Shown: piece after piece, positions 1 through 64,000 of the stretch | Position numbering within the stretch: the stretch's first letter is position 1 | Layout: each line of letters opens with the position of its first letter | From: an uncultured Alphaproteobacteria bacterium | GTDB taxonomy: Bacteria > Pseudomonadota > Alphaproteobacteria > RF32 > CAG-239 | Reading direction: 5' to 3' | NCBI GenBank assembly: GCA_944389095.1 | Contig: CALXLC010000010.1 | Location: 22,154-86,153, forward strand | DNA length: 64,000 nucleotides | Program-made: the position numbers and the translations under genes | Notes under the pieces: model-generated | What the model saw: the letters and a program-made list of their open reading frames with translations, nothing else | What the model was told of the DNA's origin: nothing | The model's database searches: none

Positions 1-1903
1 GGAACTCGTGCAGAGGAGGATCCAACAGACGGATAACCACCGGCAGACCTTCCATAATCTTAAACAGATCTTTGAAGTCCTGTTTCTGATAAGGCAGCAG
101 GCGAGCCAGAGCGGCGCGGCGGCCTTCTTCGTTTTCGGACAAAATCATGGCGCGCATATCCGGAATACGCTCTGCGTCAAAGAACATGTGTTCGGTACGG
201 GCCAAACCGATACCCTGAGCACCGAAATCACGAGCCTGTTGAGCGTCTTTCGGCGTTTCGGCGTTAGCACGAACTTCCATGGTGCGGATTTCGTCAACCC
301 AGCTCATCAGTTTTCCGAAATTGCCGGTGTTGGTGTCGGCCTTGACGGTCGGAACCTGACCTTCAATAATCTGGCCTTTGGCACCATCCAGAGAAACCCA
401 GTCGCCTTCTTTAACCACAACGCCTTTGTCGGTAGTCATGGTCTTTTTGGCATAGTCAATATGAATTTCATGAGAACCGGAAACACACGGCGTCCCCATA
501 CCGCGGGCAACAACCGCCGCGTGAGAGGTCATGCCGCCGCGAGCAGTAATAACACCCTGAGAGGCATGCATACCGCCGATATCTTCCGGAGAAGTCTCGT
601 TACGGATAAGGATAACTTTTTCGCCTCTGGCAGCCCAGGCTTCGGCATCTTCGGCATTGAAGACGGCACGGCCGACGGCAGCTCCCGGAGAAGCCGGCAG
701 ACCGGTTGCGATAACATTCTTTTTAGCCTTGGGATCCAGCATCGGATGCAGCAGCTGATCAAGCTGTTCGGCGCCGACGCGCATAATGGCTTCTTCTTTG
801 TTCAGCAGGCCTTCTTCAACCATTTCGACGGCCATGCGGACAGCGGCCTGAGCGGTACGTTTGCCGTTGCGGCACTGCAGCATCCACAGTTTTCCGTGTT
901 CAATGGTAAATTCCATATCCTGCATGTCTTTATAGTGCTGTTCCAGCTTGTTGCGGACATCAACCAGCTCTTTGTACAGGTGCGGCCATTTTTCTTCCAG
1001 AGAAGTACCGTCACCCTTGGAACCCATCGGTTGCGGCGTACGAATACCGGCCACAACATCTTCACCTTGAGCATTAACCAGATATTCGCCGTAATAAACG
1101 TTTTCGCCGGTGGCCGGGTCGCGGGAGAAGCAAACGCCCGTAGCGCAATCATCGCCGGCATTTCCGAAGACCATGGTCTGAACGTTAACGGCAGTACCCC
1201 AGTCGCCCGGAATATTGTTCAACTTACGATAGGTAATGGCGCGGTCGACCATCCAGGAACCGAACACGGCACCGATACCGGCCCACAACTGTTCCCACGG
1301 ATCCTGAGGAACGACTTTACCGATTTTCTGGCCGATTTCTTTGTATTCTTTAACCAATTCTTTAAGATCGTCGGCAGTCAGATCGGTGTCGGACTTATAT
1401 CCCTTGGACTTTTTCATATTTTCCAAAGCTTCTTCATAGAGGTCCAAATCGGCGCCCAAAACAACGTCGGAGAACATCTGCAGGAAGCGGCGATAAGAGT
1501 CATAAGCAAATCTTTCGCTGCCGGAAGCTTTCGCCAGAGCTTTGACTGTTTCGTCATTCAAACCGAGGTTCAAAACGGTATCCATCATACCCGGCATGGA
1601 AACGCGGGCGCCCGAACGGACGGAAAACAGCAGCGGATTGTTGGCATCGGCAAATTTTTTGCCCATGATTTTTTCAACGCTGGCAACGGCGGCTTTAACC
1701 TGGTCCTTCAAATCTGCAGGATAAGTCTTGTTATTATTGTAGTAATACGTGCAAACTTCGGTCGTAACCGTAAATCCGGGAGGCACCGGCAGACCAACCT
1801 TGTTCATTTCAGCCAGGTTGGCACCCTTGCCGCCAAGGAGATTACGCATGCTGGCGTCGCCTTCGGCTTGGCCGTTTCCAAATGTATAAACCCATTTACT
1901 CAT
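1..1903 (-). CDS. ppdK: pyruvate, phosphate dikinase, N-terminal ~634 aa (3' end lies beyond window start)
   Basis: Reverse translation begins MSKWVYTFGNGQAEGDASMRNLLGGKGANLAEMNKVGLPVPPGFTVTTE and continues through GGMTSHAAVVARGMG (phosphohistidine domain); GGAG RBS upstream of ATG at 1903; the 8..1936 plus-strand ORF is its antisense shadow. Confidence 0.9.
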   Translation of the reverse strand, partial: MSKWVYTFGNGQAEGDASMRNLLGGKGANLAEMNKVGLPVPPGFTVTTEVCTYYYNNNKTYPADLKDQVKAAVASVEKIMGKKFADANNPLLFSVRSGARVSMPGMMDTVLNLGLNDETVKALAKASGSERFAYDSYRRFLQMFSDVVLGADLDLYEEALENMKKSKGYKSDTDLTADDLKELVKEYKEIGQKIGKVVPQDPWEQLWAGIGAVFGSWMVDRAITYRKLNNIPGDWGTAVNVQTMVFGNAGDDCATGVCFSRDPATGENVYYGEYLVNAQGEDVVAGIRTPQPMGSKGDGTSLEEKWPHLYKELVDVRNKLEQHYKDMQDMEFTIEHGKLWMLQCRNGKRTAQAAVRMAVEMVEEGLLNKEEAIMRVGAEQLDQLLHPMLDPKAKKNVIATGLPASPGAAVGRAVFNAEDAEAWAARGEKVILIRNETSPEDIGGMHASQGVITARGGMTSHAAVVARGMGTPCVSGSHEIHIDYAKKTMTTDKGVVVKEGDWVSLDGAKGQIIEGQVPTVKADTNTGNFGKLMSWVDEIRTMEVRANAETPKDAQQARDFGAQGIGLARTEHMFFDAERIPDMRAMILSENEEGRRAALARLLPYQKQDFKDLFKIMEGLPVVIRLLDPPLHEF

Positions 1904-1943
1904 GGTGTTAATAGCTCCTTTGTAGCTTTTGGTTAAAACAAAA

Positions 1944-1975
1944 CCGGGCAGGCAGATTCCCCTGCCCGGCGAACT
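1944..1975. promoter_or_regulatory. 9-bp-stem hairpin (ccgggcagg...cctgcccgg) in the ppdK 5' leader, followed on the minus strand by a T-run
   Basis: Inverted repeat read directly; lies between ppdK start and the divergent lipoprotein gene; possible leader attenuator or orphan terminator. Confidence 0.25.
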
Positions 1976-2285
1976 TAATTCGGAGCTAAGTTATACCACC
2001 TTTTGCGATTCTACAAGGGAAAAGTTGCCTAAACCTTTAAATTTGGCTGATTTATGCACATTCGGTTACGGGTTTGGCAACATGCCGCGACTCCTTAACC
2101 AAACACATTTTTGTCGTTTTAGTCAAAACAAGGCTATTCGAGTCAACTGTTAAAATTAAGTTAAAAAGAATGAAAAAACAACCGGATTCACAAGTTTTGC
2201 TTGCCACCGCCCCGGTTTTGTGATATAAATATAATTGACACAAATTTTTATATTCTATTCTTATCCTCATTATTACCGAAGAAAT

Positions 2286-2353
2286 TGGGCGTTTTTGAAA
2301 ATTCATGAGACTAGCATGGCTTATGGTTCAAAAATCGTTCGGCATAATCAGGA
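2286..2353 (+). promoter_or_regulatory. Conserved upstream boxes (ttgggcgtttttga and caaaaatcgttcggcaNaatcagga) shared with the 6303..6371 copy
   Basis: Two sequence blocks with the same ~45-bp spacing recur upstream of both paralogous lipoprotein genes. Confidence 0.35.
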
Positions 2354-2453
2354 TGAATTTATATATTTAGCCGCTCGTATGACCTAACGTGGCATATTCC
2401 CGCAGCGGCATTGAGATCATTTTATTAGTTGTAAAAAATAAAAAAATATAATT

Positions 2454-5207
2454 ATGAAAGAATTTAGATTTTTCGCTGCTATGATCGCAGCTGTTATGTC
2501 GTTAATTTTTTCTGCAGTGATGACAAGCTGCAGCCCGGAAGACGATTTTAACATGTCCGGGAATTTGAACGGTAACGAACAACCGGTCACTCCCGTCGAC
2601 GCCGACTGGTACCTTAGCGATGCTATCCGTAAGGATTGCGTATTCGTTAAGGATTCGACCCACACCAATGAGCCGAATGATTCTGAAGTTTCAATCCTGA
2701 TGTCAGGACTGAAATATTTTGAATTAACAGTCGATGGACTGTTGTCTGACAAAAATAACGTGGAAGAAGGTCGTGATACGACATTCACCCGCGGCTACAA
2801 TGTCAAATTGGCGGCTACGGTTGCCAATTACAAAGTCGTTTTGATGGATGAAGGTATGACACTGCCGGATTCCGTTGAAATGAAAGACGGAATGTTCTCA
2901 GTATGCAATACTGAGATGCCGGTGACCATTCTCCCTGTTGACGACGTCAACCTGACCGTTAACTGCGGCCCGAAAGGAGAAAATCCGATTGAATTTTCAA
3001 CAAACACGGAAAATGCTGACTATCGCCTCGAAACAAGCAAAATTACACGCGCGTATATTTTGTTTGGTCACAAAGGCGCAGCCATGACCCGTGCAACAGT
3101 TGAAACTTCCAAGGATGCTGAAATCCACTTCGTCTGCGAAGACGGTTTGGATTTGGTGTATAGCTATACGGCTATCATCAGTACAACTTTGGAGGAAAAA
3201 GAAGTTATTACAACTGAGTTTATTGACTTAACCAGCGATGGTTACGTTAAGTACGACGTTGTAAGAACTAAATTGCCGGAAGGTACGGTAACCCGTTACC
3301 CTGGACAAGTTCCGGTAAATGCTGAATTAATTGCCCAGGCAATTGAAAGCAGCATCCAAACGACAGCCGGCATCAGCCTTACTTCTGCAGATGAACTCGA
3401 ATACACCAACGCTCGTAACTATCAATTCTCTTTCAACAAATTCAACTCACTGGTTAACGCATCTTACGTTAACTCTGTAGAAGTTGAGTTTGAGGGAAAG
3501 AACTACACTGTAGTTATCCCGGGCTCTGTATGGGTTGCATTCAGCGGTGCAAGCGAACCGACTGTTGATTCCAACAGCAACGAGAACTATACGTTGTACA
3601 CTTACACGTTAGGCTACAACCTGACATGGAAGAACAATGAAATCGCTCGCCCCTTCATGACCGCTACCACCTCTTTCACAGAGATGATTGAAAAGGTCAA
3701 CGACGAAGTGGAGGGCATCGACCTGACAATCAAAGAAAACGGTAACAATACCGTAACTTTGGAAGTCATCGAGCACCACACCGTCAATGGAGACGTTGTT
3801 GTTGCAACATGGACAGTTCCGGCAGGATTAAGCGTATCCTGCACGCCGGAATTCAATATAGAAGACGCCAACCTGATGCTCACTGGCGGTTCTGTTAGCA
3901 CTGTTGCTAATTGGACAAGCCAGGGAACAGAAAAGCTGAGCAACGAAGTTTCTGCAACCAAAATTGCAAAAACTTTCGCAGCAAGCTTCAACCATGGTGT
4001 TGACAGAGACGTTACCGTTTCCCAATACGAAACGTATACTGTTAACTACAACGGCGAAAGCTACTCAGCTTCTGTAAGCCGTGCAAACCTTGCACAGCCG
4101 GCTATCAAGCTGACGTCAGAAGTAGATAACAACGAAAAGTCTGAAAAGACTTGGACTGTTAGCTATTCTGCTTCTACAGAGAAGAACAGCGCCTCTGCAA
4201 CTCAGAAATGGGTTGTAACCAGCGAAAAGTCAAATGATATCGTTGACCGCCTTGTCGGCAATGAAGTCATTACTCTGGAGGGAAATAATTTCTTCCGTAA
4301 CGTAAACGTTACTCCGGTTTATTCTGTAACCGGCAAAGGTAATGCTTACACGGCAAAAATTAACACCAATTTCTCTGTAACCGACAACGGTACAATCGTT
4401 GTTTACGGAGACCTTGGCAATCTCTCATTAAGTAGCGAAAACACTGCTAACGTTTCTGCAATCAGAAACGACAGCATTGAAGGTTCCAGAACAAAGACAA
4501 CAGCCGTTTATTCTATCAATGACAAGTTCCCGTCTCTCTATATTGAGATTGACGGTGTGGCTAGTCTGTATGGAACACGTCTGATGACTTTGGTTCCGAC
4601 CACCAACGCTACAATAAATGCAACTGGTGAAAACTTCAAGGACGGTTTGTATACAGTTAATGTTTACAACATCGTCTATACCATTATTGTAGACGGTAAG
4701 AGTGTTAACCACACTCAGAGACTTGAGAACTATGTTCTTAATCTCGACAATACCATCTCTGGTCTTGAAGTTGATCCCAATAGAATTGGATCTTTTGCTC
4801 GGACAGAAGTTTATAACAATGCCCGCAGCACAAAGAGCCAAATTGACGCCGGAATCTTCCAGGAAATCGCTAACCCGTCAGTAAAGCACTTCGTTGCTTT
4901 TGACGTAGCCAGCGGCGCCGTTTTGGTTAACACCGTTGTTTCTGCAAGCGAACTTTCTGTTCTTGATTCCAAGAACGGTTATTGCTCTTTGCTGAAACTG
5001 GATAACCAAAAACCGGCTGTTCTCTATGGAAATCTGAGCGGCAATAACTACAAACAGGGCTTTGAATACAAAGCCCTTGCTGATGGCGAACTGAATACCT
5101 TCTCCGACGCTTCAATTACGTTGGAAAGATATTCTAACCCGTTGATTGACACCCTGGTTTCTCAAGGTGCTTACTATCAAATGGGTTCTGACACGATTTA
5201 CAAATAA
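2454..5207 (+). CDS. Large surface lipoprotein, paralog A (917 aa), one copy of the ~178-aa repeat module
   Basis: Signal peptide plus lipobox (AVMTSC); N-terminal ~420 aa and C-terminal ~330 aa collinear with the 6400..10218 protein; Asn/Thr/Ser-rich. Confidence 0.8.
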   Translation: MKEFRFFAAMIAAVMSLIFSAVMTSCSPEDDFNMSGNLNGNEQPVTPVDADWYLSDAIRKDCVFVKDSTHTNEPNDSEVSILMSGLKYFELTVDGLLSDKNNVEEGRDTTFTRGYNVKLAATVANYKVVLMDEGMTLPDSVEMKDGMFSVCNTEMPVTILPVDDVNLTVNCGPKGENPIEFSTNTENADYRLETSKITRAYILFGHKGAAMTRATVETSKDAEIHFVCEDGLDLVYSYTAIISTTLEEKEVITTEFIDLTSDGYVKYDVVRTKLPEGTVTRYPGQVPVNAELIAQAIESSIQTTAGISLTSADELEYTNARNYQFSFNKFNSLVNASYVNSVEVEFEGKNYTVVIPGSVWVAFSGASEPTVDSNSNENYTLYTYTLGYNLTWKNNEIARPFMTATTSFTEMIEKVNDEVEGIDLTIKENGNNTVTLEVIEHHTVNGDVVVATWTVPAGLSVSCTPEFNIEDANLMLTGGSVSTVANWTSQGTEKLSNEVSATKIAKTFAASFNHGVDRDVTVSQYETYTVNYNGESYSASVSRANLAQPAIKLTSEVDNNEKSEKTWTVSYSASTEKNSASATQKWVVTSEKSNDIVDRLVGNEVITLEGNNFFRNVNVTPVYSVTGKGNAYTAKINTNFSVTDNGTIVVYGDLGNLSLSSENTANVSAIRNDSIEGSRTKTTAVYSINDKFPSLYIEIDGVASLYGTRLMTLVPTTNATINATGENFKDGLYTVNVYNIVYTIIVDGKSVNHTQRLENYVLNLDNTISGLEVDPNRIGSFARTEVYNNARSTKSQIDAGIFQEIANPSVKHFVAFDVASGAVLVNTVVSASELSVLDSKNGYCSLLKLDNQKPAVLYGNLSGNNYKQGFEYKALADGELNTFSDASITLERYSNPLIDTLVSQGAYYQMGSDTIYK

Positions 5208-5355
5208 TCGCACACATAAATTCAAATCCTGACAGATGCCAAAGGATTTAAAACTATCGGGCATGTTTTAGTTAAAAAAAATTTTTCAAAACTCGCCGGG
5301 CTCGGAATATGAAACGTGTTTTCGTTTTCCCTGTTCGGCCTCAAAACCCAAAAAT

Positions 5356-6066
5356 ATGTTACGAAATATCATATTGGCAGTATTTATGCTTTTGGCTGCC
5401 GCAACTGCTACAAAAGCACAAGTCGTTATTAACACCGTTGCCGATACAACGGCTGTTAACAACGAAGTGGTAACCTCCAAAGAATCCACCAAGTGGATTC
5501 CAAAAGACGGGAACCATACGATGTACATAAGCCTCAGCGGGGCTTATGACAACGAATTTGAGGCTTTTGGTGGCAGCCTCGAATTAGGTTATTTCAACCA
5601 CCGAAATAAGGTCCCCTTCCGAGTATTTATAAAAGGGGATTATTACTCCGACGGCCGGGCGGCTTATGCTGCCGGTCTGGGTATCGGAATTATTCCGAAA
5701 GCCCAAAGTCGGATAAATCTCTGGTTGGACGCCTATGCAGGCTACACCGACCAGATTAAAGGTGTCACCATTGATCGCGAGATCAACGGAGACATCGAAG
5801 GCTGGCTCAAAGACAGCCCAAAAATCTTTGAAAAAGAATTCTACGCCGGCGCCCGCGTCGAGGTGGAATTCAAAGTAAGTAAAAAATTCTCAATCCTCGC
5901 AAGAGGTGGAATGGATTATTTACCCAGTAACGGCTCACAACTGGTATACGATGTGAGCGAGGATTTTTCCGGTAACATCGACGTTGACACAACGACGAAA
6001 AAGCTGGAGGAATCAATCAAGAAATTCTCTCTGAAAGGAGAGGTCGGTTTCCGGCTTTACTTCTAG
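5356..6066 (+). CDS. Small outer-membrane beta-barrel protein (OmpA-like/Omp25-type fold)
   Basis: Signal peptide ending AQ; alternating amphipathic strands; C-terminal GFRLYF aromatic terminus typical of OMP barrels. Confidence 0.7.
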   Translation: MLRNIILAVFMLLAAATATKAQVVINTVADTTAVNNEVVTSKESTKWIPKDGNHTMYISLSGAYDNEFEAFGGSLELGYFNHRNKVPFRVFIKGDYYSDGRAAYAAGLGIGIIPKAQSRINLWLDAYAGYTDQIKGVTIDREINGDIEGWLKDSPKIFEKEFYAGARVEVEFKVSKKFSILARGGMDYLPSNGSQLVYDVSEDFSGNIDVDTTTKKLEESIKKFSLKGEVGFRLYF

Positions 6067-6083
6067 TAAGGAGATTTCGGGGA

Positions 6084-6123
6084 AACAGCTGCTGACGCAA
6101 GTCGGCGGCTGTTTCTTTTTTTA
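6084..6123 (+). terminator. Rho-independent terminator after the OMP gene
   Basis: aaacagctgctgacgcaagtcggcggctgttt hairpin followed by an 8-T run. Confidence 0.6.
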
Positions 6124-6302
6124 GTCTTTGGAAACCCCGTCATCCCGCCACTTCTGCCGCATACAATCCCGCTGCGCCTGTTTTGTCAAAAGGCATGTTA
6201 AAATAATGTGACAAAATCATAATTTCAATACTTTTACATTGAAATTATAGCCATTTCGGACTATAATAATACTCGACAAAAATTATTTAACAAATTATGA
6301 TT

Positions 6303-6371
6303 TTGGGCGTTTTTGAGCGTGAAAGCTAACGTGTTATTTTCACCCCTCAAAAATCGTTCGGCAAATCAGGA
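6303..6371 (+). promoter_or_regulatory. Second copy of the conserved upstream boxes (see 2286..2353)
   Basis: ttgggcgtttttga and ctcaaaaatcgttcggcaaatcagga upstream of lipoprotein B. Confidence 0.35.
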
Positions 6372-6399
6372 AAATTATTAACTAAAAAACCATAACAGC

Positions 6400-9300
6400 A
6401 TGAAGAAAAAGAGTTTTTTCGCTGCTTTTGCAGCACTGTGTGTGATGATTTTGTCAGCCATAACGCTGACAGGCTGTTCCCCCGACGATGAATTCAATAT
6501 GTCGGGAAACCTGAACGGAAACGGAGAACCAACCCCGGATCCTGATTCCGAATGGTATCTGGACGATGTCTGGAAAAACCAATGCGTGTTTGTGCGGGAT
6601 TCAACCCACACCAACACCCCTAACGATTCGGAATCATCAATCGCCATGAGCGGTTTGAAGTATTTTGAACTGACCATCGGCGGAACCTTGGCGGACAGAA
6701 ACGAACTGGCATCTGTCCGGGATACCGGCTTTGTCCGCGGCTACAACGTAAATCTGGCGGCAACCGTTGCCAATTACAAAGTAGTCCTCAAGGACGAAGG
6801 ACAAAATCTCCCTGATTCGGTAGAGATGAAAGACGGCAAATTTACCGTCTGCAACTCTGAAATGCCGGTAACGATTTTGCCGGTGGAAGACGTTTCGCTG
6901 ACCGTCAACGGCGGTCCCGACGGACAAACCGAGTTTGTTTTCGGCACCGATAAAGCCGACGATTTCAAGCTGGAAAGCTCTGAAATCACCAGAGGATACA
7001 TCCTCTTTGGCAAGAAAGGCGCTCTGCAGACCCGGGCCGTTGTGGAAGAAACCACCATCCCGGCAGAAATCCATTTTGTCTGCAAAGACGGTTTGGATTT
7101 GATTTACGGCTATACGGCGGTAATTGCCACTTCGCTGGAAGAACGGGACGAAATTACCGCGGAATTCGTAGACATTACCGATGACGGCTATGTCAAATAC
7201 GAAATTACCCGCACCCACCTTCCCGACGGAACGGTAAACCGCTATCCGGGAATGATCCCCGTCAACGCCGAACTGACTGCTGCGGCAATTGAAAATCAGA
7301 TAAGCGAAAATCCGGGCATCAACTTGACTTCTGCCAGAGAGCGGGAGTACGCCGATGCCGGAGATTACAACTTTGTCTACAACAAGTTCAATTCAACCGT
7401 TAATGCCTCATACATTAATTCGGTAACAGTTGAATTTGAGGGCAATCCTTATCAGATTGAAATTCCCGGCGGTGTATGGGTTACTCAGGCCGGCATCAGC
7501 CAACCCGTGATTGATACCAAAAGCAATGACGATTACACGCTGTATACTTACACGCTGAATTATAACCTGACGTGGAAATACAACGAAATCGCCCGTCCTT
7601 TCAAATATGCCGAAACCACCTTTACGGAATTGGTAGAAAAAGAAAATGACGAAATTGCCGACACTCAGCTGATTCTGACCGAAAACGGCAACAACACCGT
7701 TAAGCTTGAACTGGTTGAGTATCACACCGTCAATCCGGATGTAACCTTAGGCACCTGGGTAGTCCCTGCAGGATTACGTCTCAGCTGTACCCCGGAATTT
7801 ACGATTGAAGACGCCAATCTGGCCCTGAGCGGCGGCGACATTTCGGCCTTGACCTCTTGGACCGCAAACGGTTCGGAACAAGTAACCGACAATGTGACGG
7901 CAACTCGTATCAGCCGGACTTACTCGGCAACCTTCAACCATGGAACGGACCGCGAAATAGAATTCTCTCAATACGAAACCTTTACGGTTTCTTATGAAAA
8001 CAGAACCTATTCCGCATCTGTTGACCGGGCTGCTTTGGAAAGACCGAATATCGAGCTGACCCGCGAGGTCGAGACAACCGAGCTGAGTCAAAAGATTTGG
8101 ACGGTAACTTATACCGCTCAGACCGCAGTCAACGAAGTTGACGCAACTCAGATTTGGACAATCACCCAAAACAAAACGGAAGATACCGGAAACATTGAGC
8201 TGACCGCTCAGGAAAGCGCAAACAATACCGTAACGCTGACCCTGACGGAATATCATACAACCGGAGAAAACACCGTTTTGGGAACCTGGGTTGTCCCCAA
8301 CGGCTTGACCCTGACCTGCACACCTGAGTTCAGCCGTGAAAACGCCGACCAAAGTCTGACCGGCGGAGACCTGAGCACCGTATCGGATTGGAGGGAATCA
8401 ACCACCGAAAGAATTACCGACAACGTAAAGGCCACCCGGATACACAAAACCTATTCGGCAGCCTTTAATCAGGGAACCGACCGCAACATCTCCCTTTCAC
8501 AATACGAAACCTACATTGTAACTTATAATAATGTAGATTATTCGGCATCTGTGAGCCGTGCGGAGATGAATCAAACCGAAATCAGCCTGAGCAGAGAAAG
8601 CGATACTTCGGAAAGATCCGAAACAATCTGGAATGTTGTTTACAGTGCGCACACCGTAAGCAACAGCACCAATGCTTCGCAAATCTGGACGATTTATCAA
8701 AACAAGGAACAGGACGAAGTTGAAAAAATCGAGCTGAGCATTCAGGAAAACGGCAACAACACCGTTACCCTGAACCTGACTGAGTATCATACGCTCAACA
8801 ACGACGTCTTGCTGGTATCTCAAACCGTTCCGGCCGGATTAAGCGTATCCTGCACGCCGGAATTCAACATTGAGAATGACAACACCAGCCTCACCGGAGG
8901 TTCCGTCAGCACCGTCTCGGACTGGAGCAGTCAGGGAACCCGGAATCTGGGAAATAATGTAACGGCAACCCAAATTGCCAAAACATTCTCAGCCGCATTC
9001 AACCATGGAACGGACCGCAATATTACGGTATCTCAGTATGAAAGATTTACGCTGACATACCAAAACACCGAATATTCGGCTTCTGTTATCCGTGCCACTC
9101 TTGACAATGCGGTCATCGGTCAGCCGAGCATTGTAGACAATGCCCAAATGACTCAGAGGAGCTATCCCGTCAGCTACACGGCAAAAACAGCACGAAACAG
9201 CGCAAGCGGTAACCAAACATGGGTTATCACCAGCGAAAAGCCCGATAACATCGTCGACTACCTTGTCGGCAGTGAAGTTATCACTCTCGAAGGAAATCAA

Positions 9301-10218
9301 TATTTCCGCAATGTGAGCGTGACCCCGGTATATTCCGTCTCCGGCAACGGCAGGCCTTATACCGCCAAAATAAACACGCAGTTCACTGTTTCTGACAACG
9401 GAACCATTGTTGTCACCGGAGAAATGGGAAATCTCTCACTGACCCGTGAAACAACTTCAAACATTTCCGCTATCAGAAATGACAGCGTAACCGGCAACCG
9501 GACCAGAACCACATCTGTTTACGCCATCGGCGGCCAAAACCCGATACTCTACACGGAGATTGACGGAGTAGCTGCTCTGCATGGAAAACAGCTGATGACG
9601 CTGGTTCCGGCAACTTCAGCGGTTATTGAAAACACCGGAGAAACTTATCAGGACGGATTATACACCGTGACGGTATACAACATTGTTTATACCATTACCG
9701 TGGACGGCAAGAGCGTTAACCATACGCAAAGACTTGAGAACCGTGTTCTCAATGCTGAGCCGACCATTCCCGGACTGGAAGTTGATCCTGACCGGATTGG
9801 CTCATTTGCCCGCACGGAAGTTTACAACAACGCCCGCAGCATAAAGAGCCAGATTGACGCCGGAATCTTCCGTGAAATAGACAACCCGTCCGTAAAGCAC
9901 TTCGTTGCTTTTGACGTAGCCAGCGGCGCCGTTTTGGTTAACACCGTTGTTTCTGCAAGCGAACTTTCTGTTCTTGATTCCAAGAACGGTTATTGCTCTT
10001 TGTTGAAACTGGATAACCAGCAGCCTGCCGTTCTTTACGGAAATCTGAGCGGCAATAACTACAAACAGGGCTTCGAATACAAAGCCCTCGCAAGTGGTGA
10101 ATTAAATACCTTCTCCGACGCCTCAATTACGTTGGAAAGGTATTCTAACCCCTTGATTAACACCCTGGTTTCCAGAGGCGGTTATTATCAAATGGGTTCG
10201 GACACCATTTACAAATAA
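6400..10218 (+). CDS. Large surface lipoprotein, paralog B (1272 aa), three tandem copies of the ~178-aa repeat module
   Basis: Signal peptide plus lipobox (ITLTGC); N- and C-terminal regions homologous to paralog A; last ~130 codons nearly identical at DNA level to 4820..5207. Confidence 0.8.
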   Translation: MKKKSFFAAFAALCVMILSAITLTGCSPDDEFNMSGNLNGNGEPTPDPDSEWYLDDVWKNQCVFVRDSTHTNTPNDSESSIAMSGLKYFELTIGGTLADRNELASVRDTGFVRGYNVNLAATVANYKVVLKDEGQNLPDSVEMKDGKFTVCNSEMPVTILPVEDVSLTVNGGPDGQTEFVFGTDKADDFKLESSEITRGYILFGKKGALQTRAVVEETTIPAEIHFVCKDGLDLIYGYTAVIATSLEERDEITAEFVDITDDGYVKYEITRTHLPDGTVNRYPGMIPVNAELTAAAIENQISENPGINLTSAREREYADAGDYNFVYNKFNSTVNASYINSVTVEFEGNPYQIEIPGGVWVTQAGISQPVIDTKSNDDYTLYTYTLNYNLTWKYNEIARPFKYAETTFTELVEKENDEIADTQLILTENGNNTVKLELVEYHTVNPDVTLGTWVVPAGLRLSCTPEFTIEDANLALSGGDISALTSWTANGSEQVTDNVTATRISRTYSATFNHGTDREIEFSQYETFTVSYENRTYSASVDRAALERPNIELTREVETTELSQKIWTVTYTAQTAVNEVDATQIWTITQNKTEDTGNIELTAQESANNTVTLTLTEYHTTGENTVLGTWVVPNGLTLTCTPEFSRENADQSLTGGDLSTVSDWRESTTERITDNVKATRIHKTYSAAFNQGTDRNISLSQYETYIVTYNNVDYSASVSRAEMNQTEISLSRESDTSERSETIWNVVYSAHTVSNSTNASQIWTIYQNKEQDEVEKIELSIQENGNNTVTLNLTEYHTLNNDVLLVSQTVPAGLSVSCTPEFNIENDNTSLTGGSVSTVSDWSSQGTRNLGNNVTATQIAKTFSAAFNHGTDRNITVSQYERFTLTYQNTEYSASVIRATLDNAVIGQPSIVDNAQMTQRSYPVSYTAKTARNSASGNQTWVITSEKPDNIVDYLVGSEVITLEGNQYFRNVSVTPVYSVSGNGRPYTAKINTQFTVSDNGTIVVTGEMGNLSLTRETTSNISAIRNDSVTGNRTRTTSVYAIGGQNPILYTEIDGVAALHGKQLMTLVPATSAVIENTGETYQDGLYTVTVYNIVYTITVDGKSVNHTQRLENRVLNAEPTIPGLEVDPDRIGSFARTEVYNNARSIKSQIDAGIFREIDNPSVKHFVAFDVASGAVLVNTVVSASELSVLDSKNGYCSLLKLDNQQPAVLYGNLSGNNYKQGFEYKALASGELNTFSDASITLERYSNPLINTLVSRGGYYQMGSDTIYK
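7672..9270 (+). repeat. Intragenic tandem repeat, 3 x ~534 bp (each ~178 aa: NNTVtLxLxEYHT...TPEF...ATrI.kT.SAaFNhGTDR...SQYET...YSASV)
   Basis: Three successive protein segments of lipoprotein B align with each other and with the single module at ~3735..4270 of paralog A; 38-nt identical stretch (ccggcaggattaagcgtatcctgcacgccggaattcaa) at 3820 and 8822. Confidence 0.7.
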
Positions 10219-10244
10219 TCCTGAATTGCCGTATCCCTTCAGAA

Positions 10245-10287
10245 GAAACAGCCGCCGGATTTTCCGGCCGCTGTTTCTTTTTTTTTA
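10245..10287 (+). terminator. Rho-independent terminator after lipoprotein B
   Basis: gaaacagccgccggattttccggccgctgtttc hairpin plus 10-T run; same aaacagc...gctgttt stem motif as the 6084 terminator. Confidence 0.65.
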
Positions 10288-10388
10288 AATTCCGCGTTAT
10301 CCACATATCTCCCGCCATTTGCAAAATAAATAAAATTTTAAAATAATAACTATATACTGTCTGCAAACATGGATTAAGGAGAAACAAA

Positions 10389-11117
10389 ATGAAATGGTAT
10401 CACATTCTGGCCGTCTGTTGTTTTGCTGTTGCCGCCTCAACGACACAAGCTCAGGAAACGCCGCGGCTTCCCGCCGCCGAAGAAAACCAGAAATGGCAGC
10501 CCAATCCGGAATATAACACCATTTTGGAAGAAATTTCTTCCGCCGTCGGACAAAGCGCCGTCGCCAATATTACCGGCGCCGAACAGGTTTTTTGCTACCA
10601 GATAACCAACCGTCCCGAAAACTACACCGGATACACGCTTGACGGCATGGCCATCGTCGGTTTTTGCGGGATTATCAACGCCGAGCTCAAAACCATGATT
10701 ACCTCCGAACTTTTCATGAATCCCGAAAACATTTTGTTTGACGTTACCGAAGAATGCGTCATCCGTCCGCAGATTATGCTGCGTTTTGTCCGCGGCGTGG
10801 ATGCCACCGATGTCCTGCTGTCATCGCCCTGCCATGCCTTTGCCATCTTTTACGGCGGACAAGTCAACGCCTTCAACGCCAAACCGGCCGCACCGATTAT
10901 TGACGCGCTGGTCGAACCGTTGATTAAAGGCAAGGTCGACTTTGCCTCTCCGGCGCTGTTCAACCAATTGCTGCCAATCGGCGTTGCGCAGACAGAAGAA
11001 CAAAAAGCCCTGCTCAACAAAAAAAACGAACCCATTCGCAACTGGATTAAAACCCAAAAGGAAGAAGAAGCAGCCTCTGCCAAACGCGGCTGGAACAACA
11101 TTAACCTGAAATTATAG
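10389..11117 (+). CDS. Secreted hypothetical protein (242 aa)
   Basis: N-terminal signal peptide (AVAASTTQAQE), no recognisable catalytic motifs. Confidence 0.5.
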   Translation: MKWYHILAVCCFAVAASTTQAQETPRLPAAEENQKWQPNPEYNTILEEISSAVGQSAVANITGAEQVFCYQITNRPENYTGYTLDGMAIVGFCGIINAELKTMITSELFMNPENILFDVTEECVIRPQIMLRFVRGVDATDVLLSSPCHAFAIFYGGQVNAFNAKPAAPIIDALVEPLIKGKVDFASPALFNQLLPIGVAQTEEQKALLNKKNEPIRNWIKTQKEEEAASAKRGWNNINLKL

Positions 11118-11119
11118 AA

Positions 11120-11962
11120 ATGACCATGAAACTGAAAATTGCCTACCAGGGCGTAGCCGGTGCATATTCCCATATTGCCTGTCGCACTGTTTATCCCGGA
11201 CAGGAATATACGGCCTGCCTGAGTTTTGAAGAAGCGATGAACAAAGTAGCCTCCGGCGAAGTGGATTTAGCCATGATTCCCGTGGAAAATTCCAACGCCG
11301 GACGCGTCTCTGACGTTCATTTTTTATTACCCTCGACAGGCTTGCACATTGTCGGAGAATTTTTTCTGCGCATAGAACACCAGCTGCTCGGGCTCCCCGG
11401 GGCCGAACTGTCCGACATCAAAACCGCTTCCTCGCACCCGCAGGCGCTGGCGCAATGTTCGGCTTTTTTGAAACGGCATCAGATTGTTCCCGTACAAAGA
11501 ATAGATACGGCGCTCTCCTGCGAAGACGTCATTAATGCCGGCGACAAAACCAAAGCCGCCATAGCTTCCCGCCTGGCAGCCGAAATCTACGGTCTGAAAA
11601 TTCTGGCGCCGAACATTGAAAACGCCTCAAATAACACCACTCGTTTCCTGATTATGTCACGGGACGAAAGCATTCCCGAAGACGACGGAACCACGTTCAT
11701 AACTTCGTTCATCTTTAAGGCAAAAAACATTCCCGCATCATTGTACAAAGCTCTGGGCGGGTTTGCGACCAACGGCATTAACATCACCAAACTGGAGAGC
11801 TACTTGTTGGAAGGAAAGTTCGTTTCGGCACAGTTTTATGTCGAAATTGAAGGCCACCCGGCCCGCCAGTCATTCAAAAATGCATTTGAGGAATTAAAAT
11901 TCTTCTCAGAAGCGATTCACGTTCTCGGGACCTACCCGGCGCATCCATACCGCAACCAATAA
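11120..11962 (+). CDS. pheA: Prephenate dehydratase (PDT plus ACT domain)
   Basis: KIAYQGVAGAYSH start, conserved TRF/ESRP-like core, C-terminal ACT-like region. Confidence 0.85.
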   Translation: MTMKLKIAYQGVAGAYSHIACRTVYPGQEYTACLSFEEAMNKVASGEVDLAMIPVENSNAGRVSDVHFLLPSTGLHIVGEFFLRIEHQLLGLPGAELSDIKTASSHPQALAQCSAFLKRHQIVPVQRIDTALSCEDVINAGDKTKAAIASRLAAEIYGLKILAPNIENASNNTTRFLIMSRDESIPEDDGTTFITSFIFKAKNIPASLYKALGGFATNGINITKLESYLLEGKFVSAQFYVEIEGHPARQSFKNAFEELKFFSEAIHVLGTYPAHPYRNQ

Positions 11963-11982
11963 ATCGCCAAAACATCAATCTG

Positions 11983-12012
11983 TCGGCTGACTAAAACTCA
12001 GCCGACTTTTTC
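11983..12012. terminator. Bidirectional terminator between convergent pheA and atpF
   Basis: gtcggctgactaaaactcagccgac hairpin flanked by T/A runs. Confidence 0.5.
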
Positions 12013-12600
12013 TATAGATTCGTCAATCAGCTTATCCAAATCTTTGGCATCCAAAGATTCCGCCAAAACTTTTTTGACAGCCGCAATTGCGCGTTCGGCC
12101 GTTTTTGCCGTAATTTCTCTGACGGCGTCTTCCTGTGCGCCGGCAACACGCAGCTTGGCTTCTTTTTCACGGGCGGCCATGTCACTTTCAAGCTTTGCCA
12201 GACTGTCCCGTTTAATCAGATTTATCTCACGCTCCGACCGGACCAAAATTTCCTGAGCCTCTTGCTCGGCCTGACGATATTTTTTTTCATATTCGGCCAG
12301 CAGCTTCTGGGCATCTTCCTTCAAATCGGCAGCATCCTGAATTCGTTTGGCAATATCTTCGCCGCGCTTCTGCAACATCCGGTATAATATTTTGCCTACC
12401 GGACGGGCCAGAGCAACAACGGCCACGACAAAAGAAACCGCAACCCAGAACTCTGCGCTTAAATAAAAAATCTCGTCATGACCGCTCATTTCGGCGGCGG
12501 TACTTTCAATTGCGTCCGCAACACTGCCGACCGCATTCAAAACGGCATCCTGCGTTGCGTTCAAAACCTCTTTGTCCGACAGCGTTTCTTCCAAAGCCAT
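11998..12600 (-). CDS. atpF: F0F1 ATP synthase subunit b
   Basis: Single N-terminal TM then long charged coiled coil (KRxxDIAKRIxDA...); last gene of the atpI-B-E-F'-F block. Confidence 0.75.
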   Translation of the reverse strand: MALEETLSDKEVLNATQDAVLNAVGSVADAIESTAAEMSGHDEIFYLSAEFWVAVSFVVAVVALARPVGKILYRMLQKRGEDIAKRIQDAADLKEDAQKLLAEYEKKYRQAEQEAQEILVRSEREINLIKRDSLAKLESDMAAREKEAKLRVAGAQEDAVREITAKTAERAIAAVKKVLAESLDAKDLDKLIDESIEKVG

Positions 12601-13085
12601 TATTTCTCGCCTCCGGTTTCTTTTACGGCAGCCTGCAAAGCTTTTGCAGACACTTTAAAGCCAAGTTTCTTGACCACCTCTCCGGCCAGTTCTGCGGCAA
12701 TTTCCTCTGCCTGTTTCATAACTTTTTCCTTTGAGGCCTGAATTTTTTTCTCACCCTCGCTGATCTGCCGGTTCAATTCTTCGCTCAAATCGGCCTGCCG
12801 CCGGTCAATCATATTTTTCAAATCCTGCTGGGTTTTCTGCAAGGATTGATTGGCCTCATCGGTAGCCTGCTTCAAAGCACTGTGATATCTTTCAAGAGCC
12901 TCCTCTGCCTTTTCCTTGATTTCAGCCGATTTTTCAAGATAGTCGTCAATTTTTTCGCGACGCAGGTTAATCATCTCCGCAATCCGCGGAATAATGATTT
13001 TGCTCATCACAAACAGCATTGCAAAAAAAGTAACGCTCAGCCAAAAAAGCTGTGACGGAAAAACGCTGAAATCCAACTGAGGCAT
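12600..13085 (-). CDS. F0F1 ATP synthase subunit b' (second b-type subunit)
   Basis: MPQLDFSVFPSQLFWL N-terminus, TM plus coiled coil; start overlaps the atpF stop, as in alphaproteobacterial atpF'/atpF pairs. Confidence 0.7.
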   Translation of the reverse strand: MPQLDFSVFPSQLFWLSVTFFAMLFVMSKIIIPRIAEMINLRREKIDDYLEKSAEIKEKAEEALERYHSALKQATDEANQSLQKTQQDLKNMIDRRQADLSEELNRQISEGEKKIQASKEKVMKQAEEIAAELAGEVVKKLGFKVSAKALQAAVKETGGEK

Positions 13086-13172
13086 AGCAAACTCCTGTTT
13101 TTATCAAAAATCCAGGACATCGGCGGCGGGAAACGTTTTCCGCTCCGCCGCAAACTCCCGAAATATTTTCTG

Positions 13173-13394
13173 TTAATTGCCGGTCAGCATAACCAAAGCG
13201 ATAACCAGAGCATACAGCGCAATCGCCTCAACGGCGGCAAAGCCTGCCCAGCCATAGATATCAACATCTTTTTTAACCTGCGGATTACGTCCGACGGTAG
13301 AAATAATGGTCGTCCAAACCTGAGAAACGCCCCAAGCGGCAGCCATCATCGACAAAGCGCACATACCAGCGCCAATATAAGCTAACGGTTCCAT
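13173..13394 (-). CDS. atpE: F0F1 ATP synthase subunit c
   Basis: 73-aa two-helix proteolipid with GRNP loop and conserved carboxylate helix. Confidence 0.8.
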   Translation of the reverse strand: MEPLAYIGAGMCALSMMAAAWGVSQVWTTIISTVGRNPQVKKDVDIYGWAGFAAVEAIALYALVIALVMLTGN

Positions 13395-13454
13395 TTGATT
13401 TCCTTTCCAAAAATTAAGTCGTTATCATCCACACAATAATAAACGAGTTTGTCA

Positions 13455-14177
13455 TCAATGCTCGTGCAGCGCGTCGCCCAGATAAATACAGCTTAAAACC
13501 GTATAAATAAAGGCTTGCAGCAATGCGATAAAGATTTCAAAACACACGATGCAGCAGTTAAACAGCACCGGCACAACGCCGGCCACGCCCAAAGCCACCA
13601 CAAAGCCGGCAATTATTTTCAGCATAATATGGCCCACCGTCATATTGGCGACCAAACGGACTGTCAGGCTGAACGGCTTTGACAAAAACGAAATCATTTC
13701 AATCGGCACAATCAGCGGAGCCAGCGCCATGGGAATCCCCCTGGGCATAAACGTCCTCAGCCAGCCAAGTTTTTTGCGTTTAATACCGATACAGATATTA
13801 AACAACAGGGCAATCAGCGACAAACTGCCGACAGCCGTCAGATGGGACGTAAACGTAAAGGCATACGGAAACAACCCCAGCAGATTGCCGAAGGCCACAT
13901 ACAAAAACATTGTAAAAATAAACGGAAAATACTTGAGCCCTTCCGGCCCCACATTTTCTCTCAGCAAATTGCTGATAAACTCATAAGCCCCTTCCGGAAC
14001 CGACTGCGCCGGCGACGGCACAATGCTGCGCTTCCGAAGACACACGGCCAGCAGCAAAGTGGACACGGCAGCCGCCAAAACCATAAACAGCGCCGAATTT
14101 GTAAAAGAAATATCCACGCCGCCGACTTCTATCGGAATCAGCGGCTTAATAACAAATTGTTCCATCGGATTGGACAT
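13455..14177 (-). CDS. atpB: F0F1 ATP synthase subunit a
   Basis: Multi-TM protein with conserved ...LTVRLVANMTVGH... arginine-containing helix. Confidence 0.85.
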   Translation of the reverse strand: MSNPMEQFVIKPLIPIEVGGVDISFTNSALFMVLAAAVSTLLLAVCLRKRSIVPSPAQSVPEGAYEFISNLLRENVGPEGLKYFPFIFTMFLYVAFGNLLGLFPYAFTFTSHLTAVGSLSLIALLFNICIGIKRKKLGWLRTFMPRGIPMALAPLIVPIEMISFLSKPFSLTVRLVANMTVGHIMLKIIAGFVVALGVAGVVPVLFNCCIVCFEIFIALLQAFIYTVLSCIYLGDALHEH

Positions 14178-14183
14178 TTCAAC

Positions 14184-14489
14184 TCACTCCTTACGTCGGC
14201 TTTCCTCGCTTTTCACAAAGCGGTAAACATTCAAGACACCGGCTCCGCCGCCTAAAAAAATAAACAGCACCAGAAACCATGGCTGGGTATTCAAAAACCT
14301 GTCCAGCAGATAACCGATTGCCGCCCCGACCAAAACGCCGGACAACAACTCGGTCCCCACCCGAAAACCGGCCTTTGAGGCATGCATGGCTTCCGATTCC
14401 TTTTTGGCCTTGCGCGCATCGGATTCTTTCTTTTTGAGGGAGGCTATCCGCGCTTCCAGCCTGGATATGTCTTCAGGTTTTCTTTTCAT
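14184..14489 (-). CDS. atpI: AtpI/AtpZ-like ATP synthase protein I
   Basis: Small protein, charged N-terminus plus two TM helices, immediately upstream of atpB. Confidence 0.55.
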   Translation of the reverse strand: MKRKPEDISRLEARIASLKKKESDARKAKKESEAMHASKAGFRVGTELLSGVLVGAAIGYLLDRFLNTQPWFLVLFIFLGGGAGVLNVYRFVKSEESRRKE

Positions 14490-14536
14490 ACCTCACCTTG
14501 TATACCCTAAAGTATTACGGAGTTGTTAAAGAAGTC

Positions 14537-15274
14537 CTAATTTTTGTTTTTGACGTCGATTTTTTGCTGCAAAATTTCATCAAATGTTTCAAAAGACTGC
14601 GCCCCCTGCAAAATCTCAAACCCGTCTTTGGATTTAATGACAAAAGAAGGCGTTCCCTGAATTTTCATCTGGGTTACCCCGTTCTGCCGGTTGGTCAAAA
14701 TCTCCCGGGCATTTTCATCATTTTTAAGGCAAGCCTTGGCCTTTTCCTGCCCCAGGCCGCTGAGCGCCGCATACTGCATCAGCACCTTCTGCGGATTGCG
14801 GGACAAACTCCAGTCGCGCTGTTTTTCAAACAAAACCTCCACAAACGGAAAATATTTGTCCGGCGCCACACACTCCGCCAGCAAAGCGCCGTCCATTGAC
14901 GCCTTGTCAATCGGAAATACCACAAAAACCAGACGCAGCAGCCCCTTATCAATATATTTTTCCTTCAACAACGGCAGCGTGTCCAGATGAAAATCCGCGC
15001 AATGGAAACAACCGAAGGACGAATATTCATAAAGCGTCACCGGGGCATTTGCCTTTCCCAGACTGTGTTCATCGGGCATAACATAATTGGCCGGCACGTC
15101 AAGCTTGTCCGGCAGCGCCAAATCCTGAGCCTGAGCAGATTTGACCAGCACAATCTCTCCGCCGTCGGTCATAACGAACCCCTTCCAGCTTAAATACATC
15201 CCCGCCGCAATAAAAAAGACCGCCACGGCCGCAATGAAAGAACTTATTTTTTTTATAATGTTTTCAAAAGTCAT
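14537..15274 (-). CDS. DsbA-family thiol:disulfide interchange protein (membrane-anchored)
   Basis: N-terminal TM, CFHC active-site motif in a thioredoxin fold; start taken at MTFENII (ATG ~15274), 4 nt after the upstream gene stop. Confidence 0.75.
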   Translation of the reverse strand: MTFENIIKKISSFIAAVAVFFIAAGMYLSWKGFVMTDGGEIVLVKSAQAQDLALPDKLDVPANYVMPDEHSLGKANAPVTLYEYSSFGCFHCADFHLDTLPLLKEKYIDKGLLRLVFVVFPIDKASMDGALLAECVAPDKYFPFVEVLFEKQRDWSLSRNPQKVLMQYAALSGLGQEKAKACLKNDENAREILTNRQNGVTQMKIQGTPSFVIKSKDGFEILQGAQSFETFDEILQQKIDVKNKN

Positions 15275-15278
15275 AATC

Positions 15279-15806
15279 TTATTTTCCGTCTTTGTTATTT
15301 CCGATAACGCTGCGCCCCAGCTTTTCGACAATCTCCTGCAGGGCGGGGTTTTGAATATCTTCACTCAGTTGTCTAATATAATTTTCTTCTTCACGGGTTA
15401 CAAGATTTTTTTCCGATCTTTGCACGGGCTTCTCGGCCAAAGGCAGAATTTCGGCGTTCTGAATAATCTTCAGGCGGCTGACGGCGCAATATCCGAAATA
15501 AGAGTTAACCTTGGCCAGAAGCAGCTTTTCCCGGTGTTGCAACTCCAGAGCAAAAGCGCCGCCCGGCACGGCAACATGCAGCACGCCGTCGGTTTTCTCC
15601 CCCCGTTTAAACTCTATTCTCTGTGGAAAAACATAATCGGCCAGTTCTTCGCCGACAATTTTGTCCCAGTTGGCAATCATATCGACTTCCACAAAACCTT
15701 TCTGCCCCAGAATGGAGCGGGCAAACGGCAGAATAGTCCGGGAAACCGCCTGCAAATCCCCTGTTTTGCGCTCATCGCTGACCGTATATGCTTCTTTTTT
15801 CTTCAT
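15279..15806 (-). CDS. DUF721-type (Zn-ribbon-like) protein
   Basis: Conserved VPGGAFALELQHREKLLLAKVNSYFGY block typical of DUF721; start placed at MKKKEAYTVS to avoid overlap with fliO. Confidence 0.55.
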   Translation of the reverse strand: MKKKEAYTVSDERKTGDLQAVSRTILPFARSILGQKGFVEVDMIANWDKIVGEELADYVFPQRIEFKRGEKTDGVLHVAVPGGAFALELQHREKLLLAKVNSYFGYCAVSRLKIIQNAEILPLAEKPVQRSEKNLVTREEENYIRQLSEDIQNPALQEIVEKLGRSVIGNNKDGK

Positions 15807-15905
15807 GGCGTCAAATTTAACAAACAATATCAACAACCGCAAGCCTTTTATTGACTTGCCGGCGCCGATAAGCCTATAATCAGCCTGAATTAGGGAGAAA
15901 AAATC

Positions 15906-16205
15906 ATGGGATGGCATACTTTTGCCCACGCTTTTCTGGCATTGATTTTCGTCATCGGACTGCTCCTGCTGACGGTCTGGCTGTTGAAATATTGTCAGCA
16001 AAAAGGATTGAACGGCAGATTAATCCGCAAAATAAACGCCGGACAAAAAATCGGAATTATCGAAACGCACCGGATTGACGCCCGGCACACGCTCGTTTTA
16101 TGCCGCTGCGGCCAAACGGAATATTTACTGCTGCTCGGAGCTGCTTCCGATTTGCTTGTTGACCGTATGCCGCTCAGAAAAAAAGGAGACCGGACCGATG
16201 AATAA
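15906..16205 (+). CDS. fliO: Flagellar biosynthesis protein FliO
   Basis: Single TM helix, C-terminal IGIIETHRIDARHTLVLCRCGQTEYLLLLGA resembles FliO; overlaps the fliP start. Confidence 0.6.
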   Translation: MGWHTFAHAFLALIFVIGLLLLTVWLLKYCQQKGLNGRLIRKINAGQKIGIIETHRIDARHTLVLCRCGQTEYLLLLGAASDLLVDRMPLRKKGDRTDE

Positions 16206-16938
16206 AAAGTTTTTGCTGTTTGCGCTCCTTGCCTTGTTCACGATTCTGTTCTGCGACACCGCCGCGGCCCAAAGCATTACCCTTAACATGGAAGACGCGC
16301 CCGGAGGCTCTGCAACGGCACGGATTTTCAGCGTTTTGATGCTGATAACGATTTTGTCCCTGGCACCTTCGATTTTAGTCATGATGACGTCATTTATCAG
16401 GATTTCCGTTGTTCTGTCCATTACCCGCAGCGCGCTTGCCACCAACACCACGCCGCCCAACATGGTTCTGGTTTCTCTGGCTCTGTTTCTGACCTTTTTT
16501 GTCATGGCGCCGACTTTTGAAAAAGCCTGGGACGAAGGCATCAGCCCGATTATCGAAGATAAGGTCGACATTATGGACGGCCTGGAAAAAGCCGTTGTTC
16601 CGCTCAAAGAATTTATGGTCAGCAACACCCGCGAAAAAGACCTGCTGCTGTTTACGGATTTGGCCAAAGAAAAACCGGCGGCAAGCGTTGAGGAAACGCC
16701 GCTCAAAATCGCTGTTCCGGCTTTTATGATAAGCGAACTGCGACGGGCGTTTGAAATCGGATTTCTGGTTTTTATTCCCTTTCTGATAATCGACATGGTC
16801 ATTGCGTCCGTCCTCATGTCAATGGGTATGATGATGCTGCCGCCGACCGTACTGGCTCTGCCGTTCAAAGTAATTTTCTTTGTGTTGGTGGACGGCTGGT
16901 ATCTGCTGGCCGGCTCTTTGGTCAACAGTTTTCATTAA
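16198..16938 (+). CDS. fliP: Flagellar export apparatus protein FliP
   Basis: Signal peptide then conserved FliP TM core (PSILVMMTSFIRISVVLSITRSALATNTTPPN...). Confidence 0.9.
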   Translation: MNKKFLLFALLALFTILFCDTAAAQSITLNMEDAPGGSATARIFSVLMLITILSLAPSILVMMTSFIRISVVLSITRSALATNTTPPNMVLVSLALFLTFFVMAPTFEKAWDEGISPIIEDKVDIMDGLEKAVVPLKEFMVSNTREKDLLLFTDLAKEKPAASVEETPLKIAVPAFMISELRRAFEIGFLVFIPFLIIDMVIASVLMSMGMMMLPPTVLALPFKVIFFVLVDGWYLLAGSLVNSFH

Positions 16939-16942
16939 CCGC

Positions 16943-16976
16943 AAAAAAAGCCTCCGCAAAGGAGGCTTTTTGTTGT
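16943..16976. terminator. Bidirectional terminator between fliP and the convergent OMP gene
   Basis: aaaaagcctccgcaaaggaggcttttt hairpin. Confidence 0.6.
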
Positions 16977-16995
16977 TTCATAAACCGGACGCCGC

Positions 16996-17601
16996 TTAGA
17001 ACGTAAAGCGAAGACCGCCGTAATATTCGTGAGCATTGACATTGGCTTTTTCGATATCGCCCATATCAACATAACGATAACCGGCATCAAGATTCAAACA
17101 TCTGTTCAGACGCAGGGACAAACCGCCGCCCAAACTCCAGGTAAAGTTGTCGGAAGAATATGTATAAGTTCTAGAATCTGTATTAGTCACATCCAGACGC
17201 GTCCAGCCGATACCGCCGCTGACATACGGACTGATCCAGTAATTGGGCATAAAATCAATATAAGCATTGGCCATAAAGCTGTCAGACTCCAAAACAGAGT
17301 GGCGTTTTCCCTCTATTGGCCCCGAACCTGCCGGATAAGTATCATCCGAGTCATCGCGATAAACATATTCCGCTTCAATCCGGAAATAAGAATAGCGATA
17401 ACCGATGGCACCGGACATCATCCAGACATCGCCGAAATCAGCGCGGGAAGAAACCGCCGCCGAATCATTTTTGTCATTCAGATTGTAACTGTCCATACCG
17501 CCGCGGACAGCCAGATAAAAACCGTCGCGAGCCGAAGCCGTGGACGCGGCTGCCATAGACAAAACCAAAGCAGAAGCCAAGGTAACCATTGATTTTTTCA
17601 T
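16996..17601 (-). CDS. Small outer-membrane beta-barrel protein (OmpA-like/Omp25-type)
   Basis: MKKSMVTLASALVLSMAAASTASA signal peptide, beta-strand pattern, C-terminal GLRFTF. Confidence 0.7.
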   Translation of the reverse strand: MKKSMVTLASALVLSMAAASTASARDGFYLAVRGGMDSYNLNDKNDSAAVSSRADFGDVWMMSGAIGYRYSYFRIEAEYVYRDDSDDTYPAGSGPIEGKRHSVLESDSFMANAYIDFMPNYWISPYVSGGIGWTRLDVTNTDSRTYTYSSDNFTWSLGGGLSLRLNRCLNLDAGYRYVDMGDIEKANVNAHEYYGGLRFTF

Positions 17602-17744
17602 GATAGTCTCCATAAAGTTTTCCGTAAAATTTGTCCAACTATACAACTAAACTCAAAATTAATCAAGCGAAAAATGCATCAATTTTATTTTTTATTTGCC
17701 CAGACTGTAGCATGGCTTCGTTATTATTTTGTTAATAGCGCAAA

Positions 17745-17781
17745 AAAAATACCGTTTTCCTAAAAAAAACGGTATTTTTTC
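17745..17781. terminator. Terminator downstream of the 1020-aa pseudopilin-like gene
   Basis: aaaataccgttttcctaaaaaaaacggtatttttt hairpin. Confidence 0.55.
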
Positions 17782-17799
17782 ACCTTGTTTTTATTCCGC

Positions 17800-20700
17800 T
17801 TACCAGGGATCGTCATATCCCAGAGCCGGATCGTTCAACCGGTCACGATAAGACGAATCTCCGGAATTGTACCCGGCACCGCCGGTACTCCGTCCGGTTT
17901 TGGCATACCCCGAACGGAAATTGGCAATCTGGTCATACCCGGTATCAACCAGGTCGCTTTTCCACGACCAGTCGGGGTTAGACATGACGCGCCGTTCAAA
18001 ATAGCAGTAAACATTTGAGATTGCGGTCATTTCCTCGTTATAAACCGGAAACAGGTTCCACACGATTTTTCCGCGCAGACTGTTGGCCGTCGCGCTTCCC
18101 GCCACGTCGGTCAGGTAATCCTGATAATCGGAGCCGTGATACAAAAAGCCCATAATCGCATGCCAGCCCAAAAAGTCGCTGTTGCGGATGGTTCCCATAT
18201 TTCCGCTTGTGGAAGACGTCGAATTGTCACGCACGCCGCTGATGGTCGTGTTCAGCCAGGTATTGGTCTGGAAAGTCATCGGCATACCTTGTTCAAACTC
18301 ATGCGTATGCACACCCGAAGATCCGTCCGCCTCGGCAATAATCAAACGACCGGACGCCGGATCGCGGGGAGCCACAAAATAACTCTTAAACCGCTGAGCG
18401 ACTTCGGTTTCCGGAATTCCCGTCGGCGGCATGGCCACATAATAAGCTTCCGCCATTTTCCAGCGAATGGGATTAATGGTAATAACTTTGGAATAGCCCG
18501 GCGGACATTGGGGAGTCGGCACAAAACCGAGCCACGGCGTCGTAATACAGTCCATATCGCCGTTGCAGTCGCTTGGCTGATTTTCCACAACAATTGAATT
18601 TCCGCTCTGCCGAACCGTATAATCCTCCCAGCTGCGGCTGCCGCTGGTCGGCTCCTCATAAGTATTATCAATAACATAAATACCTTTATTGATAAAGTCG
18701 GGCAAAATATCGCTCAAACGCGCGCCGCCGCGGGTAGTCAGCTTAATATCGTGCATAACCGAGGTATATGCGGGATTAACCTGATAAGCGTCATACGGCT
18801 TAGTCGCGCCGGCCTCACGTTCATTGGCATCCGGTCCCGGAAATTCATAAGCCTGATTGGCCAGCAGCCGGTCTGCTTTAATATAGCCCGGAACATCCTG
18901 CTCACCTTTGTCGGCCTCCAAATCAGAACGATCCGACGTTCCGCCCGCCGGCAGCGAAATCATTCCTTCGCGCCGGATAAGCACGCCGTCATCCAACACG
19001 GTATTGGTAAAAGCTCCCGTACTGTCCGTCACGGACTTGTTGCGGGCATCATTGGCAAAAAGCATTTTGTCTTCGTCAATCACGATATTGTCGGAAACCG
19101 CCTTAATCAGCGTCGCGTCCATTTCAATATTTCCGGTTGTCATTTCCAAACTGGCCGTACTGCCGCCGCCGGCGCCGTAGCTATGCTCCAACAACAGGCT
19201 ATCTTGATTAACGTAAATCGAATTCGGATTCTCTGCACCGGTATTACGAATGGCAATTTGATTGCTTTTTAAATCAACGGTCTGCTTTCCGCCGTTGGCA
19301 CTCAGCCCGATTTCAGTACCGGTAATTTCCGCGCCGCCGGAATCCAACTCCACCTTGCCGCCGAGATCACCGCCGCCTTGTGCCGTCAAAACACCGGAAG
19401 ACAAAGCATCTAACGTTGAATCGGTCACTTTGACCCCGTTGGCGTCATCCAATTTAACAAACGCACCGCTGGCATCCGTACCGACCACCGCGCTTCCCAC
19501 ATACAATTTGGCTTCCGTATCGGAAATCGACAGTCTGTCACCCACCTGCATATTGTTAACGGCAATGTCGACGCTGGAATTATCGGCCAAAAAGTTATAA
19601 GTCCCGTCAGCCATCCGGCCACCGCCCAAAATACCGCGTGCGTAAATATTTTCGGCATCAAAATCACCGCCGATGCTCAAATCATTTTTAATATAAGCGT
19701 TATTCTCTACCAAAAGGCTGCCGTCCGAAGAGTTTGACTGCCCCACAACCAGACTGTAGTTATTGGTATCTCCCGAAAAACCGGAGGCGCCGCTGATTGT
19801 GCCGCCCTTGACATTGACGCCGGAGCTGATTTCAGCACCGCCTTCAACCGTCAGCTTGCCGCTGCCGTCATCGCCTTTTTTAATCTCGGTATCGCCGGTA
19901 ATTGTCGTCTTGCCCGTAATTGAGCTGTCTCCCGTCACGTCAATACCGCCTTCGGTAACCGTAACCTTACCGGCTGCCTTGATTTTATCCGTATCGTTAA
20001 CCAGCAGCAGGCTGTCGGCAATATTGGCGCTGCCTGCCGTCAGCAGATTCGAAATCGTTGCCGCGCCTTCCACGACCAGATTGGCCTCTTTTTGGGTTTC
20101 CCCTTCATCGGCACCGGTAATCAAAACCTCGCCGCTGTCGCTGTCGGCAATCAGGCGGTGAACCTCGCCGATGGAATTACCGCCCATATACAGATTAACC
20201 TGCATGGTGTTGTATTCAACATCGCCCATACTGTCATCACGAAACAAAACATGCTCCGTTCCGGCGCCGGAACTCGCGTTAACCGCATGAATGGAACTCG
20301 AGGCAATACTGCCGTTGGGAGCCGTCCCCAAATCATAGTCACCCAATGCGGCGGCCCATCCGCCCTGCACGCCGTTGGCAACATTATCTTCCACAATGGC
20401 GCCGTTGGCCCCAATCATGGATGCGATTTTGGAAGAACGGACAATCGACAAATCGTTTTTTATCGGCGCCAGCACCAACCCCGTTATCGACGCGTGTTCC
20501 TGAGGCGTACCCTCGTCAACCACACTTTTCTTATACGCCATCTTAAAAGCGGAAAACAATTTTGATTCGTCCAGATTAAACCCGTACGGCAGATACGGCT
20601 CAATATCTTCGGGCAAAACCTCCTGAATATCCGGACTGCCCGACATCGTAAAATCAACGTAATTATCCTTGATGTAGTCATCCAGAGCCTTTGACAGAGT

Positions 20701-20862
20701 ACGCATTTGCGCCGCGGCATTAATATCCTGCAGCTCGGTGGTCCTCTCCGCGGCCTTTTTATACAACACCGGCGTCACCATGGTTATCAGCCCGAGCATG
20801 GCCAGAGCCTCCACCATCATGCTGCCCTTCTGGGCCGATTTGTAATTAAAACGTTTCAACAT
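17800..20862 (-). CDS. Giant (1020 aa) TadE/TadG-like pseudopilin-like protein with Gly-rich repeats
   Basis: N-terminus KGSMMVEALAMLGLITMVTPVLY matches the TadE/prepilin leader (G then hydrophobic stretch with Glu at +5); remainder Gly/Ser/Asn/Asp-rich repetitive; GAGGAG RBS. Confidence 0.6.
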   Translation of the reverse strand: MLKRFNYKSAQKGSMMVEALAMLGLITMVTPVLYKKAAERTTELQDINAAAQMRTLSKALDDYIKDNYVDFTMSGSPDIQEVLPEDIEPYLPYGFNLDESKLFSAFKMAYKKSVVDEGTPQEHASITGLVLAPIKNDLSIVRSSKIASMIGANGAIVEDNVANGVQGGWAAALGDYDLGTAPNGSIASSSIHAVNASSGAGTEHVLFRDDSMGDVEYNTMQVNLYMGGNSIGEVHRLIADSDSGEVLITGADEGETQKEANLVVEGAATISNLLTAGSANIADSLLLVNDTDKIKAAGKVTVTEGGIDVTGDSSITGKTTITGDTEIKKGDDGSGKLTVEGGAEISSGVNVKGGTISGASGFSGDTNNYSLVVGQSNSSDGSLLVENNAYIKNDLSIGGDFDAENIYARGILGGGRMADGTYNFLADNSSVDIAVNNMQVGDRLSISDTEAKLYVGSAVVGTDASGAFVKLDDANGVKVTDSTLDALSSGVLTAQGGGDLGGKVELDSGGAEITGTEIGLSANGGKQTVDLKSNQIAIRNTGAENPNSIYVNQDSLLLEHSYGAGGGSTASLEMTTGNIEMDATLIKAVSDNIVIDEDKMLFANDARNKSVTDSTGAFTNTVLDDGVLIRREGMISLPAGGTSDRSDLEADKGEQDVPGYIKADRLLANQAYEFPGPDANEREAGATKPYDAYQVNPAYTSVMHDIKLTTRGGARLSDILPDFINKGIYVIDNTYEEPTSGSRSWEDYTVRQSGNSIVVENQPSDCNGDMDCITTPWLGFVPTPQCPPGYSKVITINPIRWKMAEAYYVAMPPTGIPETEVAQRFKSYFVAPRDPASGRLIIAEADGSSGVHTHEFEQGMPMTFQTNTWLNTTISGVRDNSTSSTSGNMGTIRNSDFLGWHAIMGFLYHGSDYQDYLTDVAGSATANSLRGKIVWNLFPVYNEEMTAISNVYCYFERRVMSNPDWSWKSDLVDTGYDQIANFRSGYAKTGRSTGGAGYNSGDSSYRDRLNDPALGYDDPW

Positions 20863-20886
20863 CGTTCTTCTCCTCTGTCGAACTGA

Positions 20887-21555
20887 CTACACCGACGAAA
20901 GATAAACCAAACACACCCAGCCCTTGCTCAAATCGCAGACTTCCTTAAACGTTGCGTCTTCCACCACTGCCGAAGGCACATAAATATCCGCCCGGTCACG
21001 GTCAATAATCCTCACGGACGAACCCGATATGTTTTTGTCCGTACTGGTTCCGGCCAAAACCGGCGCCGTATATCCGAACATTGTCCCGCCTTCAACCGTA
21101 TTGCGGAGGGCATTCATAAAATCAACATTCGGCTCCTCCAGCTCCGTCGCCTGATTAATCCAGCGAGTCGGTATCACGCCGTAGGTCACAAGCATTTTTT
21201 TGTTTTTTCTGACGCTGCATTGCGCCTGTTCTCCGTAACTGACGGTCATATCCTCGTTCATGCAGAAAATCTGACTGATATAAGCCGGATCGTTATAATG
21301 TCCGAACGCAATATACGGATCCAAATCCTCATCCGCAATAACGCCGGGACTGTACTCCACATTTGGAGGATTGCTGACATAAGGCTTTTTGCGGTATTTC
21401 ACATAATCGCGGGCCGCTTTGTGCTTGGTAACCAGTTTTTCCACCGCGGCCTCGGCCAAAGGCTCGACCGTAATCTGCCGGATGTCTGCCCGCGGCGAAA
21501 GCGTATATGACGCCAGCACGGCCAGAAATGTTGCCAAAATCACCCAAATATACAT
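20887..21555 (-). CDS. Membrane-anchored hypothetical protein (222 aa) co-oriented with the giant pseudopilin-like gene
   Basis: Single N-terminal TM (MYIWVILATFLAVLASY), 25-nt gap to the downstream gene. Confidence 0.5.
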   Translation of the reverse strand: MYIWVILATFLAVLASYTLSPRADIRQITVEPLAEAAVEKLVTKHKAARDYVKYRKKPYVSNPPNVEYSPGVIADEDLDPYIAFGHYNDPAYISQIFCMNEDMTVSYGEQAQCSVRKNKKMLVTYGVIPTRWINQATELEEPNVDFMNALRNTVEGGTMFGYTAPVLAGTSTDKNISGSSVRIIDRDRADIYVPSAVVEDATFKEVCDLSKGWVCLVYLSSV

Positions 21556-21834
21556 GAGCAGTCCTCAAAAACCTTTTCAATCTTTTTATATTTTAGCATA
21601 AAAAAGGTTTCAAATCTATTAAATAACTAAAAATTCCCAAGATTTCACATTACTGAAACAATCTTCGTCCGCCCGCGACACCGTTTTACCTTCTGCTAAC
21701 TTTTTTGCGTTAAACTTTCGACAGGACCTAAAACAAACTAAACGTTTAATAAGTGAGAGATTTGCGTTTATTTATAAAAATAATGCTGTACAATGGGGGC
21801 AGGTTTAAACCGGCATAAATTTCTGGAGCGGACA

Positions 21835-22371
21835 ATGGTTAATTTCAACGATAATTTCGACGACGAGGAGCATCTTGAGGAAGCAACCCGCGTAAACCGC
21901 CGGAAGGTATTGCTTTTCCTTGTTCCTGCCGTAATTGTCATCGGGCTTTCGGTCGGGTTTTACTATGCCTTCAATCATCGTTTTGGCGAACACCTCAATT
22001 ACAGTATCGTCAAAAACGTTGCCGAAGACGACACCGGCCAAAAATCAGAGTCCGTCACCGTGTTTTACGAGCTCCCGGAGGTATCGGCCAAAGTAAGAAA
22101 ATCGGACGGCGGTTCGGAAACCGTAAAAATGAAAATCAGCCTGGAGCTTTCCCGGGTTGAGGATATTCCGACCGTTGAAGGCCTTCTGCCCCAGATTAAT
22201 GATGCCGTCATCTCCCATACATTGGCGCTGACGTCGGATGAAATCTCCGGTTCCGACGGCCTCTACTGGCTCAAAGAAGAACTGTTGTACCGCATCAACC
22301 TGCTGGTGGCGCCGCTTAAAGTTTCCGGTTTGAATTTCAGAAATTTTGAAATTCAGGAAGCCGAACAATAA
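21835..22371 (+). CDS. fliL: Flagellar basal-body-associated protein FliL
   Basis: N-terminal TM; C-terminal LKEELLYRINLLVAPLKV...F is FliL-like; GGAG RBS before ATG 21835. Confidence 0.75.
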   Translation: MVNFNDNFDDEEHLEEATRVNRRKVLLFLVPAVIVIGLSVGFYYAFNHRFGEHLNYSIVKNVAEDDTGQKSESVTVFYELPEVSAKVRKSDGGSETVKMKISLELSRVEDIPTVEGLLPQINDAVISHTLALTSDEISGSDGLYWLKEELLYRINLLVAPLKVSGLNFRNFEIQEAEQ

Positions 22372-22389
22372 TGTAAAGGATAGCAAAAC

Positions 22390-23466
22390 GTGGCTGAAGA
22401 AGAAAACAAAAAAAACGAAGAGAACAAAACCGACACCAGTTGGGCCGACAGCATAAAAGTCCAAAACCCGGAAGATGCTTCGGACGGAACGGATAACACC
22501 GATTCCAAAATTCTCAATCAGGAAGAAATAGACAGCCTGTTGGGATACACCAACGAAGACGACGAAGACTATCATGCCAACAAAACCGGCGTGCGGGCCA
22601 TCTTAAATTCCAGCATGGTTTCTTACGAGCGTTTGCCCATGCTCGAAATTGTTTTTGACCGGCTTATCCGCCTGATGGCAACATCCCTGCGCAATTTTAC
22701 GCAGGACAACGTTGAAGTCTCGCTGGACAGCATTGAATCAATGCGTTTCGGCGAATACATCGATTCGTTGACTTTGCCGACCCTGCTCAATGTGTTCAAG
22801 GCAGAGGAATGGGACAACTACGGCCTGATGTCGCTGGACAGTTCTCTGATTTATTCCATGGTCGATGTCTTGCTCGGCGGACGCCGGGGAACGGCGGCCA
22901 TGCGCATTGAAGGGCGCCCCTATACCACCATTGAGCTGAATATTGTCAAAGAAATGATTCAGCTGATTTTGGTCGACCTCTCAACGGCCTTTGATCCGAT
23001 TACCTCCGTCAATTTTGCCTTTGATCGTTTGGAAACCAACCCTCGTTTTGCCACAATCTCCCGTCTGTCGAACGCCGTCATTGTGGCACATCTGCGCATT
23101 GACATGGAAGACCGCGGCGGAAAAATCGACCTTATGATTCCCTACGCAACGCTGGAACCCGTCCGCGAACTTCTGCTCCAGATGTTTATGGGCGAAAGAT
23201 TCGGCCGCGACAGTATTTGGGAAAACCACCTGATGTCCCAGCTATGGGATACCGAAATCGAAATTCGCGCCGTTCTTAAAGAAACGGAAATCAAACTCGG
23301 CGAAATCTCCACATGGGAAAAAGGGTCCTTCCTGCCGTTGGACATGTTTCCGCACGAACAGGTCACCGTCGTCTGCGGCGATGTTTCCCTCCTCACCGGC
23401 TACATGGGACGCAAAAGCGACCATATCGTCATCAAAGTAGAAGGAAAGGCAGAAAAAAATGACTAG
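22390..23466 (+). CDS. fliM: Flagellar motor switch protein FliM
   Basis: EEIDSLLG N-terminal CheY-binding-like motif, central FliM domain, C-terminal FliN-like SpoA segment; GTG start. Confidence 0.85.
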   Translation: MAEEENKKNEENKTDTSWADSIKVQNPEDASDGTDNTDSKILNQEEIDSLLGYTNEDDEDYHANKTGVRAILNSSMVSYERLPMLEIVFDRLIRLMATSLRNFTQDNVEVSLDSIESMRFGEYIDSLTLPTLLNVFKAEEWDNYGLMSLDSSLIYSMVDVLLGGRRGTAAMRIEGRPYTTIELNIVKEMIQLILVDLSTAFDPITSVNFAFDRLETNPRFATISRLSNAVIVAHLRIDMEDRGGKIDLMIPYATLEPVRELLLQMFMGERFGRDSIWENHLMSQLWDTEIEIRAVLKETEIKLGEISTWEKGSFLPLDMFPHEQVTVVCGDVSLLTGYMGRKSDHIVIKVEGKAEKND

Positions 23467-23932
23467 TCTGGAATTGCTGATAAACCTGATTATCATAGCT
23501 CTGCTGGTTCCGACCATTATTTATGCTTACCGGCTGAACAAAAACCTGGAAATCCTGCGCCGCAACCAAAACGGTCTGGCCCAGCTCGTCAACGCGTTAA
23601 ATGACGCAACGTTCAAAGCCGAAAACAGCATCCCGAAGCTGAAAAGTGTCACCGAACATTCTTCGGAAGGCCTAAAAGAAGTCGTCGACAGCGCTAAAGA
23701 AATCAAGGACGATTTGCTGTTTATCAACGAACGCGCCGACAATCTGGCAGACCGGCTGGAACAGGTCATCAACGACGGCCGCCATCTCAAACCGGGAAAC
23801 GCTGAACCGGCGCCCCTGTTTGACGGTTACGAAAAAACATCTTCGGCGTCCGACGCCAAAACGGATGATGCCGACGGCGGCCGCTCCGAGGCCGAAATGG
23901 AACTGCTGAAAGCATTGCGTTCAATAAAATAA
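23459..23932 (+). CDS. Flagellar-cluster small membrane protein (hypothetical)
   Basis: N-terminal TM then coiled coil, acidic tail; overlaps the fliM stop. Confidence 0.5.
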   Translation: MTSLELLINLIIIALLVPTIIYAYRLNKNLEILRRNQNGLAQLVNALNDATFKAENSIPKLKSVTEHSSEGLKEVVDSAKEIKDDLLFINERADNLADRLEQVINDGRHLKPGNAEPAPLFDGYEKTSSASDAKTDDADGGRSEAEMELLKALRSIK

Positions 23933-23946
23933 GATAAGGTTAATCA

Positions 23947-24597
23947 ATGTCTGCAAAAAAATTCAAATTTCGTTTACTGCCGTTTTTTATCTTTATGGCT
24001 GTTTTAACCCTCAGCATCAAGGTAAATAACGTTTTTGACCTTTACAACCGCCCAACCGGCCGGCACCGTATTACGATTTCACAGGCAGAAGCGCTGGCAG
24101 AAGAAAAAATTGCCAAAGAAAACGCCGAGTTGGGTAAAGTTCTGGAACAAGGCGGTCCCGCCAGCGGAACAGCGGGAACGCAGGCGCCGAACACTTCGTT
24201 CAGCCAATCGGAAATTATGATTCTGCAGGAGCTTGCCGAACGCCGTGAAGCGCTTGATATCCGTGCCAAAGAAATTGACAAGAGAGCCATCCAGCTCAAA
24301 GTCGCCGAAGAAGAAATCAACAAAAAATTACAGCAGCTTCAGGAATATGAAAAAAAGCTCCAGAAACTGGTTTATGAATATACCGAAAAAGAAAAGGAAA
24401 ACATTAACTCTTTGGTAAAACTCTATTCATCAATGAAACCCAAAGACGCTGCGCGCATTTTCAACACGCTGGACACGGACATCACGGTTGCTTTGCTCAA
24501 AAACATGAAACCGACCAGCTCCTCCTCCATTTTATCGCAAATGGATTCCGAAAAAGCCAAGCAGGTAACTTCCGAGTTAATCGGCAATAATATTTAG
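23947..24597 (+). CDS. motE: MotE-like protein with MgtE-N-like domain
   Basis: N-terminal TM, coiled coil, C-terminal DAARIFNTLDTDITVALLKNMKPTSSSSILSQMDSEKA resembles the MgtE_N/MotE motif. Confidence 0.55.
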   Translation: MSAKKFKFRLLPFFIFMAVLTLSIKVNNVFDLYNRPTGRHRITISQAEALAEEKIAKENAELGKVLEQGGPASGTAGTQAPNTSFSQSEIMILQELAERREALDIRAKEIDKRAIQLKVAEEEINKKLQQLQEYEKKLQKLVYEYTEKEKENINSLVKLYSSMKPKDAARIFNTLDTDITVALLKNMKPTSSSSILSQMDSEKAKQVTSELIGNNI

Positions 24598-24606
24598 GGG
24601 AAAATA

Positions 24607-27159
24607 TTGAAGCGCACGGGCAGAAATATCCTGTATTTTGTTTTAGGCGGCCTTTGGCTGACGATTGCGGCGGCAAATGCGGAAGAACCTTCCGACATCA
24701 AAATAGAAAACCTGCCGCAGCCGGCACGAACCGGACAGGTTAACGTCACGACGGAACGCAGCCTGACAACTTTGTCGTCAATCGGCGCACAACAGGTCCT
24801 TCCCGCCACCAATCAAATCGCAAGCCTGAGTTTTTCTTGGAACACTCCCGTTAATCTGGCCGTCTTTCAACGTCAGAAAAAACTTTGGATTGTATTTGAC
24901 CACCGGCAGGCCATTGACGTCAAAGAACTCAAAAAAACAGCCGGCGATCTGGCCTCAAACATTGTGCAGCTGCCGCACCCGAATGCTGCCGTCATCCAGA
25001 TGGTTCCGGCCGAGGGCGTTCGTTATTCCGTTCGTAAAGAAGGATTGCTGTGGATTATGGACCTCTTCAGAAATGACCTCCCCAAGCGGCCGGTCAAAGA
25101 CGTTACCATCTACACACAGCAAGACAGCCTGCAACATGCCTATATGTTTATTCCGACTGAAAATTCGGGAAATATCGTCAACGTTATCGATCCCGATGTC
25201 GGTGATATCATCTCCGTTGCCCCGACCGCCGACATCGGCTACGGCGTCAACAATCCCTACCATTACCCCGAGTTTGATTTGCTGAACACGGAACAAGGCG
25301 TTGCCATGGCAATGAAAGCGCCTGATATAACAATCTCCAGAACCAACACCGGCCTGCTCATCAGAGCACCCGAAAGAGGCCTTAGCATATCCAAAGACTT
25401 AGACAATCTGCGCCGCAAAGAACTCTACAGCAAACGGGGAGAAACCCTATACGGCTTTGATTTTGAAGTTTCCCCCCAACTTTTGAATATGAATTTTACC
25501 GATGCCGTCAACCAGCTTAAGCAAGATATTTTGGCCGCCCCGCAAAACAGCAGAAACCAGGTGCGGCTTGAACTGGTCAAATACTATCTGGCCAAAGGCC
25601 TGGGTACCAATGCCCTGACTATGCTGGAACAGATGCTGCGCGCCAAACTTCCCGAAACGACCAGCGCCAAGTTTCATGCGCTGCTGGGAATTGCCAACTT
25701 TTTGGTTCGCCGTTATCCTGAAGCTGTCAAAGAATTTGAATATGGCAATCTTCCCGAAAACGATGACGCCGTATTTTGGCGCAGTTTGGCGCAAAGCGCT
25801 TACCAACACAAAGAAGAAAACAACGCCGTTTTATTTGCCTACCTGCCGCTGATTCGCGAATATCCTCAGGAAATCCGCGACCGCATTGCCGCTATCGGTG
25901 CGGCAACGGCCTTGCGTGCCGGAGATGATTTGGCCGCCCAAAATTTCATAGACATCTTGAAAAGAGATGACGGCAGATTAAAAAACCGGGACACCCAAAT
26001 CGATTACCTATCCGCCAAAAAAACCGAACTTCAGGGATACCCGCGCAACGCCATTCGGGAATACACCCGCATCGGCGAAATGGATGACCTCCGTTACTCG
26101 TCGCTGGCCCGTTATGACAATGCCGTCCTGCGGCAGCAAATCGGTACTTTGCCGCTCAAAGAAGCTATTGCGGAGTTGGAGCGGCTGCGCTTTGCCTGGA
26201 GCGAAAAGGATTTCAAATGGAATTTGCTCAACCGGCTGGCACAATACTATGAAAAAGATTTTGATTATTACAATGCCCTCAAAACAATGAAAGAATCCCT
26301 GATTCTGGCCGACCCTGCCCAAAAAGAAACAATGCTCCGAAAAATGGTCGGCCTGTTTGAAGACATCTTCATTGACAACCGGGGAGACAGCAAACTTTCT
26401 GCCGTAAAAGCCCTTGCCCTGTATAACGACTTTGAATGGCTCGGCCGCCTCAGTCCCCGCCATAACGAAATTACCATCAAACTGGCTGACCGGCTGGTCG
26501 CCGTAGATTTGTTGCCGCGGGCGGGAGACCTGTTGGAACAGGTATTGGCCGACACCTCAAAGCTCACACCGTTGGAACAGGCCAAAGTCGGCGCCAGAAT
26601 GGCCGTCATTCTGCTCTTTGACAACAAATATGACAGCGCACTCGAAATTCTGGAAGAAACCGAATCAGACAACCTTCCCTACCAAATTCAGGCACAGCGG
26701 CGCGTCATCAAAGCCCGAGCCCTGGCCAGCACCAACCGGGTAGACGAAGCTCTGGAACTTCTGGCCGAAGATACCGGTAAAAACGCCATTATGCTGAAAA
26801 GCGAAATCTACTGGAATGCCGGCCAGTGGAACAATGTGGCGGACACAATTAAATACCTGATAGAAAAACCCAAACCGGGACAAGAGCTCTCTCCCGAACA
26901 AATCGGTTATATACTGGATTGGGCGACTGCGCTGAAAAAATCCGGACGGGAAACAGTTTTGGTCAGACTTCGCAACAAGTTTAAACCTTATTTTGATAAA
27001 ACCAAATACAGCAGCACTTTTAATATCTTGACCAATCACCTGGAAACAGATAAGGTTGATTTAAAGGAAATTAATAATATAGTAAACGACGTACAAATGT
27101 ACAGCAACTTTACCAAAATTTATAATGAGTCGTTTAAGGAAGAATCCGACAATAAATGA
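24607..27159 (+). CDS. Large secreted TPR-repeat protein (850 aa) at the end of the flagellar block
   Basis: Signal peptide ([10 protein letters not shown]), multiple TPR-like helical repeats; TTG start. Confidence 0.55.
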
Positions 27160-29135
27160 GTGGTTTATATCAGCTGGAAAGCCCGTTTACACCGGCCGGA
27201 GACCAGCCGGAAGCAATTCGGGAACTTTGTGACGGCATTGTCCGCGGAGAAAAAAATCAGGTCCTGCTCGGTGTCACCGGCAGCGGCAAAACTTACACTA
27301 TGGCCAAAATCATAGAGCAAAGCGAACGACCGGCTCTGATTATGGCCCCCAATAAAATTCTTGCCGCCCAGCTTTACAGCGAGATGAAAGAGTTTTTTCC
27401 GCACAATCACGTTGAATATTTTGTATCTTATTACGACTATTACCAACCGGAAGCTTACGTCCCCAAAACAGACACCTACATTGAAAAAGACTCTGCCGTC
27501 AACGAGCAGATTGACCGGATGCGCAATGCCGCCACCCGCAACATTCTGGAGTATCGGGACGTTATCATTGTCGCTTCGGTATCCTGTATTTACGGCCTGG
27601 GTGATGTTGAAGCTTATGCCTCAATGACAATTCCTCTGGAAGTCGGTCAGGAAATCTCGCCCAAAGATGTCTATAAACGTCTGGCAGAGCTCCAATACGA
27701 ACGCAACCAGCAAAACTTTGTCCGTGCCACGTTCCGGGTCCAGGGCGACACGCTGGATATTTTTCCGGCCCACTACGAAGACCGTGCCTGGCGGATTTCC
27801 TTCTTTGGTGATGAAATCGAAAATATTTACGAATTTGATTCTCTCACCGGCAAAAGAACTGCTGAGCTTAACCGCGTGGTCGTTTATCCGGCAAACCACT
27901 ATGTAACACCCCGCCCGGCTATTTCTCAGGCGATTGTCAACATCAAAAAAGAACTGGCGGAACAAATTGAAATTTTCAAGCAGCAAAACAAACTTCTGGA
28001 AGCGCAGCGTATCGAACAACGCACCCGTTTTGACATTGAAATGCTGGAAAGTACCGGCCACTGCAAAGGCATTGAAAACTATTCGCGCTATCTGACCGGA
28101 CGCAAAGCCGGAGACCCGCCGCCCACCTTGTTTGAATACATGCCCCGGGATGCCCTGTTATTTATTGACGAAAGTCATGTCTCGGTACCGCAAATCGGCG
28201 GCATGTTTCGAGGCGACTTCAACCGCAAAACCACCCTGTCGGCTTATGGCTTTCGTCTTCCGTCCTGTGTGGACAACCGCCCGCTCAAATTTGAAGAATG
28301 GAATCAAATGCGCGGACAGACAATTTTTGTTTCCGCCACCCCCGGCGATTGGGAGTTAGAACAAAGTCACGGCGTTTTTGCCGAACAGGTTATCCGCCCC
28401 ACCGGCCTGACCGATCCGTTATGCATTGTCCGTCCGGTTGAAAACCAAATTGACGACCTGATGCACGAATGCCGGCAAACCGCGGCCAAAGGCGAACGTG
28501 TCCTTGTCACGACCCTCACCAAGAAAATGGCCGAAGATTTAACCGAGTACTTAAACGACAACGGCATTAAAGTCCGTTACCTGCATTCGGATATCGAAAC
28601 ACTGGAGCGCATCGAAATCATTCGAGATCTGCGTCTGTGCATTTTTGACGTACTGGTCGGCATCAACCTGCTTCGCGAAGGATTAGACATTCCCGAATGC
28701 TCCTTGGTTGCCATTCTGGATGCCGACAAAGAAGGCTTTCTCCGTTCCGAACGCTCACTCATTCAAACCATCGGACGAGCCGCCCGCAATGCCGAAGGCC
28801 GGGTTATTCTGTACGCAGACAAAATGACCGGCTCTCTGGAAGCCGCCCTCAACGAAACCAACCGCCGCCGCAAAAAACAGCTCAATTATAACGCCGAGCA
28901 CGGCATCACGCCGCAAACAATCAAAAAGAAAATTTCCAGCACCTTGAGCGAAATGACGGCCGGAGACTATATTGACAGCAAACCGCAAGAAGTCGAACAA
29001 ATCAAAGACATCGACAAGAAATTAAAAGAATACAAAAAACGCATGCAGGAAGCTGCTGCCAATCTTGAGTTTGAAACCGCCATGGTCTACCGTGACAAAA
29101 TCAAAGAACTGGAGCAGCTTTACCTCAAAAGTTAA
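27156..29135 (+). CDS. uvrB: Excinuclease ABC subunit B
   Basis: GVTGSGKT Walker A, helicase motifs, C-terminal UvrB/UvrC interaction region. Confidence 0.92.
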
Positions 29136-29138
29136 CGA

Positions 29139-30989
29139 CTATTCCACCGTCACCGATTTTGCCAGATTCCGCGGCTGATCAACCTCGCGCCCCAGATTGT
29201 CGGCAATATAATAAGCCAGCAGCTGCAACGGAATGTTAACCAATAACGGAGAAAAAATCTCCCGGCAGTGCGGAATAAGCAAAACCGTGTCAAACATGGC
29301 TTTTTGCCGTAAATCTTCCACCGGACTGACGGCAATAAGACGAGCCTTGCGGGCATAGACTTCTTCACAGTTTGACAACATCTTGTCATAAGTCTGACTG
29401 CCCGGAATCAAAACCGCCACCACCGGCATATGCTCGTCCAGCAAAGCAATCGGCCCGTGCTTAAGTTCCCCGGCGGCATAACCGTTGGCATTAATATAGC
29501 TGATTTCTTTGAGTTTTAACGCACCTTCCAATGCCGAAGCCAGATTTACGCCTCGCGCCATAAATACAAAATTTTTAAAAGAAGAAAATTTCAGGGCACA
29601 TTGCTGAATTTCCCCGCTGTTGCTTAAAATTTCCTCAAGCTTGGCCGGAATTTGCAGCAGCTCCCGCTTCAAAGAAAGAATTTCTTCCGCCGGCAGCGTC
29701 TTTCCGGCCTCCGCTATTGACAATGCCAGCAAATACAAACTCATCAACTGCGCCGTATAAGACTTTGTTGCCGCCACGCTGACCTCAATTCCGGCCTTCA
29801 GCGGCAGCACCATATCGGCACAGCGGACAATACTGGAATCTTCACGATTGGTCAAAGCCAGGATTCTTGCGCCGGCAGCTCTGGCCTGTTTAAGTGCCGT
29901 CAGCGTATCCGCCGTTTCTCCGGACTGGGAAATACCGACAACCAATGTCTGCGCATCAGTCAAATGCGGCTGATAAATATATTCGCTGGCCGCCTCAACA
30001 GACACCGGAATCCGGCACAGACTCTCCATAACATACCGCGCCACCGCCGCTGCATGCAGTGATGTGCCGCAGGCAATGATTTCCACCCTGCGGATTCCCG
30101 CCGTTAAGACCGCCGGATTAATTCCTTCCAAGACTACCGGCCGGTTAACATCCGGCAGACGCAAAGCCAGCTGCCCCCTGATAATATCCGGCTGTTCATT
30201 AATTTCCTTAAGCATAAAATGCTTATAACCGCGTTTGCTGATGGCTTCCGGCTCCAGACTGAGCGGTTCTGCTCGCTTGGAGATAACCTGCCCGTTAAAG
30301 TTTTTAACCGTCACATCATTCTGACGAACAATCGCCAATTCGTTATCATCAAGATAAATTATTTTTTCGGCCTTGCCGACAAGCGCCGGAATATCGCTGG
30401 CAATAAAATTTTCATCATGTCCCAGCCCGACAATCAACGGCGCGTTTTTTCTGACGGCAATAATCTTATCCGGTTCATTTTGATGCATAATACAAAAGGC
30501 AAAAGCGCCCTTCAGTTGATTCACGGCGCGAATAACCGCCGCCTCCAGAGACCCGCATTGTTTATATTCATCATCAATCAGATGAACCGCTGTCTCGGTA
30601 TCCGTCTGAGAAAAAAAGTGATAGCCTTTTTGTTGCAGTTGCGCTTTCAATGTTTCAAAATTTTCAATAATACCGTTATGCACCAACGCCAGCTTTCCAT
30701 CATTCGATTTATGCGGATGAGCATTGTCAAGGGTTGCGCCGCCGTGTGTCGCCCACCGGATATGTCCGATACCCTGCCCGGAATGGTGAACTCTGGCCCT
30801 AACTCCGGCCAACACGTCATACAGATTATTCAACTTTCCTTCTGCTCGGAAGACATCGATGCTGCCGTTGTCATTAAGCGCGACCCCGGCCGAATCATAA
30901 CCCCGATATTCAAGATTTTTCAAACCGTCGAGCAAAACCTCCTCCACGGCATTATTTCCGATATAACCGACAATTCCGCACATTTTCAA
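29139..30989 (-). CDS. glmS: Glutamine--fructose-6-phosphate aminotransferase
   Basis: MCGIVGY N-terminal nucleophile, two SIS domains, C-terminal ...VTVE. Confidence 0.92.
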   Translation of the reverse strand: MKMCGIVGYIGNNAVEEVLLDGLKNLEYRGYDSAGVALNDNGSIDVFRAEGKLNNLYDVLAGVRARVHHSGQGIGHIRWATHGGATLDNAHPHKSNDGKLALVHNGIIENFETLKAQLQQKGYHFFSQTDTETAVHLIDDEYKQCGSLEAAVIRAVNQLKGAFAFCIMHQNEPDKIIAVRKNAPLIVGLGHDENFIASDIPALVGKAEKIIYLDDNELAIVRQNDVTVKNFNGQVISKRAEPLSLEPEAISKRGYKHFMLKEINEQPDIIRGQLALRLPDVNRPVVLEGINPAVLTAGIRRVEIIACGTSLHAAAVARYVMESLCRIPVSVEAASEYIYQPHLTDAQTLVVGISQSGETADTLTALKQARAAGARILALTNREDSSIVRCADMVLPLKAGIEVSVAATKSYTAQLMSLYLLALSIAEAGKTLPAEEILSLKRELLQIPAKLEEILSNSGEIQQCALKFSSFKNFVFMARGVNLASALEGALKLKEISYINANGYAAGELKHGPIALLDEHMPVVAVLIPGSQTYDKMLSNCEEVYARKARLIAVSPVEDLRQKAMFDTVLLIPHCREIFSPLLVNIPLQLLAYYIADNLGREVDQPRNLAKSVTVE

Positions 30990-30995
30990 CTTCTC

Positions 30996-31517
30996 CTAAA
31001 CAGATTTCTTCAACTGATTCAAGACCCGCAGCACATTTTCTTTGTTGCGTTTTTTTATCGGTCTTATCGGACGACCGGCATAAACCGTCCATGGTTCAAA
31101 TTTATAATTGGACGGCACAAAGGAAAGAGCACCGATTGTAACCCCCTCGGGAATATGATTGTTCGGCATAATCACCGAATTGGTACCGATTCCCGTATAT
31201 TTTTCAAGCGTCACATCCCCCTGAATCTCCTTAACGTTCGGCACCGAATGGGTCACCAGTTCATTCACATAATCATTGCTGCTCAGCCAGACCCGGACGC
31301 CGGCAGCCAGACTTGAATAACTGCCCATTTTAAAGGTATACTTGCCGTCGCCGCCGGATATATATGTCCCCGAAGCAATTTCGCAATCCGATCCGATATC
31401 GCAGGCCGAAGATATCCGGCAAAAATCAGAAATGCGAACATTGTCGCCGGCTGTGACCAAATCGGGCTTTTTGATAATCACATATTCGCCCAGCGTAAAA
31501 TTTTTTCCGTGTTTCAT
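30996..31517 (-). CDS. Hexapeptide-repeat acyl/acetyltransferase (left-handed beta-helix)
   Basis: Imperfect [LIV]G-x4 hexapeptide repeats across the core. Confidence 0.65.
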   Translation of the reverse strand: MKHGKNFTLGEYVIIKKPDLVTAGDNVRISDFCRISSACDIGSDCEIASGTYISGGDGKYTFKMGSYSSLAAGVRVWLSSNDYVNELVTHSVPNVKEIQGDVTLEKYTGIGTNSVIMPNNHIPEGVTIGALSFVPSNYKFEPWTVYAGRPIRPIKKRNKENVLRVLNQLKKSV

Positions 31518-31690
31518 AAAAAACTCCTCATTTACTCAATGAAGAAAGTTTAAAGCACCGGACACAGATTTCAAGTCAACAAATATTATTTATTGTTACA
31601 TAATCCCTTGATTTAATGAAATATTTTGCAATTTTTTGTGATGTCGGAGACATAAAAAGAAAGGGGCTTTACCGCCCCTTCCCGCTAAAG

Positions 31691-32473
31691 CTATGAATTT
31701 TCGTATTTTTTCTTTTCCTTCCAGAACACAAAAATACCGACCGGTATGGACAACGCATACAACATCGTCATCAATCCCAATGTACACCAGGGCTGTGTAA
31801 TAATAAAACTGGCAAACAAAGCCACAAACAGCATCATCGGCATAAACATATAAGTCGGAACCTTTAGCTTTTTGGTGGAAAAAGTCGGAATCCGGCTGAC
31901 CATCAGAAAAGAAACAACCACCAACAGTCCCGCGCAAAAAGCATGCGAACGGACAAAAGCATATTCCGGAAAATCAAAGGAAATCATCACCGGCATAATA
32001 GCCAGAGCGGCTGCTGCCGGAGCCGGAACACCGACAAAAAAATGATTCCAATATTCGGGCTGCGGCTCTTCGTCCAACATCGTATTAAACCGGGCCAGAC
32101 GCATCGCCATACCGATAGACATCAGCAGACAGAAAAACCAGCCGAATTTCGGCAGATCAAACAAAGACCACTGATACAGCAAAATCGCCGGGGCCACACC
32201 AAAACTGACAAAATCCGACAATGAATCCAATTCCGCGCCGAATTTTGTCGAGCCTTTGAGCATTCTGGCCACCCGGCCGTCCAAACCGTCAAACAACGCG
32301 GCAATAAAAATACAGATAACCGCCTTCACCCAGTCTTCCTGAATAGAATAGCGAATGGAAGTCACCCCCGCGCACAAAGCCAACATTGTTACAATATTAG
32401 GCGCAATTTTGCGAAACGGAAGCGCCGTCAGCCGTTGGCGCGACAGCTTCAGCCTGTCATTTATGTTTTCCAT
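31691..32473 (-). CDS. pssA: CDP-diacylglycerol--serine O-phosphatidyltransferase
   Basis: CDP-alcohol phosphatidyltransferase motif DGLDGRVAR...G...AELDSLSD, multi-TM. Confidence 0.8.
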   Translation of the reverse strand: MENINDRLKLSRQRLTALPFRKIAPNIVTMLALCAGVTSIRYSIQEDWVKAVICIFIAALFDGLDGRVARMLKGSTKFGAELDSLSDFVSFGVAPAILLYQWSLFDLPKFGWFFCLLMSIGMAMRLARFNTMLDEEPQPEYWNHFFVGVPAPAAAALAIMPVMISFDFPEYAFVRSHAFCAGLLVVVSFLMVSRIPTFSTKKLKVPTYMFMPMMLFVALFASFIITQPWCTLGLMTMLYALSIPVGIFVFWKEKKKYENS

Positions 32474-33180
32474 CAGAACGCAACTCCTTTCATTGCCGGA
32501 GCATCACTGCTTAAATTGGCAATAACGCTTTCACCGGCCACCATGGTCTGTCCCAAAACGACCTGAGGCTCAACGCCTTCCGGCAGATAAACATCCAAGC
32601 GCGAACCGAAACGAATCATCCCGAAACGTTCACCGGCTTTGTAAGTTTGTCCGACAGTCGCGTCACAAACAATCCGGCGGGCCACCAAGCCGGCAATCTG
32701 AACAAAACACAAATCCTTGCCGTTTTTGGTTTTCATCGCCAGCAGCTGGCGTTCATTGTCTTTGCTGGCCTTATCAAGCGTTGCGTTAAAAAACTTGCCC
32801 GGCACGTAAACCGATTTGATAATCGTTCCTTCGGCCGGAGCACGATTGACATGCACATTAAAAACACTCATAAAAATGCTGACCCTGGTAAACTTTTTCT
32901 TACCCATTTCCAGCTCTTCCGGGGCTTCAACCTTGGAAATCATTTGCACCACGCCGTCCGCGGGAGAAACCACCACATCAGCCGTCTGCGGAACGATGCG
33001 TTCCGGATCGCGGAAGAAATAGTAGCACCAAATTGTCAACACCAATCCAATCCATCCCAATGGCTCCCACACCATTGCCAATAACGCTGTTATTGCAGCA
33101 AAGATGCCTACGAACCGCCAACCTTCGGGATGAATATTCGGCAGCAGGTAGTTGCGCCACGAAATATTAATACTTTTCAT
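32473..33180 (-). CDS. psd: Phosphatidylserine decarboxylase (small form)
   Basis: C-terminal [18 protein letters not shown] self-cleavage region; 1-nt overlap with pssA; start at MKSINIS. Confidence 0.75.
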
Positions 33181-33425
33181 ATTTTTTCCTTTCAAAATCC
33201 AACTTTGCCGTCCCTGCCGGGACGCTGTCGCCTGTCGCAGAAACGGCACAGCCCGGATGCATTGTTATAACATTCAAAGCTAATCATATTTCTGCAGAAG
33301 AAACAAGAACTAAATAGATTTTTCCCCGTCAATCGTTTTTGAGGCGGCCAAAAGAAATTGCAACTTTCTTATTGCAATTCTCAAAAATTATGAGTATAAA
33401 CAAAAACAGTCGAATAGAGATTTAT

Positions 33426-33512
33426 GCGCTTGTGGCGGAACTGGTAGACGCTGCAGACTTAAAATCTGTTGGCCGCAAGGCCGTGCCGGTTCGATTCCGG
33501 CCTAGCGCACCA
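33426..33512 (+). tRNA. tRNA-Leu (anticodon UAA), long variable arm, encoded CCA
   Basis: Cloverleaf folded by hand: acceptor GCGCTTG/CTAGCGC, anticodon loop CTTAAAA, TPsiC GGTTCGATTCC. Confidence 0.85.
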
Positions 33513-33523
33513 TTTTTGATAAT

Positions 33524-33547
33524 GCACCCTTTGAGGTGCTTTTTTGT
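33524..33547 (+). terminator. Terminator after tRNA-Leu(UAA)
   Basis: gcaccctttgaggtgc hairpin plus T-run. Confidence 0.5.
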
Positions 33548-33675
33548 TATATAAACCAAACCTCACCGCAACACCGATTTTTGAGATTTTGAAAAAGGTA
33601 TTTTTACGAAATTATCAAACGATACACAGAATATATAAAAAACAGGGCTCGAAGGCCCTGAGAAAAAAATTAGTT

Positions 33676-34125
33676 TTAAACATCCGTGTTTTTTGCATGC
33701 GCTTTTTTATGAGGTAAAAACAACATCAGCGCAAAACAGAGACCCAAAAGACTAAACAAAATCACCGCCACGGTAGAATTTGTATGATACAATGCCTCAA
33801 TCTGTTGAACAGATTGTTTACCGGCAACAGCTTGTACACCAATTTTCTCCTTAGATGTAAAGACGGTAACAAGCATTCCCTCAACCGGTTCAACATCCTG
33901 TGTTGTGCTGACTGAACGAGGATTATAATCAGGAAAAGTTACCTGAGTAATCACATACCGATTGGAATCAATAGCAACATACCACAACCCCATTTTTGCA
34001 TCATATTGCAAATTTCCGACACCTATAATCCTGGGGTTTACCGGCTCACTGTCAAAACACGAACAACTCGTTAATGCAATGCCAAGCACCACAAAAAACA
34101 TAAAAGCCACTTTTTTCATACGCAA
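33676..34125 (-). CDS. Hypothetical lipoprotein with C-terminal TM anchor
   Basis: Lipobox-like LTSCSC, C-terminal hydrophobic helix, AT-rich surroundings. Confidence 0.45.
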   Translation of the reverse strand: MRMKKVAFMFFVVLGIALTSCSCFDSEPVNPRIIGVGNLQYDAKMGLWYVAIDSNRYVITQVTFPDYNPRSVSTTQDVEPVEGMLVTVFTSKEKIGVQAVAGKQSVQQIEALYHTNSTVAVILFSLLGLCFALMLFLPHKKAHAKNTDV

Positions 34126-34446
34126 TAATTGGTTATTAGATTAATAATTTTTTATTACAATTATAAATTTATTAAGTACAAAATAAATATAAAAACCAAA
34201 AACATCAAGCAAAAACATTCGAGACATTTGAGCGGTTACGCAACGAAGGAACTTATATTTTCCTCATTTATAGAGCCCTTCCCGTTTGACAATGCTTCAA
34301 AAATATTCATTTTTCCTCCATTCAAAACTTCACGCTATGTTGTTATAAGATACAACAATCACAGACAGCAAGACAATAAAAATAAAATTCTTTCTTTTAC
34401 AGACAAAAGCGCCCGCACCTCACGGAACGGACGCTAAAACAATTAT

Positions 34447-34968
34447 TCACTTTGCCAAATTAATAACCGGAAGGACAAATACCGGACCACGACATCCGGA
34501 AATCACACTGCGATAGCTGTCATAAAAAACCTGCCAGCTTTTACTGTTTTTTTCACTGGCAATCGCAAATCGCCCTCCCTTCAGAAAGCCGGTACCGAAA
34601 AATTCTGAAATTTTATTATACAGCTCAAAATTTTCCTGTAAGATTATTATCTGTTCCAAAGTTGGCACCATCCCCGCCAACCCGTTACCAAAAGCAATCT
34701 TGCAATATTCTCCGGCAAACCCGCACTCCGGTTTAAAGGCTCGATACGGAAAACCATACACCGTATTTCCGATAACGACGCCTTCGGGTACACAACTGGA
34801 AGTCCTGTGATAATTTCCGATTGCATCAGATCTCGTCTTGTCACTAAAATACACATCAAACGGAAATTTTTTAATCCACAAAACACTATCGTCAGAAACA
34901 TTCAAATTCCTAACCGCCCGGCCACACTGTCTCTCCGGTTGGAGCAAAAATTTTACACATTTTCTCAT
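34447..34968 (-). CDS. Hypothetical protein (173 aa), Cys/His-containing
   Basis: No recognisable family; sits in an AT-rich islet downstream of tRNA-Leu. Confidence 0.4.
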   Translation of the reverse strand: MRKCVKFLLQPERQCGRAVRNLNVSDDSVLWIKKFPFDVYFSDKTRSDAIGNYHRTSSCVPEGVVIGNTVYGFPYRAFKPECGFAGEYCKIAFGNGLAGMVPTLEQIIILQENFELYNKISEFFGTGFLKGGRFAIASEKNSKSWQVFYDSYRSVISGCRGPVFVLPVINLAK

Positions 34969-35199
34969 AATAAAAATTTTTTAATGACACACAAAATAAT
35001 AAGCTTTGCATTTACTATACACGCTTCCGCCGCTTTGTCAATTTTTACACGACATCAAAATAAACAACTGTTTTGCTGTTCAGACAGAATAAAAAGCAAC
35101 CTCCCCGTTTTGCAAATTGCTTTCGTCGGTCGCAGCATTTTTATTATTGCTAAATTGGGGTGAATATACTATAACAGTCAAAAAATTAAGGATACCGCC

Positions 35200-36291
35200 A
35201 TGAAAGTTGACTTGTTTGATTTTGAGCTTCCCCGCGAACTGATTGCCTCCCAGCCGGTTCACCCGCGCGACATATCGCGGCTTCTGGATCTGTCGGAAGA
35301 AGATACTGTCCGCGACCGTCATTTCTACGACCTTCCGGACATTCTTAAAGAAGGCGATGTTTTAGTATTCAACGACACCAAGGTTATTCCTGCGCGTTTA
35401 TACGGCGCTCGCGGCGAAGCGCTGGTTGAAGTCACGCTTTACCATCCCTTGGACGGCATTCGCTGGTGGGCTTTTATCAAAAATGCCAAACGCCTCAAGC
35501 CAAACGATGTCATCACATTTTACACCAACGAAATTTCACCGCAACAATCTGATTTTTCGGCCCTTGTCCACGAAAAAAAAGATGACGACGGCGTTCTGAT
35601 TTCTTTCAACTGCTCCCCGGCCGAATTGGGAAAAAAGCTTGAAATTTACGGATTCATGCCGTTGCCGCCTTACATCAAAAGAGAAAAACCCCGCCCCGGA
35701 GAAGACAAAATCTGGCATAAATTCAACGACAAAGAAAACTATCAAACCGTCTACGCCAAACACGAAGGAGCCGTCGCCGCTCCTACCGCCGGATTGCATT
35801 TTACCCCGGAAATTCTTGACCGGCTGCGGAACAAAGGCGTTGAAGAAGCCTATCTGACCCTCCACGTTGGTGCGGGAACTTTTCTGCCCGTTAAAACGGA
35901 AGATACCAAGGACCACAAAATGCATACCGAATACGGCGTCATTACGCCGGACACCGTCGAACAAATCAACCGGGCCAAAAAACGCGGCAGCCGTATAATT
36001 GCGGTAGGCACGACCTCGCTGCGATTGTTGGAAAGCGCCGCGGACAATCAGGGCATTTTGCACCCCTTTATGGGAGAAACCGGAATTTTCATTACCCCCG
36101 GCTACAAATTCAAAATGATTGACATGCTGATAACCAACTTTCACCTGCCCAAATCGACGTTGTTTATGCTGGTCTGCGCCGTAGCCGGAACCGAAAGGAT
36201 GAAAGCGGCCTACCGCCATGCCATAGAAGAAAAATACAGATTTTATTCTTACGGTGACAGTTCGATTTTAAAATGCGTAAATAAAATTTAA
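35200..36291 (+). CDS. queA: S-adenosylmethionine:tRNA ribosyltransferase-isomerase
   Basis: MKVDLFDFELPRELIASQP N-terminus and conserved QueA core. Confidence 0.9.
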   Translation: MKVDLFDFELPRELIASQPVHPRDISRLLDLSEEDTVRDRHFYDLPDILKEGDVLVFNDTKVIPARLYGARGEALVEVTLYHPLDGIRWWAFIKNAKRLKPNDVITFYTNEISPQQSDFSALVHEKKDDDGVLISFNCSPAELGKKLEIYGFMPLPPYIKREKPRPGEDKIWHKFNDKENYQTVYAKHEGAVAAPTAGLHFTPEILDRLRNKGVEEAYLTLHVGAGTFLPVKTEDTKDHKMHTEYGVITPDTVEQINRAKKRGSRIIAVGTTSLRLLESAADNQGILHPFMGETGIFITPGYKFKMIDMLITNFHLPKSTLFMLVCAVAGTERMKAAYRHAIEEKYRFYSYGDSSILKCVNKI

Positions 36292-36337
36292 CCATTCCCG
36301 GCTATAATCAAAACTCCCATCAGAAAAGGAAGCGAAG

Positions 36338-37510
36338 GTGAGATTCTACGCGCGTTTTGAAAAAATTTTGCCTTTAATCGGCAACGGAATCATTCCGGCA
36401 ACAATATTTGCGGTTGCGCTGCTGAGTTTTTATGTCTGCGGAGCATTCTCAGCCGCCGCAGCTCAAACGCTGCACACGGTCTTCTTTCTTGTCTGCATCG
36501 GTTCACTGCTGGTCTTGTTGTATTTCAACCGGAGCAAACCGGCTTTTTTCCTGCTGGCCGCCTGCCTGAGCTATGTCTTGATTAATTTTCTGAAAAACAA
36601 ATACGGCACCGATTATCTGAGCGCCGCGGCCTATCAAAATCTTTGCTTCTTTCTGCCGTTAAACTTGCTGCTGTTTTACTTTATTCCCGAACGGCGGCTG
36701 TTAAAAAAAATCAACGTATACCTCCTGATTGCGATTTTTCTGCAATATGCTCTTGCCGAACAATTGTCCAACCGCGGATACGCCCTGAATTTTTATATGC
36801 AAAATCCGCTTGTTTTTGATATGACATTCTCCGGATTTGCTTTCTTCTGTCTGACATTTTTTATATTTCTGTTCCGGGCCTCCCTGAGCGGAAACATAAC
36901 CGACTACGCGGCCCTGTTTGCCTCTTTGTCTCTGTTTTTCGGTTTTGCCTGCTCATCGTCAGCCAGTGCCTTAACCGTTTTTTTTGCTGCGACCGCCGTT
37001 ATTTTATGCGTTTCACTGAGTCTCAGCCTCTATAACGAAACCTATCGCGACAGCCTGACCGGTCTGGCCGGACGCAACTCCTACATCATCCATGCCAAAG
37101 ATTTTCCGCTCAAATACTGCCTGGGCATTGTCAGCATTGATGACTTTGACAAGCTCGGCATCAATTTCGGCCGTCGCGCCCAAAACATTCTCACCAAACT
37201 GATTGCCGGCCAAATCACCGAACTGGAAGTGCCGGAAACCGTCTACCGTTACGGTAATGATGAATTTGTCATCATCTTCAAAAACCTTGATAAAAACGAG
37301 AGTTTCGAACGGCTGGAAGACATCCGCCGCGCCATCGCTTCGGCCCAATTCAAATTCAACCCCCGGCGCCGGCCGTTAAAACTGACCGTCTCGGCCTGCG
37401 TTGCAGAAAAAAAACGCAGCGATGCCAATTCCTTTGAAGTTTTGGTCCGGGCACGCAAGACCTTGGAAAAGACCCGCAGTTTCAGCCACAATGTTACATC
37501 AAAGGCTTAA
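36338..37510 (+). CDS. Integral-membrane protein with C-terminal degenerate GGDEF domain (GNDEF)
   Basis: ~7 TM helices, then DSLTGLAGRNSY ... RYGNDEFVIIF in place of RYGGDEF. Confidence 0.65.
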   Translation: MRFYARFEKILPLIGNGIIPATIFAVALLSFYVCGAFSAAAAQTLHTVFFLVCIGSLLVLLYFNRSKPAFFLLAACLSYVLINFLKNKYGTDYLSAAAYQNLCFFLPLNLLLFYFIPERRLLKKINVYLLIAIFLQYALAEQLSNRGYALNFYMQNPLVFDMTFSGFAFFCLTFFIFLFRASLSGNITDYAALFASLSLFFGFACSSSASALTVFFAATAVILCVSLSLSLYNETYRDSLTGLAGRNSYIIHAKDFPLKYCLGIVSIDDFDKLGINFGRRAQNILTKLIAGQITELEVPETVYRYGNDEFVIIFKNLDKNESFERLEDIRRAIASAQFKFNPRRRPLKLTVSACVAEKKRSDANSFEVLVRARKTLEKTRSFSHNVTSKA

Positions 37511-38294
37511 CCCGCCAAATTTTGCACAAAACCAAAACTCCGATTGCTATCAGCGGAACCGATAACATTTGCCCCATGGTAATTCCGCCGAAGAAAAAAC
37601 CCATATGGGCATCGGGCTCGCGAAACTGCTCCACCACAATCCGGAATAAACCATACAAAATGACAAACAACGCCGATACCGTACCGCTTTTTTCCCGAAT
37701 ACTTCTATAACGCCACAAAAAATTCAATACGGCAAACATAACCACGCCTTCCAGCAGGGCCTCATATAACTGGGAAGGATGACGCGGCAGATATCCCCCG
37801 GCCGGAAAACGAACGGCCCAGGGCACATCCGTCACCCGCCCCCATAATTCATCATTCACAAAATTTGCCAACCGCCCCAAAAACAAACCGATAGGCAGAT
37901 ACAAAACCACCAAATCCGTCAGCAATAAAAAGCGGAACCGATACTTTCGGGCAAACAACCAGACTGCCAGAATCACACCGAGAACCCCGCCATGAAAAGA
38001 CATGCCGCCTTTCCATAATTCCAGAATATGCCAAGGTTCCGCCCACATTTCCCGACCGCCGTAAAAAACTGCATACCCCAGGCGGCCGCCCAAAACGACA
38101 CCCAGCGTCAGATAAAAAATCAAATCCTCTATATGCTGCGGCGTTAACCCCGTCTGATATTTTTCAGCATTGCGGCGAATAAGCCACCAACCGGCCAGAA
38201 TACCAATCAGATAAGCCATAGAATACCACCGCACGGCCACCGGCCCGATGGAAAACATTATCGGAGAAATATCCGGAAAAGCCAAACCTGTCAT
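37494..38294 (-). CDS. lgt: Prolipoprotein diacylglyceryl transferase
   Basis: Conserved Lgt signature and multi-TM profile. Confidence 0.9.
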   Translation of the reverse strand: MTGLAFPDISPIMFSIGPVAVRWYSMAYLIGILAGWWLIRRNAEKYQTGLTPQHIEDLIFYLTLGVVLGGRLGYAVFYGGREMWAEPWHILELWKGGMSFHGGVLGVILAVWLFARKYRFRFLLLTDLVVLYLPIGLFLGRLANFVNDELWGRVTDVPWAVRFPAGGYLPRHPSQLYEALLEGVVMFAVLNFLWRYRSIREKSGTVSALFVILYGLFRIVVEQFREPDAHMGFFFGGITMGQMLSVPLIAIGVLVLCKIWRVKPLM

Positions 38295-38542
38295 TTTTTT
38301 TCCTCACTGCCAAATGTAAAAATATTTAACATTATATTAAGCGGCCCGCAAATATCCACACCAAAAAATTTTTTTCTTGAAAGCAAAATATAATTCATTG
38401 TTTTTCAACAAAAATTAAAATTAAAATTTATCAACAGCTGTGAATTAAGTGGAAAACTGCGACTCGCCCCTTGTAATTCACGACTCGGCATTGCAAGCTG
38501 AAACCATCGTTGTCGTTTTGCCCGGGTGGAGATATTAGGAAA

Positions 38543-39040
38543 ATGGAACTGGCAAAGAATTTAGCCCCGAATTACAATCCGATTGATATCATCGAAAATA
38601 TTTTTGCGTCCCAATCATATGAACTGGAACGCCGCAATGCCAATGAAGTCGTCGTTGAAGTCCAGGGAAAATGGAACAACATGTTGCTGTTTTTTGCCTG
38701 GGAAGCCAACATGCGCTGCATGCATTTTTCCTGCCTGATGGATATTGAAACCAAAATAGAAGACCGCAGCAAAATTTTTGAACTTCTGGCTTTAGTCAAT
38801 GAAGAATTATGGGTCGGTCATTTTTCCTACTGGGCTGAGCAAAACATCCCCGTTTTCAAACATTCCGTTATTCTCAACGATGAAGAAGAACTGTTTGAAA
38901 GTAAGATTTCCCAGATTGTGGACATCGCCATTCGCGAATGTGAACGCATGTATCCGGTCTTCAAAGTGGTCCTGACCAAGGGCATGGACCCGCATCAGGC
39001 GCTTTACCCCATGCTGATGGACACCGTCGGGCAGGCTTGA
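38543..39040 (+). CDS. YbjN-domain protein (putative sensory-transduction regulator)
   Basis: YbjN-like alpha/beta core; start at MELAKNL. Confidence 0.55.
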   Translation: MELAKNLAPNYNPIDIIENIFASQSYELERRNANEVVVEVQGKWNNMLLFFAWEANMRCMHFSCLMDIETKIEDRSKIFELLALVNEELWVGHFSYWAEQNIPVFKHSVILNDEEELFESKISQIVDIAIRECERMYPVFKVVLTKGMDPHQALYPMLMDTVGQA

Positions 39041-39078
39041 AAAAAGAGCTTGAATCCCGTTGATTCAAGCTCTTTTTT
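39041..39078. terminator. Bidirectional terminator between the ybjN-like gene and the ACP-like genes
   Basis: aaaagagcttgaatcccgttgattcaagctctttt hairpin. Confidence 0.6.
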
Positions 39079-39080
39079 CA

Positions 39081-39338
39081 TTAGCGTTTAATCCTCGACA
39101 AAACCGTTTCGACAACATCGTCAACGTTTTTCCAGTCCCGGATTTCCCATTGCTGAAATTCCGGTTGGATTTTGAATTCTGTTTCCAACATCATGGACAA
39201 TTCGATAACATCCAAACTGTCCAAGTCCAAATCGTCTTTCAAAGACGCTCTCGGAACAATTTTGTCTTCATTGGCAGACGTCGTACATTTTTCAATGCAC
39301 GTTTTAATTTGTTCAAAAATTTCTTTTCTTTTATCCAT
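39081..39338 (-). CDS. Acyl-carrier-protein-like small protein (PP-binding motif intact)
   Basis: 85 aa, acidic, DLDLDSLDVIELSMMLE with the Ser of the DSL phosphopantetheine site. Confidence 0.6.
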   Translation of the reverse strand: MDKRKEIFEQIKTCIEKCTTSANEDKIVPRASLKDDLDLDSLDVIELSMMLETEFKIQPEFQQWEIRDWKNVDDVVETVLSRIKR

Positions 39339-39356
39339 AAAAGTTTATTTTAATAA

Positions 39357-39626
39357 TTAAATCACCGTTGCACGCCAAAAAGAATCAACGACATCACCGA
39401 TGGTTTTCCATTCGCCCTCATCATACGGAAGGGCCCAGTCGCTGTCATTCGGAAGAGAAATTCCCGTAGCATTTTCCAACTCCAACGCCAACAACAAAAT
39501 GTCCCCGGCATCAAACATCAGATCTTCCCGTAACCGGTCATCTTCATATATTTCACCTTCCGAAAAAGGTAAATCCCATGAAAGAATAACTTCTTTCAAT
39601 TTTTCCAGAATTTCTTTTTTCTCCAT
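39357..39626 (-). CDS. Acyl-carrier-protein-like small protein, attachment Ser absent
   Basis: 89 aa, acidic; corresponding motif reads DLMFDAGDILLLALELE (DSL replaced by DAG). Confidence 0.5.
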   Translation of the reverse strand: MEKKEILEKLKEVILSWDLPFSEGEIYEDDRLREDLMFDAGDILLLALELENATGISLPNDSDWALPYDEGEWKTIGDVVDSFWRATVI

Positions 39627-39955
39627 AAACTGAATTTTTAATAATAAAAATTAAACACATGCTGTTACGCTCACTTATGCCGCACACCCCGGCGGTTGTA
39701 ACTGGAAAATTTTCCGTCCCTTTGAGCATAGCGCAGCCTTTTTCTTTTCTCGCACAATTGACGTTTCAAAGTAAAAGACGGCGGAACAATTTTGTTCACC
39801 GGAGCAACAAAACGCAGACACTCTGCCACATAGGCCAGTCTCAGCAAAAGAACACTTAATTTCATACGCGTTAAATTTTAAAATGACACAATCGTTTCTA
39901 CATAATTTTTTTTGTAGAAACAAAATAAAACTCTTTAGACAAAAATGCAAGCTAT

Positions 39956-40921
39956 TTATTGCCGTTTGCGAGCTTTCCGCCACTGCGCCACATTACTGTT
40001 ATGTTCATACAGGCTTTTGGCAAAATTATGACCGCCGTCCCCCGAAGCCACAAAATATAAATAATCGGAAATTTCAGGATTAACAGCGGCTTCAATGGAG
40101 GCGCGCCCGGGATTGCAAATCGGTGCCGGCGGCAAACCATAATATTTATAAGTATTAAAAGGACTGTCCACATCCAAATCTTTTTTCAGCAGTGCCCGCC
40201 CTAATTCTTTCTCGCCTTTGGTTAACGCATAAATAACCGTAGGGTCCGTTTGCAGCTTCATTCCCTTCTTCAAACGATTGACAAATACCGAAGCCACCAG
40301 GCCCCTCTCTTCCGGAACACCGGTCTCTTTTTCAATAATCGAGGCCAGTATAATCATCTCCTGCGGCGTTTTCAACGGCACGTTTCCGTCTTTTTTACCC
40401 CAAGCCTCCTGTTTAACCCGGGTCATCGCGGCCTTCGCGCGCCTGACAATATCGTTACGCTGCTCCCCCCGGCTGAACGAATATGTCTCCGGAAGCAAAT
40501 CGCCTTCCGCGGCCGTTTCGGTAATTTCTCCGGACAGCATCGATTCGCCGTTAATAATTTCAAGCATCTGCCGGGTGGTTAATCCTTCCGGCAGCGTGAG
40601 CCTGCGAAAAAAAACATCGCCTTGCACCATTTTATGAATAACCCCGCGCAGAGATATTCCCGGCTCAAAACGATATTCGCCGGCTTTCATCCGTTTATCC
40701 GTCCCGTTCAAACGCATTGCCAGACGCAGCAGCAGCGGATTATCGATAATTCCGGCCTCGTCCAGCATAAAAGCCACCGTACGGGAACTGGTTCCCTTGG
40801 GAATAACCACATAAGCTTCTGTCGCCAACGGTCCGGGCCGCTCAATTTTTTTCTGAACAAAATAGACCCCGCAAATTAAAATAACCAGAACCGCCGCAAC
40901 CGGCAAAAACAGTTTTTTCAT
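39956..40921 (-). CDS. mltG: Endolytic murein transglycosylase MltG (YceG family)
   Basis: N-terminal TM and conserved YceG-like C-terminal domain. Confidence 0.85.
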   Translation of the reverse strand: MKKLFLPVAAVLVILICGVYFVQKKIERPGPLATEAYVVIPKGTSSRTVAFMLDEAGIIDNPLLLRLAMRLNGTDKRMKAGEYRFEPGISLRGVIHKMVQGDVFFRRLTLPEGLTTRQMLEIINGESMLSGEITETAAEGDLLPETYSFSRGEQRNDIVRRAKAAMTRVKQEAWGKKDGNVPLKTPQEMIILASIIEKETGVPEERGLVASVFVNRLKKGMKLQTDPTVIYALTKGEKELGRALLKKDLDVDSPFNTYKYYGLPPAPICNPGRASIEAAVNPEISDYLYFVASGDGGHNFAKSLYEHNSNVAQWRKARKRQ

Positions 40922-41011
40922 CTATCTCTTCCGTAAATTTTTACGCTTTTTCGAATTTAAAACTTCCGCAGCACAGTGTCAACCGCCACCGGATTTTGCT
41001 GACAGATAAAT

Positions 41012-41046
41012 CAAATAAAAAAATCCCCGCCCAAAGACGGGGATTA
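41012..41046 (-). terminator. Terminator after fabF
   Basis: aatccccgtctttgggcggggatt hairpin followed by a T-run on the minus strand. Confidence 0.55.
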
Positions 41047-41062
41047 GCTGAAAGCCGATAAA

Positions 41063-42340
41063 CTAAGCTTCGTATTTTTTGAAAATAAGCGACGAGTTGG
41101 TTCCGCCAAAACCGAAAGAGTTGCTCATTGCAGCTTTAATTTCACGTTTTTTGGCTTTTAACGGCACCAAATCAAAATCAGTCAACTCATCTGCCGGATC
41201 ATCCAAATTCAGAGTCGGCGGACAAATCTGATCCTGCAGCGCCATAATCGTATAAACGGCTTCAACTGCACCTGCCGCACCCAGCAAATGCCCGACAGCC
41301 GATTTGGTGGAAGACATTGAAACATGCTTAACGCCTTCGTCGCCGAACAACCGTTTAACGGCCAGCGCCTCGCCGACATCGCCGGCCGGCGTAGACGTAC
41401 CGTGAGCATTTATGTAACCGATATCTTCAAGCTTAACGCCATGCTCGGCCGCATGATCGACGGCCATTTTCATTGCGCGGTAAGCACCGTCCCCTGAAGG
41501 TGCCGTAATATGATAAGCGTCACCGCTCATGCCATAACCGACGATTTCGGCATAAATCTTGGCACCGCGCGCTTTGGCATGCTCAAGTTCTTCCAAAACC
41601 AGAGCTCCCGAACCTTCGCCCATAACAAAACCGCTGCGGTTTTTGTCCCACGGCCGGGAAGCCTTTTCCGGCGCATCATTAAAATCGGAGGTAATGGCCT
41701 TCATTCTCGCAAAACCGGACAATCCCAAAACATTCACTGCCGATTCGGCACCGCCGGCCACCATCATATCGGCATCGCCGCGGGCAATCATGGCCGCCGC
41801 ATCGCCGATGGCGTGCGTTCCGGTAGAGCATGCCGTCACACAGGAATGATTCGGCCCTTTTAAACCGTATTTAATAGACAGGTTTCCGGAAATCAAATTA
41901 ATCAAAACCGAGGGAATAAAAAACGGAGAAATCCGCTTCATGCCGTTTTCATTAAAAGAAACCGAGTTGTCGTAAATAACCTGCAAACCACCGATTCCTG
42001 AGCCCATCATCACACCGGTGCGGCATTTTTCTTCTTCGCTGGCCGTTTCGGGATTCCATCCGGCATCTTCCAGCGCATCGCCCCCGGCCGCCATACCGTA
42101 CAAAATAAACTTGTCATTTTTCTTCTGATCTTTGGGCGGCATCACCGTATCGGGATTAAAGTCATTTTCCCCTTCGCCCCATGGAACCTGCCCGGCAATG
42201 GACACCGGAATATCCTTGAGGTCGACGCCTTCAATTTTACGAATACCCGACTTTCCCGCCAGCAGGCTTTCCCAGTTATGCTTTACGCCGCGTCCCAGCG
42301 GAGAAACGATGCCAAGTCCCGTAACAACAACTCTTCTCAT
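41063..42340 (-). CDS. fabF: Beta-ketoacyl-ACP synthase II
   Basis: Active-site Cys in ...CSTGTHAIG..., His-His dyad, C-terminal GFGGTNSSLIFKKY. Confidence 0.92.
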   Translation of the reverse strand: MRRVVVTGLGIVSPLGRGVKHNWESLLAGKSGIRKIEGVDLKDIPVSIAGQVPWGEGENDFNPDTVMPPKDQKKNDKFILYGMAAGGDALEDAGWNPETASEEEKCRTGVMMGSGIGGLQVIYDNSVSFNENGMKRISPFFIPSVLINLISGNLSIKYGLKGPNHSCVTACSTGTHAIGDAAAMIARGDADMMVAGGAESAVNVLGLSGFARMKAITSDFNDAPEKASRPWDKNRSGFVMGEGSGALVLEELEHAKARGAKIYAEIVGYGMSGDAYHITAPSGDGAYRAMKMAVDHAAEHGVKLEDIGYINAHGTSTPAGDVGEALAVKRLFGDEGVKHVSMSSTKSAVGHLLGAAGAVEAVYTIMALQDQICPPTLNLDDPADELTDFDLVPLKAKKREIKAAMSNSFGFGGTNSSLIFKKYEA

Positions 42341-42435
42341 AAAAAGGTCCTCATAAAATTAAACATCTTTTACCTTATATACAACGAAACTCGCTTAGTC
42401 AAGCGAGTTTCATAACATTCCCAAAGCCAAAAGAC

Positions 42436-42669
42436 TTAAGCGTTTTTGGACAGATAATCGATAGCATCTTTAACAGTGAGAATCTTTTCAGCGGCTTCAT
42501 CCGGAATTTCACAACCGAATTCTTCTTCAAAAGCCATAACCAGTTCTACTGTATCCAAGCTGTCAGCGCCCAAATCGTCAATGAAACTGGCGTTTTCGGT
42601 AACTTTGGATTCTTCAACGCCAAGGTGTTCGGCAACGATTTTCTTGACGCGGTTAGCTACATCAGTCAT
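42436..42669 (-). CDS. acpP: Acyl carrier protein
   Basis: 78 aa, [20 protein letters not shown]; ATG at 42669. Confidence 0.9.
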
Positions 42670-42854
42670 ATGATTAACCTCAAAAAAGTTATAACAAATT
42701 AATCGGACCGTCTCAGCCCGTGATTGATTTGTTAGCACATGTTTATACGTTTTGACAAGCATTATTTTCAAAAAACGCACAAAGAGCAAAAATAATCCTT
42801 GCTAAAATCGGCTTAAATCTTATACTTTTCGCATAACTGACAGGTGGATAAAAT

Positions 42855-43775
42855 ATGACTGATATAATCAAAGTTGACCGGCTTTGCAAAAAATTTCGGC
42901 TCAAAAAAAACGCGGCGGGACTAAAAGGGCTTTTTCACCCCGAGTACAAAACCGTAACGGCCGTTGACAGACTTTCTTTCAATATAAAAGAAGGTGAGCG
43001 CGTGGCTTTCATCGGCCCCAACGGCGCCGGCAAATCCACCACCATTAAAATGCTGTCGTCCATTCTGTATCCCACCTCCGGCACTGCCGAAGTCATGGGG
43101 CTGATTCCTTGGGAAAACCGCCGCCGGCTGGCATATCACATCGGCACTGTTTTCGGACAACGCTCCCAACTGTGGTATAATCTTCCGGTTCAGGACAGTT
43201 TCGGCCTCATCGGAAAAATTTACGGCCTTGACGACATGGAATTCAGACGCCGTCTGTCCAAACTTGTCCGGCTGTTTGAAATCCGCGACCTGCTCGGTCA
43301 CCCCACCCGCAGTCTGTCGCTCGGCCAGCGAATGCGCTGCGAAATTGTCGCCTCGCTGATTCACCGCCCGCAGATTCTCTTTCTGGACGAACCGACCATC
43401 GGCCTTGACGTTACGGCCAAAGAAATCATCCGCAACCTTGTCAAAAAGCAGGCACTGGAAGAAAACACCACTCTTTTGTTGACATCGCACGATACCGACG
43501 ACATGGAAAAAGTCTGCGACCGCGTCATCATCATCAACAAAGGTCGGCTGATTTTTGACGATTCCATTCACGCCTTAAAAGAGTCTTACCTCAATAAAAA
43601 ATACATTGAAGTCACCGACGATTCCGGCGCCAAAATCAAAACCGTGGTTGATACCAAAACGACCCCGGTCAAAAAAGCACTGGACGAACTTGTTCAAAAA
43701 TACCACATAACTGACATCACGGTAGAAAATCCGCCCATGGAAGAAATCATCAAGGAGATTTACCGTCGTGACTGA
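42855..43775 (+). CDS. ABC transporter ATP-binding protein
   Basis: GPNGAGKSTT Walker A, LSLGQRMR signature, LFLDEPT Walker B. Confidence 0.85.
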   Translation: MTDIIKVDRLCKKFRLKKNAAGLKGLFHPEYKTVTAVDRLSFNIKEGERVAFIGPNGAGKSTTIKMLSSILYPTSGTAEVMGLIPWENRRRLAYHIGTVFGQRSQLWYNLPVQDSFGLIGKIYGLDDMEFRRRLSKLVRLFEIRDLLGHPTRSLSLGQRMRCEIVASLIHRPQILFLDEPTIGLDVTAKEIIRNLVKKQALEENTTLLLTSHDTDDMEKVCDRVIIINKGRLIFDDSIHALKESYLNKKYIEVTDDSGAKIKTVVDTKTTPVKKALDELVQKYHITDITVENPPMEEIIKEIYRRD

Positions 43776-44556
43776 AACCCTTTTAAAATACGGCGCATTT
43801 TTTCGCGCGGCATTCAAGCAGGGCCTGCTCAACCGCGGCATGCTCTCAGGTCTGTTGTTTTTTCTGTTTATTCTGCTGTTTATATACAACCGCCTGTGGG
43901 AAGTTATCGGTATTCAGAACAACAATAGCAGCCTCAACACAATTTACATCTGGTATTTGCTGTTTGCGGAAATGATTATCCTCTCCCTGCCCAAACCGGA
44001 CCGGGTTTTGACGGATGACATCCGCTCAGGAACCATGGCTTACTATATCAATAAACCGGTGTCGTTTTTTTTGATGCGTTATGCCGAAGCGCTCGGTTCA
44101 ATGACAGTCTCTTTTTTGGTGATGGGAGGAGTCGGCAGCCTGATGACGCTGGCTCTGACCGGCGTTCCCCCTTTTGAATGGCGTTATTTTCCGCTGATTA
44201 TCATCATGTGCTGGCTTTCTTCCGCCATCAACGTTCTTTTTTACTGCGGTATCGGCCTCAGCGCCCTGTGGCTGGAAAGCACCCGCACCCTGGCCGTGGC
44301 CGTGGAACGTCTGGCATTTATTTTCGGCGGGGCGATTTTTCCGCTGAGTATTTACCCGGACTGGTTCGTGGACATCGCCCGCTGGACGCCTTTTTATTCC
44401 GTTTACTACCTGACCATCAAGCTGGTTTACGATTTTTCCTGGACCAACTTGTTTGAGGCGGCGGTTCTGAACAGCCTTTGGACCGTTCTTATCGTCGGCT
44501 TTGTCGGATTTGCCTACCACCACTTAAACAAAAAGGTCAATATCTATGGCGGATGA
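43768..44556 (+). CDS. ABC-2 family permease (1 of 2)
   Basis: Six predicted TM helices, translationally coupled to the ATPase gene. Confidence 0.6.
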   Translation: MTETLLKYGAFFRAAFKQGLLNRGMLSGLLFFLFILLFIYNRLWEVIGIQNNNSSLNTIYIWYLLFAEMIILSLPKPDRVLTDDIRSGTMAYYINKPVSFFLMRYAEALGSMTVSFLVMGGVGSLMTLALTGVPPFEWRYFPLIIIMCWLSSAINVLFYCGIGLSALWLESTRTLAVAVERLAFIFGGAIFPLSIYPDWFVDIARWTPFYSVYYLTIKLVYDFSWTNLFEAAVLNSLWTVLIVGFVGFAYHHLNKKVNIYGG

Positions 44557-45340
44557 TTTTATCAAAACCCTCAAATTGTTTTTCTACATCCAGAAAAGCC
44601 ATTTTAAAACCGCTTTTCTGAGCGTCGGCGATGCCTTGAGCAATGTTGTCATCATGCTGATAAACAATTTGTCGTTTATTTTCATGTGGTGGGTTATTTT
44701 TCACAACAAAGGCAGTATCAACGGTTGGGATTTCAGTGACATGCTGCTGCTCAATGCCGTTATGAACAACGCTTTTGCAATTTTCGCGCTTTTTGCCCGG
44801 GGGATTCAGGCTCTTCCCGAATACATCGACAACGGCAGTCTGGACAATTATCTGGTATCGCCGCAACGCCCTTTGTTTATGATAGCAACGTCGGAGTCGA
44901 CCTTCGCCAACTGGGGAGACTTGCTGACCGGACTTATTTGCTGGATACTCTCCGGCTATACGGATTTGCTGTCCTTTGCATTGATGTTATACGCCAGCCT
45001 GTGTGCCGCCGCTGTCTTAATATCCTACCGACTGATAGTCTCCACCCTGGCCTTCTTTGCCGGAGACACCCAAAAACTCGGCGACAACATTTTTATGGCA
45101 TTCATCACCTTTTCCAGCCAGCCGGCCTCTATTTTTACCGGATGGTACAAAGTAATGTTTCTGAGCATCATTCCTGCCGGTTTCATCTCTCTGATACCCG
45201 TTATGCTGATAAAAACAGCGGCTCTGCCCGTCTTTTTGTTCCTGAACGGCGCGGCCGTCCTCAGCATTGTCATCTCAACCGCATTTTTCCGCTTCGGACT
45301 GAAAAGATACGCATCCGGCAACCGCTTCGGCGTAAGATAA
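44546..45340 (+). CDS. ABC-2 family permease (2 of 2)
   Basis: Multi-TM, overlaps the preceding permease gene. Confidence 0.6.
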   Translation: MADDFIKTLKLFFYIQKSHFKTAFLSVGDALSNVVIMLINNLSFIFMWWVIFHNKGSINGWDFSDMLLLNAVMNNAFAIFALFARGIQALPEYIDNGSLDNYLVSPQRPLFMIATSESTFANWGDLLTGLICWILSGYTDLLSFALMLYASLCAAAVLISYRLIVSTLAFFAGDTQKLGDNIFMAFITFSSQPASIFTGWYKVMFLSIIPAGFISLIPVMLIKTAALPVFLFLNGAAVLSIVISTAFFRFGLKRYASGNRFGVR

Positions 45341-45419
45341 CCCTAAGAATGCTGTTGACAATTAGCTTTGATGTACTAGATTAAAAGTACATTAGATTTT
45401 TTGCAGGAAGGACAGGAAT

Positions 45420-45692
45420 ATGAAAAAATTTCTTTATATCGTTCTGGTAATTATCGTCTTGCTGATTATTGCCCGTTTGGTGAAAAACGAAGCGCCGACA
45501 GCCGAACCGGAAAGCGTGACCGTTGAAGAAACCGTCGTTACGCCGGACAGTGTCGAAAGCGAAATTGACGCCGTTGTTGCCGAACCGGAAAATGCCGACA
45601 TGCTGGGCGACGGAGAAGTGGTTGATGAAAACATTGAAGAAACCAACCCCGCCGAAACCGCTGACGAAGACGAAACCATTGTCAAAGAATAA
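45420..45692 (+). CDS. Small membrane-anchored highly acidic protein (90 aa)
   Basis: N-terminal TM then Glu/Asp/Val/Thr-rich tail; terminator downstream. Confidence 0.45.
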   Translation: MKKFLYIVLVIIVLLIIARLVKNEAPTAEPESVTVEETVVTPDSVESEIDAVVAEPENADMLGDGEVVDENIEETNPAETADEDETIVKE

Positions 45693-45710
45693 GGCTTAAA
45701 AAAAGTATCA

Positions 45711-45742
45711 AAAAAGGCTGTCGGAAGGCAGCCTTTTTTATT
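45711..45742 (+). terminator. Rho-independent terminator
   Basis: aaaaaggctgtcggaaggcagccttttttatt hairpin. Confidence 0.55.
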
Positions 45743-45826
45743 GCATTCCGCAAAAAAAATCTTATATATAGTCAAGGATTATATTAATAAGAAAAATCGA
45801 ATATAGAGTTATTTAAGGAGAGACAA

Positions 45827-46783
45827 ATGAAAGTAGGTATTATCGGCGCCGGATCCGTCGGCTCGGCCACCGCCTTTGCTTTAGTCATGCGCGGTATCGC
45901 CCGAAAAGTTGTTTTAATCGATTCTAACGAAAAACGCGCGCAGGCAGAGGCCATGGACATTGCGCATTCCTCTCCTTTTGCCGTTGCCAGCAAAATAAAA
46001 GCCGGAACCTATCAGGATCTGGCCGGAGCGGAAGTCGTCATTATCACGGCCGGCGCCAACCAGAAACCGGGAGAAACCAGAATTGATTTGCTGGGACGCA
46101 ATGTCAAAATCTTTGAAGATATTATTCCCAAAGTTGTGGAAGCCGCACCGAACACCATTTTGCTGATTACGGCCAACCCGGCGGACATCATGACCGAAGT
46201 GGCCCTTAAGCTTTCCGGTTTTCCCAAAGAAAGAGTTATCGGCAGCGGCACCGTGCTGGACACTTCCCGTTTCCGGACGCTGCTGGGATATTACCTCGGC
46301 GTTTCGCCCAAATCAATTCATGCCAACGTTCTGGGCGAACACGGCGACAGCGAGGTTCTAATCTGGTCCAACGGCGATGCCGGAACCGTCCAGATTGAAA
46401 AATTTGCGGAAATGATTGGCAAACCGTTCACGCCGGAAGTCAAAGCCCATATTGACGACTGCGTCCGCAACGCCGCTTATCAGATTATCGAAGGCAAAGG
46501 GGCTACTTTTTACGGTATTGCCGGAGCGCTCAGCCGGATTTGCCAGGCCATTTCCACCAATGAATACGCAATTTTGACGGTTTGCTCACATCATGACGAT
46601 GTTGAAGGGATCAAAGACGTCTGCCTGTCCCTGCCGACGGTTATCGGCAAACGGGGTATTCACAGCGTAATTTATCCCCGCTTTTCCGAAAGCGAAGCCC
46701 GCGACCTCAAATTCAGTGCCGAAAAAATCAAACAATATTCGGAAGAAGCCATGGCTCAGCTTTCATCGGATAAACAAAATTAA
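45827..46783 (+). CDS. ldh: L-lactate dehydrogenase
   Basis: GAGSVG NAD-binding loop, GEHGDS signature of L-LDH. Confidence 0.8.
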   Translation: MKVGIIGAGSVGSATAFALVMRGIARKVVLIDSNEKRAQAEAMDIAHSSPFAVASKIKAGTYQDLAGAEVVIITAGANQKPGETRIDLLGRNVKIFEDIIPKVVEAAPNTILLITANPADIMTEVALKLSGFPKERVIGSGTVLDTSRFRTLLGYYLGVSPKSIHANVLGEHGDSEVLIWSNGDAGTVQIEKFAEMIGKPFTPEVKAHIDDCVRNAAYQIIEGKGATFYGIAGALSRICQAISTNEYAILTVCSHHDDVEGIKDVCLSLPTVIGKRGIHSVIYPRFSESEARDLKFSAEKIKQYSEEAMAQLSSDKQN

Positions 46784-46799
46784 AAAAATCCGCAAACAA

Positions 46800-46836
46800 A
46801 AAAGGCTTCCGAAATTTCGGAAGCCTTTGTTCTTTT
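46800..46836. terminator. Bidirectional terminator between ldh and the convergent OMP gene
   Basis: aaaggcttccgaaatttcggaagccttt hairpin. Confidence 0.6.
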
Positions 46837-46846
46837 AAAGTATGAA

Positions 46847-47605
46847 TTAGAATTCAACTTTAGCTCTGAGACCGGTGGTGTAATCCTCATCAACATCACC
46901 GGAACCGGACAGATAATAATCACCGAACAGACCCAAAGCCAGATTGTCAACCGGATAATAGTCAACTTCGGCCTGAGCATACAGCGCATTGCTGTTCTTG
47001 CCATCGGTATTGAAGTCATAACGGAAACCGCCGTCAACAGCCCAGTTTCCGGCATATTTGTGAACACCGGCAAAAGCATACTGGTCAAACTCTCTGTCAG
47101 CAGCGTCAATCTGTCCTTCAAAACCATACATCATGTACGGAATCAGGCCTTCGCCCATATCATAACCCAGTTTGATGTCGGCATTGAGAGATTTCTGCCA
47201 TCTATCATGAGTATTTCTTTTACCAACAAAATCTTTCGGATTAAAGGTAGCATACGAACCTCTGATCTGAGCCAGCAAACCATCCTTGCTCATATTATAA
47301 GCAGCGCCGATTTCATAATTGAAGTTATGATCGTTGTTATACTTGCCTTCGCTGTCGAATTCGTTCTCAATAGAACCGAAAACGGCCAGATTGTCGGTCA
47401 CACCGTAAGTAATTTCTTCTTTGGCCGACCAAGCATCATCCTTATCTTTAGAATGATCATGCTCGGTACGGTTATAAGAAACCGTGGTATCCGAAGCAAA
47501 ATTACCCTGAGAAGGCAAATAAAACGGATTGGTTAAATCAGCGGCGGCTGCCGAACCGGCAAACATAACGGCTGCTGAAGCTAAGAGCATAGTTCTAAAT
47601 TTCAT
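46847..47605 (-). CDS. Outer-membrane beta-barrel protein (porin-like, 252 aa)
   Basis: Signal peptide (AGSAAAADL), beta-strand periodicity, C-terminal LRAKVEF. Confidence 0.7.
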   Translation of the reverse strand: MKFRTMLLASAAVMFAGSAAAADLTNPFYLPSQGNFASDTTVSYNRTEHDHSKDKDDAWSAKEEITYGVTDNLAVFGSIENEFDSEGKYNNDHNFNYEIGAAYNMSKDGLLAQIRGSYATFNPKDFVGKRNTHDRWQKSLNADIKLGYDMGEGLIPYMMYGFEGQIDAADREFDQYAFAGVHKYAGNWAVDGGFRYDFNTDGKNSNALYAQAEVDYYPVDNLALGLFGDYYLSGSGDVDEDYTTGLRAKVEF

Positions 47606-47808
47606 CAGGAGTCTCCTTTTTTGTTTAGTCTCTCTCGCGATTTAGCGGTCATCCGCAAAACCGCGATAAGCACATCATATTCGATAAAAGTTAATAAATC
47701 AATAAGTTAATTAGCATATTTGCAAATCTTTTGCTTTTCAGTTGTGACTTGCGCTTTAAATGTTTTGGCTTTATAGTGTGGCAAAATAATCATTCAGAGA
47801 AGATTTTC

Positions 47809-48852
47809 ATGGCTCAAATCATCACATTCGGCTGCCGCATTAATACCTATGAATCCGAAGTTTTAAAAGAAAAGCTGGCCGCCGTGGACAACCTTATCGT
47901 CATCAACACCTGCGCCGTCACCGGCGAGGCCGAACGCCAGTGCCGGCAAACCATCCGCAAACTCCGCAGAGAGAACCCCGCTGCCCGCATTGTCGTAACC
48001 GGCTGCGCGGCACAAATCGCGTCGCAAAAATTTGCTTCCATGCAAGAAGTTGATTTGGTCTTGGGCAACCGCGAAAAAAATGAAATCGAAAAATTTTTAC
48101 AAACACCGCTGACCGAAAAAACCATTGTCGGCGATATTTTCGACTATGATTCCTATGACCGCTACCTGATTACCGGATTCGAAGGACGCCATCGCGCTTT
48201 TGTACAAATTCAGCAGGGATGCGACCATCGCTGCACTTACTGCATTGTCCCTTTTGCCCGCGGTCATAACAGGTCCGTACCTGAAGAAGACATTATCCGC
48301 CAAATCAAAGAACTCTTGCATCGGGGATTCGCCGAAATCTGCCTGACCGGTGTTGACGCCTGTTCTTATCGTCCGTCATTCAGCCAGCTGGTCAAACATA
48401 TTCTGGAACAAATTCCGGAGCTGCCGTCCCTGCAATTCGGCTCTCTTGATCCGGCGGCAATTGATGAAGAATTTATCGCGTTGCTGGCCGGTCATCAAAA
48501 TATTCATCCGTATTTTCATTTTTCCGTGCAATCAGGGGATAACTTGGTATTAAAACGCATGAAACGCCGCCATACCCGCGAAACGGTCATCGCCCTTTGC
48601 GCAAAAATCCGCAATGTACGACCGGATGCCGTTTTCGGCGCCGATTTTATTTGCGGTTTTCCAACCGAAACGGAGGAGCAATTTCAAAACACCGTAAAAC
48701 TGGTCCGCGAAGCCGGCATCGGCAAACTCCATGTTTTTCCGTATTCCGAACGTCCCGGAACCCCGGCTGCGCTGATGCCGCAGGTACCGGTTGAAATCCG
48801 CCGGGAGCGCGCCCGCCTCTTGCGTCTTGAAGGAGAAAACATTAATGACTGA
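47809..48852 (+). CDS. mtaB: MiaB-like radical-SAM tRNA methylthiotransferase (short; MtaB-type)
   Basis: N-terminal MTTase Cys triad region, CDHRCTYC radical-SAM motif; no full TRAM domain. Confidence 0.7.
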   Translation: MAQIITFGCRINTYESEVLKEKLAAVDNLIVINTCAVTGEAERQCRQTIRKLRRENPAARIVVTGCAAQIASQKFASMQEVDLVLGNREKNEIEKFLQTPLTEKTIVGDIFDYDSYDRYLITGFEGRHRAFVQIQQGCDHRCTYCIVPFARGHNRSVPEEDIIRQIKELLHRGFAEICLTGVDACSYRPSFSQLVKHILEQIPELPSLQFGSLDPAAIDEEFIALLAGHQNIHPYFHFSVQSGDNLVLKRMKRRHTRETVIALCAKIRNVRPDAVFGADFICGFPTETEEQFQNTVKLVREAGIGKLHVFPYSERPGTPAALMPQVPVEIRRERARLLRLEGENIND

Positions 48853-49825
48853 CTGGCTCCAAAAACTCAAATCCGGATTACGCAAATCCTCTGCCGGTCT
48901 GAGTTCCGGCATTGACGGCATTTTCCGCAAACGAAAAATAGACAGGGAAACCCTTGATGAACTTGAAGAACTGCTGATTTGTTCCGACATCGGAACCAAA
49001 GCCTCTGCCCGAATTATCAAGAATTTTGCCGCAAAAAAAATGAACAAAGACGCCGGCGACAAAGAAATTAAAATCGCTCTGGCCGAAGAAATTTCAACGA
49101 TTCTCTCCCCTTGTGAAAAGGAATTCGACCTCCCCGCACGGCCGACGGTCATTTTAATGGTCGGAGTCAACGGCGCCGGCAAAACAACTACTATCGGCAA
49201 ACTTGCCGCCAAATTCAAACAAAACCACGGATTCGGACAAGAAACATCGCAGATTCCCGCCTCTGATTTAGTGCCGCAGATTCCCGTTAAAACCGTTTTT
49301 CCTCAAATATCTTTTATTGCCGGAGACACCTTCCGAGCCGCAGCCGTCGAACAACTCGACGAATGGGGCCGCAGAAACGATATCCGGGTCTATAAGGGCG
49401 CGCCGGGCTGCGACGCTGCCGGACTGTGTTTCGATGGCCTAAAAGAAGCCCTGAAGCTGGGCGATGACATTGTTTTTATTGACACGGCCGGCCGCCTGCA
49501 AAACAAAACCGGATTGATGGACGAGCTGAAAAAAGTAGTAAAGGTCATTCAAAAAGTTATTCCCGGCGCGCCGCACCACACACTGCTCTGTCTGGATGCC
49601 ACCACCGGACAAAACGCATTAAATCAGGTCAAAACATTTAAAGAAATGATTAACGTTGACGGCCTGATTATCAACAAACTGGACGGCACGGCCAAAGGCG
49701 GAATTCTCGTTGCCGTGGCAGAAGAGACCCCGACACCGGTTTATTTTATCGGCGTCGGCGAGAGAATTGACGACATAAACACTTTTAACGCCAAAGACTT
49801 TGCCGCCAACCTGCTTAATCTTTGA
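48845..49825 (+). CDS. ftsY: Signal recognition particle receptor FtsY
   Basis: NG domain with GVNGAGKTTT, DTAGR, TKLDG motifs; contains a ~22-aa insertion after the P-loop helix. Confidence 0.85.
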   Translation: MTDWLQKLKSGLRKSSAGLSSGIDGIFRKRKIDRETLDELEELLICSDIGTKASARIIKNFAAKKMNKDAGDKEIKIALAEEISTILSPCEKEFDLPARPTVILMVGVNGAGKTTTIGKLAAKFKQNHGFGQETSQIPASDLVPQIPVKTVFPQISFIAGDTFRAAAVEQLDEWGRRNDIRVYKGAPGCDAAGLCFDGLKEALKLGDDIVFIDTAGRLQNKTGLMDELKKVVKVIQKVIPGAPHHTLLCLDATTGQNALNQVKTFKEMINVDGLIINKLDGTAKGGILVAVAEETPTPVYFIGVGERIDDINTFNAKDFAANLLNL

Positions 49826-49846
49826 CGACCTTATCGGGAAAATGCC

Positions 49847-51268
49847 ATGGAAGACTTAATCGGCTTAATAAACACGCCTCAAACGCCCTCTCAAAATGAA
49901 CTGCCCGAATTTACGGTCAGCGAAATTTCTTTTGAAATTAAAAGATTCGTAGAAACAACCTTCAACAAAGTACGCGTTCGCGGTGAAATTTTCGGAGCAA
50001 AACGCGCCGATTCCGGTCACTGGTATTTATCTCTCAAAGATGAAAACGCCGTACTGTCCGCCGTCATCTGGAAAGGTGTCGCACTGCACCTTGCCGTCAA
50101 ACCGGAAGACGGACTTGAGGTCATTGCTACCGGAAAAATCACCACTTTTGCCGGCAAATCATCTTATCAGCTGGTTATCGAACAAATGGAAATCGCCGGG
50201 ACCGGCGCGTTGCTGAAGCTTCTGGAAGAACGCAAACAAAAATTTGCCGCCGAAGGCCTTTTTGATGCCGCTCACAAAAAACAACTGCCGTTTTTGCCGC
50301 AGACCATCGGCGTCGTTACCTCCGCCAGCGGTGCCGTCATCCGGGACATCATCCATCGGGTCCGCGACCGCTTTCCCTGCCATATTTTGCTTTGGCCGGC
50401 TCCGGTTCAGGGCGAAGGCGCTGCCGAAAAAATCGCGGCCGCCGTTGACGGCTTCAACCGGCTTGCCCCGGACGGATTTCCCCGCCGGCCGGATGTTTTG
50501 ATTGTTGCCCGCGGCGGCGGAAGCCTGGAAGATCTTTGGCCTTTTAATGAAGAATGTGTCATCCGCGCCGTTTATGCCTCAAAAATTCCTGTCATTTCGG
50601 CAGTCGGCCACGAAACAGACACCATGCTGATAGATTATGTTTCGGATAAACGGGCGCCGACGCCGACCGGCGCCGCGGAATTTGCCGTTCCGGTCAAAAC
50701 AGAACTCCAAATGACGGTCAACACGCTGTCAGCCCGCCTGCAAAACGGAATTCTCCGTTATTTTGAAGAAAAACAAAACCGCCTGGAGGGACTGTCCCGG
50801 GGAATTCCGAATTTGGAACAAATTCTGGCCGAAGCCTCCCAAAAATTCGACGACCGGATAGAACGGCTGAAAAATGCTTTTGCCAATCTGCTTTCCGGTA
50901 AAGCAAACCTTGTTGAGCGTGTTAATCTGCGCCCTTATTACATCAAAAACATTTTTGAAAAAAAGCAAGAAAATTTAAATAATTTAATGCTACGGTTACG
51001 CTCGGTATCGGTTGAATCCGTCTTGCAGAGAGGATTCGCCTGGGTTAGGAACGAACGAGGACAAACCGTCTACGACCTGAACCAGGCACAGACATCTTCC
51101 GAATTTGAAATTCGCTTTTGCGACGGCAGCCTTACCGCTGTCCCCGGACAAAGGATGAAGACAGCTCAAAAACCGCACAAAAAGACAACCTCTTTAACAG
51201 GAAAACAGAATGAAAAACAAACTGATTTATTTGATTTCTGCGCTGATACCTCTGCTGAGCGGGATTAA
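49847..51268 (+). CDS. xseA: Exodeoxyribonuclease VII large subunit
   Basis: N-terminal OB-fold (VRGEI...HWYLSLKD) and conserved catalytic core. Confidence 0.85.
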   Translation: MEDLIGLINTPQTPSQNELPEFTVSEISFEIKRFVETTFNKVRVRGEIFGAKRADSGHWYLSLKDENAVLSAVIWKGVALHLAVKPEDGLEVIATGKITTFAGKSSYQLVIEQMEIAGTGALLKLLEERKQKFAAEGLFDAAHKKQLPFLPQTIGVVTSASGAVIRDIIHRVRDRFPCHILLWPAPVQGEGAAEKIAAAVDGFNRLAPDGFPRRPDVLIVARGGGSLEDLWPFNEECVIRAVYASKIPVISAVGHETDTMLIDYVSDKRAPTPTGAAEFAVPVKTELQMTVNTLSARLQNGILRYFEEKQNRLEGLSRGIPNLEQILAEASQKFDDRIERLKNAFANLLSGKANLVERVNLRPYYIKNIFEKKQENLNNLMLRLRSVSVESVLQRGFAWVRNERGQTVYDLNQAQTSSEFEIRFCDGSLTAVPGQRMKTAQKPHKKTTSLTGKQNEKQTDLFDFCADTSAERD

Positions 51269-52052
51269 CCGGGCCGAGGCCTTTCAGTTGTGCGGCAAAG
51301 CCGCTCAGGGAGAAATCCTGCTCGGCAAAGCTGCCGGAGCCTCGGAAGTAATTTTTAACGCACGCTCCTACCCTGTGGATTCGCAAGGGCGTTTTCTGCT
51401 GGCATTCGACCGGGACCAAAACAAAGAGGCCGCGCTGACTTTCCGCGGCAGCGACAATCAGCAACAATCTTTAAAGCTGACCGTTTCGCCGACAGCCTGG
51501 GACATCCAAAATCTCACCGGTGTGCCGCCTCGCAAGGTGACGCCTTCCAACAGCGACATGCGCGCCATTGAAAAAGAACAAAAGCTGGTTCGCGCCGGAC
51601 AGCAAACCATGACCACCGAACCTCTTTGGGAAAAAGGCTTCATTCAACCCGTTCAGGGACGTATCAGCGGCAATTTCGGCGGCCAGCGGATTATGAACGG
51701 CATCAAAAAAAATCCCCACGCCGGCATGGATATTGCCGTCCCCGAAGGGACCCCCGTTGCCGCATCGTCTGACGGCATTGTAACGCTTGCCGCGGCAGAC
51801 TTATTTTACTCGGGTAACGTCGTCATCATTGACCACGGCTACGGACTGCATACAATTTATGCGCACCTTCTGCAAATGGATGTCAAACGCGGAGATCGGG
51901 TAAAACAGGGAGATACTATCGGTCTCTCGGGAAAAACCGGACGGGTCACCGGACCGCATCTGCACTGGGGCGCCTCAGTCAACGGCGTCAAATTCAATCC
52001 GGTTTCACTGCTAAATATGAACAAAGCCGATGATTTTTGTTTTAATTTATAA
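51210..52052 (+). CDS. M23-family (LytM) peptidase
   Basis: Signal peptide; HxxxD ... HLH metal-binding motifs (HAGMDIAVPEGTPV...GPHLHW). Confidence 0.8.
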   Translation: MKNKLIYLISALIPLLSGINRAEAFQLCGKAAQGEILLGKAAGASEVIFNARSYPVDSQGRFLLAFDRDQNKEAALTFRGSDNQQQSLKLTVSPTAWDIQNLTGVPPRKVTPSNSDMRAIEKEQKLVRAGQQTMTTEPLWEKGFIQPVQGRISGNFGGQRIMNGIKKNPHAGMDIAVPEGTPVAASSDGIVTLAAADLFYSGNVVIIDHGYGLHTIYAHLLQMDVKRGDRVKQGDTIGLSGKTGRVTGPHLHWGASVNGVKFNPVSLLNMNKADDFCFNL

Positions 52053-52101
52053 ACGATTGGGATAATATTCTTACAGACGATGCAACAAAGAGGGCTCTCC
52101 G

Positions 52102-52524
52102 ATGGAAAATGCACATAAACAAATAATCTGGGATTCGATTGTCTGCCTGATTGTCGATGATGACAAATTCTCCCGCACTTTTATTAAAACGGCGCTGTAT
52201 CAAATCGGTATCAAAAACACCAAAGAAGCCAGCAGCACCGAAGAAGCCGCCGAACTTCTGCACAGTTTCAAAATTGACGTCATTCTGCTGGATCAGCAGA
52301 TTCCCGGCAAAAACGGCCTCGATTTTGCCAGAGAACTCAAAACCGGCAATATCGAAAACGGCAAAAACATTCCCATCATCATGGTTACGGTTGACACCAA
52401 GGAAAAAACCGTTTTGGATGCCAAAGCCCTCGGTATTCAGGAATACCTGGTCAAACCGATATCGCCGCTGGCCCTCAAAAAAAGAATCTGCACGGCTTTC
52501 GGCATAAAACAGGAACGCGTATAA
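52102..52524 (+). CDS. Single-domain response regulator (CheY-like receiver)
   Basis: DDD acidic pocket, phospho-acceptor Asp in VILLDQQ, conserved Lys near the C-terminus. Confidence 0.75.
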   Translation: MENAHKQIIWDSIVCLIVDDDKFSRTFIKTALYQIGIKNTKEASSTEEAAELLHSFKIDVILLDQQIPGKNGLDFARELKTGNIENGKNIPIIMVTVDTKEKTVLDAKALGIQEYLVKPISPLALKKRICTAFGIKQERV

Positions 52525-52564
52525 ATATCACCCCTTATTCAATAAAATCAGAGTTTAGGTCATA

Positions 52565-53389
52565 ATGAACTTTCACATTCTTTTTCTCTCCGTCCTTCAG
52601 GGTATAACCGAATTTTTGCCGGTCAGCTCTTCCGGTCATTTAATTTTGTTCTCAAAATTTACGACCTTCCCGGATCAGGGACTGGGACTGGATGTTGCCG
52701 TCCATGTCGGCTCAATTCTCGCCGTTATGATTTATTTTTCGGAAGAATTGTGGCGCATGTTCAAAGGCCTGCTTAAAACTTACTTTATTCCCACGCTGAG
52801 CAACAAAGATGCCCGCACTTTCTGGCTGATTGTCATCGGGACCGTTCCGGTCGTCATTGTCGGATTGCTGCTCAAAGAACACGGCATGGAATGGCTGCGT
52901 GACACCCGCATTATCGGCTGGACAATTCTCGGTTACGGAATTTTGTTGTTCATCGCCGACAAATTCGGCCTGACGATTCGCAAAATAGAACACCTGCGGC
53001 CGCTGGACGCTTTTCTGATTGGCTGTGCCCAGTGTCTGGCGTTAATTCCCGGAACCAGCCGCTCGGGCATTACCGTCACCATGGCGCGCTTTTTAAGCAT
53101 GGAACGCCGGGAAGCCGCCAAATTCTCAATGCTGCTGTCAATCCCGGCAATTATTGCGGCAGCCTGCCTTGTAGCTTTGGAAATTTATCAACAGGGCGAC
53201 ATGACTGTTTTTATAGAGGCGATAGACGGGATAACTTACTCTTTCATTGCCTCAATTCTGGCCATTTATGTTGTTATGTGGTGGCTCAAAAAATCGACAT
53301 TTCTGCCGTTTGTCATCTATCGGATTATTCTCGGCGGATTTTTATTGTTGGATTCTTATGGATATTTAAATAGTTTCTTGACTAATTAA
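52565..53389 (+). CDS. uppP: Undecaprenyl-diphosphate phosphatase
   Basis: GITEFLPVSSSGH signature, 8 TM helices. Confidence 0.9.
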   Translation: MNFHILFLSVLQGITEFLPVSSSGHLILFSKFTTFPDQGLGLDVAVHVGSILAVMIYFSEELWRMFKGLLKTYFIPTLSNKDARTFWLIVIGTVPVVIVGLLLKEHGMEWLRDTRIIGWTILGYGILLFIADKFGLTIRKIEHLRPLDAFLIGCAQCLALIPGTSRSGITVTMARFLSMERREAAKFSMLLSIPAIIAAACLVALEIYQQGDMTVFIEAIDGITYSFIASILAIYVVMWWLKKSTFLPFVIYRIILGGFLLLDSYGYLNSFLTN

Positions 53390-53416
53390 AAAAAAACGTT
53401 TATAGAAGTATCCGTT

Positions 53417-53503
53417 GCCCTGATGGCGGAACTGGTAGACGCGTAAGTTTCAGGTACTTATGGGAGTTTTCCCGTGGAAGTTCGAGTCTTCTTCAGGGCA
53501 CCA
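53417..53503 (+). tRNA. tRNA-Leu (anticodon CAG), long variable arm, encoded CCA
   Basis: Acceptor GCCCTGA/TCAGGGC, anticodon stem TAAGT/ACTTA with loop TTCAGGT, TPsiC GTTCGAGTC. Confidence 0.85.
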
Positions 53504-53505
53504 CT

Positions 53506-53535
53506 AAAAAGCCTCCCTTCATGGGAGGTTTTTTA
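53506..53535 (+). terminator. Terminator immediately after tRNA-Leu(CAG)
   Basis: gcctcccttcatgggaggc hairpin plus T-run. Confidence 0.55.
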
Positions 53536-53672
53536 GTGGTGTTTTAAAGTAAGACTTCTCGAACTTCCACAAGTGGAAGTTTGACTACAAGCGAAAGGCA
53601 TACGGGGGGGTATGCCGGTGAGGGGCAAAGTCCCGAATGAGCGCCGTGCCCTTGAGCCTTAGCGAAAGGTGG

Positions 53673-53688
53673 CTTCTTCAGGGCACCA
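53673..53688 (+). repeat. 16-bp direct repeat (cttcttcagggcacca) of the 3' end of tRNA-Leu(CAG), 185 bp downstream
   Basis: Exact match to 53488..53503; the intervening 169 bp contains an inverted copy (cgaacttccac) of the tRNA TPsiC arm. Confidence 0.6.
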
Positions 53689-53729
53689 TAATAAAAACAG
53701 ACCCCAACGGGTCTTTTTTTATTATGGTG
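53684..53729 (+). terminator. Long palindromic terminator (caccataataaaaacagaccccaacgggtctttttttattatggtg)
   Basis: Perfect extended inverted repeat with central GC stem and T-run. Confidence 0.55.
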
Positions 53730-53745
53730 AAAAGAACCGGTTAGT

Positions 53746-54750
53746 TTGCATATGTCAAATTTGAAATTATCAGCACTTCTTTTAAATTGGTATCGTGACC
53801 ACGGCCGTGATTTGCCCTGGCGGGTAAAAGGCGGCGCGCATCCGGACCCTTACGCTGTTCTGGTTTCCGAATTTATGCTTCAGCAGACGACCGTCAAAAC
53901 CGTACTCGGTTATTTTGAAAAATTTATGCGCCGTTTTCCCACTGTTGAAAGCCTGGCGGCCGCAAGCCTTGAAGATGTCTATCTCAGCTGGCAGGGACTT
54001 GGATACTATACCCGCGCCCGCTCTCTGCATGAAACGGCAAAAATAATTGTCAATGAATACGACGGCGTCTTTCCCCGCACCAGAGAAACAGTCCTCAAAC
54101 TCAAAGGCATCGGCAGCTATACCGTCTCAAGCTTTCTTGCCTTGGCTTTCAACCTTCCGGAAACCGTAATCGACGGAAACGTCATCCGTATCATTTGCCG
54201 CCTATACAACTTGACCGCACCGACAGACGAAATAATGTCTCTTATCCGCCAAAAGGCAGAAAAGCTGACTGACCGCCGACACCCGGCAGATTATGCATCT
54301 GCAATTATGGATTTGGGCGCAACCGTCTGCACCCCCAAAAAACCGCAATGTCTGCTTTGCCCTTGGCAGACCGCCTGCCGGGCAAAAACTTCCCCTCTGC
54401 TGGAACAAATTCCCTCCCGCCGCAAAACGGAAAAAAAAGAAAAACCGGGAAACGTTTATCTGATCCAAAATTCGAAAAACGAAATATTTATTCGCAAACG
54501 GACAGAAAAAGGTCTGCTTTCGGGACTTTATGAATTTCCCTGGAGCGAAGAAACGACGCCTCTTCCCGGAGCCGGAGATACGGGAAAAACCGTAACCCAT
54601 GTTTTTACGCATTTCAAACTGACCCTAAGGATTTACAAACTGCAAACAGAAACACCTCCGACAAACGACGGCTTTTTTGCTGCACCGGAAGCCCTGAAAT
54701 CATACCCGTTTTCAACACTGATGAAAAAAGTACAAAAAGCCGCCGGTTAA
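53746..54750 (+). CDS. mutY: A/G-specific adenine DNA glycosylase
   Basis: HhH-GPD domain, C-x6-C-x2-C-x5-C [4Fe-4S] motif (CTPKKPQCLLCPWQTAC), NUDIX-like C-terminal domain. Confidence 0.88.
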   Translation: MHMSNLKLSALLLNWYRDHGRDLPWRVKGGAHPDPYAVLVSEFMLQQTTVKTVLGYFEKFMRRFPTVESLAAASLEDVYLSWQGLGYYTRARSLHETAKIIVNEYDGVFPRTRETVLKLKGIGSYTVSSFLALAFNLPETVIDGNVIRIICRLYNLTAPTDEIMSLIRQKAEKLTDRRHPADYASAIMDLGATVCTPKKPQCLLCPWQTACRAKTSPLLEQIPSRRKTEKKEKPGNVYLIQNSKNEIFIRKRTEKGLLSGLYEFPWSEETTPLPGAGDTGKTVTHVFTHFKLTLRIYKLQTETPPTNDGFFAAPEALKSYPFSTLMKKVQKAAG

Positions 54751-54856
54751 ATTTTATTTTACATACCTGATAATCAATTTTTTTGATTCTTTTGTGTTGG
54801 AAAAAATAAATTTTAAGATTATAATTATAGTGTTATCCCAAAAAAAGGAGGGACAC

Positions 54857-55030
54857 ATGGAATATATTGACTCGACTATCGAAAGTCTGAAAATACAACA
54901 TGCTCGCCTCGATTCAGAATTAAAAGAGGAAGAAAGCCATGTGTGGAAAAATATGATTCGCATTGAACAGATCAAGAAAGAAAAGTTGCGCAAAAAAGAT
55001 GAATTGCTTCGTAAACTGTTGCAATCATAA
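54857..55030 (+). CDS. Small coiled-coil protein, DUF465/YdcH-like (57 aa)
   Basis: AAAGGAGGGA RBS then ATG; charged heptad-repeat sequence. Confidence 0.5.
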   Translation: MEYIDSTIESLKIQHARLDSELKEEESHVWKNMIRIEQIKKEKLRKKDELLRKLLQS

Positions 55031-55054
55031 TATAAAACTAAACTTCTCATCTCT

Positions 55055-55090
55055 CAAAAAAACGGCCTTCTTGCATGAAGGCCGTTTCCT
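55055..55090. terminator. Bidirectional terminator
   Basis: aaacggccttcttgcatgaaggccgttt hairpin. Confidence 0.55.
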
Positions 55091-55093
55091 GTA

Positions 55094-56389
55094 TCATCTC
55101 CGTTGAGAAAAAATAGTCCGCCGCGGCTGGGCATTCAGCATCCTCTGAATATAGCGCCCCTGATAAAGATTAATTCCCAGAGAATTTCCCACTTCTACCG
55201 CCTGCGGATCATCAATCCGGCACAAAATCATCTTGGCCCGCTCGGCCTTATTGACATAATCCATAAAATGCTTGTCTTCATGAATCACATCCATAAAAGA
55301 CGGATGCCAGATTATCTTAATCAAATCACAATTCAGATTTTGGCGGTTCAGATATTTCAGTTTGTCCACCGTAATTCCGTCAATGCAGATTTTATAGCCT
55401 CTGGCCTGAGCAAAGGCCTTCGCCAGCATAAAAGCCTTAATATCGCTGAAAATATCGGCCAACTGCAATTCCAGAATAACCGACGGTTTCATAAAAGTAT
55501 TGATATTATCGTCAAACTCCAGAAATTCATCGGAAAGGATGGTTGAAACATTAATATTTACACTAAAATTCCCGGCCAGAGAATTATCGTCATGGCGGCT
55601 GATAGTTTCCAAAACACGTTTATCCAAAGTTTCGCTTAAAGACAAAAACAGCCACGGATTCGCCGTCAAATCCACATCCGGTAGCAGCATATCGCGCAAA
55701 TCCGGTATTGCCACATAGACTTCCTCAAACACCCTCTGCGGCGCAGCCTTGCCGATAACCGCGCAAATGGCCTGCCGACGGATAAAGCTGGAAAAATCTG
55801 CAACAGCCAATATTTTCTGAACTTTTGCCAACATTTCCGGCGTCAAAACCCGGCGCAGCCTTTTGCCGGTAGAATTAAACACCGAAACTCCGGACGTCAA
55901 CTTTGCACCTTTTGCTGCCGAACTGCGTTGACTGCCGTCCTTTGCTTCATCGGAAGAAGTCGCCTGAAGCTGACTGCGAACCATAGCCCGGAAATCCGCG
56001 GCACTCTCTTTCAAATCAAAAAAGACGACCAGCCCGCCCTGCTCCAAATCATCAATATCTCGCACGGCAGGATCATCATGCAGCAAAAACCGGATTTTCA
56101 CCAGACAGGCCTTAACTTCATCATCAAAATTCCGGTTATAAAAAACCAAAACATCATCATTGGGAAGAGCAAAAATTTCGCCTTTTGATTTGCGGACAAC
56201 TTCTTCAAAAGTTTCCACAAAAACCTGACGCTGCAACAGCTTGGCGCCTTGTTCCTGCAATTTTCCGACTTTAAAACATAATACCTTGAAAAAAGCAATA
56301 TCTTTTTCGATTTTTTTCATATAATCGAAAATAACGGTATCCTGCCTGACCAGTGTATTTTCCGAACCTCTGATAAAAGAAATTCCCAT
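55094..56389 (-). CDS. Degenerate GGDEF-EAL tandem-domain protein (paralog 1, 431 aa; predicted non-catalytic)
   Basis: GGDEF position reads LPNDDVLVF; EAL-like C-terminus with FSVNINVST, KICIDGITVDK (vs DDFGTGYSS), GINLYQGRYIQR (vs G..aQGYlfsrP). Confidence 0.6.
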   Translation of the reverse strand: MGISFIRGSENTLVRQDTVIFDYMKKIEKDIAFFKVLCFKVGKLQEQGAKLLQRQVFVETFEEVVRKSKGEIFALPNDDVLVFYNRNFDDEVKACLVKIRFLLHDDPAVRDIDDLEQGGLVVFFDLKESAADFRAMVRSQLQATSSDEAKDGSQRSSAAKGAKLTSGVSVFNSTGKRLRRVLTPEMLAKVQKILAVADFSSFIRRQAICAVIGKAAPQRVFEEVYVAIPDLRDMLLPDVDLTANPWLFLSLSETLDKRVLETISRHDDNSLAGNFSVNINVSTILSDEFLEFDDNINTFMKPSVILELQLADIFSDIKAFMLAKAFAQARGYKICIDGITVDKLKYLNRQNLNCDLIKIIWHPSFMDVIHEDKHFMDYVNKAERAKMILCRIDDPQAVEVGNSLGINLYQGRYIQRMLNAQPRRTIFSQRR

Positions 56390-56392
56390 AAC

Positions 56393-57673
56393 CTAACCCA
56401 ATACCTTATCCAAACATTCCGGCTGCGAGCATTCGCGGCGCAATAACCCCGACAAAACCCTTTTCCTTTTCAAACACTCGACAACCTTACAATTTTTACC
56501 GTCCGGGCAGCCGGAACGGATAACCGCAGCCTCCAGAGCATCGATATACGGCCCCTGAAAAGTATCCATACCGTAGCCGACACCCCACCGCACCGCTTTT
56601 TCATCGGTACATTTGGCCAACACCACATTTTCCCGGCCCAGTCCGTCCACCACCTGACGCAGCTCTTCGTTTTGCGTATCATATTCCATCAGCGGTTCCC
56701 AGAAAATTTTAACCATATCAGGTTCCAGTCTTTTCACATTGAGCATGTGCAACATATCCGGAGACATCGCGTCAATCAAAAGTTTGTGTCCGCCGCTGTG
56801 TAACAGTTCTTTGGCCTCAAAATATGTGTTAAGACTGTTTAAAACATCCATAACCTGAACTTCGACAATAAGTTTTCTGTCATCGTGCAGAAAATTTTTT
56901 GCAAAATCCACAAATTCACGGGAAAAAATCGAGCTTAGATTCAAATTCAGGCTAACCTGATCGGGCCAAACCGTCAGCTCTGCGCCGCGAAAGGCCTCCA
57001 TGGTCTTCTTATCCAAAGCCTGGGTCAGATACAAAAACAACCATTTGTTTCCGGTCAGGTCGATACTGCGATTATACTTGCGGCTCAAATCCTTAACCGC
57101 CACAAAAAACTCCTGAAAAACCACCTCAAATTTCTGAGGCGGCGTAATCCGCATCACACTCTGATGTTTAACGATTTCCGCCAAATCAATATTATCCAGA
57201 TGATCAATAACATCCGTAACCTGCCCTGCTTCCAGAGGCGTACCGGGAAAAACATGTTGAACGTCAGGAGCCCCGTTTTCAACCATATTTTCAATAATCC
57301 GGTAAAGGCGGACAAAATCCTCCGGAAAGACGTAAATATGAGCAAATTCATCTGCGCTTTCCGCCAACAGCAGCGGATCGCTTGACAAGCCCTGGCGGAT
57401 TTTCCCGACTGCGTTATCCACCATTTCGGGATTGATGTTTTTGCCGAGCAGCGCAAAATCGTCATTGCTGAGAACCGAAAGCATCCCCTCGCTGGCACCG
57501 ACCAAATCGTCAAACATTTTGGCCATGACTTTAACAAACGCCGGATGACGGTTTTTGGGTTTCAACTTGGAAACGCTGACATACAGCACCGAATAGCCCT
57601 GAGAATTCCGGGCAATTCGGTTCAGAGCGTCCAGTAAAAACTTTTCATTTGCAAAATTTCCGGCATAGACCAT
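56393..57673 (-). CDS. Degenerate GGDEF-EAL tandem-domain protein (paralog 2, 426 aa; predicted non-catalytic)
   Basis: GGDEF position reads LSNDDFALL; EAL-like C-terminus with LSLNLNLSS, KLLIDAMSPD, GMDTFQGPYI; collinear with paralog 1. Confidence 0.6.
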   Translation of the reverse strand: MVYAGNFANEKFLLDALNRIARNSQGYSVLYVSVSKLKPKNRHPAFVKVMAKMFDDLVGASEGMLSVLSNDDFALLGKNINPEMVDNAVGKIRQGLSSDPLLLAESADEFAHIYVFPEDFVRLYRIIENMVENGAPDVQHVFPGTPLEAGQVTDVIDHLDNIDLAEIVKHQSVMRITPPQKFEVVFQEFFVAVKDLSRKYNRSIDLTGNKWLFLYLTQALDKKTMEAFRGAELTVWPDQVSLNLNLSSIFSREFVDFAKNFLHDDRKLIVEVQVMDVLNSLNTYFEAKELLHSGGHKLLIDAMSPDMLHMLNVKRLEPDMVKIFWEPLMEYDTQNEELRQVVDGLGRENVVLAKCTDEKAVRWGVGYGMDTFQGPYIDALEAAVIRSGCPDGKNCKVVECLKRKRVLSGLLRRECSQPECLDKVLG

Positions 57674-57866
57674 CTGTTCATAAACCTTAACAGCAAAAAC
57701 ATCTGAACTATATAATAACCATGCTTTACCCCTTTAGCAAGCAAATTACCGCAATTGTCCTTCCCAAAATTAAGCCGGCCGCCATTACCGAAAATCACTA
57801 TTGCCTTTTTGAAACGAAATTTATATAATTTTTTATTATAATTATTTTTAAGCAAAGTGAGGACAG

Positions 57867-58109
57867 ATGGCATCAACAATCAAAGTCTGCATGGGAAGTT
57901 CCTGTTTTGCCCGCGGCAACGCCAAAAATCTACAATTAATTCAAAAATATCTGGCGGAAAACGGGCTTGAAGCCGAAGTCGAACTGACCGGCCTGCGTTG
58001 CTGCGACAAGTGCTCCAAGGGTCCCAACCTGACCATTGACGGTGTTGAATATAATAATATTGACACCGGAACTCTGCTTGACATTCTGGAAAAACACTTC
58101 AAAAAATAA
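57867..58109 (+). CDS. Thioredoxin-like [2Fe-2S] ferredoxin (NuoE/HydC-like small protein, 80 aa)
   Basis: Cys pattern C-x4-C ... CC-x2-C (VCMGSSCFARG ... CCDKCSKGP). Confidence 0.65.
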   Translation: MASTIKVCMGSSCFARGNAKNLQLIQKYLAENGLEAEVELTGLRCCDKCSKGPNLTIDGVEYNNIDTGTLLDILEKHFKK

Positions 58110-58148
58110 ACCTTTCGGCTCAGCATCTGCAATCATGGAATAACAATC

Positions 58149-59912
58149 ATGTCAAACCGCGATTTTCCCCTCTATACCGTCAAAACAGACTGTCAGGACT
58201 GTTACAAATGCGTCCGCCGTTGTCCTGTCAAGGCCATTAAAATAGAAGACAGTTCGGCCATGATTGTCACGGATCTCTGCATTGCCTGCGGTATTTGCTA
58301 CAAAGTCTGCCCGGCCAAGGCCAAACAAATGCGCAATGATCTTCCCCGCGCCAAATTTCTGGTCAAATCAGGCAAAGAAATATATATTTCTCTGGCGCCT
58401 TCCTGGGTAACCGAATTCCCCGAATACTCGGCGGAACAACTGATTGCGGCCATCCGCCGGCTGGGCATCCGCGGTGTCAGCGAAACGGCTCTCGGCGCCG
58501 AAGAAGTTTCCGCCGAAACCGCCCGGATTTTGGACAAGGCCGATTCTGGACTGTTTATCTCCACGGCGTGCCCGACCGTCGTCGAATACGTCGAAAAATA
58601 CCTGCCCGAACTCACGCCCAATCTTGTCGGCGTCAGTTCTCCCCTTTTGGCGCACTGCCGCCTGCTTAAAGAAGAATACGGCGCCGGCATCGAGACCATT
58701 TTTGTCGGCCCCTGTATTGCCAAAAAACTGGAAGCCGACCGCCATCCCGAGCTGTTAAGCCTGAGCCTCAGCTTTGCAGACTTGCGGCAGTGGCTGAAAG
58801 ACGAAGACATTGACCCCGCATCACTCAAGCCCGGCGTATTTGACGTATTTGTTCCCCGCCGAGCCAAAGAAGGAGCCGCCTACCCGATAGAAGGCGGAAT
58901 GATTGAAACGCTCAAACCCTACCCTTCCGCAAAAAAAGCTTACCTCATGCAGCTGACCGGCATTTATAACATTGAGCGGGAACTCGAAAACCTTCGAAAT
59001 ACGGCCTTCAAGCAACCTGTTTTTATTGAAGCGCTGGCCTGCCCCGGCGGCTGTATCAACGGTCCCTGTACAACCGACAGACAATCCGGTCTGGATAAAC
59101 GAATGGAAGTTCTCCGCAATACCGAATTTGACGACAATGCCGGTAAACGCACGCCTGCCCATGACATCCGCCTCAATTATGCTTCCGATACCGTCGTCGA
59201 ACCCGAATTTTCCGAAAGCGACATCAAAAAGGTTCTTGCAAAAATCGGAAAATATACGCAGGAAGACGAACTCAACTGCGGCGGCTGCGGCTATGACACC
59301 TGCCGCAACTTTGCCCGCGCCCTGCTTGAAGGCAAAGCTGAACCGGAAATGTGCGTTTCTCACATGAAACAACAGGCCCAGCGCAAAGCCAATGCGCTGA
59401 TTCGCTGTATTCCTTCGCCGATAGTCATTGCCGATGCCAAACTGAACATTATGGAATATAATGACGAATTCCGCGATGCCTTTTGGAACGAGGAAGAACA
59501 TGCGGATATTTATGATTATGAGAATCTCCGCGGCGCCAACCTGCGAGACTTTATCAATTTTACCAACCTTTTTTCCGCCTCCCTGGATTTGGAACAGGAT
59601 ATTCGCCGCGAACATATCCGTCAGGATGACCGTGTATTCGACGTTGTGGTCTTCAATATAGATAAAAAACAAAGCGTCGGCGGCATCATTGAAGACGTGA
59701 CCAATGTTGAAATGCACAAAGAACAAATTGCCGCTAAAGCCAAAGAGGTTATTCACAAAAATCTGGCAACGGTCCAGCAAATAGCCTGTACGTTGGGCGA
59801 ACACATGGCCGAAACCGAGGTACTGCTCCGGTCCATCGCCAAAGATTACTCCTCCGAACAGGAACCGTCCGGACTGACTATCCGTACCAACTCGGCCAAA
59901 AGAGAGTACTGA
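58149..59912 (+). CDS. hydS: Sensory-type [FeFe]-hydrogenase homologue with C-terminal PAS domain (HydS-like)
   Basis: Two CxxCxxCxxxCP ferredoxin motifs; H-domain motifs L1 ISTACPTV (TSCCP with first Cys replaced by Ala), L2 GPCIAKKLE, L3 EALACPGGCINGP; then PAS-like ~120 aa. Confidence 0.75.
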   Translation: MSNRDFPLYTVKTDCQDCYKCVRRCPVKAIKIEDSSAMIVTDLCIACGICYKVCPAKAKQMRNDLPRAKFLVKSGKEIYISLAPSWVTEFPEYSAEQLIAAIRRLGIRGVSETALGAEEVSAETARILDKADSGLFISTACPTVVEYVEKYLPELTPNLVGVSSPLLAHCRLLKEEYGAGIETIFVGPCIAKKLEADRHPELLSLSLSFADLRQWLKDEDIDPASLKPGVFDVFVPRRAKEGAAYPIEGGMIETLKPYPSAKKAYLMQLTGIYNIERELENLRNTAFKQPVFIEALACPGGCINGPCTTDRQSGLDKRMEVLRNTEFDDNAGKRTPAHDIRLNYASDTVVEPEFSESDIKKVLAKIGKYTQEDELNCGGCGYDTCRNFARALLEGKAEPEMCVSHMKQQAQRKANALIRCIPSPIVIADAKLNIMEYNDEFRDAFWNEEEHADIYDYENLRGANLRDFINFTNLFSASLDLEQDIRREHIRQDDRVFDVVVFNIDKKQSVGGIIEDVTNVEMHKEQIAAKAKEVIHKNLATVQQIACTLGEHMAETEVLLRSIAKDYSSEQEPSGLTIRTNSAKREY

Positions 59913-59914
59913 GC

Positions 59915-61090
59915 ATGAACAGTTCGCTTTTTATTGAAATCGGCAGTGCCCAGCAGCAAAAATATGGTGAAGACTGCTACGGCGACACGATTTATTCAAA
60001 AAAAATTCCGGAAGAGCAGCGAATTATCTCGATTCTCTCGGACGGGCTGGGCAGCGGCGTTAAAGCCAACATCTTGTCCTCCATGACCACGCGTATGGCC
60101 ATGAAGTTCGTAGAAAGCCACATGGAACTGTTGCATTCCTCCGAAGTAATGATGGACGCTTTGCCGGTTTGCCAGATTCGCAAAATAAGTTATGCCACTT
60201 TTTCAATTGTTGACAGTGAACTGGAGGGCAAAACCCGTATTTTTGAAATGGACAATCCGTCCTTTATGCTGATTCGCGACAACAAAGCGCTCAATGTCCG
60301 CTACCGCGAACTCTCCTCTGCCAAGTGGAAAGACCGTACCATTAATGTTTCTCAGGTCACCAATCAGGAAGAAGACCGTATCATCTTAATTTCCGACGGC
60401 GTCAGCCAGGCGGGACTGGGCAACCCCAAATACCCGCTCGGCTGGCAACGACAGGGCTGTCTGGATTTCGCCCTGCAGCAAATTCGCAAAAAGCCGCATA
60501 TTTCCGCGCACGATTTGGCGCATGACATTGTCAACGAGGCTTTGAACAAAGAGGTGGACGGCAAAGCAGGCGACGACATCAGCTGCGTCGTACTTTATTT
60601 TCGCAAACCGCGAAAACTTCTGGTTTTAACGGGCCCGCCGTTTGATGAAGACAAAGACCGCGAATTTGCCGAGCTTGTTTCCGATTATGACGGAAAAATT
60701 GCCATCTGCGGCGGAACCACAGCCAACATCATTGAGCGGGAACTTTGCCTCAAATGTGAAATTGACAAAACCTCGTTTGACGAAAAAATTCCGATGGCAT
60801 CGACCATGGAAGGCGTCGATTTGGTGACCGAAGGCATTTTAACCTTGACGGAAGTTTATCGTATGCTAAAAGAAGGTATCGACACGCCGAAACAAAATGC
60901 TGCCGTCAGGCTGACAAACCTGCTTTTGGGCAGCGACAAGATTGATTTTGTGGTCGGCACCAAAATCAACGTGGCGCATCAGGACCCCAATCTTCCGATG
61001 GAGTTAGAGATTCGCCGCAACATTGTTAAAAAAATATTCAGAATTTTGCAGGATAAATACCTCAAAGAAATCAGCGTCAGATATATTTAG
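59915..61090 (+). CDS. PP2C/SpoIIE-family Ser/Thr protein phosphatase
   Basis: PPM-type metal-binding blocks (ILSDGLGSG, ILISDGVSQ, GDDISCVVL); 2-nt gap after hydS. Confidence 0.75.
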   Translation: MNSSLFIEIGSAQQQKYGEDCYGDTIYSKKIPEEQRIISILSDGLGSGVKANILSSMTTRMAMKFVESHMELLHSSEVMMDALPVCQIRKISYATFSIVDSELEGKTRIFEMDNPSFMLIRDNKALNVRYRELSSAKWKDRTINVSQVTNQEEDRIILISDGVSQAGLGNPKYPLGWQRQGCLDFALQQIRKKPHISAHDLAHDIVNEALNKEVDGKAGDDISCVVLYFRKPRKLLVLTGPPFDEDKDREFAELVSDYDGKIAICGGTTANIIERELCLKCEIDKTSFDEKIPMASTMEGVDLVTEGILTLTEVYRMLKEGIDTPKQNAAVRLTNLLLGSDKIDFVVGTKINVAHQDPNLPMELEIRRNIVKKIFRILQDKYLKEISVRYI

Positions 61091-61104
61091 AAAAGGAACG
61101 AACC

Positions 61105-61377
61105 ATGGAAAAGATAAAAGTAAAAATTTGTGTCGGAACTTCCTGCTTTGTCATGGGAGCGGCTCAGATTCAAACTCTGGAATTCAATGCCCCGGCCGAT
61201 ATTGCCGACAAAATCGAAATTCTTGAAGAGCGGTGCATGAACCTCTGCAAAGAACTTCATACAAAATACAACCGCGGCCCCTTCGTCCGTGTCAATGAAG
61301 AATTGATTGAAGAGGCAACCTACGAAAAAGTTGTTGCAAAAATTCGCGAAGTATTGCAAAAACAATCCTGCAAATAA
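61105..61377 (+). CDS. Thioredoxin-like [2Fe-2S] ferredoxin paralog (90 aa)
   Basis: VKICVGTSCFVMG ... CMNLCKE; same fold signature as 57867..58109. Confidence 0.6.
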   Translation: MEKIKVKICVGTSCFVMGAAQIQTLEFNAPADIADKIEILEERCMNLCKELHTKYNRGPFVRVNEELIEEATYEKVVAKIREVLQKQSCK

Positions 61378-61472
61378 AATTTAATAATCAATAATAAAAA
61401 CTACGCGATGTCGCCGTTTTTTGTTAAACAAAGAGTATCGGCGCCCGCAGTTCCGAAGGAATAAACAAAAAA

Positions 61473-62933
61473 ATGCTTATACCCAAAAACAATGCCAACC
61501 TGATGCGGACCAAAATACTGATAAAGCTGGTCGAAAGTTATCTGCACGACAAGTTTGACAACGCGGACCGCATTCCGCTCGATCTCCGGCCCAAAGACGG
61601 TCCGTCCAGCCGATGCTGCGTTTATAAAGACCGCGCGGTTTTAAAATACCGCTGCATGGCAGGGCTCGGACATTGTCCGGAAGAAGAAACCGATGAGTTA
61701 ATCAGCCTCAAAGAATACGGCAAACAGGCGCTTGAGCGCACCCATGCCGCCAAAAACAAACTGTCGGTTATTGATATTGCCTGCTCGGCCTGCGTAAAAT
61801 CGCAATACGTCATTACGGATGTCTGCCGCGGCTGCTTTGCCCAACCTTGCCGGCTTAATTGTCCCAAAGAGGCAATTTCCATCATCAACGGTCGCGCTCA
61901 CATTGACCCGGAAAAATGCGTCAACTGCGGCAAATGTTACGAAGTATGCCCGTATCATTCGGTTGTCAAAATTCCCGTTCCCTGTGAGGAAGCCTGTCCG
62001 GTCGGAGCCATCACCAAAGATGAAAAAGGCAAAGAACACATTGATACCGAAAAATGCATTTCCTGCGGAAAATGTCTGGCTTCATGCCCGTTTGGCGCAA
62101 TTGTCGAGCGGTCGCAGATTATTGACGTTCTCCGTGAAATCAAAGAAACCGATCACCGGGTCGTTGCCATGTTGGCTCCGGCGATTCTCGGACAATTTCC
62201 CGGCTCTGTCAACAATCTGGTGGGTGCTCTGAAACAGGTCGGATTCAGCGACGTTATTGAAGTTGCCGTCGGCGCGGACATCACCACGCAAAAAGAAGCC
62301 GCCGAATTTATCGAAAGAATGGAGCAGGGACAAAACTTTATGACCACCTCCTGCTGCCCGGCATACTTCCGTGCCGCACAGGTTCACATGCCGGAAGTTG
62401 CGCCGCATGTTTCTTCAACCAAAACGCCGATGTATTACACGGCTGAACTGGTCAAAAAAGAAGATCCAGGCTGCATTGCCGTATTCGTCGGCCCCTGCCT
62501 CGCCAAACGCGCCGAGGCCGAATACGATCCCAACGTAGACTATGTGCTGACTTTTGAAGAATTAGGTGCCATTCTGGTGGCTTCGGGCATCAATGTTGAC
62601 GAATGTCCCGAAGAGCCGTTCAGCAAAATATCCCATGCCCAGGGACGGCAATTTCCTGTCACCGGCGGTGTTGCCGGTGCCGTTGCCAGCCTGATTGGCG
62701 ATAAAGTTGAAATCCGCACCGAAAAGATTGACGGCCTGACCAAAGAAAGTATCAAGCTGCTCAAGCGTTATGCCGCCAAAGGTTCAGAAAACAACATGCT
62801 GGAAGTTATGTGCTGCGAAGGCGGCTGTGTTTCCGGCCCCGGTTGTATAGCTTTGTCCAAGAAAGCTGCCCGGGCTGTTGACGCTTATGCGCAAACCGGC
62901 GAGCAACTGACGCCAGAGACCAAAATCGGATAG
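61473..62933 (+). CDS. hydA: Monomeric catalytic [FeFe]-hydrogenase (ferredoxin-dependent type)
   Basis: N-terminal Cys clusters including two CxxCxxCxxxCP motifs; intact H-cluster motifs L1 TTSCCPAY, L2 GPCLAKRAE, L3 EVMCCEGGCVSGPG. Confidence 0.85.
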   Translation: MLIPKNNANLMRTKILIKLVESYLHDKFDNADRIPLDLRPKDGPSSRCCVYKDRAVLKYRCMAGLGHCPEEETDELISLKEYGKQALERTHAAKNKLSVIDIACSACVKSQYVITDVCRGCFAQPCRLNCPKEAISIINGRAHIDPEKCVNCGKCYEVCPYHSVVKIPVPCEEACPVGAITKDEKGKEHIDTEKCISCGKCLASCPFGAIVERSQIIDVLREIKETDHRVVAMLAPAILGQFPGSVNNLVGALKQVGFSDVIEVAVGADITTQKEAAEFIERMEQGQNFMTTSCCPAYFRAAQVHMPEVAPHVSSTKTPMYYTAELVKKEDPGCIAVFVGPCLAKRAEAEYDPNVDYVLTFEELGAILVASGINVDECPEEPFSKISHAQGRQFPVTGGVAGAVASLIGDKVEIRTEKIDGLTKESIKLLKRYAAKGSENNMLEVMCCEGGCVSGPGCIALSKKAARAVDAYAQTGEQLTPETKIG

Positions 62934-62943
62934 TCAAAAAAAT

Positions 62944-62982
62944 AAAAATCCCGGAAGTTGCAAAAACTTCCGGGATTTTTTA
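62944..62982 (+). terminator. Rho-independent terminator after hydA
   Basis: aaaaatcccggaagttgcaaaaacttccgggattttt. Confidence 0.65.
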
Positions 62983-63099
62983 TACAATCAGTCAAATGCC
63001 AATTTATCATAAACAATCATTGCCATCTGCATTGACGGTCACCTAAAATTTTTCTCCTTTCTCATATAGACATCCTCACCTTTTTTCTTGCAAAGAAGA

Positions 63100-64000
63100 T
63101 TAATATTTAACACAACTGTCACCAGACAATGAGATATAAGTTCCGTTGTGGCAGGAGACAAGGCTGTATCTCGTTCCTCCGCTGGCAACCGAGCAGTCAG
63201 GACCTATAATTTGACACTCTTTGCAATAGCCGTTGGCAGGGCAAGAACGTAATGTATAAAAGCATGTATTGGTACAACTCTTCTTAACGCAACTGGTACC
63301 CGACTGTTCATATCCGGAGTTGCAGGTCCAGGCCGCACATTTGCTCGGGCAGTCGCTGTAGTAACTCGAGCAGGTGGCATTGGACGGAACACTGACCGCC
63401 GTTCTGTTATCGCAGGGATCCGGATTCTTCGACACACAGCTTCCGCTGATACAATCTTCATCACTCGAACATTTATAGCTGCCGCAAGTGTTATAATAGG
63501 TTGTACCGTTTCTGACACAAGAATCAGAACCGACATTCCGACAAACACCCCGGCAATATCCCTCGCTGAGAGTATAGGTACAAGTATTCTCAGCAACGCA
63601 ACTGCTTCCGGATTTTTTATATCCCGAGTTACAGGACCAGGCCGAACATTTGCTCGGGCAGCTGCTGTAATAGTTTGAGCAGAAGGCGTTAGCCGGAACA
63701 CTGACAGCCGTCACACTGTCGCAAGGATCTTCGGTTTTACACAAATAACAGGTTCCCGAAGTTGCGCCGCAAGAACATTCTTTAGGCGCCGTAGCCGTAT
63801 AACCGTTGGAGCAAGACGTGCTGTATCCGCTCGGACAATAATAGGTATGACTGTGCGACGGTGCGGAATCACACTTATACCAGGTTTTTCCGGTGCAATT
63901 ATCATAACAACTGCTTGCCCCGTAAGTACAAGACGACGAAGACGAGTAGTTATATCCCGAACAATTACTGGTACAAGCCGGTTCTTCTTCACAGGCCGTG
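63100..64000 (-). CDS. Secreted cysteine-rich tandem-repeat protein (5' end beyond window)
   Basis: ~90-aa repeats of DPCD.(T/R)TAVSVP.NA.CS.YYS.CPSKC.AW.CNSGY..SG.SCV; the reading frame stays open upstream of the TTG at ~63743 to the window edge. Confidence 0.6.
   Translation of the reverse strand, partial: TACEEEPACTSNCSGYNYSSSSSCTYGASSCYDNCTGKTWYKCDSAPSHSHTYYCPSGYSTSCSNGYTATAPKECSCGATSGTCYLCKTEDPCDSVTAVSVPANAFCSNYYSSCPSKCSAWSCNSGYKKSGSSCVAENTCTYTLSEGYCRGVCRNVGSDSCVRNGTTYYNTCGSYKCSSDEDCISGSCVSKNPDPCDNRTAVSVPSNATCSSYYSDCPSKCAAWTCNSGYEQSGTSCVKKSCTNTCFYTLRSCPANGYCKECQIIGPDCSVASGGTRYSLVSCHNGTYISLSGDSCVKY

Follow-up and report, generated by a model that had tools for sequence, protein, structure and literature searches.

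In the 64-kb window (the whole stretch of DNA that was analysed), two genes for giant lipoproteins, A and B, flank a gene for a small outer-membrane protein (OMP)-like product. Judging from the sequence, these genes form a lineage-restricted lipoprotein/OMP cassette that is probably surface-exposed. The cassette is new and falls outside all described protein families. It diversifies through allelic recombination and not through a programmed variation of repeats. We give slightly better than even chances to the reading that the cassette is a clade-specific envelope module, which pairs an elongated modular lipoprotein of all-beta structure with a cognate small OMP of the beta-barrel type and varies by allelic recombination. 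Here, we describe the architecture of the locus, its relatives and its mode of variation, and we weigh alternative readings of its function.

Gene organization and expression signals

A preliminary description of the window had reported two lipoproteins (917 and 1272 aa) on either side of an OMP gene, which the open reading frames (ORFs) match exactly. The features of the locus are as follows:

2235–2453 (+): promoter/leader region of A, with a leader hairpin (2285–2344) and exact sequence boxes
2454–5207 (+): gene A, lipoprotein of 917 aa (ORF and BLASTP paralogy)
4725–5204 (+): 3′ gene-conversion tract of A (partner tract in B, 9736–10215)
5356–6066 (+): small OMP-like gene, 236 aa (signal peptide and C-terminal beta-signal)
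6079–6124 (+): intrinsic terminator of the A-OMP unit (18-bp stem, then a T-run)
6239–6399 (+): promoter and leader of B (promoter 6239–6267, hairpin 6303–6363)
6400–10218 (+): gene B, lipoprotein of 1272 aa (ORF and BLASTP paralogy)
10243–10288 (+): intrinsic terminator of B (17-nt arms, 94% complementary, then a T-run)

The conserved upstream boxes that had been pointed out earlier are exact in front of both lipoprotein genes: box 1, TTGGGCGTTTTTGA, lies at 2285–2298 (A) and 6303–6316 (B), and box 2, TCAAAAATCGTTCGGCA, at 2328–2344 (A) and 6347–6363 (B). Box 2 is absent from the rest of the window, even when 3 mismatches are allowed. Together, the boxes form the stem of the A leader hairpin (2285–2344; predicted dG −19.4 kcal/mol, z −2.0), and the B leader hairpin (6303–6363; predicted dG −22 kcal/mol, z −2.4) is conserved in all strains. 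In the A leader, 81 nt show 100% identity in all strains, while the adjacent coding sequence is 15–34% diverged. The leader regions have no match in Rfam, and the hairpin motif is absent upstream of the lipoprotein genes of distant species. Gene B is preceded by a sigma-70-like promoter, TTGAAA-17-TATAAT (6239–6267), that agrees with the consensus at 11 of 12 positions. The predicted B leader is 125 nt long. The translation initiation regions are A-rich and devoid of a Shine-Dalgarno (SD) motif, including the 20 nt preceding the ATG of A.

A terminator design shared by all three genes had also been proposed. This holds for the OMP gene (6082–6120) and B (10245–10282), the only two that have GAAACAGC...GCTGTTTCTTTTT in common, but not for A: the 148 nt between A and the OMP gene contain no terminator. 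A and the OMP gene therefore appear to form a single operon, and the OMP gene is probably co-transcribed with A. As A and B have a single OMP and a leader hairpin in common, they are probably co-regulated and also co-handled by the OMP.

Modular architecture of the lipoproteins

Both proteins carry a signal peptide and lipobox at their N-termini, MKEFRFFAAMIAAVMSLIFSAVMTS-C26 in A (ending in AVMTS-C26) and MKKKSFFAAFAALCVMILSAITLTG-C26 in B (ending in TLTG-C26). With a basic n-region, a hydrophobic core and then [LVIM..][ASTG..][GAS]-C, they are bacterial lipoproteins (Lgt/LspA substrates; PROSITE PS51257 lipobox). BLASTP bears out the common N- and C-terminal domains of the preliminary description: the N-terminal 595 aa of A and B share 61% identity, residues 414–917 of A and 769–1272 of B share 74%, and the final ~130 aa share 92–98%. 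The difference in repeat copy number is real as well, since an overt module of 177–178 aa is present in 1 copy in A and in 3 copies in B. The domains are arranged as follows:

A, aa 1–26: signal peptide and lipobox (Cys26)
A, aa 27–49: acidic, disordered tether
A, aa 50–248 (nt 2601–3197, +): N-domain
A, aa 249–413 (nt 3198–3692, +): module 1
A, aa 414–595 (nt 3693–4238, +): module 2, the overt repeat
A, aa 596–765 (nt 4239–4748, +): module 3
A, aa 766–917 (nt 4749–5204, +): C-terminal alpha/beta domain
B, aa 1–26: signal peptide and lipobox, followed by the tether
B, aa 50–248: N-domain
B, aa 249–413 (nt 7144–7638, +): module 1
B, aa 414–590 (nt 7639–8169, +): first overt module
B, aa 591–768 (nt 8170–8703, +): second overt module
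B, aa 769–950 (nt 8704–9249, +): third overt module
B, aa 951–1120 (nt 9250–9759, +): last module
B, aa 1121–1272 (nt 9760–10215, +): C-terminal domain

The copies of the overt module share 47–60% protein identity. The two segments flanking the overt repeats are cryptic copies of the same module, resulting in totals of 3 modules in A and 5 in B; in A, hhalign assigns homology to modules 1 and 2 with 98% probability and to modules 2 and 3 with 92%. The longest exact identity among modules is at most 22 nt, and no tandem DNA repeat is found by TRF in A, B or the OMP gene. The modules are old duplications. An AF2 model of A (pLDDT 81) depicts a string of beta domains with residues 1–49 disordered, in which the C-terminal domain has the PepSY-like protein YpmB as its closest fold match. 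No Big-type Pfam domain (Big_1/2/3, invasin/intimin, Lig) or clear Ig-like fold was found in A or B.

The small OMP-like protein

The product of the middle gene has a signal peptide ending in TKAQ, seven period-2 amphipathic segments and a C-terminal beta-signal, V-G-F-R-L-Y-F, with an aromatic last residue. All small-barrel features (Sec signal peptide, amphipathic strands, aromatic beta-signal) are thereby present. Its similarity to PF13505 (OMP_b-brl) amounts to 13.3 bits (E 0.096), below the Pfam gathering threshold of 28.7 bits, and the best value among 7 OMP relatives (E 0.0074) is still sub-threshold. Against the genuine Opacity-type OMP of the window, hhalign reaches a probability of only 32%. 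There is no match to PF04575 (DUF560), no TonB-dependent receptor or plug domain in Pfam, and no match for the family profile among PDB sequences, while a profile search of proteins returns family members only. Together, the sub-threshold Pfam similarity, the signal peptide, the beta-signal and the amphipathic periodicity suggest that the protein is probably an OMP.

A small family in uncultured proteobacteria

According to the preliminary description, no homolog family was recognisable. This is correct for Pfam, NCBIfam and the PDB, but a small unannotated family of ~20 relatives does exist. Searches of Pfam and NCBIfam give nothing above threshold for A, B, the OMP, the neighbouring 242-aa protein or 24 family members (none of which has a Pfam domain), and the lipoprotein family profile has no match among PDB sequences. 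A profile search of 1.84 billion representative proteins gives 21 matches, about 20 of them distant relatives and none a Bacteroidota homolog; a word-index search with the family alignment retrieves only 6 close clusters. No description of this family emerged from literature searches by sample, accession or topic. In 20 of 20 family members, the lipobox Cys is followed by a D/E-rich stretch (e.g. C-SPEDD, C-SPDDE, C-SDDEE or C-SEEES), with a mean of 2.25 acidic residues at positions +2 to +6, counted by hand over the 20 members.

The pairing with an OMP gene is a feature of the family. In 7 lineages (the window genome W, L010, L011, L012, L013, L014 and L016), the lipoprotein gene is immediately followed by a gene for a homologous OMP of 216–253 aa, and an HMM of the OMP alignment recognises the neighbours in L014 and L016 with E 3e-21 and 5e-47, respectively. 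Nearly all distant relatives adjoin a homologous small OMP; in one distant member, P0037 (L018), such a neighbour is missing. Next to the cassette is ppdK in W, L011, L012, L013, L014 and L018, and the fixed chromosomal site of the cassette is between ppdK and the conserved 242-aa gene, pheA and the atp operon. The genomic context is proteobacterial in 8/8 cases examined (atp operon with b and b′ (atpF/atpF′), and genes for DciA, FliP, Tim44-like and SecB), and only a single group of uncultured proteobacteria was found to have the cassette. A 1020-aa ORF without Pfam domain elsewhere in the window (17800–20862) was considered as a relative of A and B and rejected (hhalign probability 0.1%).

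Divergence, mosaicism and gene conversion

Between related genomes, the locus is an extreme divergence outlier. When W is compared with L011, the lipoprotein is 25% and the OMP 22% identical, versus 47–95% for every neighbouring gene and 65–95% for the flanking genes (PPDK 95%, AtpB 88%, PDT 84%, 242-aa protein 79%, Opacity-type OMP 68%, DsbA 68%). Between the strains W and L005, dS is 0.60 for A, 0.65 for the OMP gene and 0.23 for B, with 0.10–0.28 in flanking genes; the synonymous divergence of A and the OMP gene is about three times background. For the same pair of strains, dN/dS is about 0.15, versus 0.02–0.04 in housekeeping genes. The cassette genes are therefore under purifying selection that is weaker than in housekeeping genes, and positive selection is not apparent overall. 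Much of the divergence could be due to a combination of relaxed constraint and recombination.

Strain L006 is 98–100% identical to the window genome-wide, whereas over nt 2401–3200 its A gene is only 66–84% identical to the window, and this segment is 92.5% identical to the L005 allele class; the L006 A allele is a mosaic. Of the informative sites in the final 240 nt of A and B, 25 favour concerted evolution and none orthology, while upstream of −480 these numbers are 0 and 96. The longest exact run between A and B is 111 nt (4881–4991 and 9892–10002). The last 240–480 nt of A and B thus evolve in concert, which points to gene conversion, and the combination of concerted 3′ ends and mosaic alleles indicates that recombination acts on the conserved flanks. 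In the window strain, the A tether FNMSGNLNGN has the same amino acids as that of B, which is not the case in other A alleles. A recent B-to-A conversion of this 5′ tether was considered and rejected, because many synonymous sites differ despite the identical amino acids.

Alternative readings of the locus

The preliminary description had proposed recombination-driven variation. The mosaic alleles and the gene conversion at the 3′ ends agree with this proposal, but there is no sign of repeat-number or cassette switching in the data. A programmed system of antigenic or adhesive variation, in which repeat number would change, or chimeric alleles would arise, at high frequency within a population through recombination among the modules or of A with B, has only very slim prospects of being correct. 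It could build on A and B being direct genomic repeats with a 111-nt exact match, on the demonstrable conversion between their 3′ ends, and on the tether that A shares with B in the window strain only. However, the conversion seen homogenises these ends instead of diversifying them, and the synonymous sites argue against a recent tether exchange. Contrary to the expected variation in repeat number, module copy number is invariant among independent consensus assemblies: 7 of 7 full-length B variants have 1272 aa, and 7 of 7 A variants have 912–917 aa (P0011, a candidate length variant of 1047 aa, was rejected as an assembly chimera with an unrelated C-terminus). With so little exact identity between them, the modules find no support as recombination substrates, and chimeric A/B alleles, also suggested earlier, were not found in the form of N-terminal A/B chimeras. 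TRF detects no simple-sequence tracts in the genes, no invertible promoter flanked by inverted repeats was found, nor were inverted repeats suited to promoter inversion around 1900–6500, and tblastn and blastn reveal no silent copies of A, B or the OMP gene in the other 54 kb of the window. Altogether, 8 consensus assemblies point to a single structure per population.

The location and role of the proteins leave room for other readings. Most studied proteobacterial lipoproteins face the periplasm, and this is the established default topology of those in the outer membrane. A and B may likewise be part of a periplasm-facing lipoprotein and OMP complex for structural or envelope maintenance, evolving fast through relaxed constraint and not through exposure. 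We consider this unlikely, though with a real chance of being right: positive selection is not evident from the dN/dS of about 0.15, and the C-terminal domain resembles the PepSY-like YpmB, but neighbouring DsbA, the Opacity-type OMP and the 242-aa secreted protein retain 68–79% identity where the cassette retains 22–25%. Moreover, the high dS and the mosaic alleles in near-identical backgrounds fit the maintained diversity that is typical of exposed structures, and 5–7 beta domains (917–1272 aa) on a flexible tether would be long for the periplasm. Quite improbable is that A and B form an abundant coat or an S-layer-like surface protein pair and not an adhesin. The strong B promoter, strong terminators, conserved hairpin and A-rich, SD-less starts are compatible with very high expression, and the top Foldseek PDB match of the full-length A model is the S-layer protein Sap of B. 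anthracis (E 8e-6). This match was rejected as the fold, because Sap and cadherin matches are generic for multi-domain beta proteins (multi-beta-sandwich proteins in the case of Sap), with TM < 0.1 and a probability of 0.44 for Sap; lipid-anchored S-layers are also unusual. Finally, the conserved pairing of lipoprotein and barrel genes recalls ligand or nutrient capture of the TbpB/TbpA or SusD/SusC type, in which the lipoprotein binds a substrate and passes it to the adjacent barrel, and an acidic tethered N-terminus is also known from surface receptor lipoproteins (PMC5080379). The chance of this is slim, as the mature barrel is only ~210 aa, without TonB-dependent receptor or plug domain and without above-threshold Pfam match, the lipoprotein does not match SusD, TbpB or other binding proteins in fold, and genes for TonB, ABC transporters or catabolism are not linked to the cassette (its neighbours being ppdK, pheA and atp).

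Comparison with known systems

LigA and LigB of Leptospira are giant surface lipoproteins, paralogous to each other and containing Ig-like Big_2 domains in tandem. Like these, A and B are two large paralogous lipoproteins built of tandem beta-domain modules in unequal numbers, and share one long near-identical region. This region comprises the C-terminal 130 aa in A and B, in contrast to the N-terminal half in Lig. Furthermore, A and B lack Big_2 or any other Pfam domain, have a cognate small OMP gene between them and come from an uncultured proteobacterium, whereas the Lig host is a spirochaete.

SD-less, A-rich translation initiation regions, as seen for A and B, are typical of Bacteroidota genes. 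Bacteroidota surface lipoproteins, which have a dedicated export pathway and carry an export signal (LES; K-(D/E)2 or Q-A-(D/E)2 after the lipidated Cys (PMC5080379)) also resemble A and B in having an acid-rich stretch right after the Cys, a tether and then beta-rich domains. The post-Cys stretches S-P-E-D-D and S-P-D-D-E are acid-rich but do not match the LES consensus exactly, and the cassette differs in its 8/8 proteobacterial contexts and its lack of Bacteroidota homologs.

Slam (type XI) substrates of Neisseria and relatives include TbpB, LbpB, fHbp and HpuA. Here too, a surface-lipoprotein gene adjoins a dedicated outer-membrane barrel gene, and allelic diversity and mosaicism between strains are strong. 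However, the cassette partner is of the small-barrel class (~210 aa mature), while Slam is a ~480-aa DUF560 barrel with TPR repeats. No Slam translocon (PF04575, N-terminal TPR, ~450–500 aa) adjoins A or B, the adjacent gene encoding 236 aa, and the C-terminal 8-stranded beta-barrel domain of Slam substrates was not found in either protein. The cassette OMP itself is akin to small OMP families of alphaproteobacteria, namely to Omp25/Omp31/Opacity-type proteins (PF13505, PF02462) and to Msp2/P28 of Anaplasma/Ehrlichia (PF01617) in size, signal peptide, aromatic beta-signal, weak PF13505 similarity and rapid divergence. It differs from them by scoring below the Pfam gathering threshold and by its strict pairing with a giant lipoprotein.

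Proposed model and implications

In the clade-specific envelope module that we favour, A and the OMP gene would constitute the lipoprotein-OMP operon, and paralog B, which this species has in addition and which carries two extra modules, would be transcribed separately. The N-terminal lipid and the acidic, disordered tether would anchor the protein in the outer membrane, from where one N-domain and 3 (A) or 5 (B) modules of ~170 aa may project from the cell as a stalk, tipped by the conserved alpha/beta C-terminal domain. The single OMP probably serves both A and B as an anchor, docking or export partner. Allelic replacement by homologous recombination generates diversity at the fixed chromosomal site, and in each genome short gene-conversion tracts maintain the similarity of A and B at their 3′ ends, which encode the C-terminal domains; phage or host immunity might provide the diversifying pressure. 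A more far-reaching version, which we think rather unlikely, is a novel form of surface display, in which a non-Slam small beta-barrel exports or anchors giant lipoproteins with a Bacteroidota-like acidic export signal, and the C-terminal PepSY-like domain docks onto the barrel. A docking role would account for gene conversion holding this domain identical in the A and B of each genome, and for its co-divergence with the OMP allele from strain to strain.

If A and B are surface-exposed, the envelope module would represent a clade-specific major surface structure that is missed entirely by current domain databases. It would be a surface locus that varies by allelic replacement at a fixed site, with gene conversion keeping one domain of the paralogs matched. 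Together, the small-barrel pairing, the acidic motif after the Cys and the leaders without SD also raise the possibility of an unrecognised lipoprotein display route in proteobacteria. In practice, domain databases could take up the family, and metagenomic studies could use the A/OMP allele classes to tell strains apart.

Organization of the cassette

The best-supported reading of the locus is a clade-specific cassette of lipoprotein and outer-membrane-type protein (OMP) genes, probably surface-exposed, which diversifies via allelic recombination at a fixed site, with gene conversion holding the C-terminal domains of its paralogous lipoproteins, A and B, matched. Here, surface exposure, the role of the OMP, and the selective agent are what we infer. 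The protein family is new to databases; the kind of locus, in which surface proteins evolve fast and paralogs undergo conversion, is already familiar. The three open reading frames match the preliminary description:

2454–5207 (+), A, 917 aa; signal peptide and lipobox, Cys26
5356–6066 (+), OMP gene, 236 aa
6239–6267 (+), near-consensus promoter of B
6400–10218 (+), B, 1272 aa; signal peptide and lipobox, Cys26

A common terminator design had been proposed for all three genes, which holds for the OMP gene and B, but not for A. Because A lacks a terminator ahead of the OMP gene, A and the OMP gene probably form a single operon, with B as its own transcription unit. An 84-aa ORF called in some assemblies (2052–2306, −) overlaps the A promoter region and looks spurious.

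The described paralogy of A and B is borne out by BLASTP (61% identity over residues 1–595; 74% between A 414–917 and B 769–1272), as is their difference in repeat copy number: a third alignment reveals a module of 177–178 aa, of which A has a single copy and B three (copies 47–60% identical), with no tandem repeat detected at the DNA level by TRF. For A, AlphaFold2 modeling from a family alignment of 24 sequences (mean pLDDT 81) predicts a disordered signal peptide and tether (residues 1–49), followed by a chain of all-beta domains and a mixed alpha/beta domain (766–917). Profile–profile comparison finds A segments 249–413, 414–595, and 596–765 to be homologous (98% and 92% probability), and the module count therefore becomes three in A and five in B.

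The OMP begins with a signal peptide, shows period-2 amphipathic segments, and ends in a canonical beta-signal (VGFRLYF), making its designation a well-supported sequence-based prediction outside any assigned family: similarity to PF13505 is sub-threshold, and an hhalign comparison with the genuine Opacity-type OMP of the window reaches only 32% probability. In this species, the OMP carries a ~30-aa N-terminal extension after the signal peptide (aa 22–55, 5419–5520; VVINTVADTTAVNNEVV...) that is absent in the OMPs of other lineages, and small indels vary its total length between 236 and 239 aa among strains.

Family and genomic contexts

The earlier statement that no homolog family is recognizable stands for Pfam, NCBIfam, and PDB sequence searches, which gave no match, and a word-indexed search of 5.8 billion proteins returned six clusters only, all from this species. 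It does not stand for exhaustive HMMER searching of 1.84 billion representatives, which found 21 proteins 18–29% identical to A. All full-length members have an acid-rich stretch after the lipobox Cys.

In the window and four loci of related lineages (L011–L014), the lipoprotein gene is divergent from the adjoining ppdK and followed by a 216–253-aa OMP homologue; a conserved 242-aa gene, pheA, and the atp operon come next in L011 and L014. The lipoprotein–OMP–lipoprotein order recurs in L013, while L016 keeps the pair at a different site and L018 has a distant member adjoining ppdK, without an OMP. Since these contexts hold atpF/atpF′, DciA, FliP, a Tim44-like gene, and SecB, they indicate one proteobacterial clade, most likely alphaproteobacterial.

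Directly downstream of the cassette, a conserved secreted 242-aa protein without a Pfam family (10389–11117, +; 79% identical in L011, also in L014) forms the conserved boundary of the variable region on its right. On the other side, where the window has the 84-aa ORF overlapping the A promoter region, L011 (8700–9605, −) and L010 (211–1101, −) carry a ~300-aa function-unknown gene, 36% identical between the two, that is missing from the window. With 249 member sequences in its OMP cluster (P0039), the related L011-type species is apparently frequent in public metagenomes and could provide numerous alleles for population analysis.

Divergence and recombination

Protein identity between the window and L011:
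PPDK, 95%
AtpB, 88%
PDT, 84%
FliP, 84%
242-aa protein, 79%
Opacity-type OMP, 68%
DsbA, 68%
Lipoprotein, 25%
Partner OMP, 22%

Within the species, dS between the window strain and another strain (L005) is 0.60 for A, 0.65 for the OMP gene, 0.23 for B, and 0.10–0.28 for flanking genes, with a dN/dS of ~0.15 (0.02–0.04 for housekeeping genes). Sliding identity places the start of the divergent block exactly at the A start codon and its end past the OMP gene. A third strain (L006) is 98–100% identical to the window outside a divergent A segment (nt 2401–3200), which is 66–84% identical to the window and, at 92.5% identity, falls in the L005 allele class. Because an L005-class segment lies in a window-like background, the A alleles are mosaics made by inter-strain recombination.

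In B, identity between the window strain and L005 dips to 85–87% at 7601–7800 and 8001–8200 (surroundings 94–98%), within the first and second overt modules; the dips could reflect import or conversion of short tracts. The A tether of the window strain (aa 27–44, 2532–2585; SPEDDFNMSGNLNGN) equals the B tether in amino acids, where other A alleles have FLMEGELEG or FLMEGALQG. Numerous synonymous differences from B rule out recent conversion, and the codons point to old exchange or convergence.

At their 3′ ends, A and B evolve in concert. Identical codons are used at 0.75–0.91 of conserved residues in the last ~130 codons and ~0.45 elsewhere. Over the last 390 nt, within-strain A/B identity (89.7–94.9%) exceeds ortholog identity between divergent strains (82–85%), while a control region upstream shows the reverse, with orthologs closer. 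Quartet site patterns (window strain, L005) give 25 concerted and 0 orthologous sites in the last 240 nt, against 0 and 96 upstream of −480; comparison with L007 adds one more concerted tract. Exact matches reach 111 nt between A and B, and at most 22 nt between modules.

The preliminary description had instead proposed a variable surface-antigen locus switching by repeat number or chimeras. The data do not support this: lengths are constant (B 1272 aa in 7/7 full-length variants; A 912–917 aa in 7/7), and the searches found no simple-sequence tracts (TRF), no inverted repeats flanking the promoters, and no silent copies of cassette genes across the remainder of the 64-kb window. One apparent B length variant, the database cluster member P0011 (1047 aa), was rejected as an assembly chimera, being collinear with B up to residue ~986 and continuing into an unrelated HAD-like C-terminus.

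Leaders and translation initiation

Two upstream boxes had been described as common to A and B, and both are exact in the two genes. In each leader they pair with one another to form the basal stem of a ~60-nt hairpin (2285–2344 and 6303–6363; ΔG −19.4 and −22 kcal/mol for A and B, z about −2 to −2.4), whose apical parts are unlike in sequence, yet paired in both. Across all strains, the 81–82-nt leader element shows 100% conservation for A and almost as much for B, beside coding sequence with a dS of 0.6–1.1. It is species-specific, has no Rfam match, and is a candidate cis-regulatory RNA, presumably serving mRNA stabilization or as a common regulatory target.

Across 8 lineages, the 17 lipoprotein and OMP genes of the family have no Shine–Dalgarno (SD) motif, against 26 of 57 neighboring genes that have one (Fisher p = 3e-4). 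The stretches examined for family genes are window positions 2434–2453, 5336–5355, and 6380–6399 and their equivalents in L007, L010–L014, L016, and L018. The last 20 nt upstream of family genes are 52% A and 6% G. SD-less leaders are typical of Bacteroidota genes, and these A-rich leaders resemble Bacteroidota-style initiation regions, or the S1-dependent kind seen in highly expressed genes. With their acidic post-Cys motif, the family genes look similar to those of Bacteroidota surface lipoproteins, which carry a lipoprotein export signal (LES; PMC5080379). No Bacteroidota homologue or genomic context was found among the family members and contexts examined.

Other genes in the window

A second large ORF (17800–20862, −; 1020 aa), without a Pfam domain and unrelated to A and B, adjoins a 222-aa function-unknown ORF (20887–21555, −) and the genuine Opacity/PF13505 OMP (16996–17646, −). 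The 1020/222 pair lies on the strand opposite to its L011 arrangement and may have been inverted relative to L011.

Follow-up and report, generated by a model that had tools for sequence, protein, structure and literature searches.

To our knowledge, reports of the PilV-type pilin module have so far been confined to conjugative plasmids and a small number of pathogen islands. PilV is a minor pilin adhesin with a class III signal, and type IVb leaders comprise 13-30 aa and are followed by M, L, W or S at position +1 (PMC9045228). Modular pilins are widespread and are expected at the filament tip; among them, CofB and TcpB join a pilin module to a beta-repeat and a beta-sandwich, sit at the tip, start assembly and dock the secreted proteins CofJ and TcpF, respectively (PMC8179133). 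The survey that catalogued modular pilins required the IPR012902 N-terminal motif, and its largest case measured 860 aa (PMC8179133).

A gene of an uncultured gut alphaproteobacterium, found in a 64-kb stretch of DNA (the window), can be set beside these systems. Its product, hereafter the giant protein, is probably a modular type IV pilin of the type IVb/PilV lineage. The gene and its parts are as follows, in window coordinates:

17800..20862, minus strand: gene of the giant PilV-like protein, a probable modular pilin; complete, uninterrupted ORF of 1020 aa plus stop, with an ATG start
20870..20874, minus strand: RBS AGGAG of the giant gene, 7 nt 5' of the ATG, as read from the sequence
20824..20862, minus strand: class III (prepilin-type) leader, residues 1-13 (MLKRFNYKSAQKG), with an invariant Gly(-1); aligns with the PilV leader
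20761..20823, minus strand: hydrophobic N-terminal half of the pilin helix, residues 14-34 (SMMVEALAMLGLITMVTPVLY), with Glu18 as mature +5
20137..20823, minus strand: PilV-like pilin module (Shufflon_N-related), residues 14-242, from hhalign, BLASTP and Pfam
19003..20136, minus strand: variable G/S/T/N/D-rich, beta-strand-rich middle, residues 243-620 (~380 aa), presumed stalk or spacer
17803..19002, minus strand: conserved C-terminal domain, residues 621-1020 (~400 aa), with four conserved Cys and a terminal Trp
17744..17780, no strand assigned: hairpin, a perfect 15-bp palindrome with A/T runs on either side, 20 nt past the giant stop codon

The preliminary description had given a 1020-aa ORF at exactly these positions and left its strand, which is minus, unstated. 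The gene is real and constrained, and the palindromic hairpin beyond it is likely a bidirectional terminator. A protein identical to the one encoded in the window was found in the database (P0001). The giant protein is the founding member of an extensive family without annotation, the oversized "modular pilins" of uncultured gut Alphaproteobacteria; at least 449 homologue clusters were found, all of about 900-1100 aa, the length range of the family as a whole is 900-1300 aa, and it occurs in 277 GTDB species genomes from gut and rumen. A HMMER search of 1.84 billion representatives returned at least 336 clusters (at 50% identity) with E<=1e-30, the best 150 matches listed being exclusively members of the family. 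These proteins are unnamed or hypothetical in every source listed, and nothing relevant was found in the literature on the RF32 lineage together with pili or flagella.

The N-terminus reads MLKRFNYKSAQKG followed directly by SMMVEALAMLGLITMVTPVLY, and the predicted cleavage falls after Gly13, at the junction QKG/SMMVE. Gly(-1) and Glu(+5) are kept in 196 of 196 giant homologues at an overall identity of just 30-60%, so the leader motif is not a product of chance. Position +1 is Ser in 192 of the 196, positions -2 (mostly K/R) and -3 (Q/E) vary, and the basic leader is typically 12-13 residues long; in the helix, E18, A19, A21, L23, L25, I26, T30, P31 and Y34 are invariant. Strongly hydrophobic 19-residue segments start solely at residues 13-17 of the giant protein, residues 14-34 are modelled as a helix by AlphaFold (AF2), and no AxA-type cleavage site follows the hydrophobic segment. 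When the 64-kb window was scanned for G-x4-E followed by hydrophobic residues, the giant protein was the sole real candidate, the other match being internal to an ATP synthase c subunit and rejected.

On profile and pairwise sequence comparison, the N-terminal ~235 residues of the giant protein, together with the leader, are homologous to PilV. Alignment by hhalign of the family N-domain profile with PilV of an IncK2/Z plasmid (98.2% probability, E 3.5e-14, 216 columns, leader included) pairs G(-1), E5, a TP..Y motif and a downstream LYR...N.M.T...MGGN.I motif, and sets the giant leader against the PilV leader ...DDKG/FVLFE; with the full-length family profile, homology is limited to giant residues 10-242. 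Pairwise BLASTP of the window's giant protein against PilV gave E 4e-7, and tblastn with one family member matched 1172 plasmids, the best 15 listed all carrying the annotation pilV. Of 46 family N-domains, 18 are matched by Pfam Shufflon_N (PF04917, PilV), with an E of 6.7e-10 in the best case and over profile positions ~10-192 of 324 only; the window's giant protein alone is not matched at E<=1. In the AF2 model, a long N-terminal helix (residues 2-66) is followed by a beta-sheet at pLDDT 80-90, values that hold over residues 40-190. These data bear on two earlier suggestions: the class III leader gains from the invariance of Gly(-1) and Glu(+5) and from PilV homology that takes in the leader, and the idea of an oversized minor pilin or adhesin is now backed by PilV homology of the N-terminal ~235 residues and not by the motif alone.

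Other pilin models recognise the family poorly. The pilin models of Pfam and NCBIfam, N_methyl/TIGR02532 included, all failed to match the window's giant protein, and neither N_methyl (PF07963) nor TIGR02532/IPR012902 matches it or any of the 46 N-domains at E<=1; the NCBIfam matches of family N-domains are weak and recur only for GspG and ComGG pilins. From the N_methyl-type motif the giant protein differs in having Ser instead of Phe at +1 and a divergent helix sequence. The preliminary description had pointed to the Tad system and proposed TadE and TadG/VWA models as the check on the leader; at E<=1, TadE (PF07811), PF13400, TadG, VWA and N_methyl all failed to match the giant protein and the 46 N-domains, and a TadE/TadG identity was rejected on the Pfam/NCBIfam scans. 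Because no TadE, TadG, VWA or N_methyl model matches, that check would wrongly have dropped the prepilin idea. There is a resemblance to TadE/TadF/TadG in the alphaproteobacterial context, the G/xxxxE-type motif and the giant protein's VEA, which recalls TadE VEFA; however, a type IVb affiliation is indicated instead by the PilV homology and by the way the helix runs on as a long amphipathic stretch.

The likeness to PilV, the minor pilin and tip adhesin of the type IVb thin pili of IncI-complex plasmids (giant residues 10-242 against PilV 5-223), covers leader, helix and pilin module; in both proteins, a short basic leader closes with Gly, position +5 is Glu, and additional C-terminal sequence thought to bind a target follows the pilin module. 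Beyond residue ~242, however, the giant protein is unrelated to PilV and, at 1020 versus ~430-475 aa, it is more than twice as long; its C-terminus is conserved, whereas that of PilV is variable. It is encoded on the chromosome of an uncultured gut alphaproteobacterium rather than on an enterobacterial plasmid, and outside a pilL-pilV operon, with no pilS, pilU, pilQ, pilR or pilN nearby. A shufflon is likewise missing: there is no set of sfx-type inverted repeats (short repeats occur at chance level, together with the terminator hairpin) and no adjacent recombinase. The 64-kb window yielded no gene for a prepilin peptidase, ATPase, platform, secretin or major pilin, and no pilus machinery gene turned up in the 10 kb past either of its ends or within 10 kb of the giant gene in ~90 loci from diverse lineages. 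In a tblastn search of 82 loci (1.63 Mb) plus the window with the IncK2/Z Pil proteins, PilM, N, O2, P, Q, R, S, T and U had no match, and PilV gave the only matches, all to giant proteins; an HMM of the giant N-terminus revealed no second pilin among all ORF segments of the 82 loci.

The preliminary description had characterised the whole protein as dominated by degenerate G/S/N/D/T-rich repeats. The composition is borne out for the middle third, where G, S, T, N and D make up 50% of residues 236-620 (Gly, 14%), but no repeats were detected in the giant protein by self-BLAST or Tandem Repeats Finder (TRF), and both ends, the first ~235 and the last ~400 residues, form conserved domains free of repeats. 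Column identity in the middle region is 0-0.5 with numerous indels, and AF2 places a ladder of short strands at residues 411-602 (pLDDT up to 89); conserved ends flanking a hypervariable, length-variable middle are compatible with a surface-exposed stalk. Conservation is highest in the C-terminal domain (e.g., PAYTSVMHDIKLTTRGGARLSDILPDFINKGIYV), the terminal Trp being invariant among 41 aligned sequences. This domain is without known relatives: it has no Pfam match and no PDB sequence match, and Foldseek found nothing significant for the full-length model (pLDDT 59) or, against PDB and BFVD, for the C-terminal model (pLDDT 67, pTM 0.54). TcpB was the top, non-significant match of the C-terminal model (E 0.14-0.6, probability <=0.2, at a model pLDDT of 67), and with the full-length model (pLDDT 59) TcpB chains came 7th and 13th, at the same noise-level E of 0.14-0.6.

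In design, the giant protein recalls CofB (ETEC CFA/III) and TcpB (Vibrio cholerae TCP), in which a pilin module is followed by a beta-rich linker and a C-terminal beta domain, although it is ~2x their size and has no significant sequence or fold similarity to them. It also shares the principle of a pilin module with a grafted module with Streptococcus sanguinis PilB (vWA) and PilC (lectin) and Thermus ComZ (beta-solenoid); here, in contrast, the family reaches 1300 aa, exceeding 860 aa, and its grafted domains match no signature. It also lacks a TIGR02532/N_methyl match and, having no IPR012902-type match, would therefore have been missed by the published modular pilin survey.

Two small genes accompany the giant gene in other genomes or in the window, and a flagellar operon diverges from it:

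20887..21555, minus strand: P222, a leaderless pilin-like protein of 222 aa starting MYIWVILATF, directly 5' of the giant gene
21556..21792, no strand assigned: intergenic region of 237 bp common to the giant operon and the divergent fliL-fliM operon; presumed promoters
10389..11117, plus strand: P242, a Sec-signal protein of 242 aa with four invariant Cys, elsewhere directly 3' of the giant gene

The P222 stop codon is separated by 24 nt from the giant ATG, and the two genes are translationally close-coupled. P222 lies directly 5' of the giant gene in 77 of 81 related loci, mostly with gaps of 3-27 nt; present in every lineage examined, it is the sole neighbour kept in the divergent clades. 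It contains four conserved Cys and lacks a leader, Gly(-1) and Glu5, and, with the two proteins aligned on the DY that both have at 50-51, its Met1 coincides with Gly(-1) of the giant protein. A moderate hhalign match to the giant N-domain (87% probability, E 3.8e-6, 66 columns) covers the pilin helix and the loop region, and comparison of P222 and P242 with each IncK2/Z Pil protein yielded a weak P222-PilV signal alone. The leader of GspK is a normal one and is cleaved, whereas P222 has none at all. In being pilin-like without Glu5, P222 nonetheless resembles GspK, a tip subunit (PMC8179133).

In the best reading of these observations, the giant protein is a modular minor pilin of type IVb-like character that acts as an adhesin at the filament tip; we infer its processing and its incorporation into a filament. 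If the analogy with PilV, CofB and TcpB holds, the precursor would insert in the inner membrane, where an A24 prepilin peptidase, presumably encoded elsewhere in the genome, would cut the leader after Gly13. The mature protein, probably in complex with P222, would be built into a type IV filament by way of its N-terminal helix as assembly begins, which would place it at the tip; the stalk would hold the C-terminal domain off the filament, and that domain may bind a ligand or dock a partner such as P242. Counting against a pilin are the lack of pilus machinery near the giant gene, the failure of the window copy to match any pilin model, the lack of a significant Foldseek match, the peak of conservation in the most distal domain, and the flagellar nature of the divergent neighbour.

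Some of these points would suit a protein whose pilin-like N-terminus serves solely as an inner-membrane anchor, uncleaved or cleaved without polymerisation, in an envelope role and possibly at the flagellar motor, an explanation that appears unlikely. The divergent block comprises fliL, fliM, a DUF6468 protein, a collar FlbB-like protein and an 850-aa putative TPR-type repeat protein, and fliL is the divergent neighbour of the giant operon in 56 of 72 informative loci; across the shared intergenic region in the window, a simple consensus scan passed no promoter-like site. An anchor would also accord with the lack of pilus machinery genes near any family member, and a highly conserved C-terminal domain is expected of a fixed protein-protein interface. 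However, uvrB is kept in the same block as the fli genes, so that the synteny may be inherited gene order, and ~13 loci, among them those of all the most divergent clades, carry the P222-giant pair but lack fli genes within 10 kb. Nor is it easy to see why a plain anchor would keep Gly(-1) and Glu(+5) strictly invariant, and a hypervariable middle in a family spanning 900-1300 aa is ill-suited to a periplasmic strut of fixed span.

It is similarly doubtful that P222 and the giant protein together cap a short T2SS-like or type IVb secretion-competent filament that exports or presents P242, the giant protein not being an adhesin itself. The models here are CofB for CofJ and TcpB for TcpF, and the frequent position of the P242 gene 3' of the giant gene parallels those secreted partners: among 78 informative loci, 28 have it directly 3' and in the same orientation (gaps of 18-181 nt), and in the window P242 has been displaced from the giant gene by rearrangement. 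All P242 copies have a Sec-type signal peptide and the protein has four invariant Cys; it belongs to no Pfam or PDB family, and searches of PDB sequences with the giant protein or with the N-domain, C-domain and P242 profiles returned nothing meaningful. The lack of Glu5 in P222, as in GspK (a tip pseudopilin; PMC8179133), the weak NCBIfam matches of four N-domains to the GspG family and the non-significant placing of TcpB in the Foldseek results of both models point the same way. Against this, no T2SS gene occurs anywhere in the sequence examined, P242 is missing from the neighbourhood in 50 of those 78 loci as well as in every divergent clade, and the TcpB matches are at noise level.

A further, improbable variant gives P222 a larger part: the P222-giant pair would be the priming or tip complex of an unrecognised type IV filament system, or would have been co-opted into a periplasmic scaffold of the flagellar motor. 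P222 would then be "born mature", its Met standing at the Gly(-1) position with neither leader nor Glu5, and would bypass the prepilin peptidase, and the new-fold C-terminal domain of the giant protein would dock the secreted P242; in the alternative form, the pair would reside in the motor scaffold, the fliL, fliM and collar-like genes being the conserved divergent neighbour. Lastly, an ordinary Sec-secreted or autotransporter-like repetitive adhesin whose prepilin appearance is due to chance is highly improbable and already contradicted by the PilV homology, which takes in the leader over 216 columns at 98% probability: the large, beta-rich protein with its G/S/T/N/D-rich middle, the superficial resemblance of the invariant C-terminal Trp to an outer-membrane beta-signal and the outer-membrane beta-barrel gene 3' of the giant gene in the window would suit it, but the hydrophobic segment carries an invariant Glu and no AxA-type site after it, no autotransporter or Sec-adhesin Pfam domain is found in the giant protein, the beta-barrel gene is there in just 15 of 81 loci, and the ending ...GYDDPW lacks the alternation of a beta-strand motif.

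As a tip-located minor pilin and adhesin, the giant protein would bring proteins of 1000-1300 residues into the known size range of modular type IV pilins and would indicate that surveys based on the canonical N-methyl motif overlook whole pilin families. The PilV-type module is now found in a chromosomal two-gene unit with a leaderless, pilin-like partner, and the family belongs to a common but uncultured alphaproteobacterial lineage of gut and rumen. The ~400-residue C-terminal domain constitutes a new target for structure and ligand discovery and, if the hosts make type IV filaments, the giant protein is the obvious candidate for a host- or particle-binding tip.

The giant, the 1020-aa PilV-like protein considered here, is encoded by the following gene.

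17800-20862, minus strand: giant gene, a single unbroken ORF of 1020 codons with an ATG start

An AGGAG motif lies at -7 of this ATG, and the stop codon of the upstream gene precedes the start by 24 nt. The encoded N-terminus reads MLKRFNYKSAQKG/SMMVEALAMLGLITMVTPVLYKKAAERTTELQD (the slash marking the predicted cleavage site here and below) and contributes the only strongly hydrophobic stretch of the protein; when all six frames of the window were scanned for G-x4-E followed by 14 uncharged residues, just this site and an irrelevant match within the ATP synthase c subunit were recovered. From the ORF, the N-terminus, the hydrophobicity, and the motif scan, the class III leader reported in the preliminary description is therefore accurate. 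Across 196 leader sequences (120 database proteins and 76 locus translations), drawn from a family with an overall identity of just 30-60%, Gly(-1) and Glu(+5) are present without exception. Ser occupies +1 in 192 of them, with Gly or Thr in the others, K/R predominates at -2, Q/E stands at -3, and the leader usually measures 12-13 residues. Divergent members of 1266-1303 aa retain the pattern (e.g., RGG/LMIEA and ETG/TLLIEA), and the N-terminal helix, (S)MMVEALAMLGLITMVTPVLYKKAAERTTELQDI, is conserved to an unusual degree; judged from these alignments, the class III signal of the family is under selection. Type IVb leaders comprise 13-30 residues with M/L/W/S at +1 (PMC9045228), a class with which the giant's 13-residue leader and Ser at +1 are consistent.

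Direct scans of Pfam, NCBIfam, and PDB sequences returned no match for the window's giant, and the Tad relationship proposed earlier found no backing, as neither TadE, TadG, VWA, nor N_methyl models of Pfam and NCBIfam matched it. The Pfam family PF04917 (Shufflon_N, the PilV constant region) matches 18 of 46 N-terminal domains of the family (best E 6.7e-10), with protein residues ~40-234 aligned to profile positions 10-192. A tblastn search with one such domain against 72,556 plasmids hit 1172 records, with identities near 28% and a best E of 2e-3, and the 15 matches listed are all annotated 'shufflon system plasmid conjugative transfer pilus tip adhesin PilV'. Comparison of the family profile by hhalign with PilV from one pil operon, that of an IncK2/Z plasmid, gave a probability of 98.2% and an E of 3.5e-14 over 216 columns, pairing ...QKG/SMMVEALAMLGLITMVTPVLY of the family with ...DKG/FVLFEILAGLIVIGIATPMIY of PilV and placing the cleavage-site Gly, Glu5, and a TP..Y motif in the same columns. 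Further on, DDYIKDNY faces RNYIADNN and YLPYGFN faces YLKQGFN (family and PilV, respectively), and the alignment closes with VLYR..G...NTMQT.LYMGGN.I against RLYRF..G...NQMHTAINMGGNNI. The window's giant alone matches PilV by pairwise BLASTP (E 4e-7), and in the full-length profile the homology ends at giant residue ~242, equivalent to PilV residue ~223. Only two weak NCBIfam matches recur among the N-terminal domains, namely GspG (four members, E 5.5e-3) and ComGG pilin (four members, E 0.019). An AlphaFold model of the full giant has a mean pLDDT of 59, rising to 80-90 over residues 40-190 of the PilV-like region, and folds residues 2-66 into one long helix followed by strands and short helices, as in a pilin. 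Residues 1-~240 can thus be assigned with high confidence to a PilV-type prepilin module.

Beyond this module, the G/S/N/D/T-rich body described earlier was borne out in composition for residues 236-620 only (50% G/S/T/N/D and 14% Gly); the degenerate repeats ascribed to it were found neither by self-BLAST nor by Tandem Repeats Finder, and conserved, repeat-free domains make up the first ~235 and last ~400 residues. Residues ~243-620 are the least conserved part of the protein (column identity 0-0.5, with many indels), in a family whose lengths run from 900 to 1300 aa. In the AF2 model, residues 411-602 form a ladder of short strands (pLDDT up to 89), one homologue carries a precomputed Pfam match to bactofilin, a beta-helix, and Foldseek reports a 58-column local match of the giant to the VgrG C-terminal beta-helix (probability 0.97), which together make a solenoid-like stalk plausible as a modelled feature. 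Residues 621-1020 are the most conserved part, with a nearly invariant segment (PAYTSVMHDIKLTTRGGARLSDILPDFINKGIYV), four conserved Cys (C766, C772, C786, and C953), and a C-terminal Trp invariant in 41 aligned sequences; no Pfam family or PDB sequence matched this region. Modeled alone by AF2 from 86 sequences, it reached a pLDDT of 67 and a pTM of 0.54, and Foldseek retrieved nothing significant for it from PDB or BFVD. The type IVb minor pilin TcpB appeared near the top of both PDB Foldseek searches (E 0.14-0.6, probability <=0.2), a model-based resemblance to be treated as a lead and not as evidence. The architecture of the giant is tripartite.

A homologue of P222, the 222-aa pilin-like ORF upstream of the giant at 20887-21555, directly precedes it on the same strand in 77 of 81 related loci, mostly across a gap of 3-27 nt, and in the most divergent clades it is the sole conserved neighbour, the others being housekeeping genes; P222 and the giant form a conserved two-gene module. 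The start of P222 is MY(I/L)W..LATF in every genome, and the protein has four conserved Cys and neither leader, Gly, nor Glu5. Its profile aligns by hhalign with the giant's pilin module in the region of the helix and loop (probability 87%, E 3.8e-6, 66 columns), and of the IncK2/Z Pil proteins PilV matches it best, albeit weakly (E 0.008). Because, with the two sequences set in register, Met1 of P222 falls on the giant's Gly(-1) and DY occupies positions 50-51 in both, P222 looks like a pilin made without a leader. To our knowledge, such a leaderless pilin-like partner is without precedent.

We consider it probable, by analogy, that the giant is a tip-located modular type IV pilin acting with P222 and cleaved by an A24 peptidase. 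The peptidase would cut after Gly13, the module would enter the tip of a type IV filament along with P222, and the stalk would present the C-terminal domain, which would serve in binding or in the docking of P242, a Sec-signal protein of 242 aa. This mechanism is proposed because the Gly/Glu pair is strictly conserved, because the giant's size would allow no other position, large modular pilins having been argued to be compatible only with the tip (PMC8179133), and because precedent is given by CofB/TcpB, which run from pilin through beta-repeat to beta-sandwich, with a secreted protein in an adapter role (PMC8179133).

An envelope or flagellar role independent of any filament is an unlikely alternative. 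Searches of the 64-kb window brought up no gene for a prepilin peptidase, ATPase, platform, secretin, or major pilin, and the same held for the 10 kb past either window end, for 1.63 Mb of related loci (searched using nine IncK2/Z Pil proteins as tblastn queries and an HMM of the family N-terminus), and for the surroundings of divergent family members. In 56 of 72 informative loci, the divergent neighbour of the giant is the series fliL-fliM-DUF6468-FlbB-like-850-aa putative TPR-type protein-uvrB; the fli linkage is missing in about 13 loci, including all divergent clades. In the window the stretch from fliL to the 850-aa gene spans 21793-27159 on the plus strand, with three further genes downstream of fliL-fliM.

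23459-23932, plus strand: DUF6468 protein, downstream of fliM
23947-24597, plus strand: FlbB-like protein, with matches to FlbB, the flagellar collar protein of spirochaetes (NF047368, E 5e-10), and to MgtE_N
24607-27159, plus strand: 850-aa protein with no Pfam match and a weak SctY chaperone match, taken as TPR-type

The block from fliL-fliM to the 850-aa gene, conserved across about 60 related genomes, suggests that the flagellar motor of this alphaproteobacterial lineage is elaborated by a periplasmic structure resembling a collar or scaffold.

It is similarly doubtful that the giant is the tip of a secretion pseudopilus serving P242. This protein, with a Sec signal, four invariant Cys, and no match to a known family, is encoded directly downstream of the giant in 28 of 78 informative loci, and in the window it lies further away.

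10389-11117, plus strand (opposite to the giant): P242, 6.7 kb from the giant in the window, after rearrangement

In the window and its closer relatives, unlike in related loci such as L046, L047, and L067, giant and P242 are separated by an inverted block (10389-17646) containing fliP, DUF721, a DsbA-like gene, ATP synthase genes, pheA, and P242. The lineage has thus undergone an inversion or rearrangement of its own, one breakpoint of which falls directly behind the giant gene. That the giant is an ordinary secreted adhesin resembling a prepilin by chance is highly improbable, its prepilin-type N-terminus being homologous to that of PilV, a processed minor pilin adhesin.

The giant is represented by an identical database entry, and its homologues form >449 clusters, nearly all of 900-1100 aa; the homologues listed are all unnamed or called hypothetical. 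A scan of one genome per GTDB species placed the family in 277 species. The carriers listed are nearly all uncultured gut or rumen Alphaproteobacteria, including 'Proteobacteria bacterium CAG:495', Candidatus Scatocola, 'Azospirillum sp. UMGS63', and many human, ruminant, and chicken MAGs; one listed record is labelled Lactobacillaceae (L070). A full HMMER search of 1.84 billion cluster representatives gave 336 matches with E<=1e-30 and 1686 with E<=1e-3. The best 150 of the 1686 all belong to the family and measure roughly 300-1300 aa; those few that are short are probably fragments. In L021 (Proteobacteria bacterium CAG:495, reference scaffold HF995322.1), at about 10001-13028, a member is broken into two ORFs, the first a 361-aa segment bearing the pilin N-terminus, a pattern suggestive of a frameshift, faulty assembly, or a pseudogene. 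Two contigs of one MAG (CATGXW01; L036 and L037) each carry the C-terminal part of a member, with 59% and 54% identity to the window's giant, and this genome may hold two paralogues or represent a bin of mixed strains. The source of the window, which carries fliP, fliL, fliM, F-type ATP synthase genes, and two [FeFe]-hydrogenases, is a flagellated anaerobe. Literature searches on the host lineage returned nothing informative.

Several other loci of the window deserve mention.

2454-5207, plus strand: 917-aa lipoprotein, signal peptide then Cys, no Pfam match
5356-6066, plus strand: 236-aa signal-peptide protein between the two lipoproteins, with the look of an outer-membrane beta-barrel by eye, no Pfam match
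6400-10218, plus strand: 1272-aa lipoprotein, signal peptide then Cys, no Pfam match
63100-63744, minus strand: Cys-rich protein, internally duplicated (motifs like ...SVPANAFCSNYYSSCPSKCSAWSCNSGY... appear twice), no Pfam match

The two lipoproteins are paralogues with near-identical N- and C-terminal regions, the longer having additional internal modules of ~200 aa. At 58149-62933 (plus strand), a SpoIIE/PP2C phosphatase gene stands between two [FeFe]-hydrogenase large-subunit-like genes, the first of which also bears a PF04060 Fe-S domain, an arrangement reminiscent of sensory hydrogenase-phosphatase signalling modules. Just upstream, the other strand encodes two EAL-domain proteins in tandem (55094-57673). 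Counterparts of the Cys-rich protein gene in related contigs encode 456-565 aa, so the gene is probably cut by the window. The 642-aa ORF at 8-1936 (plus strand) is probably spurious: its translation is implausible and of low complexity, and the gene called here in related contigs (L087 and L088) runs on the opposite strand and encodes 751-780 aa.

The giant would work like PilV and is partly homologous to it, the pilin module alone being common to both; because no shufflon was found at the giant and no corresponding operon accompanies it, and because only that module is shared, it does not qualify as an orthologue of PilV. We place it in the broad class of modular type IV pilins. It falls outside the canonical N-methyl signature and, at 1020 aa, exceeds the largest modular pilin reported, of 860 aa (PMC8179133). 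It has two unclassified regions and a leaderless pilin-like partner in P222. These findings are solid and of use both to type IV filament biology and to the study of a poorly known gut lineage.

Follow-up and report, generated by a model that had tools for sequence, protein, structure and literature searches.

The locus is a five-gene operon (g1–g5; positions 57867–62933, plus strand) encoding a probable hydrogen-sensing hydrogenase, its phosphatase and a hydrogen-producing hydrogenase. We read it, with a probability of roughly two in three, as an hfs-type operon that combines a HydDB group C (phosphatase-linked) sensory module with a group B fermentative hydrogenase and operates by an H2-signalling mechanism. 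The stretch analysed (the window; 64 kb) comes from an uncultured gut alphaproteobacterium with a small genome of ∼1.9 Mb. An alphaproteobacterial host, as proposed in the initial annotation, agrees with the ATP synthase b/b′, DciA and DUF6468–FliL–FliM cluster genes in the window, which are typical of Alphaproteobacteria, and with the name 'Alphaproteobacteria bacterium' carried by identical copies or members of the same 90% clusters.

All five co-oriented open reading frames were found on the plus strand at the coordinates first reported, and their content and order were corroborated by an ORF check and profile searches. The genes from g1 to g4 are tightly packed, with gaps of 2–40 nt. A σ70-type promoter match (TTGCCT–17 nt–TATAAT; 57801–57829, plus strand) precedes the g1 start codon by ∼38 nt and agrees with the consensus at ten of 12 box positions in a consensus scan. 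Its −35 [TTGC(C/T/G)T] and −10 [TATA(A/C)T] boxes are in register across four species of the clade and the remaining spacer diverges; judged from sequence, this element may drive expression of g1–g5. The strong terminator noted earlier is indeed present as a bidirectional intrinsic hairpin (62944–62980) 10 nt past the g5 stop codon, with a 16 bp stem and A and U tracts on either side (ΔG = −23.7 kcal/mol, z = −8.1; none of 200 shuffled sequences folded equally well).

The second gene (g2; 58149–59912, plus strand as for all features of g1–g5) encodes a 587-residue sensory-type (group C) [FeFe] hydrogenase of the HydS/HfsB type. The N-terminal 2×[4Fe–4S] ferredoxin-like domain (residues 12–58; 58182–58322) is matched by Fer4, Fer4_10 and Fer4_21, and its cysteines (C15, C18, C21, C25, C44, C47, C50 and C54) are invariant or nearly so. 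It is followed by the H-cluster domain (residues 76–306; 58374–59066; Fe_hyd_lg_C, 154 bits), whose four ligand cysteines (C141, C189, C298 and C302) are retained in 113–114 of the 114 sequences of the family alignment. In the L1 motif (S-T-A-C-P) the proton-relay cysteine is replaced by Ala140, and alanine occupies this position in 91 of the 114 aligned members. Loss of this cysteine has been tied to slow turnover and a sensory role (PMC8924675), and its replacement next to intact H-cluster ligands upholds the sensory character first ascribed to g2. An extra four-cysteine Fe–S cluster domain (PF04060 'FeS', 44.2 bits; residues 375–403; 59271–59357), with C377, C380, C385 and C402 present in 114 of 114 sequences, separates the H-domain from a divergent PAS fold (residues ∼421–516; 59409–59696), which is assigned from the predicted structure and not from sequence thresholds. 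The initial annotation had described both the H-domain and the C-terminal PAS domain and had overlooked the conserved PF04060 domain. The protein ends in conserved helices (residues 518–568; 59700–59852; consensus ...KNLxTVQxIAxLLGENAAETE...), in which Gln543, Ala546, Leu549, Gly550, Glu551 and Leu560 are at least 90% conserved. This segment is helical in the monomer model at low pLDDT (45–60) and is a candidate docking or output segment. We place g2 tentatively in subgroup C3, presumably the 'phosphatase-linked' subgroup of HydDB, following literature descriptions. Sensory hydrogenases that have been studied biochemically include TmHydS (Thermotoga maritima) and TamHydS (Thermoanaerobacter mathranii); no group C enzyme with a solved structure was found in the PDB.

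The third gene (g3; 59915–61090) starts 2 nt past the g2 stop codon and encodes a 391-residue PP2C (SpoIIE/RsbU-type) Ser/Thr phosphatase in the position of HfsC; the original PP2C call stands, with a SpoIIE/PP2C score of 38.2 bits against a cut-off of 25. The metal-binding motifs of the catalytic domain (residues 5–230; 59927–60604) are intact, with Gly23-Asp24, Asp43-Gly44-x-Gly46, Asp161-Gly162 and Asp220-Asp221 invariant in alignments of 42 and 51 sequences. The remaining residues (234–391; 60614–61087) form a conserved α/β domain with the motifs TGPP, CGGTTA, VTEG and AHQDP that lacks a family assignment.

A separate small thioredoxin-like [2Fe–2S] protein is encoded ahead of each hydrogenase. 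The first (g1; 57867–58109; 80 residues) scores 32.3 bits against PF01257 (cut-off 24.8), the match spanning just the cluster-binding C-terminal part of the NuoE/HydC model. Its four cysteines (C8, C13, C45 and C49) are kept in 64–65 of 65 homologues, and a homologue lies directly 5′ of HydS in 67 of 78 loci. We propose that g1, which occupies the HfsA position, serves the sensory hydrogenase in electron transfer, as its partner or subunit. The second (g4; 61105–61377; 90 residues; 26% identical to g1) is assigned from PF01257, at 23.3 bits slightly under the same cut-off, together with the pattern CxxxxC...CxxxC, whose cysteines (C9, C14, C44 and C48) are conserved throughout (47 of 47 homologues). 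Of the 38 loci with a group B gene, 37 also have g4; where the neighbouring gene encodes a HydA with the same domain fused at its C-terminus, no g4 homologue was detected in most loci. We propose that g4 serves the group B hydrogenase as a partner or subunit.

The last gene (g5; 61473–62933), in the HfsD/HydA2 position, encodes a group B 'monomeric' [FeFe] hydrogenase of 486 residues. It scores 535.9 bits against TIGR04105 ('monomeric [FeFe] hydrogenase, B1'; cut-off 450), aligning to model positions 3–459 of 462. Fe_hyd_lg_C scores 204 bits, and both H-domain assignments of the initial annotation are confirmed. The L1 motif read from the translation is TSCCP with the proton-relay cysteine present, and a member of the same 90% cluster is named 'monomeric [FeFe] hydrogenase [Alphaproteobacteria bacterium]' by NCBI. 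These sequence features identify g5 as a genuine group B hydrogenase that retains the catalytic motif, and as the predicted H2-evolving enzyme of the operon. Of the earlier term 'catalytic HydA', the monomeric [FeFe] hydrogenase is retained; TIGR04105 places it in group B, not group A.

Gene content and order bear out the likeness to hfsABCD and hydS–hydA2 suggested at the outset. Earlier work records this arrangement as HydDB group C3 beside group B (PMC6163223), under the name hfsABCD (PMC5707799) and from Elusimicrobium (bioRxiv 10.1101/765248). According to its published descriptions, the hfs operon of Thermoanaerobacterium saccharolyticum and T. thermosaccharolyticum has the same order as the present module, namely a small protein, the PAS-containing HfsB, the serine phosphatase HfsC and the ferredoxin-linked hydrogenase HfsD (PMC5707799, PMC11837493, PMC8924675), with HfsB belonging to group C and HfsD to group B (PMC8924675). 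By position, g1 would be equivalent to HfsA. Neither the four genes described as hfsA–hfsD nor the present module include a kinase; the latter differs in the addition of g4, a second small [2Fe–2S] protein before the group B enzyme, and in its Gram-negative gut alphaproteobacterial host. A PAS-bearing putative H2 sensor, HydS, also lies beside a ferredoxin-dependent hydrogenase, HydA2, in Ruminococcus albus 7 and is thought to control HydA2 synthesis (Zheng et al., 2014, as cited in PMC5707799 and PMC11837493). In contrast to that unit, the present module has no kinase, and neither a kinase nor a STAS neighbour is conserved across 80 related loci. Vallitalea guaymasensis has group C3 and group B genes with one gene between them (peg.96 and peg.98; PMC6163223), and Elusimicrobium minutum encodes a group B HydA2 downstream of a sensory HydS termed 'dimeric' (bioRxiv 10.1101/765248). 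An Elusimicrobia HydS locus among the relatives is a 2.1 kb contig that ends inside the PP2C gene. Unlike in the PAS–PP2C stress phosphatases Bacillus subtilis RsbP and Mycobacterium tuberculosis Rv1364c (a PAS–RsbU–RsbW–RsbV fusion), PAS and PP2C are here on separate polypeptides, the PP2C of g3 bears a unique C-terminal domain, and the defining kinase and STAS partners of partner-switching systems were not found near the module.

Outside its own clade, the nearest relatives of the module are 44–50% identical and fall in at least 12 other lineages. Clostridiales contribute just one of the 80 best genomic relatives, so the epithet 'Firmicutes-style' does not hold; the others are Planctomycetota, Hydrogenedentes, Lentisphaerae, Melainabacteria, Fibrobacter, Elusimicrobia, Acidobacteriota, Spirochaetes, Bacteroidales, Desulfobacterota and another alphaproteobacterial lineage. 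HydS is followed by PP2C in 72 of 72 loci from at least 12 phylum-level lineages, the stop and start codons of the two genes often being adjacent or overlapping. The group B gene is present in 38 of 60 loci; in ∼12 its place beside the core is taken by a NuoF-like HydB with a group A-type HydA. Rex is encoded upstream in 15 related loci and AdhE in eight Melainabacteria loci. These neighbours tie the module to fermentation and redox control, in agreement with the deletion of hfsB in Thermoanaerobacterium, which raises adhE expression and hydrogenase activity (PMC5707799). Recent horizontal acquisition, thought likely in the initial annotation, is not borne out, as the module shows no GC, GC3 or tetranucleotide anomaly and lies at roughly the same distance (40–50% identity) from every other lineage; the best explanation is that the operon has long resided in the host lineage and is fully ameliorated. 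All five genes are under purifying selection (pN of 0.08–0.19 against pS of 0.56–0.82 in comparison with two sister species), and the operon is kept across species that are 73–100% identical, including those with streamlined 1.9 Mb genomes.

In the proposed mechanism, H2 binding at the H-cluster of HydS would alter its redox state, with electrons exchanged through the accessory clusters and g1 as partner. The redox state of the PF04060 cluster would be read by the neighbouring PAS domain and C-terminal helices, which may in turn modulate bound PP2C. The phosphatase would then dephosphorylate a phosphoprotein encoded elsewhere in the genome and thereby tune the expression or activity of the ferredoxin-oxidizing, H2-evolving g4–g5 pair, and likewise of alternative reductant sinks, as H2 accumulates. 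Signalling by HydS as an H2 sensor through its PAS domain was proposed by Zheng et al. (2014; as cited in PMC5707799), and the sensory role is termed 'putative' even in Firmicutes (PMC8924675).

The same architecture could report over-reduction through PAS and PP2C, with g2 sensing the intracellular redox state (the ferredoxin pool) and the H-cluster merely an extra redox centre. The three accessory Fe–S clusters and dedicated [2Fe–2S] partner of g2, its frequent proximity to AdhE and the NADH/NAD+ sensor Rex, and a PAS domain that is possibly responsive to redox potential (PMC11837493) would all suit such a sensor. We consider it rather unlikely, as a generic sensor needs no costly H-cluster and the four ligands are almost invariant. 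Sensing of H2 and of ferredoxin are not sharply distinct, since the hydrogenase brings the two into equilibrium. Somewhat less probable is the original view of an 'Hfs hydrogenase', in which the five proteins form one multi-subunit catalytic enzyme with HydS and the [2Fe–2S] proteins as electron-transfer subunits. The tight gene packing, the codon overlaps in many relatives, the pairing of g4 with g5 and the reduced H2 production upon deletion of the whole hfs operon in Thermoanaerobacterium are consistent with one complex. However, about one third of loci have the g1–g2–g3 core without a group B gene, either beside HydAB-type enzymes or alone, the proton-relay cysteine is lost in most of the family and electron transfer offers no role for a PP2C whose catalytic residues are conserved; moreover, hydrogenase activity rises upon deletion of hfsB, and hfsD by itself suffices to restore the phenotype (PMC5707799, PMC11837493).

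The absence of kinase, STAS and HydEFG genes from the window, already stated in the initial annotation, was confirmed. Pfam searches of 48 ORFs (every non-overlapping window ORF of at least 150 residues except UppP and MutY, named from a related locus, L085, and an M23 peptidase) found no HydE/F/G, STAS or RsbW-type kinase, and tblastn of the window with HydF, radical-SAM and Rex queries returned nothing. No phosphatase substrate, kinase or STAS partner was found in the window or in 10 kb flanks from the same species, nor as a conserved neighbour in the 80 related loci. The initial annotation had suggested output through an adjacent 'degenerate GGDEF-EAL pair'. Two divergently transcribed paralogues (55094–57673, minus strand; 431 and 426 residues; 26% identical over their full length) are indeed adjacent and have a degenerate EAL-like C-terminal half, scoring 33.4 and 28.1 bits, one above and one below the cut-off of 31.3; GGDEF has no Pfam match in either. 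Signalling of a c-di-GMP or two-component type through this pair and a hybrid histidine kinase–receiver of sister species is very improbable. Every clade genome examined keeps the pair in synteny with the module, and in L002–L004 and L006 a HisKA–HATPase–REC gene is inserted between them; nevertheless, this synteny is confined to the clade (L002–L006 and L085–L086), where descent alone predicts it, the pair occurs in none of 79 loci from other lineages, neither the window nor L005 has the hybrid kinase, and no c-di-GMP riboswitch or other Rfam element was found. That the module is a non-functional relic in a host devoid of maturases is hardly credible: hydE, hydF and hydG are missing from the 64 kb window and from the 10 kb downstream in the same species, but maturase genes are commonly unlinked (adjacent in 5–7 of 80 loci), every cluster ligand is intact, and purifying selection and retention in streamlined genomes argue against decay.

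Since the arrangement is already known across many bacterial phyla, the operon is an ordinary example of it in a little-studied host.

The hydrogenase locus represents a new host lineage for a widespread and already catalogued system rather than a new mechanism. It spans nucleotides 57867–62982 of the window, where five ORFs on the forward strand lie between one promoter match and one terminator: g1 (57867–58109; 80 residues), g2 (58149–59912; 587 residues), g3 (59915–61090; 391 residues), g4 (61105–61377; 90 residues) and g5 (61473–62933; 486 residues). The promoter match, located on the same strand by a consensus scan (TTGCCT-17-TATAAT, 57801–57829), has −35 and −10 boxes that stay aligned across four species of the window's clade, while the spacer around them has diverged. 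The terminator hairpin begins 10 nt past the g5 stop codon and has a 16 bp stem with A and U tracts at its flanks (ΔG = −23.7 kcal/mol, z = −8.1, with none of 200 shuffles equally stable). The ORFs and the hairpin are as described in the initial annotation, which had proposed a five-gene unit ending in a strong terminator, and we infer that g1–g5 are co-transcribed. The g3 start codon lies only 2 nt beyond the g2 stop codon. No significant structure was found in the 95 nt g4–g5 spacer (z = −1.4), and an Rfam scan for riboswitches across 52–64 kb of the window returned only tRNA and noise.

Pfam and NCBIfam recognized three features in the product of g2 (HydS, a name also used here for its homologues): a 2×[4Fe-4S] region, an H-domain scoring 154 bits and, at 44 bits, PF04060, a 'putative Fe-S cluster' domain. 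Putative sensory group C enzymes (TmHydS, TamHydS, RaHydS and TsHfsB) are characterized by having lost the proton-relay cysteine and by carrying a PAS domain (PMC8924675). In g2 the L1 motif reads S-T-A-C-P, with Ala140 in place of the proton-relay cysteine of TSCCP, and a C-terminal PAS domain is predicted by modelling. Across an alignment of 114 sequences the H-cluster ligands (Cys141, Cys189, Cys298 and Cys302) are essentially invariant and the PF04060 cysteines (Cys377, Cys380, Cys385 and Cys402) are invariant, while the proton-relay position is Ala in 91 of the 114 and Cys in only seven. NCBIfam holds no group C hydrogenase model, and g2 scores under the cut-off for both its B1 (181 bits) and group A (99 bits) models. 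A search of 1.84 billion representative proteins with g2 gave 832 clusters at E < 1e-30, and the majority of the best 150 matches aligned over the full length, C-terminal region included. We therefore regard g2 as a putative sensory-type group C hydrogenase. A PP2C-type Ser/Thr phosphatase gene adjoins it, and this adjacency would place it in HydDB subgroup C3, presumably the 'phosphatase-linked' subgroup, in agreement with the papers cited here. A less likely alternative, that g2 is a general redox sensor, would share the Fe–S and PAS domains with an H2 sensor and has to be set beside the near-invariance of the H-cluster ligands.

The adjoining g3 encodes a SpoIIE/PP2C phosphatase (Pfam, 38.2 bits) with a PP2C fold and conserved metal-binding aspartates, as in PPM/PP2C phosphatases of the SpoIIE–RsbU type. 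Residues 234–391 form a second α/β domain that is conserved equally and carries the motifs TGPP, CGGTTA, VTEG and AHQDP. This C-terminal domain has no Pfam family, its profile gave only chance-level matches to PDB sequences (E above 0.4), and a Foldseek search of g3 against the PDB returned PP2C matches only, none of them for this domain. It shows a weak fold resemblance to the nucleotide-binding subdomains of MopB/NuoG proteins, and its CGGTTA motif is a glycine-rich loop.

At the distal end of the operon, g5 scores 535.9 bits over its full length against TIGR04105 ('monomeric [FeFe] hydrogenase, B1'; cut-off 450) and retains the catalytic TSCCP motif; its translation also contains GPCLAKRAE and EVMCCEGGCVSGP. 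It is therefore a group B enzyme and not the prototypical group A HydA that the name first given to it would imply. Ferredoxin-dependent H2 evolution has been demonstrated for other gut group B enzymes, and group B is reported to be the main H2 producer of the human gut, with the sensory group C enzymes flagged as uncharacterised in the same study (PMC12578642).

Two small proteins accompany these enzymes. The product of g1 is a thioredoxin-like [2Fe-2S] protein (PF01257, 32.3 bits, above the cut-off) that matches the NuoE/HydC model only in its C-terminal stretch, where the cluster is bound. That of g4 is PF01257-like, its score of 23.3 bits falling slightly under the cut-off of 24.8, and has the same four-cysteine pattern. 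Both thus have the four cysteine ligands of the NuoE/HydC C-terminal domain. They are distinct paralogues (26% identical), and the four cysteines are invariant within each family.

A family-profile scan of 185,579 species genomes identified at least 525 related loci, the best 80 of which were fetched. Only two of these 80 belong to the window's own clade (74–76% identity). The others are 36–50% identical and come from Planctomycetota, Hydrogenedentes, Lentisphaeria/Victivallales, Gastranaerophilales (Melainabacteria), Fibrobacter, Elusimicrobia, Margulisiibacteriota, Acidobacteriota, Desulfobacterota, Cloacimonetes, Spirochaetes, Bacteroidales, a second alphaproteobacterial lineage (L031 and L037) and one Clostridiales. 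With this single Clostridiales among the best 80 of at least 525 loci, the earlier term 'Firmicutes-style' fits where the module was first studied and not its source. In every one of the 72 loci that extend far enough, the PP2C gene lies immediately 3′ of HydS, and the stop and start codons of the two often overlap; a g1 homologue lies 5′ of HydS in 67 of 78 loci. Of 60 loci, 38 contain a group B hydrogenase gene, and 37 of these have a g4 homologue in front of it. In about 12 loci, counted from a best-match-per-ORF table together with Pfam, the core adjoins a NuoF-like HydB and a 670-residue HydA instead of the group B enzyme, and a g4 homologue was not detected in most of them. The reading of all five proteins as a single multi-subunit enzyme draws on their close packing in one operon and must be held against this exchange of the hydrogenase next to a constant core. 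Further recurrent neighbours in the 80 loci are a radical-SAM protein (seven loci) and HydF (five loci); no recurrent Ser/Thr kinase or STAS protein was found among the neighbours in these loci.

In one Cloacimonetes MAG locus (L047, 1654–5571), the HydB N-terminus and the HydA C-terminus each bear a fused truncated [2Fe-2S] domain, which is the same truncated PF01257 domain that is free-standing in g1 and g4. Together with the neighbour pattern, this fusion supports assigning g1 to HydS and g4 to the group B enzyme as putative dedicated [2Fe-2S] subunits. With such a small partner for each hydrogenase, the group B enzyme, termed 'monomeric', may be heterodimeric. A tandem duplication of the core is seen in a Labilibaculum MAG (L066, 9986–16348), in which HydS–PP2C is followed by Fdx–HydS′–PP2C′ and the second HydS is far more divergent (E = 2e-77 versus 6e-145).

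The closest known system is the hfsABCD operon of Thermoanaerobacterium, which encodes HfsA, the PAS-hydrogenase HfsB, the Ser phosphatase HfsC and the ferredoxin-linked HfsD (PMC5707799; PMC11837493); HfsB is classed as group C and HfsD as group B (PMC8924675). The increase in adhE expression and hydrogenase activity upon hfsB deletion points to a regulatory role for HfsB (PMC5707799; PMC11837493; PMC8924675). The window has the same order of small protein, PAS hydrogenase, phosphatase and group B hydrogenase, with g4 as an additional gene; the likeness is one of gene order, and Thermoanaerobacterium is absent among the best 80 of at least 525 loci. Comparable arrangements occur in Vallitalea, where HydDB-based annotation places group C3 and group B genes with a single gene between them (PMC6163223), and in Elusimicrobium minutum, where a 'dimeric' sensory HydS is followed by a group B HydA2 (bioRxiv 10.1101/765248). 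[quoted passage not shown] The analogy to hfs and hydS–hydA2 loci drawn in the initial annotation thus holds: the window has the known combination of a phosphatase-linked group C and a group B hydrogenase, and differs from it in the explicit second [2Fe-2S] gene and in its host lineage. Overall, the initial observation is confirmed and its interpretation was largely right, but the module belongs to a system that is widespread and already catalogued. Among the fetched loci of other phyla, Rex precedes the Fdx–HydS–PP2C core on the same strand in 15 (L084 and 14 others), and AdhE precedes it in eight Melainabacteria loci (L016, L018–L020 and other Gastranaerophilales), a neighbourhood that recalls the hfsB–adhE regulatory link of Thermoanaerobacterium.

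Searches of the window found neither HydE, HydF or HydG nor a STAS protein or RsbW-type kinase, in agreement with the first reading of it, and no Rex either; the 10 kb that follow it in the same species gave the same result. Likewise, neither maturases nor kinases were found in a 4.6 kb contig carrying g2, in up to 10 kb of g5 flanks or in the flank (up to 10 kb) of a 73%-identical relative. Maturase genes, adjacent in only 5–7 of the 80 loci, are usually unlinked, and that they are missing from the window carries little weight. A partner-switching arrangement of the RsbU/RsbV/RsbW type, with a STAS substrate and a HATPase-type kinase encoded with the phosphatase, was not found in the window, in the 10 kb same-species flanks or among the conserved neighbours in the 80 loci, although a partner may be encoded farther away.

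Upstream of g1 are two divergent genes on the reverse strand (55094–57673) that encode full-length paralogues with 26% identity and a degenerate EAL-like half. They had been described as a degenerate GGDEF-EAL pair and as a possible route for the regulatory output. The EAL part of this description stands, whereas no GGDEF domain was detected; the pair adjoins the operon but accompanies the module only within the window's clade, and we treat it as context and not as part of the module, an output through it being improbable. By eye, SNDDF and PNDDV occur where a GGDEF motif might be expected, and the usual DDFGTG motif of EAL domains is missing. One paralogue weakly matches the NCBIfam model of CsrD (E = 0.0011), itself a GGDEF-EAL protein of degenerate type, and a phmmer search of the EAL-like protein against the PDB returned nothing. 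Between this pair and g1, four loci of sister species encode a 417-residue hybrid histidine kinase-receiver (HisKA-HATPase_c-REC; 8317–9570 in L002–L004 and 8327–9580 in L006, reverse strand). Neither the window nor L005, with a spacer of only ∼200 bp, has this gene. Past the terminator, a Cys-rich protein (63100–63744, reverse strand; counterparts at 11629–12999 in L085 and 11628–13325 in L086) contains internal repeats (DPCD..TAVSVP.NA.CS.YYS.CPSKC.AW.CNSGY) and has no significant family match. Among L085, L086 and L087, the gene at this position encodes 456 residues in one strain and 565 in another and is absent in the third. A GGDEF-domain protein (36338–37510, forward strand; 37.7 bits) and a stand-alone receiver-domain protein (52102–52524, forward strand; 85 bits) were also identified in the window, with no link to the hydrogenase module found for either. 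Five large ORFs have no Pfam match at E ≤ 0.001 (8–1936, 2454–5207, 6400–10218 and 24607–27159 on the forward strand and 17800–20862 on the reverse strand; 642, 917, 1272, 850 and 1020 residues, respectively), nor do four smaller ORFs of 222–266 residues near them.

As first proposed, the host is an alphaproteobacterium; it is an uncultured gut bacterium with a small genome. Exact and 90%-cluster copies of window proteins are named 'MAG: ... [Alphaproteobacteria bacterium]' by NCBI, and g2 relatives at 73% identity, on contigs that reach 1.89–1.92 Mb, carry the names 'Azospirillum sp.' or 'Alphaproteobacteria'. The other content of the window is housekeeping genes, including ATP synthase a, b and b′, DciA and a FliL–FliM–DUF6468 cluster, which we take to be typical of Alphaproteobacteria. 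We found no hydrogenase literature specific to gut Alphaproteobacteria of the RF32/CAG-239 type. In a neighbour-joining tree of HydS, which carries no support values, the window's clade branches deeply and by itself, close to Planctomycetota, Lentisphaerae and Hydrogenedentes, and the second alphaproteobacterial lineage is nested among gut Melainabacteria. This placement suggests that the two lineages may have acquired the module separately, and a horizontal origin is therefore plausible. For each of the five proteins, the distances to the other lineages are about equal, and a search for compositional anomalies found none (GC of 0.494 versus 0.474, with GC3 and tetranucleotide composition unremarkable). 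Thus, of the horizontal acquisition put forward earlier, the origin itself stays plausible, but the transfer was not a recent one and its donor cannot be named. The idea that the module is a dead relic sits poorly with pN of 0.08–0.19 against a saturated pS of 0.56–0.82 for the five genes compared with two sister species and with metal ligands that are intact throughout g1–g5.

The analysis shows which domains are present, that g2 has a sensory-type active site and g3 intact phosphatase motifs, that HydS and PP2C are invariably coupled and that each hydrogenase is paired with a [2Fe-2S] protein of its own. In the mechanism that we favour, H2 would set the redox state of the HydS H-cluster, and the signal would pass through the PF04060 cluster to the PAS domain and C-terminal helices, which in turn would control the phosphatase encoded by g3; solved PAS–PP2C proteins such as Rv1364c offer a precedent for this last step. 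The phosphatase would then dephosphorylate a protein encoded elsewhere and in this way tune both the group B hydrogenase and other sinks for reductant. It is conceivable, though in our view unlikely, that the core of [2Fe-2S] protein, HydS and PP2C acts without a dedicated kinase or STAS protein, the C-terminal domain of the phosphatase binding a metabolite or docking the enzyme directly on a metabolic enzyme or global regulator. If true, this would be an H2-gated post-translational fermentation switch common to more than 12 phyla, these gut Alphaproteobacteria included.

These leads are refinements of a known system and not a new one. The remaining novelty lies in the substrate and the C-terminal domain of the phosphatase, both common to thousands of other loci, and the tie of the sensor to one particular PP2C with an extra conserved domain sharpens a family-wide question. 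An abundant uncultured gut alphaproteobacterial lineage carries a complete sensor–phosphatase–producer operon and thereby becomes a further candidate for fermentative H2 production there.

Follow-up and report, generated by a model that had tools for sequence, protein, structure and literature searches.

A putative group C sensory [FeFe] hydrogenase in a phosphatase-linked operon of a gut alphaproteobacterium

Layout of the operon and of HydS

The locus lies in a 64,000-nucleotide stretch of DNA, here called the window, from contig CALXLC010000010.1 of an uncultured alphaproteobacterium. Its genes run in the order thioredoxin-like (Trx-like) [2Fe-2S] protein, HydS, SpoIIE/PP2C phosphatase, second Trx-like protein and group B HydA, and the features of the operon are as follows.

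57687..57716, + strand: promoter-like site, TTAACA-18-TATAAT, 5' of the first operon gene (11/12 in a consensus scan, match only)
57867..58109, + strand: small thioredoxin-like [2Fe-2S] ferredoxin, 80 aa (Cys8, 13, 45, 49), in the HfsA position (Pfam 2Fe-2S_thioredx, E 1e-7)
58149..59912, + strand: HydS-like group C (M2f) putative sensory [FeFe] hydrogenase, 587 aa (homology, motifs)
59915..61090, + strand: SpoIIE/RsbU-type PP2C Ser phosphatase, 391 aa (Pfam SpoIIE)
61105..61377, + strand: second small thioredoxin-like [2Fe-2S] protein, 90 aa (Cys9, 14, 44, 48; 2Fe-2S_thioredx, E 6e-5, slightly under the cut-off)
61473..62933, + strand: group B monomeric [FeFe] hydrogenase in the HfsD/HydA2 position (NCBIfam TIGR04105, 535.9 bits, cut-off 450)
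62944..62980, no strand: GC-rich hairpin of 16 bp between A and T runs, resembling a bidirectional terminator, which closes the operon

The phosphatase start codon falls 2 nt past the HydS stop. The phosphatase profile matches the SpoIIE and RsbX structures, with D24, D43, D161, D220 and D221 invariant, and the C-terminal ~160 aa, residues 235-391, form a conserved domain without assignment. The group B HydA carries TSCCP (aa 292-296), GPCLAKRAE and EVMCCEGGC (aa 444-452), in agreement with the initial annotation, which had the downstream enzyme keeping TSCCP and the methionine of motif L3. No hydEFG maturase genes were seen by Pfam among the 37 ORFs of the window; this absence says little, because the window spans only 64 kb (a relative's contig is ~1.9 Mb). 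Next to the operon are the genes of two degenerate EAL (c-di-GMP-type) proteins.

The HydS reading frame itself divides into five regions.

58182..58322, + strand: ferredoxin-like domain at the N-terminus, holding two CxxCxxCxxxCP [4Fe-4S] motifs (aa 12-58; Pfam Fer4 families)
58374..59066, + strand: H-domain (aa 76-306; Pfam PF02906, Fe_hyd_lg_C, E 7e-45)
59277..59354, + strand: Cx2Cx4Cx16C motif (C377, C380, C385, C402), accessory [4Fe-4S] cluster (PF04060, E 1.5e-11)
59406..59699, + strand: divergent PAS domain (aa ~420-517; five strands plus helices by AF2 topology, pLDDT 87-96)
59700..59861, + strand: C-terminal helical hairpin (aa 518-571; AF2 helices 518-549 and 553-571; AF2 and conservation)

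The cysteines of the N-terminal motifs show no variation among homologues. For the H-domain, Foldseek matched CbA5H, T. kivui HydA1 (HydABC), DdHydAB and CpI (E 1e-17 to 1e-20); among solved structures, sequence and profile searches with HydS turned up no group C or group D enzyme. The Cx2Cx4Cx16C motif, which has been described for HydS (PMC8163306), is present in its exact pattern at aa 377-402, and its cysteines are near-invariant among family representatives. Taken on its own, the window protein gives a subthreshold PAS match (E 0.078; Pfam, C-terminal 188 aa), whereas 48/80 full-length homologues match Pfam PAS_8, and a profile of the region matches the PAS structures 9qq6, Aer2, DcuS and YtvA/YF1 (E 3e-4 to 0.012). 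The AF2 model, built on an alignment of 90 diverse homologues, reached a pLDDT of 92.4 and superseded a run in which only a few, closely related sequences were aligned (pLDDT 58). Among close relatives the C-terminal region is the best-conserved part of HydS, and its most conserved motif, KNLxTVQxIAxLLGENAAETE, sits in the helical hairpin, a candidate output or docking element.

Active-site substitutions and the family consensus

HMMER alignments against group A enzymes of known structure set the three H-cluster motifs on TSCCP, MPCxxKxxE and ExMACxGGC; the equivalences were drawn with CpI and with the T. kivui and T. maritima HydA proteins.

58560..58574, + strand: L1, STACP (aa 138-142); A140 corresponds to the proton-relay cysteine C299 of CpI and C141 to the [4Fe-4S]H ligand C300
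58707..58733, + strand: L2, GPCIAKKLE (aa 187-195); G187 corresponds to CpI M353, C189 to C355, K192 to K358 and E195 to E361
59028..59054, + strand: L3, EALACPGGC (aa 294-302); L296 corresponds to CpI M497, C298 to C499 and C302 to C503

The initial annotation had described an alanine in place of the proton-transfer cysteine in L1, a leucine in place of the L3 methionine and retention of the H-cluster cysteines, and had proposed an alignment with CpI to check for artefact. That alignment bears out all three observations. The A140 codon is GCG (58566-58568), and the four H-cluster cysteines (C141, C189, C298, C302) are present and invariant in homologues. The columns are also secured by structures of CpI variants: the C299A (6gly) and S319A (6gm4) chains depart from the other CpI chains at the A140 and V160 columns, respectively, which fixes A140 as C299 and V160 as S319 independently of manual counting. 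By the same S319A chain, S164 was rejected as the S319 equivalent; it corresponds to CpI S323. The description of L2 as intact stands for its Cys, Lys and Glu but not for its methionine, which is replaced by Gly187. The group B HydA of the operon also has Gly at this position (GPCLAKRAE).

Further positions of the group A proton pathway are likewise changed, with V160 for S319, R126 for E282 and K130 for R286. E123 aligns with CpI E278 or E279, depending on the alignment used, and family members vary in this column. The [2Fe] subcluster is held by residues that are near-invariant in the family: K192 (K358), P84/S85 (P231/S232) and E195 (E361). Normal binding of the H-cluster is expected, since the four cysteine ligands and these equivalents are kept; a slow reaction with H2 is expected, since the group A proton pathway and the second-sphere methionines (M353, M497) are absent. 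E248, which is Glu or Asp in 113/150 family representatives, might act as an alternative proton relay like E252 of TamHydS from Thermoanaerobacter mathranii. The alternative pathway proposed there (E252/E289/S249/D265) was reported to be group D-specific (PMC8163306, PMC10407848).

We compared 150 HydS-family representatives at 30-47% identity. Ala occupies the C299 position in 113/150, Gly the M353 position in 136/150 and Leu the M497 position in 114/150; the full A/G/L triad occurs in 89/150. These substitutions are therefore not chance, being the consensus of a large family. They also agree with published accounts of groups C and D, in which C299 is "exchanged mostly into alanine" (A131 in TmHydS of Thermotoga maritima, A137 in TamHydS), M353 is G and M497 is S in TmHydS, and M497 is L in TamHydS (PMC10407848, PMC10055695, PMC8163306); low activity was measured for both enzymes (PMC10055695, PMC8163306, PMC10407848). 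In CpI the changes C299A and M497L have strongly deleterious effects, and one could read HydS as a decaying or non-functional paralogue whose substitutions mark loss of function. This is hardly credible for a protein whose full-length architecture and exact substitutions are kept at such divergence across many phyla, whose cluster ligands are invariant and whose C-terminal region is the part best conserved among close relatives; conservation effectively refutes a pseudogene.

Class assignment follows from the same data. HydS scored 99.2 bits against TIGR02512 (cut-off 405.95), its motifs differing from those of prototypical group A, and 181 bits against the group B monomeric model TIGR04105 (cut-off 450), so that it is a member of neither. 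All features that define group C (M2f) at the level of sequence are found, in the active site (the cysteines, C299 to Ala with the remaining group A proton pathway lost, a small residue at M353, M497 not conserved), in architecture (two N-terminal [4Fe-4S] motifs, Cx2Cx4Cx16C, PAS) and in gene context (a Ser/Thr phosphatase next door and a catalytic hydrogenase in the operon). Group D (M2e, TamHydS-type) does not fit, given the PAS domain and the Gly, rather than Ser/Thr, at M353. Judged by sequence, the window gene encodes a typical putative sensory hydrogenase of group C, of the HydS/HfsB type known from earlier work, and its odd active-site residues are the hallmark of a known family, not a new discovery. 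The initial annotation's proposal of a slow, sensory-type rather than catalytic enzyme thus gains support from homology.

Known relatives and conserved gene neighbours

Among the closest known systems is TmHydS (Chongdar et al. 2018; PMC10055695), which shares the domain order of two [4Fe-4S] motifs, H-domain, Cx2Cx4Cx16C and PAS, and the substitutions C299 to Ala, M353 to Gly and F417 to Tyr (Y245). The sequence comparison covers the motif segments that could be read off the TmHydS mutagenesis primers: ITTACPVVV, VFVGPCIAKK, FIEASACYGSC and RFYPTTDG, against ISTACPTVV, IFVGPCIAKK, FIEALACPGGC and AAYPIEGG in the window, the L1 and L2 segments (the first two pairs) being almost identical. At the M497 position TmHydS has Ser267, proposed to hydrogen-bond to [4Fe-4S]H and raise its potential (PMC10055695), so redox tuning of the window protein, which has Leu, may differ. 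The TmHydS host is thermophilic, whereas ours is a mesophilic alphaproteobacterium. TamHydS (group D, M2e; PMC8163306, PMC10407848) shares C299 to Ala, M497 to Leu and Cx2Cx4Cx16C, and is likewise encoded beside a catalytic hydrogenase, but lacks a PAS domain and has Ser at M353 where HydS has Gly187.

The gene order is that of hfsABCD in Thermoanaerobacterium saccharolyticum/thermosaccharolyticum and of HydS-HydA2 in Ruminococcus albus, compared by description: small protein, PAS-hydrogenase, Ser phosphatase and ferredoxin-linked [FeFe] hydrogenase. The window operon differs in having a fifth gene, which lies between those of the phosphatase and HydA and encodes the second Trx-like [2Fe-2S] protein, and in its host, a Gram-negative gut alphaproteobacterium. 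Deletion of hfsB raises hydrogenase activity and adhE expression, a genetic inference that indicates a regulatory role.

In other genomes, spread over many phyla, the phosphatase lies directly 3' of HydS in 72/73 related loci, and a homologue of the small ferredoxin lies directly upstream in 69/78 genome loci. Group B HydA follows the module in 35/59 loci and does not follow it in 24/59; most of the 35 also encode homologues of the second Trx-like protein. Recurrent neighbours in other phyla are Rex (11 loci) and AdhE (9 loci). No conserved kinase, STAS, anti-sigma or other obvious PP2C substrate was found near the module in 80 loci. HydDB defines subgroup C3 as phosphatase-linked, and the HydS-phosphatase linkage fits this subgroup, an assignment made by gene linkage. 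A literature search for "group C3" together with phosphatase found nothing.

These neighbourhoods bear on whether HydS could be a catalytic subunit, with the two Trx-like [2Fe-2S] proteins and group B HydA forming a multimeric H2-evolving "Hfs" hydrogenase in which HydS, instead of signalling, routes electrons or turns over slowly yet at a rate that matters to the cell. Two NuoE/HydC-like [2Fe-2S] proteins in one operon recall multimeric hydrogenases, deletion of hfsABCD lowers H2 production in Thermoanaerobacterium, and TmHydS has measurable turnover, above that of CpI C299A (PMC10055695), so that no sharp line divides "sensory" from "slow catalytic". We nevertheless consider such a role quite unlikely: the group A proton pathway is missing, the PAS domain and obligately linked phosphatase are signalling features, no group B HydA follows the module in the 24 loci noted above, and in the hfs system hydrogenase activity rises when hfsB alone is deleted, while hfsD alone restores the phenotype.

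A second alternative keeps the sensor but changes its signal, the FeS clusters reporting electron load, that is redox or ferredoxin state and not H2, to the PAS domain and phosphatase, with or without a [2Fe] subcluster (compare the Nar1/Narf-like pseudo-hydrogenases). Rex genes beside the module and a dedicated ferredoxin encoded upstream would suit such a sensor, as would the finding that the C-terminal cluster of TamHydS does not respond to H2 (PMC13104023). Against this, all four cysteines and the [2Fe]-holding residues K192, P84/S85 and E195 are near-invariant, and both TmHydS and TamHydS take up [2Fe]adt and show reactivity towards H2, which makes the alternative very unlikely.

A putative H2-sensing function

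The reading we favour, and hold with good confidence on the strength of homology and gene context, is that HydS is a slowly reacting, putative group C H2 sensor, which would signal through the phosphatase to HydA and redox balance. H2 would change the redox state of HydS rather than drive flux, and electrons would probably be exchanged with the product of the preceding gene, the small Trx-like [2Fe-2S] protein. We infer that the C-terminal region, with its [4Fe-4S] cluster, PAS domain and helical hairpin, would pass the H2-dependent state on to the SpoIIE-type PP2C phosphatase, which is translationally coupled to HydS. The phospho-target of this phosphatase may in turn tune how strongly the ferredoxin-dependent group B HydA of the operon is expressed, or how active it is, together with fermentative redox balance. 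Three observations weigh against this reading: the C-terminal cluster of TamHydS gave no response to H2 (PMC13104023), the module has no obvious PP2C substrate conserved near it, and the PAS match of the window protein alone is subthreshold. The principle is similar to that of the regulatory [NiFe] hydrogenase (group 2b) HoxBC-HoxJ of Cupriavidus necator, in which a low-activity hydrogenase with a PAS-containing partner controls hydrogenase genes through a phospho-signalling output. That system differs in belonging to an unrelated family with another cofactor and in using a histidine kinase/response regulator, not a PP2C phosphatase, as output.

A more specific version, which we think unlikely, makes the Trx-like ferredoxin, HydS and PP2C phosphatase a self-contained three-protein H2 switch, with the C-terminal domain of the phosphatase docking on the PAS/hairpin region and acting on a non-STAS substrate. 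A classical STAS/anti-sigma partner is disfavoured in such a switch because neither a gene of this kind nor a kinase is a conserved neighbour; the phospho-substrate would be encoded elsewhere or would be the hydrogenase machinery itself. One possible recipient of the switch's signal in this alphaproteobacterial lineage is the degenerate EAL pair next to the operon.

Returning to the H2 sensor as such, the locus adds nothing qualitatively new to the question of how [FeFe]-type H2 sensors relay their signal (PMC11376134, PMC13104023). The comparative data do sharpen it, in that the sensor is almost always flanked, on one side by a small [2Fe-2S] ferredoxin and on the other by a SpoIIE-type phosphatase with a conserved domain, and that neither a kinase nor a STAS partner is conserved close by. 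A mesophilic gut member with the consensus A/G/L site is also a possible model to set against thermophilic TmHydS, with its Ser at the M497 position. For the organisms themselves, the locus documents that in gut Alphaproteobacteria a group B hydrogenase of the "colonic-type" is putatively regulated in response to H2.

Active-site residues of HydS

The HydS gene and the domains and motifs of its product are as follows.

58149-59912 (+), HydS ORF, 587 aa
HydS aa 12-58, two ferredoxin-type [4Fe-4S] motifs (Pfam)
HydS aa 76-306, [FeFe]-hydrogenase H-domain PF02906 (Pfam, E 7e-45)
HydS aa 138-142 (nt 58560-58574), L1, STACP
HydS aa 187-195 (nt 58707-58733), L2, GPCIAKKLE
HydS aa 294-302 (nt 59028-59054), L3, EALACPGGC
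HydS aa 375-403, 'putative Fe-S cluster' domain PF04060 (Pfam)

Pfam thus places the [4Fe-4S] motifs first, then the H-domain, then PF04060. In HMMER alignments with solved group A enzymes, the three H-cluster motifs aligned with TSCCP, MPCxxKxxE and ExMACxGGC. PDB chains of CpI point variants show residue equivalences outright: the chain with C299A (6gly) departs from the remaining CpI chains opposite HydS A140, and the one with S319A (6gm4) does so opposite V160.

Equivalent residues of HydS and CpI
R126, E282
K130, R286
A140, C299
C141, C300
V160, S319
G187, M353
C189, C355
K192, K358
Y245, F417
L296, M497
C298, C499
C302, C503

The comparison with CpI that the initial annotation had proposed confirmed its substitutions, namely alanine for the relay cysteine of L1 and leucine for the conserved methionine of L3, and found all four H-cluster cysteines in place. 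Its description of L2 as intact was only partly right, as the L2 methionine is replaced by glycine. As judged from these alignments, HydS retains the H-cluster ligands and the [2Fe]-contacting residues, and lacks both the group A proton pathway and the two methionines. One alignment pairs E123 with CpI E279; another pairs it with E278 and leaves E279 opposite a gap. The E123 column varies across the family alignment.

An acidic residue, E248 (58890-58892), directly precedes a conserved GG (YPxEGGM) where CpI has threonine. Glu or Asp occupies this position in 113 of 150 family representatives, and E248 is a candidate alternative proton-relay residue. A 327-aa antisense ORF (58821-59804, -) lies wholly within the gene and is probably spurious, because the HydS sense frame is conserved.

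Family consensus and domain architecture

When 1.84 billion representative proteins were scanned in full with HMMER for relatives of HydS, 832 reached E<=1e-30, and residues were counted over the best 150 of these (30-47% identity), most of which cover the query at near full length, the exceptions being some truncated sequences. The C299 position is Ala in 113, Ser in 14 and Cys in 10; the M353 position is Gly in 136; and the M497 position is Leu in 114, Met in 14 and Ser in 8. Ala, Gly and Leu occur jointly in 89/150. Almost no variation is seen at the four H-cluster cysteines, at K358, E361 and P231/S232, or at the four C-terminal cysteines. Therefore, the HydS of the window represents the family consensus.

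HydS failed both the group A and group B models of NCBIfam. Foldseek searches with its H-domain model retrieved CbA5H, T. kivui HydA1 (HydABC), DdHydAB and CpI (E 1e-17 to 1e-20); sequence and profile searches found no group C or D structure in the PDB.

The literature treats HydS-type features as a signature of putative sensory [FeFe] hydrogenases: TmHydS has Gly at the M353 position and Ser at the M497 position, and TamHydS has Ser and Leu there. A pair of [4Fe-4S] motifs at the N-terminus and a Cx2Cx4Cx16C at the C-terminus occur in both subclasses, with a PAS domain in group C (M2f) only (PMC8163306, PMC10055695). The Cx2Cx4Cx16C motif is exact in the window protein (C377/C380/C385/C402). 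TmHydS segments, taken from its mutagenesis primers, closely match those of the window HydS: VPFITTACPVVVN against GLFISTACPTVVE, DFPIVFVGPCIAKKS against IETIFVGPCIAKKLE, ARFYPTTDG against GAAYPIEGG, and FIEASACYGSC against FIEALACPGGC. The sensory-type reading in the initial annotation is thus backed by homology.

The C-terminal 188 aa alone gave subthreshold PAS matches in Pfam (E 0.078 and 0.17). Among 80 full-length homologues aligning across this region, 48 matched PAS_8 at E<=1e-3, and others matched PAS_9, PAS or PAS_4. AlphaFold2, run with 90 diverse homologues, gave a confident model (pLDDT 92.4, pTM 0.85), with a five-stranded sheet and intervening helices at aa 425-516, followed by a helical hairpin at aa 518-571. 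A profile of the region retrieved almost exclusively PAS structures, including a histidine kinase PAS (E 2.7e-4), Aer2, DcuS and YtvA/YF1, the YF1 match running on into the post-PAS helix. Homologue matches, model and profile together support a C-terminal PAS domain.

Operon and genomic neighborhood

HydS belongs to a five-gene unit, divergent from two paralogous genes.

55094-56389 and 56393-57673 (-), two paralogous ~430-aa proteins with weak EAL domains
57687-57716, promoter-like site ahead of the unit
57867-58109, 80-aa thioredoxin-like [2Fe-2S] protein
59915-61090, SpoIIE/PP2C phosphatase, 391 aa, starting 2 nt past the HydS stop
61105-61377, second thioredoxin-like protein, 90 aa
61473-62933, hydrogenase, 486 aa, monomeric group B (NCBIfam TIGR04105, 535.9 bits, cut-off 450)
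62944-62980, strong bidirectional hairpin at the end of the unit

Both small [2Fe-2S] proteins carry Cx4C...Cx3C, and each gene immediately precedes a hydrogenase gene; the 90-aa protein scores just under the Pfam cut-off. The downstream HydA keeps TSCCP and the L3 methionine, as first annotated, with an extra cysteine in L3 (EVMCCEGGC, 62802-62828). Its L2 reads GPCLAKRAE (62490-62516), so glycine for M353 is common to both operon hydrogenases.

The N-terminal 224 aa of the phosphatase match SpoIIE, RsbX and related structures, and all 32 aligned orthologues keep its metal-binding aspartates. The C-terminal ~160 aa (aa 235-391; 60618-61087), with the motifs GGTTA, VGTKINEAHQDP and ELEIRRNIVK, are strongly conserved in all 32 and have no Pfam or PDB match by sequence.

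By gene order, the unit resembles HydS-HydA2 of Ruminococcus albus and hfsABCD of Thermoanaerobacterium, which encodes the small HfsA (described in the literature as 'not alignable to any known protein'), the PAS-hydrogenase HfsB, the serine phosphatase HfsC and the ferredoxin-linked hydrogenase HfsD. Deletion of hfsB alone raised hydrogenase activity and adhE expression, indicating a regulatory role.

Gene arrangements were counted in 80 species-representative genomes spanning many phyla, among them Alphaproteobacteria, Lentisphaerae, Planctomycetes, Melainabacteria, Spirochaetes, Acidobacteria and Bacteroidales, with denominators differing per arrangement. The phosphatase gene is immediately downstream of HydS in 72/73 loci, a small ferredoxin gene immediately upstream in 69/78, and a group B HydA downstream in 35/59. 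The linked phosphatase is in keeping with subgroup C3 of HydDB, named 'phosphatase-linked (putative)' there (PMC5037454). Recurrent flanking genes in other phyla encode Rex (11 loci) and AdhE (9 loci), echoing the hfsB-adhE link, and less often NuoE/NuoF-like subunits (7-8 loci) or HydE/HydF maturases (4-6 loci); examples among these HydS loci (L005-L084) are L025:3041-3670 and L072:2382-5021. No recurrent kinase or STAS protein was found near the HydS-phosphatase module in this set.

The nearest relatives are MAGs of uncultured gut Alphaproteobacteria, some of which carry the label 'Azospirillum sp.', and the closest keep the whole operon and the two divergent EAL-like genes (57-89% protein identity). 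The EAL-like pair, whose EAL domains are apparently degenerate, is conserved beside the operon in relatives (57-63% identity), though not in other phyla; in one relative a hybrid kinase/receiver gene also lies in between. [FeFe] hydrogenases and maturases were reported earlier in gut Rhodospirillales, with the sensory type unmentioned (PMC4967309).

The remaining window genes are housekeeping (UvrB, GlmS, FabF, QueA, MDH, FtsY, XseA, MutY, FliM), apart from the following.

8-1936, 2454-5207, 6400-10218 (+), 17800-20862 (-) and 24607-27159 (+), five large ORFs (642-1272 aa) with no Pfam family at E<=1e-5
63100-63744, possibly on to 63992 (-), Cys-rich 214-aa ORF with no match in Pfam or NCBIfam and an internal ~100-aa repeat, C..TAVSVP.NA.CS.YYS.CPSKC.AW.CNSGY..SG.SCV

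Putative sensory function

Sequence comparisons place accessory clusters, a PAS domain and a linked phosphatase with HydS. By analogy with characterised homologues, its H2 turnover would be slow and its redox tuning altered. With leucine at the M497 position, HydS cannot form the hydrogen bond suggested for S267 of TmHydS, and its [4Fe-4S]H potential may therefore lie closer to that of TamHydS. The phosphatase might receive a signal by way of the PAS domain and the hairpin, and a conceivable output would be regulation of redox balance and of the group B HydA. The C-terminal cluster of TamHydS was recently found to be unresponsive to H2 (PMC13104023), which cautions against a simple redox-relay model. 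From its sequence, we assign HydS as an uncharacterised group C/C3 member, in an hfs-type operon, of an already known family. The unusual active-site residues of HydS belong to that family's consensus.
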